Source: Gemmatimonadaceae bacterium | Lineage (GTDB): Bacteria; Gemmatimonadota; Gemmatimonadetes; Gemmatimonadales; Gemmatimonadaceae | Direction: 5' to 3' | Assembly: GCA_040902005.1 (NCBI GenBank) | Contig: JBBDYA010000005.1 | Coordinates: 1-53,180, forward strand | Length of the DNA stretch: 53,180 nucleotides | Shown: positions 1 through 53,180 of the stretch, in pieces | How the letters are laid out: every line of letters begins with the position of its first letter | Numbering within the stretch: position 1 is the stretch's first letter | The notes under the pieces: generated by a model | Told to the model about the DNA's origin: nothing | Seen by the model: the letters and a program-made list of their open reading frames with translations, nothing else | Database searches by the model: none | Made by a program: the position numbers and the translations under genes

Positions 1-10
1 CGCGTGCCAT
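1..10 (-). CDS. Probable 5' end of a gene that runs off the window edge
   Basis: Minus-strand ATG at 10..8, preceded by AGGGAGAACC (SD-like) and a promoter-like sequence. Only 3 codons are visible. Confidence 0.4.
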
Positions 11-37
11 GGTTCTCCCTGCACGAGGTTAGGGGAG

Positions 38-66
38 AATGTGTCGCGACCCACTCTTCAGGTCAA
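38..66 (-). promoter_or_regulatory. Putative sigma70-type promoter
   Basis: Minus strand TTGACC-N17-CACATT, upstream of the ATG at position 10. Confidence 0.35.
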
Positions 67-187
67 GATCAGCACGTGCGCAACGTCGCTAACGTCGGCG
101 CCGCCGGGAAACGGGCGTTTGACTTCGGCGACTGGCGCGAGCCCGTCGCGAAGCGCACGGGCGTTCGCGGGGGGGTGAGAGGACTGC

Positions 188-412
188 TCAGGCGCGCAGG
201 ACTCCAGCGAGCGCAGCGACGGCAAGTACGGCCCCGCACCAGAACACGAACGACCATTTCATCAGGTCGGCCTTTACGTCGCTGATCCTGGTATCGAGCG
301 CCCTGAATCCTTCGGTCACCCGGTGGTCGGCGTCGCGGATGTCGCGTCTGAGCTCCGCGAATGCTGCCTGCATGTGAGCGCGGTCGACGCGTAGTTCGTC
401 GATGATCGTCAC
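188..412 (-). CDS. Small coiled-coil protein with C-terminal TM helix (DUF1640/CCDC90-like), possibly 5'-truncated
   Basis: 74 aa. Heptad-like region followed by KADLMKWSFVFWCGAVLAVAALAGVL, a typical DUF1640-like C-terminus. Confidence 0.6.
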   Translation of the reverse strand: MTIIDELRVDRAHMQAAFAELRRDIRDADHRVTEGFRALDTRISDVKADLMKWSFVFWCGAVLAVAALAGVLRA

Positions 413-466
413 GAGGTGAAGGATACGCTCGGCGGCCGCGCCGAGTCCAGCGGCGCAGTCGCAACC

Positions 467-2833
467 CTACATCCGCAGCACGTAGCTCAGTTTGACGAAG
501 AACCCGTCCGTCGTGCGCTGAAGGTCCGTGGGACTGAACTCGGCGCTGCCCAGGTTGGCCCCGTAGCCCAGGAAGAACACGGTCCCCGGGCTGGGCTGGT
601 AGGAGAACAGCCAGTCGGCGCGCAGGCTGCCGCGGTCGATGGCCGTCGCGCGCCGGAATCCGGTCGAGGTCTGGATGAGGATCGGGTCGCCCGTCCGCGA
701 ATCGTCGCGCAGCGAGTCCACCTTGAGTCCGTCGTACTGCGCCACCACGCGCATGAAGACAGGCCGCGCCACCTGGTATTCCAGCTTGAGCCGCGGAATG
801 GAGCGAATGCGTACGAGCGATCCATCGGTTTTGCGATACACGCGCTGTTCCAGCCAGCGGGCGTTGACGCGAATGCGGTCGTCGGGCCGCCAGTCCGCAT
901 TGAGCGTCGAGTAGAGAATCCATGCCGACGACCATTCGTCGAAGTTGTCGTCCTGCCCGCCAATGATTTCGGCGCTGCCCGAGAACTGCTTCCACTGCGG
1001 CGTTCCAACCGCGGTCATCACGCCGATATTCGTCAGCCGGTCCGTCCCGGTGAACGGAACGGTGTCCATCACCGCGCCGCCTGCATCGCGTCGCTCAACG
1101 AACAAGTTGGTATACAGGAACGCCGGGTACTTGAACGTCTCCGTCCATGTATAGAGCGTGGTGCTCCACCCGCCCTTCCAGATGGCGGTGGTGTTGGTGT
1201 TCATCTTGATGTCGTTCGGCTCCGTGCCATCCATGAAGCGGTCCCACTCCCACGTGTTGTCCGAGATCAACGTGAAGGAGAGGGACTGCACCGCATTGTT
1301 CCGCGGATACCACGTACGCCGCGGCTGGAACACGCCGCGAACAACACCGGTCCGTGATATGAACCCGCTGGCCGCGTTGAAATCGGGATGCACGCCCTCG
1401 AACACGGCGTTGAACCCACGTTCGCGGCCGGTTCGGCTGAGCGTGAAGTCGAACAGCGGCCGGCCGGCCCCGTTCAGGCCACCCACGCCAGTGAAGCTGC
1501 CGGCCACCTGGCTGGTGAGCACGTGGCGGCTCCCCAGGAGTAGCCGCGAATCGAACCCCACGACGCGGTTGTAGTCCCCGCCCTCCATCCGGTCCGTGTA
1601 CACCATGCCGACGTTCGAGCCCGGCGCCACATCGCGCCGCAGGCGGACGATGTTGTAGATGGGGTCGTCGGCCAGCACAGACGCCGCGCCGTCGTCCACC
1701 GCCGACAGCACACCCACATTGGTGCCGCCGATCTTGCCGCTCAGCTTGGCCGCGCCCTGCGGCGATACGATACGACGCGTGTAGATGAGCGAGTTCGGAA
1801 CCTGGAAGTTCTCGTTCGCTTCGAGAAAGAACGGTCGCTTCTCCGGAAAGGAGATCGCCGAGCGTGGATCGAAGATCGTCTGGCCCACGTCGGACTCGAC
1901 TTGCGAGAAGTCCGGGTTCACGGTGGCATTGAGCGAGGCGTTGGGCGTCACGCCCCAGCGCACGGTGCCGCCGAACTCCGGAGCCTGGCCACGGTAACGC
2001 CACTGCGGATCCGCCGGGCTGATCGGCGCACCCGTGTTGGTTGCCGTCATCACCGGATTCACGTCCATCACGAGGCCGCGCCTGAGGTTCGTGAGGTCCA
2101 GCAAGCGCCCGCTCTGCTCGAGGAAGGAGGGTCGGCCTCGCTCCGCCGGCGTCCACGTCTGTTCGTGCCCGGAGTGCATCACGCGCCGAATCACCTGGAC
2201 GCCCCACTGCTGCGTGGGCGTCTGCTGGTACCGGATGCTCTTGAACGGAATGCGCACCTCGATTTCGAAGCCGTAGTCCGTGACGCGACCCTTCGACTCG
2301 AAATGGAAGTCCGGATTGCGGTCCGTGCCGCTGCCCTCGGCGTACGTCCCGTCGCCCTGGATGCCGAGCGGGTTGACCGAAAACACCAGCGCCCGTTGCC
2401 GGTCGTTGAACGTGTCGAGAATGAGCTCGACGTTGTCGTTACCGAAAATACGATCGCGGTCGGCAATGGTGGCGGCGACGCTGCCATGCGGTTCGAACGC
2501 GCGGATGCCGAAGTACATGGCATGGTCGGTGTACATGACCAGTACTTCGGTGGAGTCTGCCGCGGGCTGACGGTCCACGGGGTGGTACTGCGAAAAGCCG
2601 GTCAGCACCGACGCGGCGCTCCACGCGGTTTCGTCGATCCGGCCATCGATGGTGAGCGTCGCTTGCACCTTGGGGATCCTGACGTCGAGCTGGCCGGTGC
2701 GACCGTGATAGGTGTTCGGCGGCGATGAAGCTGGCAGGGTGGCTGGTGTCGGGGCCGGTCCACCACCCGGGCCTTGCGCGCTCAACGGCAGCCCCACGGC
2801 GGCGGCCATTGCGCAGGCGGCAATGATGTTCAT
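467..2833 (-). CDS. DUF5916-family outer-membrane protein with N-terminal CBM9/DOMON-like domain
   Basis: 788 aa with a signal peptide. Motifs IDGRIDE..W, EVRIPFKSIRY, ATVNPDFSQVESD, EKRPFFLE; beta-barrel-like C-terminus FFVKLSY. Confidence 0.85.
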   Translation of the reverse strand: MNIIAACAMAAAVGLPLSAQGPGGGPAPTPATLPASSPPNTYHGRTGQLDVRIPKVQATLTIDGRIDETAWSAASVLTGFSQYHPVDRQPAADSTEVLVMYTDHAMYFGIRAFEPHGSVAATIADRDRIFGNDNVELILDTFNDRQRALVFSVNPLGIQGDGTYAEGSGTDRNPDFHFESKGRVTDYGFEIEVRIPFKSIRYQQTPTQQWGVQVIRRVMHSGHEQTWTPAERGRPSFLEQSGRLLDLTNLRRGLVMDVNPVMTATNTGAPISPADPQWRYRGQAPEFGGTVRWGVTPNASLNATVNPDFSQVESDVGQTIFDPRSAISFPEKRPFFLEANENFQVPNSLIYTRRIVSPQGAAKLSGKIGGTNVGVLSAVDDGAASVLADDPIYNIVRLRRDVAPGSNVGMVYTDRMEGGDYNRVVGFDSRLLLGSRHVLTSQVAGSFTGVGGLNGAGRPLFDFTLSRTGRERGFNAVFEGVHPDFNAASGFISRTGVVRGVFQPRRTWYPRNNAVQSLSFTLISDNTWEWDRFMDGTEPNDIKMNTNTTAIWKGGWSTTLYTWTETFKYPAFLYTNLFVERRDAGGAVMDTVPFTGTDRLTNIGVMTAVGTPQWKQFSGSAEIIGGQDDNFDEWSSAWILYSTLNADWRPDDRIRVNARWLEQRVYRKTDGSLVRIRSIPRLKLEYQVARPVFMRVVAQYDGLKVDSLRDDSRTGDPILIQTSTGFRRATAIDRGSLRADWLFSYQPSPGTVFFLGYGANLGSAEFSPTDLQRTTDGFFVKLSYVLRM

Positions 2834-2923
2834 CGCAGAACGATAGCGAGTCCGGGTCGGGCGAGAACTGTCTGGGTGCTACACGGCCGTCGGGCGGGCC
2901 AGCCCGGTTTCCGTTCTGTCAGT

Positions 2924-2951
2924 TTCCTGGTTCCTAGTTCCTAGTTCCTAA
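2924..2951 (+). repeat. Heptamer tandem repeat (TTCCTAG)x4, imperfect
   Basis: ttcctgg ttcctag ttcctag ttcctaa read directly from the sequence. Confidence 0.85.
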
Positions 2952-2952
2952 G

Positions 2953-3081
2953 ATGATGCGGCGGTTGGTTCAGGCGGGCCGGCGGTCGCGACTCGCGATC
3001 GCCGGCGCCGCCCACGTGGGCGCGCTGCCCACGCTGCTGCACGGGTACCTCATCGTCTTTCGCGGCAGCCGCCTGTTCTAG
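2953..3081 (+). pseudogene. 42-aa small ORF or 3' remnant of a membrane-protein gene
   Basis: MMRRLVQAGRRSRLAIAGAAHVGALPTLLHGYLIVFRGSRLF*. High-GC3 codons; below the ORF-track size cutoff; starts right after the heptamer repeat. Confidence 0.35.
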
Positions 3082-3101
3082 CGCCCGCGTCGCCGGCCGG
3101 C

Positions 3102-5183
3102 CTAGAAGATGCCAAACCGCGTCGCCAGCTCGCTCATGCGTTCGCCGATCTGCGTGTCGCTCGCCGCCACGCTGAAGGCCTCGAGGAACGCGATGTCCAG
3201 CGCCGGCTGTGGCGACCCATAGCCGTATCGCCAGCAACGATCCTCGCTCAGGTTGGCGCTGACAATGCTCGTAAAGTGGCGCGCCTGGTGAAAGCCGATG
3301 CTCGCTCCGCGGAAGGCGATCAGTGGGTCCTTCAGCGTGTTCGCCGTCTTCTGGCTGACGTTGTCCACGTACACACTCATCCCTTCGAGGGTGCTGAAAC
3401 GGAACGCATAGACGGCCCATCGTGTCCGGTTGGGCGCCCTGCGCTGCACGCCACCGTAGGAGCGGAAATGCATCTCGATGTTTCCCGTCCAGTTGAACCC
3501 GATGGTCATCGTTTGGCGCGCTCCTGCGTGATAGTCGGCGCGCTCGTTGGTGAACAGGAACACGTGCCCCCCTGAATGGTGCAGCGTCGCGCTGTCGGCG
3601 GTCGAGCGCACCACCGCGAAGATCGTAAAGCTCGTATCCTCGAGTGCCCGGCCGTCGAACCGATGCCAGGGGAACACGTGGATGACCGAGTCCTGTGTGG
3701 AGAAGGGGTGTGCGGTTCCGTCGAGCCCCGGCGTGCGGTGCTGATGGTAGCGCACGAAGCCGTTTCCGTTGGGCCCGTCGGCCGCGGGCATCGCGATCCC
3801 GGCATAGGCGTTCTTTACCTTGGTGGTGTTGATGTTGGTCGAACCCAAGCAGCTGGAGATCCACTCGAACATCTTGGGGCGGCTTTCCATCGGCGTGAGG
3901 GTGCCGCTCACCGACTCGACCCACGACGACAGGTACTGCGGCGTGTCGCCGTTGACGAGCGTGAAGGGGTCGGAGTTCAGGTTGGCCGGCACGGCGTCAA
4001 ACCGGAACGCCGGGTTGCGAAACATGTCCGAGTACGTCTGGCAGTCCACCACGTCATACTCCGTAGCCAGTTGCGTGGCGACGATGCGATTGTCCACGAC
4101 GTTGCGCACCACGTACGACAGCGGGACCCCGGTTCGGATGTCCGAACTTTCGGCGAACAGTTCGACCAGATCGGCCAGGTTTGTCTCGCCGAACGTGCGG
4201 ATCGTGGCGCCAGCCTCACCTCCCAGGGCGAACACGGACACATTGAGCTCGCTCTGTGTTCTCAGGAGGTCGAACTCGGCGTTGATTTGGCCGTCCACGA
4301 GCCCCCTGTCGAAGCTCGCCTCCAGCGCCGCGCTGAGCTCGAGCTGACTCGACGTGCTCTCCACCAGCATATAGTAGATGCGCCCGTAGGTGACGTCGGA
4401 GATGTAGGTGGCGGGATTTCCGTCGCCGACCTGTCGCGCAAGGTCGGCCGGTGTGACCTCGGGCGCGAACAGGTCGGAGTACGCGGCCGGCAACTGGAAG
4501 CTCATCGTGTAGTAGGACTGCGTGAGCTTCACGAGGAGCCGGCTGTACTGCCTGTCCGTCCGCATGTTGAACCTGCCCTCGACACTCACGAACGCCGTGT
4601 TGATGTCCACGCCAAGGCCGAGAGAAAACTGCTCGCGCGAGCGCGCGTCATGGACCGACATGGTGAAGTTCGCCGGCAGAACTCCCGTGTTGCTGGCGAC
4701 GATGTCGTTCATGGCCTGGACGATCTGCGCTTGCGTGACCTCGGACACCTCGCGGTAGACCCCCTGCGAGCCGTTCACGATGTTGATCGCAACCACGCCC
4801 GGCGCGCGCCGAACGGCGACGGGATCCGGCGGCGCCTTTCTCAGCGTCGCCCCCTGGAGCAGCGAGCCGGGGTAAATGACCCCGGCGGCGGGGTCGAACA
4901 GGGGAAAGCCGGCGGGACCGCCGCCGGCACGCATCGCGCTCACGCGCCGGCTGGTGCAGACTTGATAGCTGCCGCCGCCAAGGTCGGTTTCGACGGGTTC
5001 GCCCTCCAGGAGCGTGGCGTCGGCGTTCACGGCCTCGCTCAACATGTTGCCGCCCGCTGTCAGCACCGTGGCGAACTCATTTTCCAGGGCGTCGGGAGCA
5101 AGACCGCCATCGCTACATGCCAGGAGGGTGGCTACCGCGATGAGGGCCTTCGTCCGAAAGGGGATGGACCGGATGCTGTTCAT
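3102..5183 (-). CDS. Thiol-activated cytolysin family (CDC-like) lipoprotein with putative C-terminal LamG/ConA-like domain
   Basis: 693 aa from ATG 5183 (SD GGAGA). Lipobox LLAC; motifs VIYPGSLLQG, QSYY..., YISDVTYGR, GVPLSY. No ECTGLAWEWWR undecapeptide. Confidence 0.85.
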   Translation of the reverse strand: MNSIRSIPFRTKALIAVATLLACSDGGLAPDALENEFATVLTAGGNMLSEAVNADATLLEGEPVETDLGGGSYQVCTSRRVSAMRAGGGPAGFPLFDPAAGVIYPGSLLQGATLRKAPPDPVAVRRAPGVVAINIVNGSQGVYREVSEVTQAQIVQAMNDIVASNTGVLPANFTMSVHDARSREQFSLGLGVDINTAFVSVEGRFNMRTDRQYSRLLVKLTQSYYTMSFQLPAAYSDLFAPEVTPADLARQVGDGNPATYISDVTYGRIYYMLVESTSSQLELSAALEASFDRGLVDGQINAEFDLLRTQSELNVSVFALGGEAGATIRTFGETNLADLVELFAESSDIRTGVPLSYVVRNVVDNRIVATQLATEYDVVDCQTYSDMFRNPAFRFDAVPANLNSDPFTLVNGDTPQYLSSWVESVSGTLTPMESRPKMFEWISSCLGSTNINTTKVKNAYAGIAMPAADGPNGNGFVRYHQHRTPGLDGTAHPFSTQDSVIHVFPWHRFDGRALEDTSFTIFAVVRSTADSATLHHSGGHVFLFTNERADYHAGARQTMTIGFNWTGNIEMHFRSYGGVQRRAPNRTRWAVYAFRFSTLEGMSVYVDNVSQKTANTLKDPLIAFRGASIGFHQARHFTSIVSANLSEDRCWRYGYGSPQPALDIAFLEAFSVAASDTQIGERMSELATRFGIF

Positions 5184-5539
5184 ACTGTCTCCTTGGAGGG
5201 TAGTTCGATCACGTCGAGCAGCTTGGTGAGATCGGATTTCGGCACGAACGCGAACGCGCCGGCCTCGTGGGCCGCGCGCCGGTACGCCGCGCTGTCGTGA
5301 TGGGTCACGATCACCACGCGCGCGTTGGGATGGGACGCGCGGATGCGGCGTGTCGCTTCCACGCCGCTCACGCCGTCCATCGCGATGTCCATGAGCACCC
5401 AATCGGGGTGCACGCGGTCGTAGAGCGCGACCGCGCTCGCGCCGTCGGTGCACTGGTGGACGTCGGGATGCAGGTGCTGCACGACTTCCCTGATGGTCTC
5501 TCGCATACGCTCGTTGTCGTCCACGATCAGAACGGACAT
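5180..5539 (-). CDS. Stand-alone response-regulator receiver (REC) protein
   Basis: 119 aa with VLIVDD, VLMD, IVT, FVPK. No output domain. The stop overlaps the cytolysin start (ATGA). Confidence 0.9.
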   Translation of the reverse strand: MSVLIVDDNERMRETIREVVQHLHPDVHQCTDGASAVALYDRVHPDWVLMDIAMDGVSGVEATRRIRASHPNARVVIVTHHDSAAYRRAAHEAGAFAFVPKSDLTKLLDVIELPSKETV

Positions 5540-5695
5540 GGCGACAGAGTACGGCCGAGGCCGCCCGGCCACATGGGAGTCCTCTCCCGGTTTTCCCGGG
5601 GGAGGTCACCCGGAGACCCGGCCTAGGCGAGCAGGGAGGTGTGGTCGGGGTTCATGCCGGCCGTGCCACCATCGTCCTGGGCAATCGCTCCGGCA

Positions 5696-7087
5696 CTACG
5701 GGCAGGACGTGACGCGCCAGGCGTACCGGCTGGCGGGCGCGCTCTGCACTTCGGGCGCGCGGAAGCGCGACGGCCGCTCCACCCCCCACATGAGCAGCAG
5801 CGAATCGCTGCGCGCGGACATCAGGCTCGGCCTGCTTGCCACGTCCGCGAAGGGCAGCGGCTCCACGCGTTGCCACGCGCCGTCACTCCAGTCGAACCAG
5901 ACGATCGGAGCGCCGTCCCTCGTTGAGTACGTCACGCCCTGGATTCCGCCGGCGGCCGGCGTGACGCTCGACAGGTGCCCCACGCGTGCTGGGTGTGCCA
6001 CCGAAGCGGGTGACGTCCACATCGCGCCGTCGGACGAGAGCATGACATGCAGGCTGTCCGCGCCGCCAGCCGATGATGCGGCCGACGCCCACAGCACGCC
6101 GAAGCGCCCGCCATTCGCCGACGATTCATGGAAGAGCCGAGGGAAGCTGGCGAAGCGTGCGGCGGACGAATGGATGCGACGCTCGGCGGGGAAGGCGGTG
6201 TCGTTGGCCGACGCGCGGATCAGGAAGAGATGGGTAACGCTGGCGACGTCCGTGGCGGTGAAGGCGATGAGCACCGAGTCACGCGCATACGGAAGCACGG
6301 ACGCGTGTGTCGGTCGGCTACCATGGAAGTGCAGCACGGTGCGACTCACCGACGCGCCGGTGCGCAGATACGCGACACCGGCGCCCGTGCCCGACCGCAC
6401 GAAGGGAACGGCGACGTGGACGTCACGCCCTCCCCCCACCCCCGCTCGCACGTCGCCCCCCCCCGGCTGCCATAGCAGCCGAGTCGTGGACAACAGTCGC
6501 TCCTGCACGGTCCAGTCCGCGCCCTCGCGGCGGGCGTGCCAGAGCGCGGTGGAGTCTCCCTGAGGATTCATCCAGTAGAGGTGGACGCCGCCAGCGGAGT
6601 CCCGGGCCACGGCCGCGCGCTCCACGAGCCCGCGCAGTCGCGCGGGAAAGCGAATCCCGGACGCGCGCATGTTCCGGTCGAGCGCCAGGCCCACGTTGGA
6701 GAAGTTGCGCCCCAGCCGGTCGAAGTACGCCACCGTGTCCGCGCGGCTCGGTCCGGGCGCGGGATCGAACGTGTGCGTCGTGGCCCAGAAGAAGGATGGG
6801 GTGCCGGCCAGCAGCAGCGTGTCGCCAACGACCGCGAGCGAGGGTGTCTCGATGTACGCCGGCCTGCCGTCGGTGCTCAGCAGGTCGTGCGCGTCGCTCC
6901 ACCGCGCATCGCAGCGCGCAGCCTCGGGAGGGAACCCCGGTTGCATTTGAGTCGCAGGCGGCGGCACGGGTGTCGGCGTCGGTGTCGCTGGCGCGCAGGC
7001 ACTCGTCGCCGCCAGCACCAGCGCCTTCACCGCGCGTGACGAGGGCCATGCACGGCGCAACGAATTTCCCCGATGTCGGCGCGTCAT
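5696..7087 (-). CDS. Hypothetical exported lipoprotein, beta-rich (possible propeller/BNR-like)
   Basis: 463 aa. Signal peptide ending LAATSAC, Pro/Thr linker, SSDGAMW Asp-box-like motif; TAGACT-N7-ATG upstream. Confidence 0.65.
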   Translation of the reverse strand: MTRRHRGNSLRRAWPSSRAVKALVLAATSACAPATPTPTPVPPPATQMQPGFPPEAARCDARWSDAHDLLSTDGRPAYIETPSLAVVGDTLLLAGTPSFFWATTHTFDPAPGPSRADTVAYFDRLGRNFSNVGLALDRNMRASGIRFPARLRGLVERAAVARDSAGGVHLYWMNPQGDSTALWHARREGADWTVQERLLSTTRLLWQPGGGDVRAGVGGGRDVHVAVPFVRSGTGAGVAYLRTGASVSRTVLHFHGSRPTHASVLPYARDSVLIAFTATDVASVTHLFLIRASANDTAFPAERRIHSSAARFASFPRLFHESSANGGRFGVLWASAASSAGGADSLHVMLSSDGAMWTSPASVAHPARVGHLSSVTPAAGGIQGVTYSTRDGAPIVWFDWSDGAWQRVEPLPFADVASRPSLMSARSDSLLLMWGVERPSRFRAPEVQSAPASRYAWRVTSCP

Positions 7088-7132
7088 GGACTGGAGTCTA
7101 GTGTCTTCCTGGGCAACCGAGCGCGGGCATAG

Positions 7133-7933
7133 TCAGCGCGCGGTGCCGCCGCGCGTTTCGGGCACGAACACCGCCGGATCCTGCTGGTAGAACCGAGCGA
7201 GCCGTTCGTACAGCTCGGGATGACGGCGGCGCAGCGCGTGCGGGCGCTCGAAAAACGCTTCCGTGACCACCGCGAAGAATTCCGCCGGATTCTCGGCGCC
7301 GTACTGATCGATCACCGTCCGCCGTCCTGATGCTTCCGCCAGTCGCAGCGCCTCGAACTCCTCACCCATGACTCTCGCCCACGCCAGGTACTCGGCGCGA
7401 CTCGCGAGCATGGGCGTGCCGTCGGTGGAGCTGTCCTCGAAGTCGAGCTGGTGCGCGAATTCGTGGAGCACGAGGTTCTCGCCATCGCCGGCCTCGGTCG
7501 CGCCATGCCGCGCCGAATCCCACGCCAGCACGAGAGCGCTGAGGTGTTCCTCCGTGTGACCGAGCAGGTCCTCCCCGGATTCTTCCCACAGGCCGTCGCC
7601 GATGGCCCGCTCTTCGTGCACGGTATAGCCGCTTGGATACACGAGGATGGAGCGCAGCCGCGGATAGTAGTCCGTTTCCCGGTGCAGCAGCAGCAGGCAG
7701 GCCTGCGCGGCGATCGTCACGCGGATCTCGTCCGTGAGCTCCAGGCCGCCGCACCCCTCGAAATGCTTCTCGTCCAGCAGGACGTGCACATGTCCCAACA
7801 GCTCGCCCTGGTCCGAGGGGGAGAGATGCGCGAAGATCGGCACGGTGCGCTCGACGATGGCCCGCCACGCCAGCGGTACCGGCGCGGCTCGGAGACGGGC
7901 CCGCCGGCGTTTCTTCAGGAAACCGAAGACCAT
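7133..7933 (-). CDS. Zinc metallopeptidase, M90 (MtfA-like) family
   Basis: 266 aa with IAAQACLL, ILVYP, HEFAHQLD and YGAENPAEFFAV..EAFFE motifs. Confidence 0.9.
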   Translation of the reverse strand: MVFGFLKKRRRARLRAAPVPLAWRAIVERTVPIFAHLSPSDQGELLGHVHVLLDEKHFEGCGGLELTDEIRVTIAAQACLLLLHRETDYYPRLRSILVYPSGYTVHEERAIGDGLWEESGEDLLGHTEEHLSALVLAWDSARHGATEAGDGENLVLHEFAHQLDFEDSSTDGTPMLASRAEYLAWARVMGEEFEALRLAEASGRRTVIDQYGAENPAEFFAVVTEAFFERPHALRRRHPELYERLARFYQQDPAVFVPETRGGTAR

Positions 7934-7958
7934 CAGCGGTCGTCCGCGGACTCCCGCG

Positions 7959-8663
7959 CTACTGGCCGGCGGTGCAGCAGCCGTCGGTGCACGTCAACCA
8001 CGCGGGGTCACGCGGATTGTACGTCGTCGGAACGGCGGACGAGTGCGAGTGATCCGCCGGCGCGCGCGGTCCGCTCGCCGACGCTTCCGCGTCGTCGCCT
8101 GCCTGCGTCGAGCAGGATGCGAACTCGGATCTGCCCTTCGGGTGGCCCGGAGTTGACGGCGTGTGCGCGCACGTGACCCACGATCCCGACGCCGTCTCGC
8201 GCGGCGCACCGGCGTTGTTCCTGATCGCCTCGCGCACGGTCCATCGCCATCCACTCTCACCATCGCGCAGCGCGATGATGTAGAACTCCGCGTTGCCGCC
8301 GCGCCCCATCCCGTAGCGGTTCTCCGGCCCGTCATCGTCGCCTCCCGAGGGCCGTCCCAGATTCACCAGTCGCGCCACAATGGTGCCGTTGGGGCTGATG
8401 GTGCCGGCTCCAGGCTGCTGGTCCCTCACGGCGTCCACGCGTCCCATGCACGCGCCCTTCTGGCACTCGCGCCCCTGCACGGGACCGTTGTCGAAGCGAA
8501 GGCCGTTGCCCGCGGCCCACAATTCGTCGCTCGTCATCTGGCCCAGCGGTTTGGGCAGATCACCCGGGAGCGCCGTCCGGGAATGCGACGCAAAGCCCCA
8601 CAGCACCGCGCACATCCCCGCGACGCCGAATACCGCCGCGATCCGCTTCGTTCGCTGGCTCAT
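7959..8663 (-). CDS. Hypothetical exported Cys-rich protein
   Basis: 234 aa from ATG 8663 (SD GGAGA). N-terminal signal/TM segment; C-terminus PAWLTCTDGCC. Confidence 0.65.
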   Translation of the reverse strand: MSQRTKRIAAVFGVAGMCAVLWGFASHSRTALPGDLPKPLGQMTSDELWAAGNGLRFDNGPVQGRECQKGACMGRVDAVRDQQPGAGTISPNGTIVARLVNLGRPSGGDDDGPENRYGMGRGGNAEFYIIALRDGESGWRWTVREAIRNNAGAPRETASGSWVTCAHTPSTPGHPKGRSEFASCSTQAGDDAEASASGPRAPADHSHSSAVPTTYNPRDPAWLTCTDGCCTAGQ

Positions 8664-8805
8664 GTCGATCTCCGATCTCGATGTACCTAGCCACGTGGAG
8701 TCCGTGTGACTCCAACGATCAAACGCGTGCCGCCTACTATACGTTCCGATCGCGGCGAGTCCATGGGGAATGTCGGCGGCAGACCTGATGGCTAGATTGC
8801 CGCGC

Positions 8806-9291
8806 ATGATCACGGGCGCCGGTGTCGCCGCGGTCCTCCGCTCCATGGCGATCACCCACGTCGTCACCGTGCCGGATGGCACCATGGGCCGCTGGGAGAG
8901 CGACATCGAGCGCGCCGGCATCCGCCTGGTGCGCGTCTGCCGCGAGGGCGAGGCCTGGACCATCGCCGGCGGCCTGTACCTCGGCGGCGCCACGCCGCTC
9001 GTGCTCATCCAGTGCACCGGCCTGTTCGAGTCGGGCGACGCGCTGCGCAACACGCTGCACGAGTGGAAGCTCCCGATCTACGCGATGATCGGGTACCGCA
9101 GCTACCTGAACCAGGAGAACCTGCCGGGGGACACATCGCTCGTGTTCACCGAGCCGATCCTCGCCGCGTGGCAACTGGACGTGCGGCTCATCAAGGAGGC
9201 GGGGCAGCTCGGCGAGATGGCGGAGCACTATCGCTCATGTCAGGCCGCGTCCATCCCGGGCGTCGCGCTCATCGCGGAGGGACGGTCATGA
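8806..9291 (+). CDS. TPP-dependent decarboxylase alpha subunit (sulfopyruvate/phosphonopyruvate decarboxylase, ComD-like)
   Basis: [29 protein letters not shown] motifs. The start at 8806 is supported by TAGATT-N7-ATG. Confidence 0.8.
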
Positions 9292-9854
9292 TCTCGCTCG
9301 ATGACGCGCTCACCGCGGTGCGCGGCGTGAGACGCGAGGACGATGTCGTCGTCACCACGATGGCGGCTGCCAAGGTGTGGATGGATCTCGGGCCGGTGCG
9401 TCCGCTGGACCTCGTGTTCGTGCCATCGTGCATGGGACACGCGACGTCGTTCGGACTGGGAATCGCGCTCGCGCAACCGGAGCGGCGCATCATCGTGTGC
9501 AATGGCGACGGGTCCATGCTCATGAACCTGGGCTCACTCGTGACGATCGCCGCGCAGGCGCCGCCGAACCTCTGCGTCGTGATCGTGGACAACGGCGTCT
9601 ACGAGGTGACCGGTGCGCAACCGCTGCCGGCGCGGCCAGACTTCGGGGCGTTGGCACGCGCCAGTGGCATCGCGAACGTGCACCATTTCGTGGACGCGAC
9701 GGAGTGGTCCGGCGCCGCCGGGCGAGTGCTCGCGGCGCGCGGGCCGACGGTGGTCGTGGTGGGCATCGAAGCCGAGCCGGAGCGTCCCGCGCCCAGGTCG
9801 CCCGGCCCGGCCGCCGCCCGCGCCGTTGCGCTCCGGCGCGCGCTGCTCGCGTAA
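9288..9854 (+). CDS. TPP-dependent decarboxylase beta subunit (ComE-like)
   Basis: [14 protein letters not shown] and the TPP motif GDGSMLMN...DNG.YE.TG.Q. ATGA overlap with the alpha subunit. Confidence 0.85.
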
Positions 9855-9868
9855 GTCGCCCCAGGGGG

Positions 9869-10375
9869 TCAGCGCGGCAGCCGGACGCGCCGCCAGCGCT
9901 CGGTGGGAAGGACGAACCCGACTACCGCGCCCAGTGCGGCTCCGAACTTTGCGCCCACCTCGGCGGCGCGCCACGTGCGGTTGTAGTGGGGCCATTCCGT
10001 GCTGGCCGGGTCGTTCGAGACCGCGGCGCTGATCGCGCCGGCGAGGGCGAATCCAATCGCCCGTTCGACCGCGCTTTCCACGCGGGACGGCGGTCCCTTG
10101 CTCACGTCCAGTCGCCGGATCGCTGAGCGCGGCACGGCGAGGGCGCCGAGCGTACCGGGCACTGTCAGGTGCAGGGTGTCGTCCGACATCCCCGCCAGCG
10201 TGGCGCGCAGTTGCAGGCGTCGCCATGGACCCTGTTCCTGCAGATACGCCTCGGGGATCCAGACGCGCACGCGCGCGCCGGTCTGCACGCGTTCGGTGAA
10301 CTGGGCGTGCGCCGGCGTCGGAACGAGTGAGGTCAGTGCGAGAGCCAGCAGGAAGGGGCGCATCATGGTGAGCAT
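9869..10375 (-). CDS. Hypothetical exported protein with Gly-rich C-terminal hydrophobic helices
   Basis: 168 aa. Signal peptide (PAHA/Q), GARVRV, GAALGAVVG..ERW. Confidence 0.7.
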   Translation of the reverse strand: MLTMMRPFLLALALTSLVPTPAHAQFTERVQTGARVRVWIPEAYLQEQGPWRRLQLRATLAGMSDDTLHLTVPGTLGALAVPRSAIRRLDVSKGPPSRVESAVERAIGFALAGAISAAVSNDPASTEWPHYNRTWRAAEVGAKFGAALGAVVGFVLPTERWRRVRLPR

Positions 10376-10460
10376 GATCGATGTGAGAAGTCAGGAATGG
10401 AGCGCGAGAGGAAGATGTACCAGTGGAAGGGTACGCGTGATGACGTCACAAGGAACCGCC

Positions 10461-10928
10461 TCATGACGATGCACCGGTCGGACGCCGCGGGAACCGCACG
10501 TACGTGTCGAACACGTACTTCCACGGCACGACGGCCACCAGCAGCGGGGTCCATGCGAATACCCTGGCCATCTCCTCCGCCGGCGAACCCGCGAGCGTGC
10601 CGGCGCGCCAGAGCGGATACGCCACGAACACCAGCCAGAGCGTCTTGTACCCGATGGTGACGAACATGATCGGCAGCATCCGGAGCGGATGGATGAGTCC
10701 GAGGATCGCCAGCGTGGGGTACGTGGCCCAGACGCAGAAAGCCACGGCCCTCACGTGGTCCCACGGCCCCTGGTGCGTGATGAGGACTCGCCAGGAGTCC
10801 GTGGCGACGAACGCTGCCATCAGGAAGTAGAACGTGCGCAGCGCAAGGATGTTGATCGGACGCACGCCTTCCCAGCGCGCGTAGTCGCGCGCGAACATGG
10901 ACGTGAATGATTTCAGTGAGATTCGCAT
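10461..10928 (-). CDS. Hypothetical integral membrane protein
   Basis: 155 aa with about 4 hydrophobic segments and LGLIHPLRMLPI..YK.LWL. Downstream of and co-oriented with the DUF2975/HTH pair. Confidence 0.75.
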   Translation of the reverse strand: MRISLKSFTSMFARDYARWEGVRPINILALRTFYFLMAAFVATDSWRVLITHQGPWDHVRAVAFCVWATYPTLAILGLIHPLRMLPIMFVTIGYKTLWLVFVAYPLWRAGTLAGSPAEEMARVFAWTPLLVAVVPWKYVFDTYVRFPRRPTGASS

Positions 10929-10961
10929 TGACGGGTTTTCCTTGTGTGGCGGTGGTTGGGA

Positions 10962-11201
10962 TCAGCCCGGGGACGTTTCGGAATCCTCGTCGCCGCTGTC
11001 CGGCGCGAACCGCAGCAGGTCGCCGGGCTGGCAGTTGAGCGCCGAGCAGATCGCCTCGAGGGTGGAAAAGCGGATCGCTCGCGCCTTGCCTGTCTTGAGG
11101 ACGGAGAGGTTGGCGAGGGTGATGTCGACCTTCTCCGAGAGCTCCGTGAGCGTCATGCGACGCGCGTGCAGCACGTCGTCGAGCGTGGCGATGATGGCCA
11201 T
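10962..11201 (-). CDS. Cro/C1-type HTH transcriptional regulator (YozG-like)
   Basis: 79 aa with LTELSEKVDITLANLSVLKTGKARAIRFSTL..IC..L.CQPGDLL. Confidence 0.92.
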   Translation of the reverse strand: MAIIATLDDVLHARRMTLTELSEKVDITLANLSVLKTGKARAIRFSTLEAICSALNCQPGDLLRFAPDSGDEDSETSPG

Positions 11202-11203
11202 GG

Positions 11204-11728
11204 TCAGACCGTCCCTTCGAGATCCGCGCGCATGCGCGTGCCATGATCGAATACGCGCGCCAGCACGAAGAGCAGGAGCACGGCGATCCACGGCGTGAAG
11301 GAAAAGCTCCAGTCGATGTCCAGCGGCTGCGCGTCGGTGGACGCGCTCCCGGCGATCGCTCCCACCACGAGATGCAGCAGCTGGAGCCCGAGCACCGCCC
11401 AGGCGATCGTCTCCAGGCGCGCCGCGTTGCCCGTGACGAAGGGATCGCCCGCGCGAACGGTCTCGATGATGGCCTGGAGTCGCTTCAGGATCAGGTGCGC
11501 GATCGGCACCGACGCGATGCCGACCACCATGATCAGGCGCATCGCCACCAGCCGCCACGAGTCGTCAGCGGTGGGCCGAACACCAAGGGCGGCGAACACG
11601 GCGTCTGGCGCGATGAGACTGCTGGCCAGTAGCGCGAATATCGCCAGCCCGTACCCCACGTTCAGGACGACGAGCGCGCGCAGGACTTTTCGGGCCAGCG
11701 GCAAGGCACCGGGAGAGGACTGGGGCAC
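11204..11728 (-). CDS. DUF2975-family membrane protein
   Basis: GDPFV..NA.RL and LARVF.HG..MR.DLEGTV; classic pairing with a downstream HTH gene. Confidence 0.88.
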   Translation of the reverse strand: MPQSSPGALPLARKVLRALVVLNVGYGLAIFALLASSLIAPDAVFAALGVRPTADDSWRLVAMRLIMVVGIASVPIAHLILKRLQAIIETVRAGDPFVTGNAARLETIAWAVLGLQLLHLVVGAIAGSASTDAQPLDIDWSFSFTPWIAVLLLFVLARVFDHGTRMRADLEGTV

Positions 11729-11769
11729 GGGTTGGGCTCCTTCATAATGTATGGGCGAACAGGGCGCAG

Positions 11770-11832
11770 AATCTCGACTATCAATATCTACGTTACCGAC
11801 TATCGGTAAGTTTCATATCGTTTCTGGGTAAG
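11770..11832. promoter_or_regulatory. Three tandem palindromic operator-like sites with 22-bp period
   Basis: Perfect TTACCGA-CTA-TCGGTAA at 11793-11809, flanked by degenerate copies 22 bp to each side, in an AT-rich island upstream of DUF2975-HTH. Confidence 0.7.
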
Positions 11833-11874
11833 TTTACGGGCGGCGGATCGCGTCAGGCGCCGGCGCAGGCCCAG

Positions 11875-12055
11875 GGAAGCTCTGAAAAAAAGGGGGGCTG
11901 GGGCGAGGTGTTCGGGCCGGCGCGAGCCAGTACCAATACTTGGACGCGACAGATCTCAATGGGCATGTCGGCTCGTGTCAGTCGTCCAAGTATTGGGTAC
12001 TATGCTCGCGCCGGCCGGAACACCTCGCCCCAGCCCCTTATTTTTCAGAGCTTCC
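11875..12055. mobile_element. 181-bp palindromic MITE-like element with IS5-like termini
   Basis: Ends GGAAGCTCTGAAAAA...TTTTTCAGAGCTTCC; imperfect inverted arms of about 72 bp; flanks CCAG / CGAG. Confidence 0.7.
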
Positions 12056-12107
12056 CGAGAGGCGCACTGCCTCTGTCGCGCCCCGCCGGAGACGCCCATT
12101 CTTGCGC

Positions 12108-13616
12108 GTGACCAGCACCACACCGCCCGCGGGCGACCACGCGACCGTCCCACCTGAAAGCCGCTCCGGGCTCGACGCTTGGGTGAGCGCCGAGCTGCCG
12201 GAGCCGCCGCGCCCGACCGGTACCGGGTGGCTGCGCGTGGTGGGACCGGGCGTCATTGTCCTGGGACTCTCGATCGGGAGCGGCGAGTTCCTGCTTGGCC
12301 CCGCGACGTTCGTCCGCCACGGGCTGTCGCTGCTCTGGGTCGCCGGCGTCGCGATCTTCCTCCAGACGATCTTCAACCTGGAGTTGATGCGCTACACCGT
12401 GGCCACCGGCGAGCCGGCCTTCACGGGGTTCATGCGCACGCGGCCGTCCGCGAAAGGGTGGGCCATCGTGTACGCGCTGCTGTACTTCCTCCAGACCGGA
12501 TGGCCCGCATGGGCGGCCACCGCGGCCGGCGCGATCTTCTTCCTGTTCACCAAGCGGCTCGCCACGGCGCCGGACGCGTCCATCGTGTACTACATCGGCG
12601 TCGCGTCCTTTCTCGTGTCTGTCACCGTGCTGCTCTTTGGCCGCCGGATCGAGCGCACGCTGGAGCTGCTGAACTGGGCGATGGTGACGTGCATCCTGGG
12701 CGGGTTTTTCGTTCTGGCGATCGTCTTCGTGCCGGTGGACACCTGGCTCTCCGCGGGGGCAGGGTTCGTGGGCTACGACACCTCGAACGCGCGCTTCGAT
12801 TTCCTGCCCAGTGGCGTGGACTTTATCCTGCTCGCCGCGCTGGTGGGATATGCGGGGGGCGGCGGCGTCGCGAACATCACGCTCTCCAACTGGGCGCGCG
12901 ACAAGGGGTACGGCATGGGGGAGCGCGTGGGGTACATCCCCGCGGCGGTCGGCGGCACGCGCGTGAACCTGGCGCACACGGGGTTCATGTTCGCCCCGAC
13001 GGAAGACGGGATGCGGCGCTGGCACGGCTGGTGGCGCATCGTGTGCGCGGACCAGTGGGGGGTCTTCTTCACCGGCGCAATGCTCGGCATCGCGCTTCCC
13101 GCGCTTCTCTACGTGCACTTCCTCCCGCGCGGCGAGGACATCCGCGGGCTGGGCATCGCCGCGGCGCTGGCCGTGGCCGTCGGAGAAGTGGCCGGTCCTC
13201 TTCTGGCGGGGTTCATCGCATTCCTCGGCGCGTGGCTGCTGATCAAGACGCAGCTCGACAGCCTCGAAGCGATGACGCGCGCGGTGACCGACATGCTCTG
13301 GACCGGCAGCCGTCGTGTGCGACGCTGGCGCGGCGGGGACGTGCGGGCGGTGTACTACACGGTGCTGGCGTCCGTGGCCATCTGGGGGATGATCGCGCTG
13401 CGGCTCGCGCAGCCCATCGTACTGTTGCAGATCGGGGCGAACGTGGCGGGTGCCGTGTTCGTGATCGCGTCGCTGCACCTGCTGTACATCAACACCACGC
13501 TGCTGCCGCCAGAGCTGCGTCCCCCCATGTGGCGGCGCGCGGCGCTGGTGACGATGGCCGTGTTCTACGGATTCTTCGTCACGCTATCGGCGCTCTACCT
13601 GGTTCGCGGCGCGTGA
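12108..13616 (+). CDS. NRAMP-like (APC superfamily) membrane transporter
   Basis: VGPGVIVLGLSIGSGEFLLGP, RYTVATGE and more than 10 TM helices. GTG start inferred, because the longer ORF start lies inside the MITE. Confidence 0.8.
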   Translation: MTSTTPPAGDHATVPPESRSGLDAWVSAELPEPPRPTGTGWLRVVGPGVIVLGLSIGSGEFLLGPATFVRHGLSLLWVAGVAIFLQTIFNLELMRYTVATGEPAFTGFMRTRPSAKGWAIVYALLYFLQTGWPAWAATAAGAIFFLFTKRLATAPDASIVYYIGVASFLVSVTVLLFGRRIERTLELLNWAMVTCILGGFFVLAIVFVPVDTWLSAGAGFVGYDTSNARFDFLPSGVDFILLAALVGYAGGGGVANITLSNWARDKGYGMGERVGYIPAAVGGTRVNLAHTGFMFAPTEDGMRRWHGWWRIVCADQWGVFFTGAMLGIALPALLYVHFLPRGEDIRGLGIAAALAVAVGEVAGPLLAGFIAFLGAWLLIKTQLDSLEAMTRAVTDMLWTGSRRVRRWRGGDVRAVYYTVLASVAIWGMIALRLAQPIVLLQIGANVAGAVFVIASLHLLYINTTLLPPELRPPMWRRAALVTMAVFYGFFVTLSALYLVRGA

Positions 13617-14671
13617 ATGCTCCTGCACGAGAAGACGCGGTGACAGCACCGAGCGCCGACCCGGCTCCGCTCATAGCGCTGGACGACTACGAGCGCGCGG
13701 CCCGCGAGCGCATCGCGCCCGCGGCGTGGGAGTACATCCAGAGCGGCGCCGCGGACGAGCACACGCTGCGCTGGAACCGCGAGGCGTACGCGCGCATCCA
13801 ATTGAGTCCGCGCGTGCTGAACGACGTGAGCCGCGTGGATACCAGCGTGCGCGTACTCGACTGCGACCTGCCACATCCGATATTGCTGGCGCCCATCGCG
13901 GCGCAGCGGCTCGCGCATCCGGAGGGCGAGGTGGCCACGGCGCGCGGCGCGCGCGCGGCGGGGGCCGGAATGGTGCTCAGCAGCTACACGTCCAGGCCGG
14001 TGGAGGACGTGATCGCGGCGGGGGTGCGGCCGCTCTGGTTCCAACTCTACATGCAGGAGCGCTCGGCGACGCGCGACCTGGTGTCACGCGTGGCGGACGC
14101 CGGTTGCACCGCGCTCTGCGTGACCGTGGACACGCCGACGAGCGGTGCCCGCGACCGGCAGGCGCGGTCCGGCTTCGAGTTCCCGGCGGGCCTTCCATAT
14201 AGAACGGTGGAGCCGGGAGACAACCCATGCACCTGGGAGGACATCGCGTGGATCCGCGACAGCGCCGGCGTTCCTGTGATCCTCAAAGGCATTTTGCATC
14301 CGGACGACGCGGAGCTCGCCATCCAGTCCGGCGCCGCGGCGATCGTGGTGTCGAATCACGGTGGGCGAAACCTGGATACGCTGCCGCCTGCCATCGACGC
14401 GCTGCCGCGCGTGGTGGAGCGGGTGCGCGGCCGCGTCCCGGTGCTGGTGGACGGGGGCATCCGCCGCGGCACGGACGTTCTGAAGGCCATCGCGCTGGGC
14501 GCGAGCGCGGTGCTGATCGGCCGGCCGTACGTCTACGGACTGGCAGTGGGGGGCGCCGGGGGAGTGGAGGCGGTCGTACAGATCCTGCGGCGGGAGCTGG
14601 AGCAGGCCATGGCCCTCACCGGGCGAGCGCGGATGGGTGACGTGGATGGTTCGACGATCTGGCGAGCGTGA
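13613..14671 (+). CDS. FMN-dependent alpha-hydroxy acid oxidase/dehydrogenase
   Basis: WFQLY, VTVDTP, ILKGI, VSNHGGRNLD, DGGIRRGTDVLKA, IGRP. GTGA overlap with the transporter. Confidence 0.92.
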   Translation: MNAPAREDAVTAPSADPAPLIALDDYERAARERIAPAAWEYIQSGAADEHTLRWNREAYARIQLSPRVLNDVSRVDTSVRVLDCDLPHPILLAPIAAQRLAHPEGEVATARGARAAGAGMVLSSYTSRPVEDVIAAGVRPLWFQLYMQERSATRDLVSRVADAGCTALCVTVDTPTSGARDRQARSGFEFPAGLPYRTVEPGDNPCTWEDIAWIRDSAGVPVILKGILHPDDAELAIQSGAAAIVVSNHGGRNLDTLPPAIDALPRVVERVRGRVPVLVDGGIRRGTDVLKAIALGASAVLIGRPYVYGLAVGGAGGVEAVVQILRRELEQAMALTGRARMGDVDGSTIWRA

Positions 14672-14702
14672 ACCAACCTTTTCCGCCCAACTGGTGTCGT
14701 AT

Positions 14703-14719
14703 CCTAAGAACCTTAGGTT
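14703..14719 (+). promoter_or_regulatory. Palindromic operator overlapping the -10 element of padR
   Basis: CCTAAG-AAC-CTTAGG (14703-14717) overlapping TAGGTT (14714-14719), 7 nt before ATG 14727. Confidence 0.7.
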
Positions 14720-14726
14720 ACACACC

Positions 14727-15080
14727 ATGCCTCGCACACCAGACCTCGAACTCCTCCGCGGCACCCTCGACCTCCTGATCCTCAGGACCCTGGCATGGGG
14801 ACCCATGCACGGTCTCGCCGTCGTCCGCTGGATCGAGGACGGCAGCCGCCGACAACTCCAGATCGAGGAGGGCGCGCTCTATCCCGCCCTCCATCGCATG
14901 GAGCAGAAGGGGTGGCTCGACGCCGAATGGGGGTATACCGACCAGAATCGCCGCGCCAGGTTCTACCGCCTCACCGCACTCGGCCGCCGCCAGCTCACCG
15001 CGGAAATGTCCAAGTGGCAACGCTATGCCCTGGCCGTCGGCCACGTGCTGGCCTTCGAGGGCAATGGGGGAGGGCGCTGA
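14727..15080 (+). CDS. PadR-family transcriptional regulator (acidobacterial type)
   Basis: LLRGTLDLLIL..L..GPMHG, EEGALYPALHR, NRRARFY.LT..GR. Confidence 0.92.
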   Translation: MPRTPDLELLRGTLDLLILRTLAWGPMHGLAVVRWIEDGSRRQLQIEEGALYPALHRMEQKGWLDAEWGYTDQNRRARFYRLTALGRRQLTAEMSKWQRYALAVGHVLAFEGNGGGR

Positions 15081-15081
15081 C

Positions 15082-17838
15082 GTGCGGCGCGAGCCCTTCC
15101 TGCGGCGCGTGTTCCGCCTTCCCGCCAGCAGCGCGCGCCTCGAGCGCAGCGTGGACGACGAGCTGCGCTTCCACCTGGACGAGCGCGTGCGCGAATTCAT
15201 GGCGCGCGGCATGACGCGCGACGAAGCCGAGGCCGAAGCACGCAAGCGCTTCGGCGACTACGACAGCTATTCGCGACACACCCGTGACGTGGACGCACAG
15301 ACCATGACCATCCGCAACCGCATCGAACTCGTCGACACCCTGCGCCGTGAAGTACCACGCGCCGCGCGGCTCCTCGCCCGCGCTCCGGGGTTCGCGGCGA
15401 TCGCGATTCTCACGCTGGCGCTCGGCATCGGCGCCACGACCGCCATCTATTCAGTGGTGAAGGGGGTGCTGCTCAACCCGCTCCCGTATCCGAACCCCGA
15501 GGCGCTGGTGTCGGTCATGCACCCCACCTCGGCGCCCGGCAGCGGTGAGCGGCAGTGGGGGCTCGCATCCGTGGGGTACTTCCACTTCCGCGAACACGCG
15601 AGCACGCTCGAGGCGCTCGGCGTCTATCGCTCGGGGATGCTCTCGGTGGCGGAACCGGGGCAGCCCGCGCAGCAGGTACGCATGGCGCAGGTGACCGCGT
15701 CCCTCTTCGACGTGTTCCAGGCACGCCCGCACCTGGGGCGCCTCGTCACCGCGGAGGACGACTTGCCGGGACTGGCGCTCCGCACCGTGGTGCTCTCGTA
15801 CGAATTCTGGCGCCATTACTACGGCGAGGACCCGGACATCGTGGGCCGCACGATCCAGACGTCCGCGTTTCCACTCGAGATCATCGGCGTAACGCAGCCG
15901 GGACTGACGCTGCCGCGCCCCGGCGCATTCGCGTCATCCGCGGACCTCACGACCTTTGGCGTGGACCTCTGGGTGCCGCTGAACCTCGATCCGGCAACGC
16001 GACAGAACAACCACGCCTTCGCCGGCGTCGGGCGTCTTGCGCCTGGCGCGACCGCCGACGCGGCGCAGCGCGAGCTGTCCACCATGACGGGGCAATTCTC
16101 GGCGCTGTTCCCCGACGTGTATTCGCAGCGCTTCATGGAGAGCTACAACTTCCGCGCCGGCGTTACCCCCCTGCACGATGAAGTGCTCGGTCCCACGATC
16201 GGCCGCGCCCTCTGGATCCTCTTTGGTGCGGTGGCGCTGGTGCTCGTCATCGCCGCCGCGAACGTGGCCAACCTGTTTCTCGTGCGCATGGAGGCGCGCC
16301 GGCGCGACGCCGCCGTGCGGGCGGCGCTCGGCGCGGACCGGCGGCACATGGCGGTGCACTACCTGTCGGAGAGTCTCATGCTCACGCTCGCCGCCGGCGC
16401 GTTGGGCGTGGTGCTCGCGCGCGTGGGGCTCGCCGCGATGCTCGCCATCGCGCCGAGGAACGTGCCGCGGCTCGTCGGCGTGGAGCTGGATGGTTCGTCG
16501 CTGTTGTTCGCGCTGGCGCTGGCGGTGGTGGCCGGCATCTCACTGGGTGTCATGCCGCTGCCGCGGGCGACGAGCGTGGACGTGGACACCCTGCGGGACG
16601 GTGCGCGTGGGCTGGGCGCGTCGCGTCGGCAGCGAATGGCCAGGCATGCCCTGGTCGTGGCGCAGGTGGCGCTCGCGATGATGCTGCTGGTGGCCTCGGG
16701 GCTGATGATCCGCAGCTTCATGCATCTCCGCGACGTGCAGCCGGGACTCGACGCCTCGGGCGTGCTCACCCTCGGCGTGTCGCTGCCGTATCGGTCCTAC
16801 GAGACTATGGAGCAGGCGGCGGCGTTTCATCGCGAGTTCGGCGAGCGTGTGGGGGCGCTGCCTGGGGTGGTGGCGATCGGCGCAAGTGGCGCGCTGCCGC
16901 TCCGGGACTATGGAACGGGGTGCTCGGTGGTGTTTCGCGAGAACCGCCCATATGCGTCGGGGGAGCCCACGCCCTGCGTTCACACGGTGCCTGCCACGCC
17001 CGGCTTCTTCGACGCGCTCGGCATCACGGTGCGCGGTCGCGCGCCCGATTGGGGCGACGTATCGACAAAGACGCAGGCGGTGGTGGTGACGGAGGTACTC
17101 GCGCGCCGACTGTGGCCCGGCGAGGATGCCATCGGGAAGGGAATAGGCACCAATGGGCCGGACTCGCCATGGTGGTATCGCGTAGTGGGCGTGGTCCCGG
17201 AGCTGCGCGCGGGCGGCCTCGATCAGCCGCCCACCGAAGCGGTGTTTCTTGCCGCGAGTCCGCTCTACCCGGCGCAGAACCGCTGGGGAATGCTGAACGG
17301 GCTGGTCGTTGCGGTGAAGGTGGCGCGCGGCCAGCCGGACGACCTCATCGGCCCCATCCGTCGGGTGCTGACGGAGATGGACGCGCAGATTCCGATGGTG
17401 AATCCGGTGACGATGGAGACGGTGGTGGACCGCTCGATCGCGCGGACGTCGTTTGTGATGGCGCTGCTGAGCATCGCGGCGGCCATCGCGCTGCTGCTCA
17501 GCGCCGTGGGGCTGTATGGAGTGATCTCGTACCTCGTGGCGCAGCGCCGGGCGGAGATCGGGGTGCGCATCGCGCTCGGGGCGTCGGTGTCGCGCGTGCT
17601 GCGGATGGTGATGGGCGAGTCGGCGCGGCTCGCGCTGCTCGGAGTGGCGCTGGGCCTGCTGGGTGCGTTTCTCGGGACGCGTCTGCTCCAGGCGCTGCTG
17701 TTCGGCGTGAGCCCCACGGACTCACTGGTGCTGACCGTGGTGCCCATCGTGCTGCTCGCCATCACGGCGCTGGCGAGTTTCCTCCCGGCCCGCCGGGCAG
17801 CGCGACTCGATCCGGCGGAGGCGTTGAGGAACTCGTAA
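15082..17838 (+). CDS. ADOP-type duplicated orphan ABC permease (MacB/FtsX repeats)
   Basis: DDELRFHL prefix, PGFAAIAILTLALGIGATTAI, ANVANL, GLYGVISY.VAQRR.EIGVRIALGA, PARRAAR.DP..ALR. Confidence 0.92.
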   Translation: MRREPFLRRVFRLPASSARLERSVDDELRFHLDERVREFMARGMTRDEAEAEARKRFGDYDSYSRHTRDVDAQTMTIRNRIELVDTLRREVPRAARLLARAPGFAAIAILTLALGIGATTAIYSVVKGVLLNPLPYPNPEALVSVMHPTSAPGSGERQWGLASVGYFHFREHASTLEALGVYRSGMLSVAEPGQPAQQVRMAQVTASLFDVFQARPHLGRLVTAEDDLPGLALRTVVLSYEFWRHYYGEDPDIVGRTIQTSAFPLEIIGVTQPGLTLPRPGAFASSADLTTFGVDLWVPLNLDPATRQNNHAFAGVGRLAPGATADAAQRELSTMTGQFSALFPDVYSQRFMESYNFRAGVTPLHDEVLGPTIGRALWILFGAVALVLVIAAANVANLFLVRMEARRRDAAVRAALGADRRHMAVHYLSESLMLTLAAGALGVVLARVGLAAMLAIAPRNVPRLVGVELDGSSLLFALALAVVAGISLGVMPLPRATSVDVDTLRDGARGLGASRRQRMARHALVVAQVALAMMLLVASGLMIRSFMHLRDVQPGLDASGVLTLGVSLPYRSYETMEQAAAFHREFGERVGALPGVVAIGASGALPLRDYGTGCSVVFRENRPYASGEPTPCVHTVPATPGFFDALGITVRGRAPDWGDVSTKTQAVVVTEVLARRLWPGEDAIGKGIGTNGPDSPWWYRVVGVVPELRAGGLDQPPTEAVFLAASPLYPAQNRWGMLNGLVVAVKVARGQPDDLIGPIRRVLTEMDAQIPMVNPVTMETVVDRSIARTSFVMALLSIAAAIALLLSAVGLYGVISYLVAQRRAEIGVRIALGASVSRVLRMVMGESARLALLGVALGLLGAFLGTRLLQALLFGVSPTDSLVLTVVPIVLLAITALASFLPARRAARLDPAEALRNS

Positions 17839-17866
17839 GATTCGCCATCACGGCGCGCGTCCGTCG

Positions 17867-18337
17867 TCAGGGAGGCGCGCGACGCTGCCGCAGCACCTCG
17901 TACACCGCCAGGGCCACGCTCGTGGACAGGTTGAGCGAGCGGACATGCGGCGAGTGGATCGGCATCGAGACGAACCGGTCGGGATACCGCTCACGCAGCT
18001 CGGCCGGGAGCCCGCCCGTCTCGCGACCAAAGACGAGCGCGACGTCGCTGGGCGCGCCGAGTGGCGCGTCCCAGAACGGTCGCGTGGCGCTGGTCGAGAA
18101 GAACCACGGGTGGCCGATGGACGGCAGCGCGCGCTCGAACGCATTCCAGTCCGGCCATACGCGCAGGTCCACGTGCTCCCAGTAGTCCAGGCCGGCGCGC
18201 TTCAGCTCGCGCTCATTCAGCGAAAAGCCGAGCGGCTCGACGAGGTGCAGCGTGGCGCCCGCGGCGAGGCACGTGCGCCCGGCGTTTCCGGTGTTCCAGT
18301 GGATCTCGGGGTGCACGAGGACGACGTGCGTCGCCAC
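17867..18337 (-). CDS. trmL: tRNA (cytidine/uridine-34 2'-O)-methyltransferase
   Basis: VVLVHPEIHWNTGN.GRTC, KRAGLDYW, FGRETGGLP, RSLNLS. GTG start at 18337 inferred. Confidence 0.92.
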   Translation of the reverse strand: MATHVVLVHPEIHWNTGNAGRTCLAAGATLHLVEPLGFSLNERELKRAGLDYWEHVDLRVWPDWNAFERALPSIGHPWFFSTSATRPFWDAPLGAPSDVALVFGRETGGLPAELRERYPDRFVSMPIHSPHVRSLNLSTSVALAVYEVLRQRRAPP

Positions 18338-18348
18338 CGGGCGGTCGG

Positions 18349-19701
18349 CTATGGGCGCGGCCTCAGTCGACGACTCGGCACGCTGTACAGGAACCCGGTG
18401 TACTGCATCTCCTCCCACGTCTGATCGCCCCACGTCACGTTCGCGGCCGGGTCCGGATTGTCTTCGTTCGACGCCGAGTTGTCGTACCAGGCCATGGACG
18501 TGAGGCGGCCACCCGCGGGGATCTCCAGCGGCGTCGCGAACAGATAGTACGTCTGCCAGTTGAAGTCGTAGCGCGGAACGTCCAGCACGACCTCGGACGT
18601 GCTATCCGGGCGCTCGAGCGTGTACCGCCAGCGCGTGCCGCGCAGGTGCGTGTGTGGCAGCAGTCCCCAGATCTTCACCGGCTGCGTCACGCCGATCTCG
18701 GCCGGCACGGCATGGTCTCTGACGCCGGCGGGGATCGTGAACGCGCCGTTCGTGAACGCGGCGGCGTGGATCTCCTCATCGGGCATTTCGCTGGCGAACC
18801 GGAAGCCGATGGACGTGCGGTCCGTCATCTCGTGGCCGTGCGCGGTGTAGTGCATCTGGAAGGTGAGCACGGTGCCGGGACGCAGCCGCATCGCGGTGCC
18901 GGCGGGGAACGCGACGACGTTCGTGCCCGGCGCGGTGCTGCCGATGAGCGCGCCAAGCACGCGCGGCGGCGGGTGCGCGGAGTCCACGCGGGCCGGGCTG
19001 CGTGGAATGGCGTGCTCCCGCTTGCGGATGAAGAGCGGCTGAGGCGCCGGCGTGCCGGCGGGTCGGGCGACAGGCGCGGGGGGCGGGGCGTCGGGTGCCG
19101 GCGGTACCTTGGCGTAGACCAGCACATGATGCACCACCTCGCGCGATCCCGGCATGATCTCGATGGCCTGCACCCACTTCTCCTCGGCGATGCCGGTGGG
19201 CACCTCGAAGTACTGGTACTCGATGGTGCCCGACGCGGGAACGACGTACGCCTCCGGCATCTGGACGATCGCGTCCGGCGTGCCGATCTCCCAGCCGTCC
19301 GCGAACCGGGGGCGTGGCGGCAGGTGCTTCACATCGCCCGGTTTGGCCCCCGTGTCCAGCCAGCGGGCGATGGTCGCTTTCTCCTCGTCCGTGAGTCGCC
19401 GGTCATTGAGGAACACGCCGCGCGGACCGGTGGCCTGCCACGGCGGCATCCGTCCGGCCGTCACCATCGCCTTCATTCGGCGGAGGTTCGGCGTCACGCT
19501 GTCGTAGTCCAGCACGGAAAACGGACCCAGCCCACCCGGCCGATGGCAGCTCGCGCAGCTGCGGTAGAAGATGGGGGCCACGTCCTGCGCGAACGTAGGG
19601 TCCGCGAGGCGGGCACCGCGTGCCTCTGGAAGGCGCGACGCCGACGCCGCGATACCGGCGATAGCGACGACGACGAGCGGGATCACGCGAAACGGTTTCA
19701 T
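18349..19701 (-). CDS. Exported cytochrome c fused to a copper type II (PHM-like) monooxygenase domain
   Basis: 450 aa with a signal peptide. CASCH heme motif, MPPW, VVHHVLV, QMHY, PHTHLRG, YDFNWQ..Y, EEM. Confidence 0.82.
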   Translation of the reverse strand: MKPFRVIPLVVVAIAGIAASASRLPEARGARLADPTFAQDVAPIFYRSCASCHRPGGLGPFSVLDYDSVTPNLRRMKAMVTAGRMPPWQATGPRGVFLNDRRLTDEEKATIARWLDTGAKPGDVKHLPPRPRFADGWEIGTPDAIVQMPEAYVVPASGTIEYQYFEVPTGIAEEKWVQAIEIMPGSREVVHHVLVYAKVPPAPDAPPPAPVARPAGTPAPQPLFIRKREHAIPRSPARVDSAHPPPRVLGALIGSTAPGTNVVAFPAGTAMRLRPGTVLTFQMHYTAHGHEMTDRTSIGFRFASEMPDEEIHAAAFTNGAFTIPAGVRDHAVPAEIGVTQPVKIWGLLPHTHLRGTRWRYTLERPDSTSEVVLDVPRYDFNWQTYYLFATPLEIPAGGRLTSMAWYDNSASNEDNPDPAANVTWGDQTWEEMQYTGFLYSVPSRRLRPRP

Positions 19702-19788
19702 GGCTACTCCCTCGGGGGGGGGGCGTGCGCTGGATGGCCCAAAGTTGCATCGGGGACGCGAAAAGCGCACGGGGTCGTCAGCTGGTCC

Positions 19789-20253
19789 TCACGGGGACGG
19801 GCGCACCAGTGTGCGAAAATACGTGTCGAAGTCGTCGTGGAGGATCTTCATCGCCGGGCTCTCGAGCATCTTCCGGAACGATTCCTCCCGGGTGAGCTGG
19901 AGCATGCGCTTTTCCCACGACTGGAAGTAGTCCTCAGGCAGTTGCCCCTGCCGGTGCGCGTACCAGGCGATCTCGAACAGCGACAGCTGCATCAGGTTGA
20001 GGAAGTACTCCTGGATCTCGCGGTCCGAGCGCAGGTGGGCCACGTCCAGGTGGTGCACCGACGCCAGCGACGGATTGTCCACGCGCATTCTGCGGAGCTG
20101 GTACTGCATCTCCACCAGCTTCGCGAAGTTCGCCACGCCCTGCGCCTTGCGCGCCTCGCGGAACTGGATGGCGGTATACAGCAGCCCACCCGCGATCGCG
20201 AAGGCGGACAGCGCCTGGAGCGTGACTTGGAGCAGTTGAATGGTGGGAGACAC
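19789..20253 (-). CDS. Hypothetical protein with N-terminal TM helix (DUF6082/DUF4760-like)
   Basis: Strong codon bias; TM segment followed by a helical domain. Start inferred. Confidence 0.7.
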   Translation of the reverse strand: MSPTIQLLQVTLQALSAFAIAGGLLYTAIQFREARKAQGVANFAKLVEMQYQLRRMRVDNPSLASVHHLDVAHLRSDREIQEYFLNLMQLSLFEIAWYAHRQGQLPEDYFQSWEKRMLQLTREESFRKMLESPAMKILHDDFDTYFRTLVRPSP

Positions 20254-20453
20254 GAAGCCTGCCGTCGTTTCTGGTGAAAGGGATGGTCGCCGTTGACGGA
20301 AACTAGATTGTGACACCGGCACGCCGGAGGACCTGGTGGACAAGACGGAGAAGGCACTGCGGGCGCTGGAAGAGCGCTTTTTCGATGCTCGATCCGGACA
20401 AGGTCGAATGAGGTCGTGGTGGCTCCTTCATTGCATCTTGCCGGCCTGAACCC

Positions 20454-20783
20454 ATGTGGATGGAGTACGCGATGGCCGACGGGAGGGACTCGCATTTCGA
20501 CGGACTGGCGGCGCGAGCGCCGAGCGGACTGGGCGACGTCGTACGGCCGAAGCCGGTACTCAACCCGTTCGAGGTGTACCAGCAGGGACAAGGCATTCTG
20601 CTCGAGGAACTCCGCGCGCTGTCCAGGGATCGCCTGCGCGACATCGCGCTCGCCTACGAATTCGCCTCGCAGGCGGGTGCAGACGTCGCGAGCCGCGAGG
20701 AGCTGACCGCCATCATCGTGGGTGGCGTGCTGCGTCCATCCGGAAGCGAACTCGCTCCGGACGATCTGACTTCGCCGCGGTAG
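20454..20783 (+). CDS. Hypothetical protein
   Basis: 109 aa with typical codon usage; VLNPFEVYQQG...L..L....L.DI..AY. Confidence 0.6.
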   Translation: MWMEYAMADGRDSHFDGLAARAPSGLGDVVRPKPVLNPFEVYQQGQGILLEELRALSRDRLRDIALAYEFASQAGADVASREELTAIIVGGVLRPSGSELAPDDLTSPR

Positions 20784-20820
20784 GCCACCCGCACGCGGCA
20801 CGTGGACTGGATCGAGAGCG

Positions 20821-22311
20821 CTACCGGTCCGCTGCTGCCGGCGAGCGATCCACCACGCGGTGCGCGAGCGCCGACTGCCGGTGCAACCGGCCGCCGCGCA
20901 TCACGTGGGTGAGCGACCGGAAGGCGCGCACGTTGACGCGTGGGTCCTCCATTAACACCAGCAGGTCCGCGAGCTTTCCCGTCTCGAGCGTGCCGAAGTC
21001 ACTGGCCCGCCGCATCGCACGGGCGCCGTTTCGTGTGGACATCACCACGATGTCGGCCGCCGGAATCCCGGCTGCCTGCATCGCCTCCATCTCGGCGTAG
21101 ATGGACGGTCCATGCAGGGTGAGCGGATTCCCGGCGTCCGTCGCGGTGGCGACGATGCCGCCCGCCGCGTGCACGCGCCGCACGTTCTCGGCCATCACGA
21201 CCGCGCGCGCCCCGACGCCCTCCAGCCGCCGATAGGCCAGTTCGGGATCGCGGCGGTCCTCCGGAATCAGCGCGCGCAGCGGATCCACATTGGCCACCTT
21301 GGCCACGGTGCTCGAGTCCACGCAGCCGAGTGGGTCATCCACCGGAAACCGCACGCCCAGGGCGATCGACACGCTGGCGCGCGTGGCGTTGCGCCCCACC
21401 ACCAGAGTTGGCGCATAGACGGCGCGGTTTGCCGCGAGCAGGTCGAGAAACTCCTGGTCCACGGGCTGGTTCTCCACGCTGTGCACGAGCAGGACGGCTC
21501 CGGCCCGCAGCGCGACCTTGGCCTCGCGCAGTCCGGTGGCGTGGACGATCAGGTCCAGTTCCGCGGCGCGGGCGGCCGCGCCGACGTCGAGCATGCGCGC
21601 GTCGAGCTCCTCGCGGCGCGCGGGTGACGGCGCCAGGTACCAGACCTTCACCGCGGACGATCCCATGTCCTTCAGTCGCGCCACGCTGGTCCGCACTTCG
21701 GCGGACGTCGCCATCGGCAGGAAGGTGTAGATCTCGTCATCCACCCTGAGCGCGGACCGCGACGCGTGCGTGATCAGCGGACCGGCGGCGCGAACGCGCG
21801 GGGCCATCGGATCCGCTTCCGCGCGAGACGGCAGCGCCGTGGTCCAGGGGTGGCCGCCCACGTCATAGACCGCGGTGATCCCGCTGCACAGGTAGGACTG
21901 GTACCACCGGGCGGGGTTGGCTCGCAGCGCGCGGGCGGTCTCGGCGTACGGATACAGCGCCGGCGCGCTGATGCCGTCGGGTCGCCCGTCCACCCAGCCG
22001 GTCTGGCTGAAGTGCACGTGCGCGTCCACGAGTCCCGGCGTAATGAAGCGTCCGGACACGTCCACCCGCTCCGCGCCGGCAGGAACCGGGCACTGCGCGA
22101 CGGTCCCCACGCAACTGATGCGATCGCCGCTCACGACCACCACCGCGTTGGCGATCCCGGGGCGTCCGGTCCCATCCACGACGGTGCCGCCGATCAATGC
22201 AGTGGACTGTGCGGCGGCGGTGTTGGCGGCCAGGAGCAGGGCGGCGAGGCAGCCGCGCACTTCCGCGCTGTGGTCGCGCGAGCGCTGACTGAAGGACGGG
22301 AGCGTTGCCAC
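20821..22311 (-). CDS. Exported amidohydrolase-family protein
   Basis: PGLVDAHVH, HAT, HSV, ATDAG, GTLETGKLADL. Signal peptide; GTG start with GAGG upstream. Confidence 0.9.
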   Translation of the reverse strand: MATLPSFSQRSRDHSAEVRGCLAALLLAANTAAAQSTALIGGTVVDGTGRPGIANAVVVVSGDRISCVGTVAQCPVPAGAERVDVSGRFITPGLVDAHVHFSQTGWVDGRPDGISAPALYPYAETARALRANPARWYQSYLCSGITAVYDVGGHPWTTALPSRAEADPMAPRVRAAGPLITHASRSALRVDDEIYTFLPMATSAEVRTSVARLKDMGSSAVKVWYLAPSPARREELDARMLDVGAAARAAELDLIVHATGLREAKVALRAGAVLLVHSVENQPVDQEFLDLLAANRAVYAPTLVVGRNATRASVSIALGVRFPVDDPLGCVDSSTVAKVANVDPLRALIPEDRRDPELAYRRLEGVGARAVVMAENVRRVHAAGGIVATATDAGNPLTLHGPSIYAEMEAMQAAGIPAADIVVMSTRNGARAMRRASDFGTLETGKLADLLVLMEDPRVNVRAFRSLTHVMRGGRLHRQSALAHRVVDRSPAAADR

Positions 22312-22541
22312 GGGACCTCGCGGGTATGGAGGTGTGAGTCGAGCCGGCGACCGGACCTGGTCGCGGGGAGCCGCGAACGGCGCGACCATGATCTGCCAAG
22401 ATACGCAGGCACAGCAGGGAGGCCACCTGTCGCGCCTGGGACCGTGCGAATTCTGTCGTGCCGACGCACCTTTCATTCGTGCGGAGTTCCGCGTGCCCCC
22501 CTGGTCCAACCACTTGGCGCCCCCCCCTGACTGAGTTCCGG

Positions 22542-22997
22542 ATGAAACGGACGGTCCTGCTGTACGGCATCACTGGCGGCCTGCTCATCGCGGGGCTCAA
22601 GTTCATCGAGTACCGCTTTCTCGTCGTCGAGCACTCGCTGGAGATCTACGGCGGGCTGGTAGCGCTCGTGTTTTCCGCGGTGGGGTTGTGGCTGGGCAGG
22701 CGACTCACGCGACCGGCGGAGACCGGGCTGGCCGCGGTCGCGGGCGCGGCGCCGGCCAGCTCGGGCGAGCCCTTCGTGCTGGATGGGGCGCGCCTTCAGC
22801 AGCTCGGGATCACGCCGCGCGAGCGGGAGATTCTGGAGCTCATCGCGGCCGGCCTGAGCAACCAGGAGATCGCGGACCGGCTGTTCGTCACGCAGAACAC
22901 CGTGAAGACGCACGCCAGCCGTGTGTTCGAGAAGCTCAACGCGAGGCGCCGGACGCAGGCCGTCCGGATCGCGAAGGCGGAGCGACTCATCCCCTGA
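22542..22997 (+). CDS. LuxR-type HTH regulator with two N-terminal TM helices
   Basis: GITPREREILELIAAGLSNQEIADRLFVTQNTVKTH. Confidence 0.92.
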   Translation: MKRTVLLYGITGGLLIAGLKFIEYRFLVVEHSLEIYGGLVALVFSAVGLWLGRRLTRPAETGLAAVAGAAPASSGEPFVLDGARLQQLGITPREREILELIAAGLSNQEIADRLFVTQNTVKTHASRVFEKLNARRRTQAVRIAKAERLIP

Positions 22998-23043
22998 AAG
23001 GATGATTTGCGAAGAACGAACGCAAATTCGTTCTTTCGGGTGA
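22987..23043. promoter_or_regulatory. Putative LuxR/NarL-type binding boxes upstream of the DUF4199 gene
   Basis: TCATCC-N7-GGATGA (22987-23005) and degenerate TCGTTC-N4-GGGTGA (23028-23043); TACTCT -10-like hexamer at 23067-23072. Confidence 0.55.
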
Positions 23044-23104
23044 CGCGCAACCGGCGGTCTCGCCGCTACTCTGCGGGCGAACCCACCCACCTGGAGCGCA
23101 CGAC

Positions 23105-23662
23105 ATGAAACGGACAGTACTGACGTACGGGCTGATCGCGGGCGGCATCCTGTCGCTGATGATGGTCATCACCATGCCATTCCACGCCTCCATCGGCATT
23201 GATCGGCTCGAGGTCATCGGCTACACGTCGATGGTGCTCGCCTTCCTGCTGATTTATTTCGGCGTGCGGTCATACCGGGACACCGTGAGTGGGGGGGCGC
23301 TGAGTTTCGGCCGCGCGTTCTCGGTCGGCGCGCTCATCGTGCTGGTGGCGTCGGCGTGCTACGTGGCCACCTGGGAAGTGATCTACTTCGGCACGGATTC
23401 CGATTTCGTTGCCTCGTACCAGGAGCACCTGCTGGAGGGGGAGCGGAGCCGCGGCGCGACGGAGGCGGAACTCGAGGCGCGCAGGGCGGAACTGGCTCGG
23501 TTCGCGGAGATGTACAGGAACCCCGTCATCAACGTGGCCCTCACCTTTCTGGAGCCGCTGCCGGTCGGGCTGCTCTTCGCGCTGGTGTCGGCCGGCCTGC
23601 TCCGGCGAAAGGAGTTGGGCAGCGGAGCGCCGGGGGGGGAGGGGGAACCGGCCACGACATGA
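23105..23662 (+). CDS. DUF4199-family membrane protein
   Basis: IGYTSMVLAF..I.FGVRSYRD, SFGRAF.VG, TF.EPLPVG. SD GGAG. Confidence 0.85.
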   Translation: MKRTVLTYGLIAGGILSLMMVITMPFHASIGIDRLEVIGYTSMVLAFLLIYFGVRSYRDTVSGGALSFGRAFSVGALIVLVASACYVATWEVIYFGTDSDFVASYQEHLLEGERSRGATEAELEARRAELARFAEMYRNPVINVALTFLEPLPVGLLFALVSAGLLRRKELGSGAPGGEGEPATT

Positions 23663-23674
23663 GCCGGACGCGGC

Positions 23675-24646
23675 TCACCGCGGCATCGACTGCCCGTCGA
23701 TCAGGATGTCGTCGCCCACGAACGACGTGGCGGCCAGCCGCCATCCGCCGTCCCGGTGCACCCATCGGTCCACCCGCCGCTGCGTGGCCTGCCGCGTGTA
23801 CGACGCGCCGGCGGCCACGAACCGGCCGGCCGCGTCCACGACCTTCGCGGACTGCGTGGTGAGCACGAGCGCCTCCACCGTGTCACCGCGCACGAGGATA
23901 TTCCGGATGGTCACGTCCACCGTGTAGTCGGTGAGCGCGGAGGCATTCGTGTTCGCTGATGCCTGTGCGGCGCGCTGGAGGGTCTGATAGTTGGACGTTC
24001 GCGCCAGGTATCCCGCGCCTGTCCAGTTCACGTACGTGAGGGTCGAGTCGGCGTGGCTCACGAACCAGGCGGAAAGCGCGGCGGGGTTCTGGAGCATCCG
24101 GTCGCGCAGATCGCCGTAGAACGGCCGGAGCGCGTCCTCCGCGACCGTCGCCGGCGCGTCACCGAATCCCGCGCAGTCAATGCGCCGAAATGCGAACGAG
24201 ATCGGCTGCCGCCGTCCGGCGCGATCCCCCTCGATGCGCGCCACGAGCGAATCGGCGCCACGTCGCGAGTAGACGATGCGTTGGGGAAAATCGTGCGCCG
24301 GGTTCTCGAACACGAGTTCCGCTGGCGTGACCGTGGTGGCGCGGAACTCCGTGAGTGCCTGCATGGACGGGTGCGCCGCGTACACGAGGGTACCGTCCGA
24401 GAGATAAATCCGGAGACGCTCGCCCGCGGTCTCGGCGCCGCCCGCGAACGTCCGGCTCTCGCCGCGCATTGCTCCCGAGACCGGCGGATGCCACCGCTCC
24501 ACGGTGCGCCGCGCGGCGGACGCGCGCTCCCAGCAGCCCGTGAGCCATTGCACGTCGCCGGTCGAATGCGCCTGGGCGGAAAGGAAGGACGGACTGCCAC
24601 TCAGGATGGCGACACCGACCGCGGTGACGATGGACGTGCGCGACAT
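23675..24646 (-). CDS. Exported DUF6265-domain protein with C-terminal NTF2/DUF4440-like domain
   Basis: WLTGCW, FENPAHDFPQRI.Y, then GDTVEA...DRWV..DGGWRL. Confidence 0.75.
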   Translation of the reverse strand: MSRTSIVTAVGVAILSGSPSFLSAQAHSTGDVQWLTGCWERASAARRTVERWHPPVSGAMRGESRTFAGGAETAGERLRIYLSDGTLVYAAHPSMQALTEFRATTVTPAELVFENPAHDFPQRIVYSRRGADSLVARIEGDRAGRRQPISFAFRRIDCAGFGDAPATVAEDALRPFYGDLRDRMLQNPAALSAWFVSHADSTLTYVNWTGAGYLARTSNYQTLQRAAQASANTNASALTDYTVDVTIRNILVRGDTVEALVLTTQSAKVVDAAGRFVAAGASYTRQATQRRVDRWVHRDGGWRLAATSFVGDDILIDGQSMPR

Positions 24647-24736
24647 GAGACGCTCGGGGAGGGGGAGGGGGGCAAACTGGGCGCAGCAAACTGCGCGCGT
24701 CGCTGCGCGCGTGCTTGGAAAAATACGACAGCGACA

Positions 24737-25549
24737 CTATCTACCGCGAGACTCGAGCATCAGTTCCGTGAGCGATTCGGCACGCGGAGTGAACTGCGAG
24801 GGGGCGCAACCGGCCAGCGCCTGAAAGTCGAGATTCAGGTGCGACTCGTCGTAGTAGCCACAACGCGCCGCGATCGCCGCCCAGGGCAGTGCGTCGTGCG
24901 TCCGCGCGAGGCCGATGGCGCGCTGGAGCCGGGTGATCCGGACGAGCGTCTTGGGACCGAGCCCAACGTCGTGCGCGAACGCCCGCTGCATCGTCCGCGT
25001 CGTCACGCCAAGCTCGCCCGCCAGCGCGCGCATCGAGGGCAGCTCCCTCCGATCGCGGATGATGCGCACGGCCGCCGCCGTGACCCGACCGGTCCAGTTG
25101 GATCGTCGCGCGCGCAGCCAGGCTGTGGTCACGTCGAGTCGCGTCTGGTCATCCGCGGCCGCAAGCAGGTGTTCCGCGAGACTCGCGAACCCGCCGTATT
25201 CCGGTGCGGCGATGTCGATCGACTGGTTTCTGAGCGCCGCCGCCGGCGCACGCACGAACGCGCGGGATGCCCATGGTTGCAGCCGGATCCCAACAAGATG
25301 AAGGTCACCAGACGGACGGATGACGACGGGGCCCGTGGGCTGGCCCACGAGCATCGCCCGTGGCTGCGCCTGCGCCGGGTGGGCGGGCGACAGTTGGTGG
25401 ATGACGTCCCCGAGGTTCAGGACGATCTCGACCGACCCATCCGGTACGATTGGCATGATGCCGCCGGCGCCGCCGTCGGCTCGGAGCAGCCATACGCAGC
25501 GCACAGTGTCGCGCAGGTCGGGTGGCGATCGCTCGAGGAACTGAAACAT
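24737..25549 (-). CDS. AraC-family regulator with N-terminal DUF6597-like domain
   Basis: VPDGSVEI, RTMQRAF...VGLGPK, CGYYDESHL..DF..LAG..P. Confidence 0.9.
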   Translation of the reverse strand: MFQFLERSPPDLRDTVRCVWLLRADGGAGGIMPIVPDGSVEIVLNLGDVIHQLSPAHPAQAQPRAMLVGQPTGPVVIRPSGDLHLVGIRLQPWASRAFVRAPAAALRNQSIDIAAPEYGGFASLAEHLLAAADDQTRLDVTTAWLRARRSNWTGRVTAAAVRIIRDRRELPSMRALAGELGVTTRTMQRAFAHDVGLGPKTLVRITRLQRAIGLARTHDALPWAAIAARCGYYDESHLNLDFQALAGCAPSQFTPRAESLTELMLESRGR

Positions 25550-25588
25550 GGCGACGAAGATGCAACGGTGCGCGCCGTGAAGCGATGC

Positions 25589-25948
25589 CTAGCTGATGAT
25601 CCGACCCAATGATCTGGCGAGCAGCGCCATCAACAGGAACGCGACTGCGGCAAACCCGATTCCGGCGCTCAGGATCCTGAGCGCACGCATCATGATGGCG
25701 CGACGGCGAGGGGCGTCTGGCTGCTCGCCCAGTTCGCGGTCCGCGATGCCCCACGTTCCGAAGGCACCGACGCACGTGGATACGGCAAGCAGCAACTCCC
25801 ATCCCGGGCCTCGCCACACGATCACGAGCATGGTGGCAACCAGCCCACCGACCGCGTCCACCGTCAACTCGCTGTCCGACGCGTGGCGCGCGCGCGCAGC
25901 AAGGAACTCCGGCAGACTCGCCTCAGGGCGGGGCACTGTATCGATCAT
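25589..25948 (-). CDS. Hypothetical small membrane protein
   Basis: 119 aa from ATG 25948 with three hydrophobic segments. Confidence 0.65.
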   Translation of the reverse strand: MIDTVPRPEASLPEFLAARARHASDSELTVDAVGGLVATMLVIVWRGPGWELLLAVSTCVGAFGTWGIADRELGEQPDAPRRRAIMMRALRILSAGIGFAAVAFLLMALLARSLGRIIS

Positions 25949-25968
25949 CGGGATCCTGCCCGGCCTCG

Positions 25969-26820
25969 CTAAGCCGGGACGTGTATGCGTTCCTTGATGT
26001 GTTTCAGGTTGGCGACGATCGTGAAGGTCATGATCACCAGCAGCGACCACGAGCTCCACTTGCTGAAGTGAACGGTGGTCCACGCCCCGAGCTGATGCGG
26101 ATACCTCCAGATGCCGAAGAACGTGCTGATGTTTTCCGCGAGCCAGATGAAGAAGCCGATCAGCAGGAACGCCACCAGCAGCGGCATTGTCCGGTCGAGG
26201 TCCCGGGGTCGGAACTGCACGAAGGTACGCGCGTAGAGCCCGAGCGCCAGCACGGCGAGGTACCACCGGTAATCGGGGACGTAGTGGTGCGTGAAGAAGT
26301 TCGCGTAGATCGCGACCGCCACCACGGCCGCCATCCAGTATGGCGGGTGGTGCCTGATGCGGAGATCGAAGAGCCGCCACGCCTGAATGATGTAGCTGCC
26401 CACCGCCGCGTACATGAATCCGGCGAATAAGGGCACGCCGAGCACCTTGGAGTACGCGGCGTCCGGATAGCTCCACGACTGGATGCTGCCGGACGTCTTG
26501 AACGCCTCGAGCGCGAAACCGATCAGGTGAAAAAGCGTGATCGCTTTCAACTCGTCCCAGCTCTCGAGCTTCGCCCAGACCATCCATCCCTGGATGGCCA
26601 GGGCGATGAGCAGCAGGAGATCGTAGCGGGGAATGCCGAACAGTCCTCCGCGCGGCACGCCGAACACCGCGGCGAAGAAAAGACCCGCGAACAGGCAGGC
26701 CCGTGCCTGTTTGATGCCGAAGTAGAGAAACTCCACCACCCCGCGCCGCCAACCGGACAGGGTGGGCCGCGCCGGGGGGGGGGGATCCATCAATCGGGCG
26801 TCGAGCGAGGCGATGGGCAT
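25969..26820 (-). CDS. DUF817-family membrane protein
   Basis: FGIKQARACLF, RYDLLL, GVPLFAGFMYAAVGSY, FIWLAENI.TF. Confidence 0.9.
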   Translation of the reverse strand: MPIASLDARLMDPPPPARPTLSGWRRGVVEFLYFGIKQARACLFAGLFFAAVFGVPRGGLFGIPRYDLLLLIALAIQGWMVWAKLESWDELKAITLFHLIGFALEAFKTSGSIQSWSYPDAAYSKVLGVPLFAGFMYAAVGSYIIQAWRLFDLRIRHHPPYWMAAVVAVAIYANFFTHHYVPDYRWYLAVLALGLYARTFVQFRPRDLDRTMPLLVAFLLIGFFIWLAENISTFFGIWRYPHQLGAWTTVHFSKWSSWSLLVIMTFTIVANLKHIKERIHVPA

Positions 26821-26846
26821 TGTGCGTGTGCGCGGTCCGCTGACGG

Positions 26847-27539
26847 TCAGCGCCAGGCCGCGATCTCGTGGAGGGGCTTCCGCGCCAGGTCGGGGACGCG
26901 GGCGTTGGCCGCGGGGTAGCCCACTGGCATGACCAGCATCGCCTTTTCGTTGGCGGGACGCTGAAGCAGCTCCGCCAGGAACGTCATGGGGCTGGGCGTG
27001 TGCGTGAGCGTCACCAGCCCCATGCGGTGCACGGCGGCGATGAAGAGGCCCGCCGCGATGCCGCACGACTCCTGCGCGTAGTAGTGCGTCCGGCGGTCGC
27101 CGTCGGCGCGCAGGCCGTACGCCTGTCGGAAGAGGACCACGACCCACGGCGCGTCGGTGAGGTGGGTCTTGTGCTCGTCAGTGCCCAGGGGTGCCAGCGC
27201 TTCGAGCCATTCGTCCGGCGCTCGTCCGTGATAGAACTCGCGTTCCTCGCGCTCGGCCGCAGCGCGGAGGTGACGCTTCGTGGCGGCGTCGGATACCGCC
27301 ACGAACGTCCAGGGCTGCTGGTGGGCGCCGCTGGGCGCGGTGCCGGCGGTTTGTATCGCCAGCGCGATCGCCTCCCGCGGCACCGCCTCGGATGAGAAGT
27401 GCCGAGTCGTCCTGCGCCGGTTCATCTCGGTGTAGAACGCGTGACCCCTGATCAGGGTCTCGTCCACCGACACGCGCTCGAAGGGCAGCGGGATGGTGAG
27501 CGGAAGGGGGGGGGGAGTGTCTGATTTCGATGCTGGCAT
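26847..27539 (-). CDS. Nitroreductase-superfamily protein, iodotyrosine deiodinase (IYD)-like
   Basis: RRTTRHFS, APSGAHQQPW, EREEREFY, LGTDEHK, ESCGIAAG, LTHTPSPM, RK. Confidence 0.85.
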   Translation of the reverse strand: MPASKSDTPPPLPLTIPLPFERVSVDETLIRGHAFYTEMNRRRTTRHFSSEAVPREAIALAIQTAGTAPSGAHQQPWTFVAVSDAATKRHLRAAAEREEREFYHGRAPDEWLEALAPLGTDEHKTHLTDAPWVVVLFRQAYGLRADGDRRTHYYAQESCGIAAGLFIAAVHRMGLVTLTHTPSPMTFLAELLQRPANEKAMLVMPVGYPAANARVPDLARKPLHEIAAWR

Positions 27540-27613
27540 GGTGCACGGAACGTTCACTCCGCGCGCGTAGCGTCAAGTGCCGCAGGGCTCGTTAATTGCG
27601 TGGACTGCCGTCT

Positions 27614-28822
27614 ATGAGGGCATTCGCGACGACCGTGGCGTGCGTGATGGCATTGGCCGCCTGCCAGCCCGACGGCTCCCTGGAAAATCCCGACTGCGAC
27701 GCGAACGGAGCCGCGATCACCGACACCAGTGTCGGACCCCTCTTCCTCGATGAATCGGTTGGTTCACTGCGCGTGCGATGTGCGGCCGTATCCGACACCA
27801 CCGTGATCCTGCCGATGGTGGGCTGGGTGGATACACTTTCCGCGAAGCGTCTCGTGCTCATCGGCGTCCCCGTGCTGGCGCTGCACGAGGGCGGGCGCGT
27901 CGTCGCGCTCCGACTCACGTCGCCGGGCCTGCTGACGTGGGATTCGATCGAAGTCGGCACCAGCGTCGCGCGGTTCGCCAACAAGCGCGGCATGCGCGTG
28001 TCGCAACCCAGCCATTCGCGGGCGGTGCTGCTGCAGGACCGCGGGCGCTGCGGTACGACGTTCGAGCTGTCCGGCTGGGGCGAAATCCTGCTTCCCGCGG
28101 AGGACGACCCGCCGATCACGGGTCGCGCGCTGGCCGCGTGGCCCGATTCGATCGTGGTGCGCGCAATCACGGTGTCGCGCTGCCGGGATGCGTCGAGTCA
28201 TCTGGCGGTGGACAGCGCCTTCGACGCGGTGGACGACTCGCTCAACGCCGCTGCCGCCGCGTCGGACTCGGTTCCGCTTCCGGGCCTCACACCGTCAGTG
28301 GCGCTCGCGCCCGTGCCGCCGGCGCCGACGATTCAACCCGCGCCCCCGGCCGCCAACACGACTGGTATTGCAACCGCATCGGAGCTCGCCGCGCTTCGGA
28401 AACTGCTGCACGTTCCCGTGCGCGGCGTCGCGCGGGGGCAGTTGCTGGATACGTATTCCGAGGCGCGGGGCACGCGAGTGCACGAAGCGATCGACATCCG
28501 GGCGCCGCGCGGCACGCCCGTGCTCTCCGCAGCCGACGGCACGCTGATGCGCCTCTTCGACAGCGAGACTGGTGGCCTCATGGTGTACGCGGCGGATCCG
28601 ACGGACCGCTTCATTCTGCTGTACGGCCACCTGGACCGGTACGCGAGCGGAGTGCGCGACGGCATGCCTCTGCAGCGCGGGCAGGTGATCGGGTACGTCG
28701 GCACCACCGGCAACGCACCCATCGGAACGCCGCATCTGCATTTCGGCATTCTCCGCGGCCGCCCATCCGTGAATTGGTCTCGCGGTGTCGCGGTGAATCC
28801 CTATCCGTTGCTGGTGCCGTAG
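27614..28822 (+). CDS. Lipoprotein with unknown N-terminal domain and C-terminal M23 metallopeptidase
   Basis: Lipobox LAAC; HEAIDI.A..GTPV, YGHL, GYVG.TGNA, PHLHF, NP. Confidence 0.85.
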   Translation: MRAFATTVACVMALAACQPDGSLENPDCDANGAAITDTSVGPLFLDESVGSLRVRCAAVSDTTVILPMVGWVDTLSAKRLVLIGVPVLALHEGGRVVALRLTSPGLLTWDSIEVGTSVARFANKRGMRVSQPSHSRAVLLQDRGRCGTTFELSGWGEILLPAEDDPPITGRALAAWPDSIVVRAITVSRCRDASSHLAVDSAFDAVDDSLNAAAAASDSVPLPGLTPSVALAPVPPAPTIQPAPPAANTTGIATASELAALRKLLHVPVRGVARGQLLDTYSEARGTRVHEAIDIRAPRGTPVLSAADGTLMRLFDSETGGLMVYAADPTDRFILLYGHLDRYASGVRDGMPLQRGQVIGYVGTTGNAPIGTPHLHFGILRGRPSVNWSRGVAVNPYPLLVP

Positions 28823-28861
28823 CGGACAACGGGTCCGCGCGCGCCGGCGGGAGGGCAGTGA

Positions 28862-29797
28862 CTACGGCTTGACGACCGACCCGTTGGCCGTTGCCGCCTG
28901 CCGCACATCGGGCGGCGGCGGCGGCCGCACCCCCGTGATCGCCTTGATCGGTCGACGCGAAATCTCCGTCAGGAGATTGGTCAGCACCGCCGACGCCTGA
29001 TCCAGGTTCGCCAGGGTGCTCGTGATCTGCGGCTGGCTTTCGTCCAGGAACCCGGTCGCGCGCGCGATTGCCGCGCGCGAATCGCCCAGCAGCGCACGCA
29101 CCGAGTCCAGCGTCGCCACCGTCACCGGCGTGATCGAGTGCAGATCCCGGAGCAGGGAATCCGCCGACGCCAGGTTCGAGCGCACGCCCCCCATCACCTC
29201 GGGCAGATCCCGGTTCACCGACGCGATCATCGCATTGGCGCTCCGCATCGTGGCCGTCGCGTTCGCCACGGTGGCGTCCAGCGACGCCACCAGCTTCTCC
29301 ACGCTGGCGATCACCAGGCGCAGGTCGCGCCCCACGCTGTCCACCACGAGCTGCATCCGGTTCGTCGTGCCCCCCTGCTGCACGCTCGGGATCACGTCAC
29401 CCGGCGTGAGCAGCGCGCCTGGCTCCTTCGGCATCTCCAGCACGATTTGCCCCCGGCCGATGTCCAGCGTGGGCGGCACCACGCGCGCGCGCAATCCCTG
29501 GACGAGCGGCATCGGCGCGTCGTTCTCCAGCTTCCACACCAGGTCCATGCGCACGCGGAACACCAGCCGGCCGTCCTCGGCGATGCGCGGATGCACCTCG
29601 CTCACGCGGCCCACGTTGAACCCGTTGAGGATGACGGGGCTCTCCGCGCCCAACCCCTCCACCGTGGTCACATCCGTATACAGGGGTGCCACGTTCCGGC
29701 CCCACACGCGCCCCACCCACATGAAGCTCACGACGCCGAGGAGAAGCGCGCCCAGCACCATCAGCCCCACCCGAAAGTCCGTGTTGTCCCACTTCAT
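28862..29797 (-). CDS. mlaD: MlaD/MCE-family protein
   Basis: N-terminal TM, GL...SPV.LNG..VG.V MCE motif and a long helical C-terminus. Confidence 0.8.
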   Translation of the reverse strand: MKWDNTDFRVGLMVLGALLLGVVSFMWVGRVWGRNVAPLYTDVTTVEGLGAESPVILNGFNVGRVSEVHPRIAEDGRLVFRVRMDLVWKLENDAPMPLVQGLRARVVPPTLDIGRGQIVLEMPKEPGALLTPGDVIPSVQQGGTTNRMQLVVDSVGRDLRLVIASVEKLVASLDATVANATATMRSANAMIASVNRDLPEVMGGVRSNLASADSLLRDLHSITPVTVATLDSVRALLGDSRAAIARATGFLDESQPQITSTLANLDQASAVLTNLLTEISRRPIKAITGVRPPPPPDVRQAATANGSVVKP

Positions 29798-30448
29798 CTA
29801 TGCCGCCATCCTGAAACCGTCATCGTCCCACACCGAGGTCGCGTCCGCGAACTCGTGGAGGATACCATCATTCCGGTGCGTCGCAATGAGCATCGTCTCC
29901 ACCTGCATCTTGCAAAGCGAGAACAGCCGGCGCGTCTCGCGCGCGTCCACCGACGGCAACGGGTTGTCCAGCATCAGCATCGAGGGCCGCGGCGCCAGCG
30001 CCCGCGCCAGCGCGGCGGTCTGTCGCACCTCTGCCGGAAGTGCCGCGGGACGAAGGTCCGCCCACATCGTGAGATGCATGACGCTCAGCATCTTTTCGGA
30101 CCGATCGAGCGCGTCCTCGAACTGGAGGCCCGTCGCGTAGATCAGCGGCACGATCAGGTTCATGCGCAGCGTGAGGTTCGCCACCAGACCGTCCGGCTCC
30201 AGCGCGCTGCCGATGTCGCGGCGCAGCGCGCGTATGTCGGCGCGTCCCAGGCGCCACGGTTCGCGTCCGTCCACGACCACCTGTCCGCTGACCGGCTCCG
30301 AAAACCCCAGGCAGAGACGGAAGAGTGGGGCACTGAGCGCCGACCGCGTGCGAATCACATGCGCCGTGCCGCGCGGCACCTGGAACGAGACCGGATGCGA
30401 CCAGCGCGTGGCGCCACGCTCCCCCTGCACCAGACTGACGTCGATCAC
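29798..30448 (-). CDS. MlaF-like ABC ATPase-fold protein with degenerate catalytic motifs
   Basis: 216 aa. ABC scaffold (P..G.V.VDG, NL..PL, ALARAL...P, IATH) but no Walker A, and Walker B reads LMLDN. GTGA overlap with mlaE. Confidence 0.8.
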   Translation of the reverse strand: MIDVSLVQGERGATRWSHPVSFQVPRGTAHVIRTRSALSAPLFRLCLGFSEPVSGQVVVDGREPWRLGRADIRALRRDIGSALEPDGLVANLTLRMNLIVPLIYATGLQFEDALDRSEKMLSVMHLTMWADLRPAALPAEVRQTAALARALAPRPSMLMLDNPLPSVDARETRRLFSLCKMQVETMLIATHRNDGILHEFADATSVWDDDGFRMAA

Positions 30449-31275
30449 AGCAGCGCCTGCGCCAGGGTGAACAGGGCCGACACGGCAAAGACGTACACCA
30501 TCGCGATCACCACGCCGCGTGTCACGCTCTGCGGAATGGCCGCTGGCGTGCGCGCCGCGCGCAGCCCGGACCAGCAGCACACGACGGCCGTGCCCAGTCC
30601 GAAGATCGTTCCCTTCAGGAGCACGAGCGGAACGTCCCACTGCGAGAGTCCCATGCGCAGCGATTCGAGATAGTCGCCGGGGGAAAGCTTGGCCAGCAGG
30701 GAGGTGGCCATCAGCCCGCCGAAGATGGCGAGCGCGTCGAAGTACACGGCGAGCAGGGCCACCGAGATGGCGCATCCTGCCAGGCGTGGAATCACCATAT
30801 ACTGCACCGGGTCCACCCCCAGCGCCTCGAGCGCGGTGACCTCGCCCATCACCCGTGACGTGGCCAGCTCGGACGCGATCGCCGTCCCGGACCGCGCCAC
30901 GACGATGATGGCGGCGAACAGCGGGCCAAGTTCGCGCACGATGATCGTGGCCAGCAGCTGTCCCAGTGCCTCCGAGACGCCGAATCGCACGGCCTGGGCA
31001 TGCGCCTGTGCGATCACCAGCGCCCCGATCAGGAGGGCGAGCCCCGAGATGATCATCATCGCGTCCACCGCGGTGAAGCGCACCTGGAGCATGAGCACGC
31101 GTCCGAACATGCGCCGCGCACTCGGGGACATCGTCGCGATCGCGCGGGCGCACGATCCCACGAATCGCACGGCTTCCACCGTGATGGCGCCCTTGCTTCG
31201 CACGCCGCCACCGAGGGCGGTGAGCCCGGTGAACGTGAGTTCGCGTGAGGGGCGCGTTGCCGCGGGTATCGCCAT
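30445..31275 (-). CDS. mlaE: MlaE-family ABC permease
   Basis: IVRELGPL..AIIV.ARSGTAIASELA, ALEALGVDPVQY.VIPR. Confidence 0.9.
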   Translation of the reverse strand: MAIPAATRPSRELTFTGLTALGGGVRSKGAITVEAVRFVGSCARAIATMSPSARRMFGRVLMLQVRFTAVDAMMIISGLALLIGALVIAQAHAQAVRFGVSEALGQLLATIIVRELGPLFAAIIVVARSGTAIASELATSRVMGEVTALEALGVDPVQYMVIPRLAGCAISVALLAVYFDALAIFGGLMATSLLAKLSPGDYLESLRMGLSQWDVPLVLLKGTIFGLGTAVVCCWSGLRAARTPAAIPQSVTRGVVIAMVYVFAVSALFTLAQALL

Positions 31276-31544
31276 GACGTGAATGGACTTCGGCCGGAGG
31301 CACGGGGTTGGCCAGCTCGAGGCGCTGGCGTCTGACAGCACGCCAAGCTGTGGCCGCACGCACGTCCCGTCAACCGCGTCACACGCGCCGGTTCTTGACT
31401 TGTCGCGCGCAGTCCACGAAAATCCGAGAGTTTGCCTCGGGATTGCGTCAAGTGCCTGACCCTGCGTTACTTGAAGCGTCGCGTGTGGAGCCGGGTCCGA
31501 AGCGAAATCACCTTCCTGGCGTTGCGCCCTACCTGAATCTCAAA

Positions 31545-32582
31545 ATGACTTCCAGGCTGCATTTGATGTTCGGCTTTCGCCCCGCATTTACGACTGCGAT
31601 TGCCGCGGTTGTGCTCGGTCCGTCGGCGTCGCCGGCCCAGCAGGCCGTGCCCAACGAGGTCGTGGTCTATTCGTCGCGCTCGCATTATGGCGCTGAGAAG
31701 GTCTTCGAGGACTTCACGCGCACGACGGGCATCGCCGTCCGGTTCTTCAGTGGCAACAACAATGAGGTGATCGAGCGGCTCAAGGCGGAAGGCGCGCGCA
31801 CCTCGGCGGACGTCCTGCTGACAGTGGATGCTGGCAACCTCTGGTACGCGGCCTCGCAGGGGTTGCTCCAGCCCGTGGAATCCGCGACGCTGACGGCCAA
31901 CATTCCGGAGCACCTGCGCGACCCCGAGCATCGGTGGTTCGCGGTGGCGGTCCGCGCGCGCACCATCATGTACAGCACGGAGCGCGTAGCGCCCTCGGAG
32001 CTGTCCACGTACGCGGCGCTCGGCGACCCCAAATGGAAGGGACGCCTCTGCCTGCGCACCTCGACCGCGACCTACAACCAGTCGCTGCTCGCCTCGTTCA
32101 TCAAGGTGCACGGCGAGCCGCACGTGGAGCAGATGGTGCGCGCCTGGGTAGCGAACGATCCCGTGTACATCAACGGGGATACGCAGATCCTCGAGGCGAT
32201 CGCCGCGGGACGCTGCGACGTGGGCATCGCGAATTCCTATTACCTCGGCCGCTTGCTCGCGCGGCGTCCCGACCTGCCGGTCCGCCCGTTCTGGGCCGAT
32301 CAGGACGGCAAGGGAGTGCACGTGAACATCTCGGGGAGCGGCGTCGTGCGCTGGGCGCGCAATCGGGCCAACGCGGTGCGCCTGCTCGAGTATCTGTCGA
32401 CACCGGCGGCGCAGGAGGCGCTCTCGCACGCCAGCTTCGAGTACCCGGCGAATCCGGTGGTGGCGCCGCTCGACGTGCTTCGGTCGTGGGGCGCGTTCAA
32501 GCCGCAGACGATCGGGGTCGCAGCCGCAGGGCAGTTCCAGGCCGTCGCGGTGAAGCTTGCCGACCGGGCCGGATACCGCTGA
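31545..32582 (+). CDS. Fe(III) ABC transporter substrate-binding protein (FutA/FbpA-like)
   Basis: VYSSRSHY, ADVLLTVDAG, YNQSL, ANSYY (di-Tyr iron ligands), HVNISG, EYP. Start uncertain (31545 or 31566). Confidence 0.9.
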   Translation: MTSRLHLMFGFRPAFTTAIAAVVLGPSASPAQQAVPNEVVVYSSRSHYGAEKVFEDFTRTTGIAVRFFSGNNNEVIERLKAEGARTSADVLLTVDAGNLWYAASQGLLQPVESATLTANIPEHLRDPEHRWFAVAVRARTIMYSTERVAPSELSTYAALGDPKWKGRLCLRTSTATYNQSLLASFIKVHGEPHVEQMVRAWVANDPVYINGDTQILEAIAAGRCDVGIANSYYLGRLLARRPDLPVRPFWADQDGKGVHVNISGSGVVRWARNRANAVRLLEYLSTPAAQEALSHASFEYPANPVVAPLDVLRSWGAFKPQTIGVAAAGQFQAVAVKLADRAGYR

Positions 32583-34227
32583 ACGGCGCGCGCCGCGCGC
32601 GGGAGCGTGGCGGCGCTGGCTGATCGTCACCACGGTCCTGGCGGGGATCGTCACCCTGCCGCTCGTGGCGGTCGTGTGGAACGTGTTCACGCCGCGCGCG
32701 GACGTCTGGGCACACCTGGCGCAGACGCGGCTGTGGGCACTGATGGGCGGCACCGTGTCGCTGCTGGTCGCGGTCGGCGCGATGGTCGCCGTCCTGGGCA
32801 TCGGGCTGGGCTGGCTGGTGGCCACGCATCGCTTTCCGGGGCGCGGCTTCTTCGAGTGGGCGCTGGTGCTGCCGCTGGCGATGCCGGCGTACGTGATCGG
32901 ATTCACGTTCATCTCCGTGTTCGACTACGGCGGACCCGCGGCGTCGCTGGCGGGCGCCGCCTTCGGTTCCGCCGCGTGGTTGCCGGAGCCACGGTCGTTC
33001 GGGGCGCTCGCCGTGGTGATGGCGCTCGTGCACTACCCGTACGTCTACCTGTTGGCGCGCGCGGCCTTCCGCGATCGCAGCACCCAGTACCTTGATGCCG
33101 CGCGCAGTCTGGGCCTCCGCCCCATCGCCGCGTTCCGTCGTCTCGCGCTGCCCCTCGCGCGTCCCGCGATCGCGGCCGGTCTCGCGCTCGCGCTGATGGA
33201 GACGCTCGCCGATTTCGGCACGGTGTCCATCTTCAACCATTCAACGCTTACCGTTGCGGTCTATCGCGTGTGGTTCGGGATGTTCGATCGTGTGGCCGCC
33301 GGGCAGCTCGCCACGGTGCTGCTGCTCTTCGCCGCGGGACTCATCGCCCTGGAGCGGTGGGGTCGCGGCGGGGCGCGGTTTGCGCCCTCGGGATCCTCCG
33401 CGTTCGCATCACCGCGGGAGTTGCGAGGGCATTCGCGCTGGATGGCCACCACGGTATGCGCCGCCGTCTTCACCCTCGCTTTCGCGCTTCCCACGCTCGT
33501 GCTCGTGGGCTGGTCCGTGCCGGCGCTGGGTGACGCGGACGTGATGGGACGGTTCCTGCCGCAGGCGCGGAACTCCGCGATCGCCGCCGGCGCCGCCACC
33601 GTGGTGTGCGTGGCCGCCGCCCTCGCGCTCGCGTACGCGGCGCGGCTGGCGCGACGCGCGTTTCTCGACCGGTTGTCGCACGTGGCGCTGCTCGGCTATG
33701 CCATCCCGGGGTCCGTGATCGCCGTGGGCGTGCTGGGCGTGCTGGCCGTGGTGGATCGCGCCACGGGAGCGACGGCCGCGGCGCTCGGCGCGGGCACGCC
33801 GCCGCTGCTCGTGACCTCGGCGGCCGGTCTCCTGTTCGCGTACGTCGTCCGGTTTCTCGCGGTGGCATACCTGCCCATCCGGGCGGGGCTGGACCGCATC
33901 GCCCCGTCGATCGACGAAACCGCGCGCGTGCTGGGAGCCTCGCCGATGCGACAGGCCGTGGAGGTGCACGGCCCACTGCTGTGGATGTCGGTGCTGGGTG
34001 CCGCGCTGCTGGTATTCGTGGATACCATGAAGGAAATGCCGGCGACCATGCTCATCCGCCCGTTCGGATTCGACACGCTGGCCGTGGGCGTGTGGCAGGC
34101 CACTACCGAGTCGCTGTGGGTGTACGCCGCGCCACCGTCGCTCGCGATGGTCGTGGTGGGGAGCGTGGTGCTTGTGGCGGTGGGACGTCTCGCGCGGTTT
34201 CACGTGCCGCTCGGAGGCACGTTGTGA
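32557..34227 (+). CDS. Fe(III) ABC transporter permease (FbpB-like)
   Basis: LPLAMPAYV, YPYVYL, LPLARPAI, METLADFG, GYAIPG.V, KEMPAT; duplicated TM module. Start uncertain. Confidence 0.9.
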   Translation: MPTGPDTAERRAPRAGAWRRWLIVTTVLAGIVTLPLVAVVWNVFTPRADVWAHLAQTRLWALMGGTVSLLVAVGAMVAVLGIGLGWLVATHRFPGRGFFEWALVLPLAMPAYVIGFTFISVFDYGGPAASLAGAAFGSAAWLPEPRSFGALAVVMALVHYPYVYLLARAAFRDRSTQYLDAARSLGLRPIAAFRRLALPLARPAIAAGLALALMETLADFGTVSIFNHSTLTVAVYRVWFGMFDRVAAGQLATVLLLFAAGLIALERWGRGGARFAPSGSSAFASPRELRGHSRWMATTVCAAVFTLAFALPTLVLVGWSVPALGDADVMGRFLPQARNSAIAAGAATVVCVAAALALAYAARLARRAFLDRLSHVALLGYAIPGSVIAVGVLGVLAVVDRATGATAAALGAGTPPLLVTSAAGLLFAYVVRFLAVAYLPIRAGLDRIAPSIDETARVLGASPMRQAVEVHGPLLWMSVLGAALLVFVDTMKEMPATMLIRPFGFDTLAVGVWQATTESLWVYAAPPSLAMVVVGSVVLVAVGRLARFHVPLGGTL

Positions 34228-35273
34228 CGACGCCCATGCTGGAGCTGCGCGACGTATCGCGGCACTATCGCGGCGCAGGCATGCCCGCGGCGGAGCGCGT
34301 GTCGCTCACCGTGGGGCGTGGCGAAATCTGCGCCGTGCTCGGACCGAGCGGCGCGGGCAAGACCACGGTGCTGCGTCTCATCGCGGGATTCGAGCAGCCG
34401 GATCACGGGACCGTGACGTTGAATGGCGAGGTCGTCTCGTCCACGCAGTTCTCGCTCCCGCCCGAGGACCGGCACGTCGGGGTCGTGTTCCAGCACGGAG
34501 CCCTGTTTCCGCACCTCACCGTGCGCGAGAACGTGGAGTTCGGACTGCGCCGGCGCGCGCCCCGGGATCGCGCGGAGCGTTGGCGTGTGGTTGCCGAGCT
34601 GTGCGGGTTGGGCGCGTTCGCCGAGCGGTATCCGCACGAGATGTCCGGCGGCGAGCAGCAGCGCGTTGCCCTCGCGCGCGCGCTGGCGCCCGAGTTTCCG
34701 CTCGTGCTGCTCGACGAGCCGCTGTCCAATGTGGATCCGCTTCGGCGCGAAGCACTGGGCGCCGACGTCCGGCGGATTCTCACCGCCACCGGCACCACGG
34801 CCGTGCTCGTGACGCACGACCAGCACGAGGCGTTCTCGCTGGCGGATCGCATCGCCTTCATGCGTAACGGAGCCATCGAGCAGGCGGGAACGGCAGAGGA
34901 GGTCTATCGCACACCGGTCACGGCCTTCATGGCATCGTTCGTGGGACACGCGACGTTCCTTCCCGGCGAGTGTCGTGGCGGACAGGTGATGACGGAAATC
35001 GGTGCGTTCACCGACCTGCGGTCGCATCCGGACGGCACCGCCGTGCGGGTGCCGATTCGCCCCGGGGATTGCTCGCTCGAGGATGCCGATCAAGGCGAAT
35101 CCATCATCGAGACCGCGACGTTCGCCGGCGATCACTGGATCTGCACCGTGCGCCTGCCGTCGGGACAGCCGCTTCGGTGCGACATCGACACGGCGCCTCG
35201 CGCATTTCTCTGCGATGGCACGCGCGTCCGCGTGGTGCCGCGCATTCGCGCCGCCGTCACGTTCGCGGGCTGA
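34224..35273 (+). CDS. Fe(III) ABC transporter ATP-binding protein (FbpC-like)
   Basis: GPSGAGKTT, MSGGEQQR, LLDEP, VTHD; C-terminal TOBE-like region. Confidence 0.92.
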   Translation: MTTPMLELRDVSRHYRGAGMPAAERVSLTVGRGEICAVLGPSGAGKTTVLRLIAGFEQPDHGTVTLNGEVVSSTQFSLPPEDRHVGVVFQHGALFPHLTVRENVEFGLRRRAPRDRAERWRVVAELCGLGAFAERYPHEMSGGEQQRVALARALAPEFPLVLLDEPLSNVDPLRREALGADVRRILTATGTTAVLVTHDQHEAFSLADRIAFMRNGAIEQAGTAEEVYRTPVTAFMASFVGHATFLPGECRGGQVMTEIGAFTDLRSHPDGTAVRVPIRPGDCSLEDADQGESIIETATFAGDHWICTVRLPSGQPLRCDIDTAPRAFLCDGTRVRVVPRIRAAVTFAG

Positions 35274-35336
35274 TTCCGGCCGTGGGCGCCGGTCACTTGG
35301 CCTCCGTCACGGGCCGTACCTTATATTCCTCCCCTG

Positions 35337-35882
35337 ATGGCACCACCGCCGCCTCTCATGGATTCCCGCGCGCTCGCACGAACACTGCGGCGCATGGCCG
35401 ATGAAATTGTCGAGCTGAACGAGGGGACCGAGGGGCTGGTGATCATGGGGATCCAGCGGCGCGGGGTCCCCCTCGCACAGCGGTTGGTGGCGCTGATCGC
35501 CGAGCGCGAAAAGGTGACCGTTCCGCAGGGGGCCTTGGACATCACCCTCTATCGCGACGACCTCCAGACCGTGGGACCCCGGCCGGTGGTGGGCGCCACC
35601 AGCATCCCGGTGGACGTCGACGGCAGGCACGTCGTGATCGTGGACGACGTGCTGTATACCGGCCGGACCGTGCGGGCCGCGCTCGATGAGCTCGCGGATT
35701 TCGGCCGGCCGCGCCGCATCGCGCTCGCCGTCGTCATCGACCGTGGGGGGCGGGAGCTGCCGATCGCGCCAGACGTGGTGGGGAAGAAGGTCGAGGTGCT
35801 CCCCGGCAGGCGCGTGGACGTCTTCGTCAGCGAGCTCGATGGGCGCGACGAGGTTGTGCTCGCCCGGGTGGACGGCGCATGA
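35337..35882 (+). CDS. pyrR: Bifunctional pyr regulator / uracil phosphoribosyltransferase
   Basis: [35 protein letters not shown]. Confidence 0.96.
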
Positions 35883-36844
35883 AGCCGGGCTCTGCGCTGG
35901 GAAAGGACCTCCTCGCCCTCGAGCCGCTGTCGTCCGAACAGATCAAGCTGATTCTCGATACCGCGGAACCGTTCAAGGAGATCAGCGAGCGCGCCATCAA
36001 GAAGGTGCCCACGCTGCGCGGTGCGACGATCGTGAACCTGTTCTTCGAGTCCAGCACGCGCACCCGCGTCTCGTTCGAATTCGCCGAGAAGCGGCTGTCC
36101 GCGGACACGGTCAACGTCGCGTCCAGCGGGTCCAGCGTGTCCAAGGGCGAAACGCTGGTGGACACGGCGCGCAATCTCGAGGCGATGCGCATCGACATGG
36201 TCGTGATCCGCCACGGCGCGAGTGGAGCCGCGCAGTTCCTCGCCAGCCGCATCGAGAGCAACGTGATCAACGCGGGCGACGGCACGCACGAGCACCCCAC
36301 GCAGGGACTGCTCGACCTGCTCACGCTGCGCGACCACTTCAAGACGCTCGACGGCATCAAGGTGTGCATCGTGGGCGACGTGCTGCACTCGCGCGTGGCG
36401 CGCTCCAACATCTGGGGGTTGCGGAAGATGGGCGCCGAGGTGGGCGTGTGTGGCCCGCGCTCGCTGCTGCCCAATGCCATCGATGACTGGGACGTGCACG
36501 TGTTCGACCGCATCGAGGCCGCGATCGAGTGGGCAGACGCGCTGAATATCTTGCGATTGCAGCTCGAGCGAATGCAGCTCGGTTATATCCCGAGCCTTCG
36601 GGAATACAACCGTGTGTTTGGAGTTACGCGCGAACGGCTGGACCGCGCCGGGCGCGACATCCTCATCCTGCACCCGGGCCCGATGAACCGCGGCGTCGAG
36701 ATCGACTCCGACGTGGCGGACGGACCCTTCAGCGTGATACTCGACCAGGTGACGAACGGCGTGGCCGTGCGCATGGCCGTCCTGTACCTGCTGAGCGGCG
36801 GCAAGCCGGAACTCGCCGAAAAGGCAAAGGGCGGCGTGCCATGA
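35879..36844 (+). CDS. pyrB: Aspartate carbamoyltransferase catalytic subunit
   Basis: [33 protein letters not shown]. Confidence 0.97.
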
Positions 36845-38145
36845 CCACCCTGATCCTTGCGGGCGGGCGGGTCGTGGATCCGACGCAGAAGCTCGATGAG
36901 ATCACCGACGTCGCGATCGTCGATGGGAAGATCGATTCCATCGGGCGTGGGCTGGCCACAGGCTCCGGAAAGCGTACCGCGAAAGACTCCGAGGGCGCGG
37001 AGGTAATTGACTGCGCGGGGCTGGTGGTGTCGCCCGGATTCATTGACGTGCATTGCCATCTGCGGGAACCGGGCAGGGAGGACGTGGAGACCATTGCCAC
37101 GGGCGCGGCCGCGGCGGCGGCGGGCGGATTCACCGCGGTGTGCGCGATGCCCAACACCGATCCCGTCACCGACAACCAGGCCGCGGTGGGATTCGTGGTG
37201 CGCCAGTCCATCCGCGCGGGCATGGCGCGCGTCTATCCCATCGGCGCGATCTCCGTCGGCCAGAAGGGGGAGACGCTGGCGGAGTTCGGCGAAATGGTGA
37301 GCGCGGGCGCGGTCGCGGTCAGCGACGATGGCAGACCGGTGGTCAGCGCGCACCTCATGCGCACCGCGCTCGAGTACGCCCGCACCTTCGATGTCCCGGT
37401 CGCCGACCATTGCGAGGAACCCACCCTCGCCAGCGGAGGGGCGATGAACGAGGGCCCCACCAGCATGCGACTGGGGCTCAAGGGGATTCCCGCGGAAGCC
37501 GAGGAGATCATGGCGATCCGGGACATCCTCCTGGCTCGGCGCACCGGCGGGCATATCCACCTGTGCCACATGAGCACCCGTGGCTCGGTCGAACTCATCA
37601 AGTGGGGCAAGGATCGCGGCATCCGTGTCACCGCAGAGGTCTGCCCGCACCATCTGTCGCTGACGGAAGACGCGGTGGAGAACTACAACACCCAGGCGAA
37701 GATGAATCCGCCGCTCCGGCTCGCAGACGACGTTGCCGCGCTCCAGCAGGCGGTGAAGGATGGTGTGATCGACGTCATCGCCACCGACCACGCGCCGCAC
37801 CACTATGACGAGAAGGAGCGCGAGTTCGCGGACGCTCCCAACGGCATCGTCGGCCTGGAGACGGCACTCGCGGTGAACATCACGTGGCTCGTCAAGACGA
37901 AGATCATCGGACTGCCCCTCCTGGTGGAGAAGATGTCGTGCGCTCCAGCACGGATCTTCCATCTCCCCGGTGGTTCCCTGAGGCGTGGGTCGCCGGCTGA
38001 CGTCACCATCTTTGACCCGGGCGCCGAATGGGTGGTGGACGCCTCGAAGTTCCGCACCAAGGGACGCAACACGCCGTACCAGGGGATGACCCTGGCCGGC
38101 AAGGTGCACTACACCATCATCGACGGCCGAATCGCGTACCGCTGA
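36841..38145 (+). CDS. pyrC: Dihydroorotase
   Basis: [36 protein letters not shown] overlap with pyrB. Confidence 0.96.
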
Positions 38146-38251
38146 ACCCTTCACCAGCAGCCATACCCTGACCGAGAGACCGACCGGCAGCCGCCGACAC
38201 AGGAATCAGGGCGCCGACCAGGCGTCGCCGCTTGCGGCTGTCGTCCAGTTG

Positions 38252-39112
38252 ATGGCGGAGCGGGGCAAGTACGAGAAGTGGCTTGCGGACCTCGAGGCCA
38301 AGCGCGGGTCCAAGTCCGCCAAGGCGTATGAGAAGGTCAAGTCCGATTACACCGATCGGCTCAACGCCGTGCTGGAGAAGCTCACCGAGCACCAGGCTGC
38401 GATGCAGGAGCACGCGGCCGGCCTGGAGTCCAGGCTCCTGGAGCTGGAGTCCGCGCAGGAAGAAGTGAGCGAGGCGCTGGCGGAAGCCGAGCTGCGTTTC
38501 GACGTGGGAGAAGTCTCGGACGCCGAGTGGGCAGCCCTGTCGAGGAAGTCCGAGAAGGAACTCGCGAAGATCAAGCAGGACAAGGAAGTTACGACCGAGG
38601 ACCTCGAGCGGATTCGAGAGATGTTGTCGGGTGCGGACGCGACCGCGGGGGACGCATCGCCGGGAGACGCGGAGGAGGATGGCGTCGACGCCGACACGGC
38701 TCCGGCGCCGGAGCCAGTGCCCAAGCCGTCGGACGTGGACGAGCTGGAGTTCCTGAAGTCCGTGGTGGGGGCCACGCCCTCCGGATCCAGCGAGCCGCCG
38801 ATGGCCGCGAAGCCAGCGGCGCCCGAGCCGGAGGAACCCAAGGCCGCCCCGCCGCAACCGCCGCAACTGCCGCCCAAACCCAAGGCCGAGTCGCTGGTCA
38901 CGCAGCCGAAGCCACAGGACAAGCTCGTGTCGCAAGAAGAGTCGAGCGCGATGAACGTGACGGACTCGAACCCCATCGTGCTCAAGAGCTCCGGGGGGGG
39001 GGGGGGCGGCGTGGCGCAGACCAAGACGTTGAAGTGTCCGGAGTGCGGCGCCATGAACTATCCGAGCGAGTGGTACTGCGAGCGCTGCGGGGCCGAGCTC
39101 ACGAACGTCTAG
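38252..39112 (+). CDS. Hypothetical coiled-coil protein with C-terminal zinc ribbon
   Basis: N-terminal coiled coil, Pro/Glu-rich linker containing DELEFLKSV, then CPECG..N....WYCERCG. Confidence 0.8.
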   Translation: MAERGKYEKWLADLEAKRGSKSAKAYEKVKSDYTDRLNAVLEKLTEHQAAMQEHAAGLESRLLELESAQEEVSEALAEAELRFDVGEVSDAEWAALSRKSEKELAKIKQDKEVTTEDLERIREMLSGADATAGDASPGDAEEDGVDADTAPAPEPVPKPSDVDELEFLKSVVGATPSGSSEPPMAAKPAAPEPEEPKAAPPQPPQLPPKPKAESLVTQPKPQDKLVSQEESSAMNVTDSNPIVLKSSGGGGGGVAQTKTLKCPECGAMNYPSEWYCERCGAELTNV

Positions 39113-39129
39113 GTTCCCCAGCCGCCAAC

Positions 39130-39154
39130 AAAAAGGGCGCCCGACCGGGCGCCC
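39130..39154 (-). terminator. Intrinsic terminator of rpsT (possibly bidirectional)
   Basis: GGGCGCCC-GACC-GGGCGCCC hairpin followed by TTTTT on the minus strand, between convergent genes. Confidence 0.8.
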
Positions 39155-39175
39155 CATCTCGAACCATCGCCGCGA

Positions 39176-39412
39176 CTACCTGGCCACCCGTGTGAGCGCG
39201 CTCTTCTGCCGCGCCGCGGTGTTCCGGTGAATCAGCCCCTTCCGCGCGGCCCGATCCAGCAGCTGCGTGGCGACCCGGCGCGTCTCGTCGTTCGACCCAG
39301 CGACCTTGGCCTTCTTGAGCGCGGTGCGAAGCGCGGAGCGCTGCGCCCGGTTGCGGATCTCGGCCGCTCTGGACTTGCGAAGGTTCTTCTTGGCTGACGC
39401 AATATTGGGCAC
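39176..39412 (-). CDS. rpsT: 30S ribosomal protein S20
   Basis: PNIASAKK, RNRAQRS.LRT..KK, LDRAARKGLIHRNTAARQKS. GTG start with GGAG upstream. Confidence 0.96.
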   Translation of the reverse strand: MPNIASAKKNLRKSRAAEIRNRAQRSALRTALKKAKVAGSNDETRRVATQLLDRAARKGLIHRNTAARQKSALTRVAR

Positions 39413-39496
39413 GAACTCTTTCTCCAAATCTCGGTATTATCTGGGTGCTTCCGTCGACAAAAAAAACGCGGGCGCGCTGCGTCCGGAAGCGTTGCA

Positions 39497-39525
39497 AAGC
39501 TAGAAATCAGAGTGACGGATGTCAA
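39497..39525 (-). promoter_or_regulatory. sigma70 promoter of rpsT
   Basis: Minus strand TTGACA-N17-TAGCTT. Confidence 0.75.
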
Positions 39526-39534
39526 GGCAGCGCT

Positions 39535-39563
39535 TTGACTTCGCTCGTGTTCGGCGCTACTAT
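39535..39563 (+). promoter_or_regulatory. sigma70 promoter of the site-2 protease/scpAB operon
   Basis: TTGACT-N17-TACTAT, back-to-back with the rpsT promoter. Confidence 0.75.
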
Positions 39564-39572
39564 TTTCCGCAC

Positions 39573-40268
39573 GTGGATACCCTCACAACGGTCCTCTTCG
39601 TTGCGCCCGTTCTCCTCTATTCCGTGATCGCGCACGAATATGCGCACGGCTTCGCGGCGCTCAGGCAGGGTGATCCGACGGCAAAGGAACTCGGCCGTCT
39701 CACGTGGAATCCGGTCAAGCACATCGACCCCTTTCTCACCATCCTCATGCCCCTCGTGATGGGGTACATGTCCGGATGGCAGATCATCCTCGGCGGCGCC
39801 AAGCCGGTGCCTGTCAATCCGATGAACTACCGGAACCTCAGGCGCGGCGACATCATCGTCTCGCTCGCGGGGGTGGCCACGAACCTGGTGCTGGCGTTCG
39901 CGTGCACCCTGCTGATCGCCGTCTTCGGGCTGGTCGGACAGTTCGTCCCGGCGCTCGGCACCACGGTCGGCGTGCTCCAGGTGGCGATGATCTTCGGCGT
40001 GGGCATCAATCTCATCCTGATCGCCTTCAACCTGATCCCGATTCCGCCGCTCGACGGATCGCACGTGATGAAGTATCTCATGCCTGCGTCGTGGGCCGTG
40101 CGTTATCAGCAGGCCGGCCGTTTCGGCTTCATCATTCTCATCGTGATGCTCGTCTACGGTCGCGGGTTCCTCGAGATGTGGCTACGTCCGGCGCTGTCGC
40201 TGCGCCTCATGCTGCTCCAGTCGGTGGACGGCTTCTTCCATGCGTCCGTCGGGGGTTGGTTCCGGTGA
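39573..40268 (+). CDS. Site-2 protease (M50, YwhC-like)
   Basis: HEYAHG, GDPTA, AKPVPVN, FNLIPIPPLDGS. Confidence 0.92.
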   Translation: MDTLTTVLFVAPVLLYSVIAHEYAHGFAALRQGDPTAKELGRLTWNPVKHIDPFLTILMPLVMGYMSGWQIILGGAKPVPVNPMNYRNLRRGDIIVSLAGVATNLVLAFACTLLIAVFGLVGQFVPALGTTVGVLQVAMIFGVGINLILIAFNLIPIPPLDGSHVMKYLMPASWAVRYQQAGRFGFIILIVMLVYGRGFLEMWLRPALSLRLMLLQSVDGFFHASVGGWFR

Positions 40269-41059
40269 CCACCTTCCCGCCGGACATGCCCCTGTCGAAT
40301 GCCGGCTACGTACCGCCGGGGTTCGGCCGTCAGAGCGCCGGCGACGACGGCGCGTTCGTGGTCGAGCTCACCGCGTTTTCCGGCCCGCTCGATCTCCTGC
40401 TCTCGCTCATCCGCGACGAGAAGGTGGACATCTACGACATTCCCATCGCGCGCGTCGCAGAGCAGTTCCTGCGGCGCATCCGGACGCTGGGACTGAACGA
40501 GGCGGCGGACTATCTCGAGATGGCGGCGCGGTTGCTGCGCATCAAGGCCCAGTTGCTCCTGCCGCGCGGCGAGAGCGAGCAGTGGGAGGATCCGCGAGCG
40601 GAGCTCGTGCGCCGGCTGCTGGAGTATCAGCAGATGCGCGAGATCGTGTCCCTGATGGAGCACCGCGCGGACGAGCGGCGCAACCAGTTCGCGCGCGCGT
40701 ATCTGCCGGACCAGCCCGCGCCGCCGCAGGCGCCGCTCGCGCTCTCGCTGTCGGAACTGCTCAGCGCCGTGGACCGGGTGCTGCGCGCGGTGTACGAGCC
40801 GAACATGCACGACGTGGTCGCGCGTCCGCTTGACGTGCCGGCGGCCATCGAGATCATCCGCTCACTGCTCGCGCTCAAGGCCCGTCTCCAGTGGACGGAC
40901 GTCGTGCGCGCCGACGCGAAGCCGTGGCAGGTGCTCTCAGCGCTGCTCGGCCTGCTGGAACTGGCCCGAATAGGCGAGCTGCACGTGGCGCAGCCGCGCC
41001 CGTTCGCGAACGTCGAGATCTCACGAGATCCCAGTGACCCCGCTAGCGAAGCTGCTTGA
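40265..41059 (+). CDS. scpA: Segregation/condensation protein A
   Basis: FSGPLDLLL.LI...VDIYDIPI, YLEMAA.LL.IK..LLP, LLEY. Confidence 0.92.
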   Translation: MTTFPPDMPLSNAGYVPPGFGRQSAGDDGAFVVELTAFSGPLDLLLSLIRDEKVDIYDIPIARVAEQFLRRIRTLGLNEAADYLEMAARLLRIKAQLLLPRGESEQWEDPRAELVRRLLEYQQMREIVSLMEHRADERRNQFARAYLPDQPAPPQAPLALSLSELLSAVDRVLRAVYEPNMHDVVARPLDVPAAIEIIRSLLALKARLQWTDVVRADAKPWQVLSALLGLLELARIGELHVAQPRPFANVEISRDPSDPASEAA

Positions 41060-41636
41060 GGCGGCGCTCTTCGCGAGCGCGCGCCCGGTCTCGGTCGAAG
41101 AACTCTCCGCGCTGGAGCCGGAGGCGTCGTCCGGCGAACTGACCGCGGCGCTGGACGAGGTCCGGCTGCACTACGACACTGAGGGGCATGGCGTGGAACT
41201 CGTGGAAATCGGCGGGGGGTGGCAGATCCTTACCCGCGCCGAGTACACCGAGGCGATCGAGCGCGCGCAGCTCGCCGCGCGGCCGCAGCGGCTCTCGGCG
41301 GCGGCGCTCGAGACCCTCGCGCTGATCGCGTATCGCCAGCCGATCGGACGCGCCGAAGTGGAGGAGATCCGCGGCGTGAACGTGGGGAGCGTGCTCAAAT
41401 CGCTGCACGAGCGTGGGCTGATCGACGTGGTGGGGCGCGCGGAGGGGCTGGGCCGCCCGCTCCTGTACGGGACGACGCCGCTGTTTCTCGAGCACTTCGC
41501 ACTGCGGCACCTGGAAGAGCTGCCGCGCGCGGATGAACTGGCGATCGCCCTGCGGCATCACGCCGATGCACGTGTTGATGGGATCGCGCTGACCGCGGAA
41601 GGGGACGGAGCGTCCGATGGCATTCAGCCCGGCTGA
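41034..41636 (+). CDS. scpB: Segregation/condensation protein B
   Basis: LEAALFAS, LSAAALETLA.IAYRQP, GRPLLYGTT..FL..F.L..L.ELP. Confidence 0.95.
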   Translation: MTPLAKLLEAALFASARPVSVEELSALEPEASSGELTAALDEVRLHYDTEGHGVELVEIGGGWQILTRAEYTEAIERAQLAARPQRLSAAALETLALIAYRQPIGRAEVEEIRGVNVGSVLKSLHERGLIDVVGRAEGLGRPLLYGTTPLFLEHFALRHLEELPRADELAIALRHHADARVDGIALTAEGDGASDGIQPG

Positions 41637-41676
41637 ATGCCATCGACCTTTACTCTGCCCGGCTGAATGCGATCGA
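41615..41676. repeat. Perfect 15-bp inverted repeat plus overlapping 20-bp direct repeat
   Basis: CGATGGCATTCAGCC-C-GGCTGAATGCCATCG (41615-41645); GCCCGGCTGAATGC[C/G]ATCGA at 41627 and 41657. Confidence 0.85.
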
Positions 41677-41684
41677 ACCCTCCC

Positions 41685-42416
41685 ATGCGGCTTCAACGCG
41701 CGCTCGCGCGCGCGGGCATCGCGTCGCGCCGCCACTCCGAGGAGCTGATCGCTGCCGGTCGGGTGACCGTCAACGGCAAGACCGCGACGATCGGACAGAG
41801 CGTGGACGCCGACCGCGACGAGATCCGCGTGGACGGCAAGCCGGTGAGCACGCCCGCCGCGCCGGTGTGGATCGTCCTGAACAAGCCGGCAGGCGTCATG
41901 ACGACGCGGTCCGATCCGGAAGGGCGAAAGACGGTGTTCGACCTCGTGCAGGACGCGCCCGGCCTCACGTACGTGGGACGGCTGGACTACATGACCGAGG
42001 GCGTCCTGCTGCTCACCAGCGACGGCACGGCCGCGCACGCGCTCACGCACCCCAGTTTCGAGGTGCGACGCACCTATGTCGCCATCGTCCGCGGTGACGT
42101 GGAGAGCGCGGCGCGCGAGGCCAGGCAGGGGGTGGAGCTCGACGACGGGGTGGTGGAACCGGTCGCTGTGTCCACCCGTTCGCTGGGCAACGGGCTGCAC
42201 GAGTTCGAGATCACGATTGCCGAGGGGCGCAAGCGCGAGGTGCGGCGGATGTGCAAGGCGCTCGGGCTCGCCATCGAGCGGCTGATCCGCACGCGCTACG
42301 GTCCCGTGGAACTCGGCAAGCTCGGGCCCGGCGAGAGTCGCGGACTCACGCAGAAGGAGCGTCTCCAGATCGCGAACCTCACGGGCAAGTCCGCGCCTGG
42401 GCGTCGTCGCCGGTAG
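41685..42416 (+). CDS. rluB: rRNA pseudouridine synthase, RsuA/RluB family
   Basis: S4 domain (MRLQR.LA..G.ASRR), [27 protein letters not shown]. Follows scpAB. Confidence 0.85.
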
Positions 42417-42502
42417 GAAGCCGCTCGCGCGGGAACACCCGGGCGCGCCGGACGGTCTTATTCTTGTAGGACGCTGAGAACCCCATAAAACCCCGGAGCA
42501 CC

Positions 42503-43482
<980 letters not shown>

Positions 43483-43486
<4 letters not shown>

Positions 43487-44481
43487 CCCACCGCCCCAGC
43501 GGGGTCATGCGCACCGCGTCCTGGCGCGGTCACACCGATCCCGGATCGCAGCCGGACGTGCCCGGCGTGACCACGCCGCGGCCCCCCGTTTCGCGCGTGC
43601 CGCCGGAGGTGCTCCGTCAGGTGAAGCTGCTCGAGCTTCGCACCCGCGGGCTTGTGAATTCGCTCTTCTCCGGCGAGTACCGCTCCGTGTTCAAGGGGCA
43701 GGGAATGGAGTTCGCCGAGGTCCGCGAATACCAGCCGGGCGACGAGGTGCGCAGCATCGACTGGAACGTCACCGCGCGCATGCGCCGCCCGTACGTGAAG
43801 CGGTACATCGAGGAGCGCGAGCTGACCGTGATGCTCGCGGTGGATCTCTCGGGGTCCGAGCGATTCGGCACGCAGCGCCGGTTCAAGAGCGAGCTGGCGT
43901 CGGAGCTCGCGGCGGTGATCGCGATGTCCGCCATTCGCAACAACGATCGCGTGGGCACGTTGCTGTTCACCGACCGGGTGGAGCACGTGGTGCCACCGCG
44001 CAAGGGACGCCGGCACGCGCTGCGCCTCATCCGGGACCTGCTCGTCTTCGAGCCACTGGGACGCGGCACCGACGTCGCGGGCGCCACCGAGTATCTCAAC
44101 AAGATGCTGGCGCACAAATCCATCATCTTCGTCGTCTCCGACTTCATCTCGCCCGCCATCGAGCGACCGCTCAAGCTGTTGGCGCAGCGGCATGATGTCG
44201 TGGCCGTCACCGTGGAGGACCCGAGCGAGCTGACGCTCCCCGACATCGGGCTGGCCCGGCTCGCCGATCCGGAAACCGGCGAGACGATCGACGTGGACAC
44301 GAGCGATCCCGAGGTGCGCGCGGCGTTCGCCCGGCACGTCGCCGACGAGCGCGACGGGCGCAAGCGGCTGCTGCGCCGGCTGGCCATCGACGAAGTGCCC
44401 GTCCGCACCGACGGCAGCATCGTGGAGCCGCTCTTCCGCTTCTTCCGCGCGCGCGAAACGCGCACGAGGCGCCGCCGGTGA
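43483..44481 (+). CDS. DUF58-family (VWA-like) protein
   Basis: FKGQGMEFAEVREY.PGD, IDWNVTAR, DLSGS, SDF. The true start may be slightly downstream. Confidence 0.92.
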
Positions 44482-45407
44482 AGCGGCTCTGGACGCTGGC
44501 GTTGCTGCTGGGCCCCGCGGCCGCGAGCGCGCAGGGGGGGGGGCAGTTGCCGGCAGACTCGGTGCGGTACGGCGTCACCACGTCGCACGACACGGTCACT
44601 GTGGGCGAGGCCTTCGAGGTTCGCGTGCGCGTGCGCGCGCCGGTGGATGCCACGATCCGCTTCCCGGAGCAGCCTGATTCGACCGGCACGGTGCAGGCGC
44701 GCGATCCCCGCGTCATCCAGATCACGGACAGCATCCAGGCGCGCGACGAGACCGCAGTGTACCGGGTGTCGGCCTGGGATGTGGAGACCCAACCGATCAT
44801 TCTTCCGGACGTGGTGGTGAGCTGGACGGGGGGCGAGCGCCGCATTCCGCTGGGCGGTCTCGAGGTGTTCGTTCGGAGCGTGCTGCCGGCGGACAGCACG
44901 CTGCGCGTGCCGAAGCCGGCGCGGCCGCTCTGGGAGCCGCGAGCGTTCCCCTGGTGGCTGCTTGCGGCGCTGCTCGCCGCCGCCATCATCGGCGCCCTGC
45001 TCTGGTGGTGGTGGCGTCGTCGCCGTCGCCCGCGGGCCGCCGAGGTCCTCGATCCGTACGCGCAGGCGCAACGCGAGTTCAACCGGCTGGATGCCATGGG
45101 CCTGGTGGACGCGGGCGAACGCACGCGATTCGCCGCGCTCGCCGTGGAAGTGCTGCGCGACTACCTCGTGGCGCGCTATCCGGACCTGTCGCTCGCGCTC
45201 ACCAGCCGCGAGGTGGTCGCGATGATCCGGCGCCATCCCACCGTGCCGGCAGAGCAGTTGTCGCGTGTGCTGCACGAAGCTGATCTGGCCAAGTTTGCCG
45301 GCTTTTCGCTCGTGGAGGAGCGGGCGCGCAATCTCGCGCGTGACGCCCGGGGGATCGTCGAGCACGACCACGCGGCCTCACAGCCGCCAGCGCAGGCGGC
45401 CGCATGA
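44478..45407 (+). CDS. Bat-operon membrane-anchored protein (signal peptide, Ig-like domain, TM, helical domain)
   Basis: Sits between the DUF58 and VWA genes; C-terminal ADLAKFA motif. Confidence 0.75.
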   Translation: MKRLWTLALLLGPAAASAQGGGQLPADSVRYGVTTSHDTVTVGEAFEVRVRVRAPVDATIRFPEQPDSTGTVQARDPRVIQITDSIQARDETAVYRVSAWDVETQPIILPDVVVSWTGGERRIPLGGLEVFVRSVLPADSTLRVPKPARPLWEPRAFPWWLLAALLAAAIIGALLWWWWRRRRRPRAAEVLDPYAQAQREFNRLDAMGLVDAGERTRFAALAVEVLRDYLVARYPDLSLALTSREVVAMIRRHPTVPAEQLSRVLHEADLAKFAGFSLVEERARNLARDARGIVEHDHAASQPPAQAAA

Positions 45408-46399
45408 TCGACGTCGGCCTCGTGCAGTTCGCGTCCCCCTGGGCGCTTCCGCTCCTGCTCGCCCTCCCCGCGTGGTGGCTGTGGCGCAGCCGCCGCAAGC
45501 GCCCCGCGATCGTCTTCTCGCGCGTGAGCGCGCTTGCCAGCGGTCCGCGCGCGGGCCGCGGCATCACGCGCGCGCTCTTCCTGCTGCGCAACCTCGTGCT
45601 GCTGGGCGTGGTGGTCGCGCTCGCGCGTCCGCGGTCCGGGGCGCGCGCGGAGGACGTCACCTCCGATGGCATCAACATCGTGATCGCCTTCGACATCTCC
45701 AGCTCGATGCTCGCGCAGGACTTCCAGCCGCAGAACCGGCTCGAGGTCGCGCGCGAGAAGGTGAAACAGTTCGTGTCGTTGCGGCGCAGCGACCGGATTG
45801 GTGTCGTCGCGTTCTCCGGCGAGGCGCTCACGCAGGTGCCACTCACCACCGACTACCCCGTTGTGCTGGCGGCCCTCAACAACCTCCAGCCCGGCCAGCT
45901 CGAGGATGGCACCGCGATCGGCACCGCGATTGCCACCGCCGCGAACCGGCTCAAGGACGCGCCGGGCGCGTCACGCGTGGTGATCGTCCTCACCGACGGC
46001 GTCAACAACCGCGGCTCGATCGATCCCCGCACCGCCGCGCGTGCGGCGGCGGCGCTCGGCATCCGCGTGTACACGATCGGGGTGGGAACGGAGGGGATGG
46101 CACCCGTGCCCGTGGGACGCGGCCTCTTTGGCTTGCGGTACGAGATGCGTCCGGTGGAGATCGACGATCAGCTGCTCACCGAAGTGGCGCGGCTCACGGG
46201 TGGACGCTACTTCCGCGCGCGCGACGCGGCGGCGCTCGACCGCATCACGCACGAGATCGACCGGCTGGAGCGCGTGCCCGTGCAGACGCGCACGTACGTC
46301 CGCTTCACGGAGCTCTATCGCTGGCCGCTGCTGCTCGCCCTGTTCGCGCTCGCGGCCGAGATTACGCTCTTTGCGCGCCGGGGGCCGCTGCCCGCATGA
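45404..46399 (+). CDS. batA: VWA-domain protein, BatA-like
   Basis: FASPW.L, ALARP, MIDAS DISSSM, DRIG...F, GTAIG, LTDG.NN.G. Confidence 0.88.
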   Translation: MIDVGLVQFASPWALPLLLALPAWWLWRSRRKRPAIVFSRVSALASGPRAGRGITRALFLLRNLVLLGVVVALARPRSGARAEDVTSDGINIVIAFDISSSMLAQDFQPQNRLEVAREKVKQFVSLRRSDRIGVVAFSGEALTQVPLTTDYPVVLAALNNLQPGQLEDGTAIGTAIATAANRLKDAPGASRVVIVLTDGVNNRGSIDPRTAARAAAALGIRVYTIGVGTEGMAPVPVGRGLFGLRYEMRPVEIDDQLLTEVARLTGGRYFRARDAAALDRITHEIDRLERVPVQTRTYVRFTELYRWPLLLALFALAAEITLFARRGPLPA

Positions 46400-48069
46400 G
46401 GATCTCCTTCGACTACCTCTGGCTGCTGCCGCTGGCGCTCCTGCTGCCGGTGGCCTTCATCTGGCTGCTGGGGCGCGCGGCCGGGCGTCGCCGTGATCGG
46501 CTCGCGCGCTTTGGCGAGCTGGAGATCGTCAAGCGCCTGCTCCCCGCCAACGCCACGGGATCGCTCAAGCCGCGCGCGGCCCGCCTCGCGGTCGCGGGCG
46601 CGCTCCTCGGCGTGGGCATTGCCGGCCCGCGGTGGGGCACGGAGCAGACGGTCGTCCGGTCGCGTGGCATCGACATGGTGTTCGCGCTCGACGCGTCGCT
46701 CTCGATGATGGCCACCGACGCGCGCCCCAACCGGATCACAGAGATGAAGCAGGAAGTGCGTCGCCTGCGGGCGATGTCGCGCGGGGACCGCGTGGGGCTC
46801 ATCGCATTCGCCGGGCGCAGCTACGTGCTCTCGCCACTCACGATCGACGCGGGCGCACTCGATCTCTTCCTGGACAACCTCGATCCGTCCGTGGTGGGCC
46901 AGGCGGGCAGTTCGCTCGCGCGCGCCATCCGGCAGGGCACCGACCTGCTCTCGCTCACGAAGAGCACGGCCGACCGGGCGCTCGTCGTGATGAGCGACGG
47001 CGAAGCGTTCGAGGACGTGGAGGACGTCATCGCCGAGGCGCGCAGGGCGGGCGAGCAGGGGATCAATCTCGTGACCGTTGGCTTCGGCTCGACGGACGGC
47101 GCGAACATTCCCGTTCGCGAGGGCGGCGTCAACACACTCAAGCGCGACGACCAGGGTCAGATCGTCGTGACGCGCTACCAGCCGGACTTCCTCCAGGCCG
47201 CGGCCGAGGCGGCCAAGGGCACCTTCATTCCCTCGGAGCTGACGGACAAGGCGACTCGCGTGCGCGCCGCGCTCGCGTCACTGCGTCGGCAGCAGCGCGT
47301 GACGCTCGGCGGCGAAACCCAGACGCCGCGATATCAATGGTTCCTGCTTCCCGCGGCACTGCTGCTGCTGGTGGACACCCTGCTCAACGAGCGGCGCGGC
47401 CGACGCAAACGGGGTGCGGCCGCGTCCACCGCCGCCCCTGTGGCGGCGATGCTGCTCTTCCTGCTCGTGGGCTGCGCCGGACAGTCCGGCTCGGCCGCGG
47501 CCGCGCGGGCGTATCACGCGCAACAGTATCCCCGGTCGGCGGCGATGTTTCGCGCGCTGGTGGACGCAGGCGATCGCACCCCGCCCACGCTCTACAACTA
47601 TGGAACGGCCCTGCTCGCCGCCGATTCACTCACCGGCGCGGCCGAGGTGCTGGAGCGCGCGGCCGAATCGACCGATCCCGAGCTGCGGTATCGCTCGCTC
47701 TTCAACCTGGGGCTGGCGCACCTGAAGCGGGGGCTGGCGCTGCCGGAGCAACAGGCAGAGGAGCCGCTGAATGCGGCACTCGCCGCCTACAAGAAGGTGC
47801 TGCTCTTGCGTTCCGGGGACATGGATGCCAAGTGGAACTACGAGCTGGCCCTGAGAAAGAAGGAGGGCGGTGGCGGCGGTGGAGGGGGTGGGGGAGGCGG
47901 GTCCGACGAGAGCCCGTCGCGTGAACAGCAGCCCAGGCCGAGCGGCGGCCTTGGCGAACAGCAGGCCGAGCAACTGTTGGGGAGCGCGGCCCGCGAGGAG
48001 CGTGACGTGCAGGCGAGACGGCAACAGCGCAGCAGGGTAGAGCCCCCGCCCGGCGGGAAGGACTGGTAG
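46396..48069 (+). CDS. VWA plus TPR protein (BatB-BatC fusion)
   Basis: GPRWG, DASLSM, MSDGE, TM segment, TPR (YNYG, FNLG, AKWNYELA); C-terminal KDW. Confidence 0.85.
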   Translation: MRISFDYLWLLPLALLLPVAFIWLLGRAAGRRRDRLARFGELEIVKRLLPANATGSLKPRAARLAVAGALLGVGIAGPRWGTEQTVVRSRGIDMVFALDASLSMMATDARPNRITEMKQEVRRLRAMSRGDRVGLIAFAGRSYVLSPLTIDAGALDLFLDNLDPSVVGQAGSSLARAIRQGTDLLSLTKSTADRALVVMSDGEAFEDVEDVIAEARRAGEQGINLVTVGFGSTDGANIPVREGGVNTLKRDDQGQIVVTRYQPDFLQAAAEAAKGTFIPSELTDKATRVRAALASLRRQQRVTLGGETQTPRYQWFLLPAALLLLVDTLLNERRGRRKRGAAASTAAPVAAMLLFLLVGCAGQSGSAAAARAYHAQQYPRSAAMFRALVDAGDRTPPTLYNYGTALLAADSLTGAAEVLERAAESTDPELRYRSLFNLGLAHLKRGLALPEQQAEEPLNAALAAYKKVLLLRSGDMDAKWNYELALRKKEGGGGGGGGGGGGSDESPSREQQPRPSGGLGEQQAEQLLGSAAREERDVQARRQQRSRVEPPPGGKDW

Positions 48070-50459
48070 TGCTCGTCGCCCTTGGCGTCATCGCGCAGCT
48101 CGCGATCGTGGCGCACGCACCGGACACGGTGAACGCCTGCCAGGCGGTGGAAGTGTCGGTCGCCATCAGCGCGCCCGATCGGGGAATTCCGCGCCTCGTC
48201 ACGCCGTCGTTCCATCCGTTCGATGTGCTGCGCGGCACGACCACGCCGCGCGTCCAGCGCCGGTCGCCCCAGTCATTCGTCACCGAGTACCGGTACACGA
48301 TCACCACCGATCGGGTCGGGCAGTACACGATCCCGCCCTTCGAGGCGCGCGTCGGCGGGACTCGCGTCGTGTCGCGCCCGCTCACGCTCACGGTGCGCGA
48401 GCCGCGTGGACGGGTTGCGCCGGCGGTCGTGACGCGCGCGCGAATCGACACCAGCGCATCGCCCGGCCTGCTGGCCGACCCCAGCGCCCGGACCGACACC
48501 GTGTTCATCGGGCAGCAGGCCACCTACGAGGTGGCGGTTTTCCTCAACGCCGAGGTGCGGCAGCGGCTGCGTCGCAATCCCACCTTCTACCCGCCCGACA
48601 TGCAGGCGGTGCTCGCGTACGACCTGCCCGCGATGCCACTGGTCGCGCGACAGTCGGGGTCGACGTGTTTCGACGCGCTGGTCTACCGCCGCGCGCTCTT
48701 CCCCCTCACCGCCGGCCGGCTCGCGATTCCCCCCGCGCAGCTGGTCTACAACATGAGCATCTCGCCGCTCATGTATCGCGCGGAGGAGAGCCATGAGCTG
48801 CAGACCGACAGCGTCACGATCATCGCGGTGGAGCCGCCGGCGGCGGGACGGCCGCCGGAATATGCGGGCGCGGTGGGCAGCGTGCGCGTCGACGCCAGTC
48901 TCGACTCCACGGACAAGCGCGTGGGCGACCCCATGCTGTTCACCGTGCGCGTCACGGGCGCGGGCAACGTGAAGCTCTTCCCGCGACCGGCGGTGCGCAT
49001 GCCTTGGGCGGGGCTCGTGCCCGCGGACGAGCGCGTGAGCATGGACTCGAGCAGCGCCCGGATCGGGGGCGTGAAGGAATTCGATTGGGTGCTCACGCCG
49101 CGCATCGCGGGCGAGTTCGACGTGCCCCCGGTGCGCTACGGATACTTCGATCCGTCCCGCCGGCGCTATGACGTCGCGGTGGCGCCGGCCAGCCGCGTCC
49201 GCATCGGGAGCGGTGCGCTGGCGTCCTCGGACACCGGTGACGCGGAGGCGGTGCTTGACATCCGCACGCGCTACGGCGGGCGCGCGTGGCCGCCCCTGCA
49301 GTCGCGCGCGACATTCTGGTTCGCGATGGCGCTGATCCCGGTGCCAGCCATCGTCTCCCGCGCGCGGCGCCGGGTCGCCCAACGCCGGAAGGGCGCCACG
49401 GAGAATCCGATGCGCGCGCTGCTTGGCGCACGGCCGTCCGATGATGCGGTGCGGCTGCGTCGACAGTTCGTGCGCGCGCTCGCCCTTCGCCTGGGATGCA
49501 ACCCCGAGGACTTCACGCATCCCGGTGCCCTCGATCGTTCCCTGCGGCGCTCCGGTGTGTCCAGGGAAACCGCGGCGAACGCCGAGGCGCTCCTCCGCGA
49601 GCTGGATTCCGCCGCGTACGCGAGATCCGGTTCCGTGCCGCGCGGGGCCGGGATGACCGCGCGCGCCGTTGCGCGTGCCGTGGACGAGGAAGCGCTGGCG
49701 CGCTCGGAGCTGCCCTTCTGGGTGCCGCTGGCTTTCTTCGTCTTGTCGCTCGGGCTGGCAGCGAACGCCGCCGCGGCAGATACCGCCGCCACCCATTTTT
49801 CGCGCGGTGTGTCCGCGTACCTGCGCGCCCAGTACGATGCATCGCGCGACGCATTCGCCGCCGCGGTGTCGGCGGAGCCCGCGTCGCCGGACGCCTGGGC
49901 CAACTTCGGCACCGCGAGCTGGACCCTCGCGGACACCTCGGCGGCGGTGCTCGGCTGGCGGCAGGCGCTCGCGATCCAGCCGGGCGCGGTGGACCTTCAG
50001 GATCGCATGGGCCTGCTGGGTGCCGCGTCACCGTCCGAGCCCGGATGGGTGCCGTCGCTTCCGCGCAACGCGTCGGTCTGGTTGTTCGCGGGACTCTGGG
50101 TTGCGGCGTGGGCGCTCGCGTTCCTGGCGCACGCGCCGCGGTGGCGCGAGCAGTTCGGCTGGATGTCGCGCTGGCCGCTGCCGCTCGCGGGCACGGCGCT
50201 CGTCGTCGGCGTGCTCGCGGTCGAGCTGGAGACGCGGATCGCCGGGGCGCGGCTGGGGATCGTGCGCGGTGCCGTCGCCCTCAGCTCCGATCCGGCGATG
50301 GGCATGGATCGTGGCCCTGCGCTCGCCACCGGCGAAATCGTCACGATCGCGGCGCGTCGGGGCGGGTGGACGCGTGTGGAGGCGCGCGGAGACCGCGAGG
50401 GATGGATCGCCGCCTCACAACTGTACTTGGTGGACGCTCGCCGCATTCCGCGCGATTGA
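48069..50459 (+). CDS. BatD-family protein with fused C-terminal TPR and SH3b (BatE-like) region
   Basis: Ig-like repeats, GAVG, G.GN, YFDP, TM segment, AWANFG (TPR), W.RV.....EGWI (SH3). Confidence 0.8.
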   Translation: MLVALGVIAQLAIVAHAPDTVNACQAVEVSVAISAPDRGIPRLVTPSFHPFDVLRGTTTPRVQRRSPQSFVTEYRYTITTDRVGQYTIPPFEARVGGTRVVSRPLTLTVREPRGRVAPAVVTRARIDTSASPGLLADPSARTDTVFIGQQATYEVAVFLNAEVRQRLRRNPTFYPPDMQAVLAYDLPAMPLVARQSGSTCFDALVYRRALFPLTAGRLAIPPAQLVYNMSISPLMYRAEESHELQTDSVTIIAVEPPAAGRPPEYAGAVGSVRVDASLDSTDKRVGDPMLFTVRVTGAGNVKLFPRPAVRMPWAGLVPADERVSMDSSSARIGGVKEFDWVLTPRIAGEFDVPPVRYGYFDPSRRRYDVAVAPASRVRIGSGALASSDTGDAEAVLDIRTRYGGRAWPPLQSRATFWFAMALIPVPAIVSRARRRVAQRRKGATENPMRALLGARPSDDAVRLRRQFVRALALRLGCNPEDFTHPGALDRSLRRSGVSRETAANAEALLRELDSAAYARSGSVPRGAGMTARAVARAVDEEALARSELPFWVPLAFFVLSLGLAANAAAADTAATHFSRGVSAYLRAQYDASRDAFAAAVSAEPASPDAWANFGTASWTLADTSAAVLGWRQALAIQPGAVDLQDRMGLLGAASPSEPGWVPSLPRNASVWLFAGLWVAAWALAFLAHAPRWREQFGWMSRWPLPLAGTALVVGVLAVELETRIAGARLGIVRGAVALSSDPAMGMDRGPALATGEIVTIAARRGGWTRVEARGDREGWIAASQLYLVDARRIPRD

Positions 50460-50490
50460 GAACGGTCCGCGCCGGGCCTAGCTTGCCACG

Positions 50491-52260
50491 ATGGTGCGAT
50501 CCGAGCCGCCCGAGTCGTTGATGTCTTCCACGCCCCTCCCCCCCTCCGCGCGGCAGACACCTGGCCGTCCTCCGGATGGGCGTCCGCGCATCGCGGTGCT
50601 CCCCGCCGCGGTGGCCGACCAGATCGCGGCGGGCGAGGTGGTCGAACGCCCCGCATCCGTCGTCAAGGAGCTGATCGAGAACGCGCTCGACGCGGGAGCC
50701 ACCGCGCTCGACGTGCTGGCCGAAGAGGGGGGACGGCAGCGCATTCGGGTGAGCGACGACGGCATCGGGATGACGCGCGACGATGCGCTGCTCGCGCTCG
50801 AGCGCCACGCCACGTCCAAGATTCGTCAGGCCGAGGATCTCGTTGGGGTGGGCACGTTCGGCTTTCGGGGCGAAGCGATGCCGGCGATCTGCTCGGTGTC
50901 CCACTTCGCGGTGGAGACCGCCGCGGAAGACGGCGCCGGCACGCGCGTGATCGCTGCCGGCGGCACCATCCGGGAGGTGGAGGGGGTGGCGCGGCGCCGC
51001 GGCACCACGGTGGACGTCACCCGGCTGTTCTACAATGCGCCGGCGCGCCAGAAGTTCCTTCGCAGCGCGCGCAGCGAATGGCGCGCCGTGCTGGACGTGG
51101 TGAGCACCATGGCGCTCACCCGCCGCGACGTGCGGATCACGCTCACGCACGACACGCGCGAGGTGCTGTCGCTGGCGATCGCACAGTCGCTGCGCGAGCG
51201 GGTGGCCGCGCTCTGGAGCGCGGACTATGCGGCCCGGTTCGTGGACGTGGACGACGTGAGTGGGCCGTTTCATGTCAGCGGCCTTGCGGAGCGGCCGGCG
51301 GATGTCGGCATGTCCTCGCGTCGCGTGCATCTCACCGTGAACGGCCGGGCGATCCGCGACCATGGACTCGTGCGCGCTGCGGAGGCGGCCTATCGCTCCA
51401 CGCTGCCGTCGGGGCACCGTCCCTCGCTCTTTCTGGACATCGTGGTGCCCGCAGACGTCGTGGACGTCAACGTGCATCCCGCCAAGGCAGAGGTGCGGTT
51501 TCGCGATCGATGGACGGTGGAGCGGGCGATCGAACACGCGATCCGGCGCGCGCTCGGCACGCCGGACAGCGCGGCGTCGCTAGGCGCCCCGATGATCTGG
51601 GCGCCGCGCGCGGATTGGTCCGGCGGCGCGCCCGGGGGGGGGGGGGGGCCCCACCGCCGCCGCCGCGGTGGAGTCGGACGCGTGGATGACTCCGTGCCTC
51701 CGCTGATCCAGCTGCGCCGCACCTACCTGATGTTCGAGTCCGATACCGGCGTCGTGCTGATCGACCAGCACGCCGCGCACGAGCGCGTGCTTTACGAGCA
51801 GTTCATGGGTGCGCTGGAGAGCGGGGCGAGCCCGTCGCAACGACTGCTCTTTCCGCTGACGCTCGCTCTGACCGGCGCGGAATCAGAGGCGCTCGACGCG
51901 CATCGTGACCTGCTGGGGGCCCTCGGCTACGAACTCGAGGGGTTTGGCGGACAGACGCTCATCGTGCACGCGGTGCCCGCCCCGCACCCGCGTTTCGATG
52001 CGGAGCGGTGCCTTCGTGACACGCTGACCGCGCTCACCGGCGATCGGGTCGCGTCGTCCGCCGCGCGACATCAGCGCCTGGCGGCGACGGTCGCGTGCAA
52101 GGCCGCGGTCAAGGCGGGCGACGCGCTGGCGCCACCGGAGATGCGCGCGCTGTTCCTCGCGCTGCGCGACTGCAAGCTCCCCGCGCACGACGTGCACGGC
52201 CGCTCCAGCATCGTGCAACTTGCGTGGGATGAACTCGAGCGACGCTTCGGCCGCCGCTGA
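50491..52260 (+). CDS. mutL: DNA mismatch repair endonuclease MutL
   Basis: IAAGEVVERPASVVKELIENALDAGA, HATSK, GFRGEA, DVNVHPAK, DQHAAHER, ACK. Confidence 0.96.
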   Translation: MVRSEPPESLMSSTPLPPSARQTPGRPPDGRPRIAVLPAAVADQIAAGEVVERPASVVKELIENALDAGATALDVLAEEGGRQRIRVSDDGIGMTRDDALLALERHATSKIRQAEDLVGVGTFGFRGEAMPAICSVSHFAVETAAEDGAGTRVIAAGGTIREVEGVARRRGTTVDVTRLFYNAPARQKFLRSARSEWRAVLDVVSTMALTRRDVRITLTHDTREVLSLAIAQSLRERVAALWSADYAARFVDVDDVSGPFHVSGLAERPADVGMSSRRVHLTVNGRAIRDHGLVRAAEAAYRSTLPSGHRPSLFLDIVVPADVVDVNVHPAKAEVRFRDRWTVERAIEHAIRRALGTPDSAASLGAPMIWAPRADWSGGAPGGGGGPHRRRRGGVGRVDDSVPPLIQLRRTYLMFESDTGVVLIDQHAAHERVLYEQFMGALESGASPSQRLLFPLTLALTGAESEALDAHRDLLGALGYELEGFGGQTLIVHAVPAPHPRFDAERCLRDTLTALTGDRVASSAARHQRLAATVACKAAVKAGDALAPPEMRALFLALRDCKLPAHDVHGRSSIVQLAWDELERRFGRR

Positions 52261-52267
52261 GGCGCCC

Positions 52268-53180
52268 GTGTCCTGCGTGACGGTCCCTGTCATCTGCGGG
52301 CCGACCGCGTCGGGAAAGAATGCGGTGGCGATGTGGCTTTCGCTGCGTCGCGAGATCACGATCATCAGTGCCGACTCGCGCCAGATCTATCGCGGCTTCG
52401 ACATCGGCACCGCGAAGCCCTCGGCGGAAGACCAGGCGCGCGTGCCACACCGCGGCGTGGACGTTGCCGAGCCGACGGAGCGCTACTCGGCGGCGCAGTG
52501 GGGCTCGCTCGCGCGGACCGCGATCCACGACGCCATCGCGGCAGGGCGACAGCCCGTCATCGTCGGCGGCACGGGATTCTACATCGGCGCGCTTTTCCAG
52601 CCGCTGTGGGAGCAGCCGTCGCTGGATCCGGACCGGCGGGAGGCGGTGCAGCGTGTGCTCGATGCCCAGTCCACCGACGAGTTGAGGCGCTGGTGCGCCG
52701 CCCTCGATCCCGACCGCGCGCACCTGGGACGAGCCCAGCTGCTGCGCGCGGTGGAAATCGCTCTCCTCACGGGCGAGCGGCTCAGCCACCTGCACGTGAC
52801 GCGTGCGCGGCCGACCGAGTGGCGGGGTAGCTATCTTCTGGTCGATCCCGGCATGGAACTGCCGTCACGCATCGTGGCGCGCGCGTCCGCCATGTTCGAT
52901 GCCGGGTGGCCGGAGGAGGTGCGCCGGCTGATGGACCTGGTGCCGGAGGACGCGCCGGCGTGGCACGCCTCCGGCTACGACGCCGTTCGGGACCTGGTGC
53001 GGGTGGGGGGGGCAATCACCAGCACGGCGGCGCTCGAACGCGTAGTCATCGAGACGCGGCAGTACGCCAAGCGGCAGCGCACCTGGTTCCGGCACCAGCT
53101 GGCCAGGGAGGATGTGCGACGGCTGGCCTTCGGCGAGAGCGGGTGGCAGGAGAAGGTGGACCGCTGGATCACGGAAGTCG
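52268..53180 (+). CDS. miaA: tRNA dimethylallyltransferase, runs off the window end
   Basis: Hand translation gives GPTASGK, SADSRQIYRGFDIGTAKP, VGGTGFY, TRQYAKRQRTWF. Follows mutL; absent from the ORF track because there is no stop in the window. Confidence 0.95.
   Translation, partial: MSCVTVPVICGPTASGKNAVAMWLSLRREITIISADSRQIYRGFDIGTAKPSAEDQARVPHRGVDVAEPTERYSAAQWGSLARTAIHDAIAAGRQPVIVGGTGFYIGALFQPLWEQPSLDPDRREAVQRVLDAQSTDELRRWCAALDPDRAHLGRAQLLRAVEIALLTGERLSHLHVTRARPTEWRGSYLLVDPGMELPSRIVARASAMFDAGWPEEVRRLMDLVPEDAPAWHASGYDAVRDLVRVGGAITSTAALERVVIETRQYAKRQRTWFRHQLAREDVRRLAFGESGWQEKVDRWITEV

Follow-up and report, generated by a model that had tools for sequence, protein, structure and literature searches.

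The window analysed here is the whole 53,180-nt stretch of contig JBBDYA010000005.1, and it belongs to a genome that is 93% complete and in 135 contigs. The source is a soil or sediment Gemmatimonadota bacterium, and the genome is placed in Gemmatimonadaceae. Two overlapping genes on the minus strand are the subject of this analysis. P0001 (3102..5183, minus strand, stop codon counted in), identified from its open reading frame and translation, encodes a 693-aa lipoprotein with a CDC core and a LamG-like tail; it runs from an ATG at 5183 to a stop at 3102-3104 and its N-terminus reads MNSIRSIPFRTKALIAVATLLAC. The GC3 of the gene is 0.86, equal to that of the neighbouring genes and the host, as would fit a native gene. 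The first 23 residues (5115..5183, minus strand) read as a signal peptide with a basic n-region, a hydrophobic stretch (ALIAVATLLA) and the lipobox L-L-A-C23, in which Cys23 would be the lipidated residue. This cysteine is invariant in all 18 aligned family members, two of which are matched by LPAM_1. By its sequence P0001 thus carries a type-II (lipoprotein) signal, with lipidation itself predicted, and the original prediction of a 693-aa lipoprotein with an LLAC motif is borne out by both the reading frame and the lipobox.

The Thiol_cytolysin core, equivalent to CDC domains 1-3, occupies residues 93-376 (4056..4907, minus strand) and is matched by Pfam PF01289 with an E-value of 6.2e-31 (107.9 bits, cut-off 25). 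The cytolysin motifs and the profile match that had been anticipated are both present, with YPGSLLQG starting at residue 104, a YY pair at 224-225, YGR starting at 266 and PLSY at 354. When P0001 was compared with PDB sequences using phmmer, vaginolysin was found at 8.7e-21 and intermedilysin and pneumolysin at about 1e-20. A family profile reached classical CDCs at E-values of 1.8e-43 to 1.7e-24, the characterised CDCL short form at 3e-12 and the long form at 4e-6. The suggestion that P0001 is CDCL-like therefore holds for the F/Y-F/Y-Xn-YGR motif, which is present, but in its core sequence P0001 stands nearer to true CDCs than to those CDCLs of Bacteroidota that have been characterised. Identity to CDC chains over the core is about 20%, and the PDB alignments stop at residue ~385. 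In the alignment of 18 sequences G267 and R268 do not vary, Y225 hardly varies, and G321 and G322 are fixed or almost fixed; judged from this alignment, the core keeps the residues required for the prepore-to-pore switch (YY...YGR and GG).

The CDC fold and transmembrane-hairpin (TMH) helices on which the original prediction depended are also seen in the structure model, for which Foldseek returned intermedilysin (1s3r, E 1.2e-18). The TMH1-like segment (residues 183-212; 4548..4637, minus strand) was recognised from model helices and a period-2 amphipathic sequence, and the TMH2-like segment (residues 279-312; 4248..4349, minus strand) from model helices and beta-moments. In the soluble model the former has helices at 183-190 and 198-202 and the latter at 280-291 and 305-308. 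When sequence windows of P0001 are ranked by beta-amphipathic moment, the top 25 include windows that start at 183-200 and at 279-307, and the two segments together account for 18 of them. The full-length model has a pLDDT of 67, with values of 40-65 in the N-terminal half, and the hairpin geometry therefore rests on homology.

At the position of CDC domain 4, residues 387-693 (3105..4025, minus strand) form a ConA-like/LamG jelly-roll domain in the structure model (pLDDT 75.7, pTM 0.83 for the tail alone), as assigned from that model and from alignments. The closest structural neighbours by VIA-align are the lectin-like N-subdomains of clostridial neurotoxin binding domains (Z 17.3 to 15.6; the best match has an rmsd of 3.0 over 208 aligned positions), followed by a phage tailspike (Z 15.9), CBM40 domains (Z 15.2-14.7) and laminin, agrin and perlecan LG domains (Z about 10.5), all at 8-13% identity in the structural alignments. 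Foldseek likewise places the tail in the ConA-like fold (E 1e-7), and its structure neighbours in the Atlas bear Laminin_G_3 (PF13385). At the sequence level, P0001 itself has no Laminin_G_3 match in a Pfam scan up to an E-value of 1, while 8 of the 18 aligned family members do (best 1.5e-10), meaning that the proposed profile search succeeded for relatives only. A profile of the tail found no match among PDB sequences, and an exhaustive phmmer search of residues 387-693 against 1.84 billion representatives returned three hits, itself included. The tail has two clade-specific insertions (~425-500 and ~640-660) with one invariant cysteine in each, and within the same clade it is exchanged for FG-GAP propellers, for a region of ~220 aa with no assigned family, or for nothing. 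The LamG/ConA-like C-terminal ~300 aa proposed earlier is accordingly confirmed as a beta-sandwich at the level of structure, and so is the absence of domain 4, as P0001 has no Pfam domain-4 family up to an E-value of 1 and no undecapeptide-like string. According to the model, a ConA-like/LamG jelly roll takes the place of the cholesterol-binding domain. Some of the structural neighbours bind glycans (CBM40, GH43 domain 4) and others do not, and the glycan targeting put forward in the original prediction may apply but is putative, drawn from the fold.

The upstream gene, P0002 (5180..5539, minus strand), starts with an ATG at 5539 and encodes a 119-aa single-domain response regulator (REC-only) that matches Pfam PF00072 Response_reg over residues 3-111 with an E-value of 1.8e-25. 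It has no output domain, and D7, D8, D51, T79 and K101 are invariant in seven of seven aligned copies. The junction (5180..5194, minus strand) reads as AAGGAG, a 5-nt spacer and ATGA, in which the toxin ATG overlaps the REC TGA at 5180-5183, exactly the coupling that had been noticed at first. The same ATGA overlap occurs in two relatives (loci L079 and L080) and on two further contigs of the same genome (C126 and C35), and short spacers take its place in two other relatives (L002 and L003). Pairwise DNA alignment revealed that a segment comprising a ~95-nt leader and nearly all of the REC gene (5203..5637, minus strand) is duplicated on C126, with ~88% nucleotide identity between the copies of the REC segment and 90% between the leaders; at its far end the segment takes in the final four codons of a LuxR-type regulator gene together with its stop codon. 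Only these two copies of the leader exist in the genome, where the search otherwise gave a single 16-nt chance match and no sign of a wider regulon. Rfam had no match in 5300-5800. The leader RNA folds at -51.2 kcal/mol, which is no more stable than shuffled sequences (z -0.54; 56 of 200 shuffles as good), and we make no case for a structured RNA here. Scans of 2700-5800 gave no promoter-like site and one terminator-like site, on the plus strand opposite the genes, where shuffles average 1.8.

No kinase or DNA-binding regulator gene is present inside the window, and the description of the receiver as an orphan is correct by position only. In four of four close relatives (L079, L080, L002 and L003) the gene order is a Reg_prop/Y_Y_Y HisKA_3 histidine kinase, a LuxR regulator, REC-only and CDC-LamG, making the receiver the third gene of a triad; the P0002 orthologues in these loci are 45-49% identical to it. 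REC-only lies directly upstream of the toxin gene in five of five loci of the close clade, and the linkage on which the original prediction had staked itself is thus conserved. In a further Gemmatimonadota genome (L139) the same triad and a CDC-family gene lie side by side and are transcribed in divergent directions. Elsewhere in the genome under study, a second REC copy, 85% identical to P0002 and preceded by the same 95-nt leader, comes directly after a kinase-regulator pair and ahead of a different lipoprotein. The toxin is not the only cargo of the triad, which is also found ahead of unrelated genes for a 1108-aa lipoprotein, a secreted protein of 803 aa and TldD/PmbA-like proteins. Signalling genes are the only conserved neighbours in the close relatives, among which no conserved immunity-like gene was seen.

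Full-length homologues of P0001 share 70, 61, 61 and 47-49% identity with it, and other Thiol_cytolysin genes of the sampled Gemmatimonadota share 24-38%; the closest relatives lie on contigs of 53-55% GC. These values might point to horizontal transfer of the gene, against which stands its host-like GC3. The DUF5916 gene downstream of P0001, taken as a marker in looking for insertion boundaries, has orthologues in three genomes (G010, G423 and G430; 58-70% identity), and no other window gene lies beside them there. The tally of genomes with window-gene orthologues took in three that are flagged unpublished (G157, G418 and G419), on which no claim depends. A metagenome scan with a single-protein query gave 72 pattern matches and no relatives, and its repetition with an alignment as query gave 13 loci. 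The genome being from Gemmatimonadaceae, we found no paper tying such toxins to Gemmatimonadota, and the statement that they had gone uncharacterised in this lineage holds as far as we searched.

Taken together, P0001 is probably a secreted, lipid-anchored member of the CDC superfamily, with pore formation predicted from its sequence. We further consider it likely that it forms pores by itself, with a receptor domain for something other than sterols to aim it and a two-component system to control it. The strongest challenge concerns self-sufficiency: P0001 might be the membrane-binding 'long' part of a two-component, complement-like CDCL system that needs a short partner, whose gene would be unassembled, too divergent to detect or located elsewhere, and that probably has to be activated by a protease on the target cell. 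The characterised CDCLs of Bacteroidota do act in this way, and are protease-activated lipoproteins (PMC11169675, PMC7527733); Bacteroidota relatives also include tandem CDC pairs (6 of the 104 loci of relatives) and a short form of 403 aa. With the genome 93% complete and in 135 contigs, the assembly could have missed a partner gene, and a very divergent one would be hard to detect given that the characterised long CDCL scores just 4e-6 with the family profile. However, the search for a small CDCL partner that had been recommended gave no second PF01289 match in this genome, the family profile added none and the MACPF family had no match. The REC-linked relatives L079, L080, L002 and L003 have one CDC gene per locus, with no second one in the flanks. 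The core is also far nearer to the self-sufficient CDCs than to either CDCL form, and both TMH segments are strongly amphipathic. Single-component action is consistent with these searches having yielded no second CDC or MACPF gene, and we regard the two-component alternative as unlikely.

A more radical possibility is that P0001 keeps a CDC-like fold but is no toxin at all, and serves as a lectin or adhesin on the surface or as an oligomeric scaffold without lytic activity, the REC gene being a mere upstream operon neighbour of unrelated function. A glycan-handling role would suit the ConA-like tail and the nearby genes with a link to carbohydrates (DUF5916/CBM9 downstream and a BNR/sialidase-like propeller lead upstream), and the triad is also found ahead of non-toxin cargo. 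Against this, the switch residues are invariant in sequences down to 33% identity and period-2 amphipathicity is kept in the TMH-equivalent segments; their joint conservation argues for membrane insertion, as neither would otherwise be maintained, and we judge a non-toxin role to be decidedly improbable. That the REC-toxin adjacency is an assembly artefact of the duplicated REC segment, with the toxin not truly receiver-coupled here, is very hard to credit: the ~88% identity of the copies and the fact that contigs assembled independently from what is probably the source run end within REC (5397-5504) would allow it, but independently assembled contigs from two runs of two studies, one run possibly being the source sample, span the junction (one contig over 2800-5397 with no differences and one from the second study over 5066-5360 with nine), and the adjacency recurs with ATGA in L079 and L080.

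We therefore return to the self-sufficient, receptor-aimed pore-former, for which the following sequence of events may be envisaged. After export and lipidation, P0001 would remain at the cell surface or be released, and its LamG domain would dock it on a non-sterol receptor (a glycan, glycolipid or protein) of the target membrane. Monomers would then oligomerise, and the two helical bundles would unfurl into beta-hairpins forming a large beta-barrel pore, with no small partner subunit taking part. Expression would be governed by the triad recurring near CDC-family genes, namely the HisKA_3 kinase with its periplasmic beta-propeller (Reg_prop/Y_Y_Y), the LuxR-type response regulator and the REC-only protein. 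Single-domain CheY-like receivers are used as phosphate sinks or connectors, and on this basis the REC-only protein, with all its phospho-acceptor residues kept, would most likely shape the response by acting as a second phosphoryl acceptor, either a sink or a modulator. The REC-toxin pair of this genome appears to have split off from the kinase-regulator pair, its leader being the same as that of the copy still behind the pair.

A broader and tentative reading, which we consider possible but doubtful, is that the triad is a portable 'sense-and-fire' module of the FCB group for interchangeable secreted cargo, with CDC-core toxins as a recurrent payload, and that CDC-LamG is a self-sufficient, lectin-aimed bridge between CDCs and CDCLs. 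Because of the ATGA coupling, the REC-only protein would be produced at a constant ratio to the cargo, and it would drain phosphoryl groups from the kinase, and toxin output would for that reason be self-limiting. CDC-LamG would then represent an evolutionary bridge from the CDCs of Gram-positive bacteria to two-component CDCLs.

CDCs are the textbook model for beta-barrel pore formation, and the CDCLs, which are distantly related to them, have just recently been shown to be antibacterial weapons. The clade described here stands between them, with a core as CDC-like as those of Gram-negative CDCs, plus a lipid anchor and a targeting domain of lectin fold. The clade provides a simple one-protein system for the coupling of non-sterol receptor binding to the prepore-to-pore switch, and a means of learning what purpose such pores serve in environmental FCB bacteria and Gemmatimonadota. 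Its repeated association with a beta-propeller sensor kinase, LuxR regulator and REC-only protein may also lead to the signal that triggers the toxin. P0001 is of a kind already known (CDC/CDCL), and what is new about it is its connection to a sensor module.

Like the CDCs (intermedilysin, vaginolysin, pneumolysin and perfringolysin O), P0001 has the domain 1-3 core, the YY...YGR and GG motifs and two TMH bundles, and its tail is attached at the domain-2/domain-4 junction. Unlike them, it lacks domain 4, the undecapeptide and the cholesterol-recognition loop and has a ConA-like/LamG domain there; it also has a lipoprotein signal in place of a Sec signal, an environmental diderm producer (Gemmatimonadaceae) where CDCs come from Gram-positive pathogens, and a linked two-component module. 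The CDCLs of Bacteroidota are known from long/short pairs of Elizabethkingia anophelis and Bacteroides fragilis (PDB 6xd4, 8g33 and 8g32; PMC7527733, PMC11169675 and PMC11952106). Their F/Y-F/Y-Xn-YGR motif was defined by Evans et al. (2020; PMC7527733), whose supplementary alignment includes one Maribacter and one Ignavibacteria sequence, and PMC11169675 describes an N-terminal propeptide removed by proteolysis for activation and a cognate immunity lipoprotein. P0001 shares with the CDCLs this motif (Y224-Y225, Y266-G267-R268), the lipoprotein signal, an FCB-group producer and a non-sterol, highly variable C-terminal region. It differs from them in its weak sequence similarity (family profile 3e-12 for the short and 4e-6 for the long form), in that no short partner, BcdI-like immunity lipoprotein or evidence of a propeptide was found, in its LamG jelly-roll tail, and in a gene that follows REC-only and, in relatives, also a kinase-regulator pair. 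The tail resembles LamG/ConA-like lectin domains (Laminin_G_3, CBM40, neurotoxin N-subdomain and pentraxins) as a jelly-roll beta-sandwich over ~200 aligned residues, but has no sequence-level match to them and carries its two clade-specific insertions. P0002, finally, is a receiver of 119 aa that has the full D-D-D-T-K set of single-domain response regulators, and in relatives the genes of its orthologues adjoin those of a HisKA_3 kinase and a regulator of the NarL/LuxR class; unlike other single-domain response regulators, it is translationally coupled to secreted cargo genes.

The toxin gene runs on the minus strand from an ATG at 5183 to a stop codon at 3102-3104 and encodes P0001, a 693-residue protein whose N-terminus, MNSIRSIPFRTKALIAVATLLAC, reads as a basic n-region, a hydrophobic core and a lipobox (L-L-A-C23), confirming the predicted lipoprotein signal. 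Directly upstream on the same strand, the gene for P0002, a REC-only receiver of 119 residues, starts at ATG 5539, and its TGA overlaps the toxin ATG as ATGA (5180-5183), the overlap originally described, with AAGGAG lying 5 nt upstream of the toxin ATG. It is unlikely that an assembly artefact created this junction because independent contigs from two studies cross 5180-5183: an independently assembled contig, probably from the source run, covers 2800-5397 with 0 differences, and one assembled in a second study spans 5066-5360 with 9. The GC3 of the toxin gene (0.86) is the same as that of neighboring genes.

The cytolysin motifs quoted in the original prediction are all present, starting at residues 104 (YPGSLLQG), 266 (YGR) and 354 (PLSY), with YY at 224-225, and no undecapeptide-like string, likewise said to be missing, was found in a motif scan of the full protein. 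The proposed search for Thiol_cytolysin gave a Pfam match over residues 93-376 (E 6.2e-31, 107.9 bits vs. a cut-off of 25). A phmmer search of P0001 against all PDB chains retrieved the cholesterol-dependent cytolysins (CDCs) vaginolysin (8.7e-21), intermedilysin and pneumolysin (~1e-20) and perfringolysin O (~1e-15), as well as the short and long CDC-like proteins (CDCLs) of E. anophelis (7.5e-13 and 0.008, respectively). The gap between CDCs and CDCLs is larger with a profile of 18 family members (classical CDCs 1.8e-43 to 1.7e-24, short CDCL 3.1e-12, long CDCL 4.2e-6) than with the single-sequence search. As these scores favor CDCs, the P0001 family is, judged by sequence, much closer to authentic CDCs than to characterized CDCLs. 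Foldseek of the full-length AlphaFold model, which is mediocre in the core half (pLDDT 40-65; whole-model mean 67), ranks intermedilysin first (E 1.2e-18), then other CDCs, then CDCLs (1.2e-11). Both segments that align with transmembrane hairpins of CDCs (183-212 and 279-312) are helical in the model, in keeping with the pore-forming fold proposed, and of the 25 eleven-residue windows scoring highest for beta-amphipathic moment across P0001, 18 fall within them. G267, R268, G321, and G322 do not vary across the 18-sequence alignment, which goes down to 33% identity, and Y225 hardly does; they correspond to the YGR and GG residues that two papers assign to the switch in CDCs and CDCLs (PMC7527733, PMC11169675).

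Alignments of P0001 to CDC chains end at about residue 385, and a Pfam scan found no domain-4 family on the protein. Modeled alone from a 9-sequence alignment, residues 382-693 form a jelly-roll beta-sandwich (pLDDT 75.7, pTM 0.83). Among 48,161 chains compared by VIA-align, the top matches were the lectin-like N-subdomain of clostridial neurotoxin binding domains (Z 17.3-15.6, ~205 aligned, rmsd ~3), next a cyanophage tailspike (Z 15.9) and sialic-acid-binding CBM40 modules (Z 15.2-14.7), and further down arabinan-binding domain 4 of a GH43 enzyme (Z 14.5), pentraxins (Z 13-11) and laminin/agrin/perlecan LG domains (Z ~10.5). Foldseek of the tail model agrees, and Laminin_G_3 is found on Atlas neighbors. 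The predicted LamG/ConA-like tail therefore holds as a fold but not as a Pfam sequence match of P0001 itself to Laminin_G_3 (PF13385), which 8 of 18 aligned relatives do match (best 1.5e-10). Since this fold is common to glycan, protein and lipid binders, it does not fix the tail ligand, glycan targeting, as first proposed, being one possibility. In the close clade, comprising the window and four relatives' loci, the tails carry two insertions, each with one invariant cysteine (C445, C650), which would fit an extracytoplasmic, disulfide-stabilized binding surface.

Other genes of the window were also noted. Upstream of the receiver, a 463-aa probable lipoprotein (5696-7087, minus strand) has no Pfam match and, as a lead only, has BNR/sialidase-like beta-propellers as Atlas neighbors (scores 0.89-0.91); downstream lies a DUF5916/CBM9 protein (467-2833). 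These two genes offer a lead toward a carbohydrate flavor of the locus. The plus strand encodes a MoxR AAA ATPase, VWA/BatA and BatD, an aerotolerance-type (Bat) operon (42503-50459), and a PadR regulator followed by a large MacB/FtsX-type permease (14637-17838). MutL encoded in the window shares 75-77% identity with Gemmatimonadaceae proteins.

Full-length homologs of P0001 include metagenomic proteins (70, 61, and 61% identity), others at 47-49%, one annotated Ignavibacterium sp., and Bacteroidota proteins at 33-38%. Similarity is confined to the core (41-52% identity) in proteins annotated as "thiol-activated cytolysin family", which are ~600 aa long and number in the hundreds in Saprospiraceae, Lewinellaceae and Flavobacteriaceae; among 11 scanned, eight tails had no assigned family, two were FG-GAP propellers and one was missing (403 aa). 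FG-GAP tails fused to the CDC core were seen in P0034 and P0088. With such varied tails on one core, the targeting end is exchangeable, a feature Evans et al. also noted for the binding domains of CDCLs (PMC7527733). The supplementary alignment of that paper includes one Maribacter and one Ignavibacteria sequence, and a term search of five supplementary files returned no Gemmatimonadota name. Thiol_cytolysin was matched in 13 of the 401 Gemmatimonadota genomes sampled, the present one counted. The 11 other loci examined encode proteins 24-38% identical to P0001, one with a LamG-like tail (L109), and their 1.5-kb flanks hold no P0002-like receiver. At two Ignavibacteria-type loci (L002 6980-9938, L003 8480-12868) the toxin gene is followed by genes for LamG or FG-GAP proteins that carry C-terminal sorting domains of type IX secretion.

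P0002 is a complete receiver (PF00072, E 1.8e-25) with D7, D8, D51, T79, and K101 invariant in all seven aligned copies. Its linkage to the toxin, for which a synteny check had been suggested, is kept in the close clade, where a receiver directly precedes the CDC-LamG gene in 5/5 loci (the window, L079, L080, L002, and L003), through an ATGA overlap in three and a short spacer in two. No receiver lies upstream in seven more distant LamG-type loci, two of which have <300 nt of upstream sequence. In the four relatives, a ~1000-aa Reg_prop/Y_Y_Y/HisKA_3 kinase and a LuxR-type (REC+GerE) regulator precede the receiver. P0002-like receivers occur in 4/201 genomes of the order, and the same triad is found in three further Gemmatimonadota genomes. 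In G102 (L139 2386-8364) it is divergently adjacent to a 626-aa Thiol_cytolysin gene (E 1.1e-39), whose product shares 32% identity with P0001 but not its tail, and the two longest ORFs are only ~10 nt apart; in G450 it is followed by a secreted protein of 803 aa and a small lipoprotein, and in G255 by a TldD/PmbA-like pair.

The 53 kb of the window contain no kinase. Elsewhere in the genome, contig C117 (reversed; start of contig) ends with a kinase and LuxR regulator and has an exact 55-nt overlap with the beginning of contig C126, within the GerE-coding part of the regulator gene (L092, L106), so that the two join as kinase, regulator, REC copy and 1108-aa lipoprotein. This receiver is 85% identical to P0002 and has an ATGA overlap with the lipoprotein, P0244, for which Pfam gives only a weak Big_13 match and Ig-like repeats can be read in the sequence. 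Just past P0244, on the minus strand of L106 (3879-8954), lie a permease gene (L106 3879-6374) similar to the MacB/FtsX one of the window and then another ~820-aa ORF. The segment duplicated between window and C126 extends from window 5637 to 5203, including a ~95-nt leader at 90% identity, and reaches at its edge into the LuxR gene, of which it holds the final four codons and the stop codon. The leader holds an imperfect hairpin, CCTCCCCCGG(G)-AAAA-CCGGGAGAGG (window 5566-5616, minus strand), that on C126 comes right after the stop codon of the LuxR gene; its stability is not above that of shuffled sequence and it has no U-tract. A third receiver, on contig C35 (L107 4276-5060), is 47% identical to P0002, has an ATGA overlap with a 126-aa lipoprotein (LALAGC) and is found 1.5 kb upstream of a further kinase-regulator pair (Reg_prop and LuxR type). 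The sequence just upstream of it (L107 4140-4180) is AT-rich, unusual for a 69% GC genome, and contains ATGGTCA as a direct repeat, and a PIN-domain/Phd_YefM type II toxin-antitoxin pair (L107 3340-4237) adjoins this cassette. As receivers occur with kinase-regulator pairs and with other cargo, P0002 belongs to a signaling module rather than to the toxin. The label "orphan" in the original prediction thus needs correction, given the triad in relatives and the copy behind a kinase-regulator pair in the same genome. We read the receiver-toxin pair in the window as detached from the kinase-regulator pair, with the module's leader kept.

A second CDC or MACPF gene was not found in the genome (93% complete), nor a second CDC gene in the flanks of the four close relatives, and a single CDC gene per genome or locus favors a one-protein toxin. 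Paired CDC-core genes occur in 6/104 loci of Bacteroidota relatives. Tandem or nearby pairs were seen at L010, L019, L033, L034, L036, and L086 of this group, L036 perhaps holding a 403-aa short form (P0098), and in the Gemmatimonadota genome G186 (contig C5, 39501-43024). Such pairs may be CDCL-like two-component systems belonging to the same clade. No conserved immunity-like gene was seen among the neighbors, which is compatible with, and no proof of, a target unlike the producer. P0001 would be exported by Sec, lipidated at C23 and then displayed on the surface or released; E. anophelis CDCLs were detected in membranes and spent medium (PMC7527733). The LamG tail would bind a receptor, docked monomers would oligomerize, a switch dependent on YGR/GG would then fire and two amphipathic hairpins would enter the membrane. 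The propeller kinase may sense an extracellular cue, propeller sensors in Bacteroides hybrid systems being known to bind oligosaccharides. The LuxR regulator would then turn on transcription, while the receiver, co-made with its cargo, would compete for phosphoryl groups.

Our literature search, as far as its sources extended, turned up no publication describing a CDC core fused to a LamG domain, nor any on CDC-type toxins in Gemmatimonadota, in agreement with the claim that such toxins are uncharacterized in this lineage. Overall, the original observation is confirmed and most of its interpretation stands. Lacking domain 4, P0001 falls outside the CDCs in the strict sense. It has the motif, lipoprotein signal and non-sterol tail of published CDCLs but, with one gene found, differs from the long/short pairs of characterized members. 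What is new is the recurrent link of CDC-family genes with a kinase/LuxR/REC-only triad.
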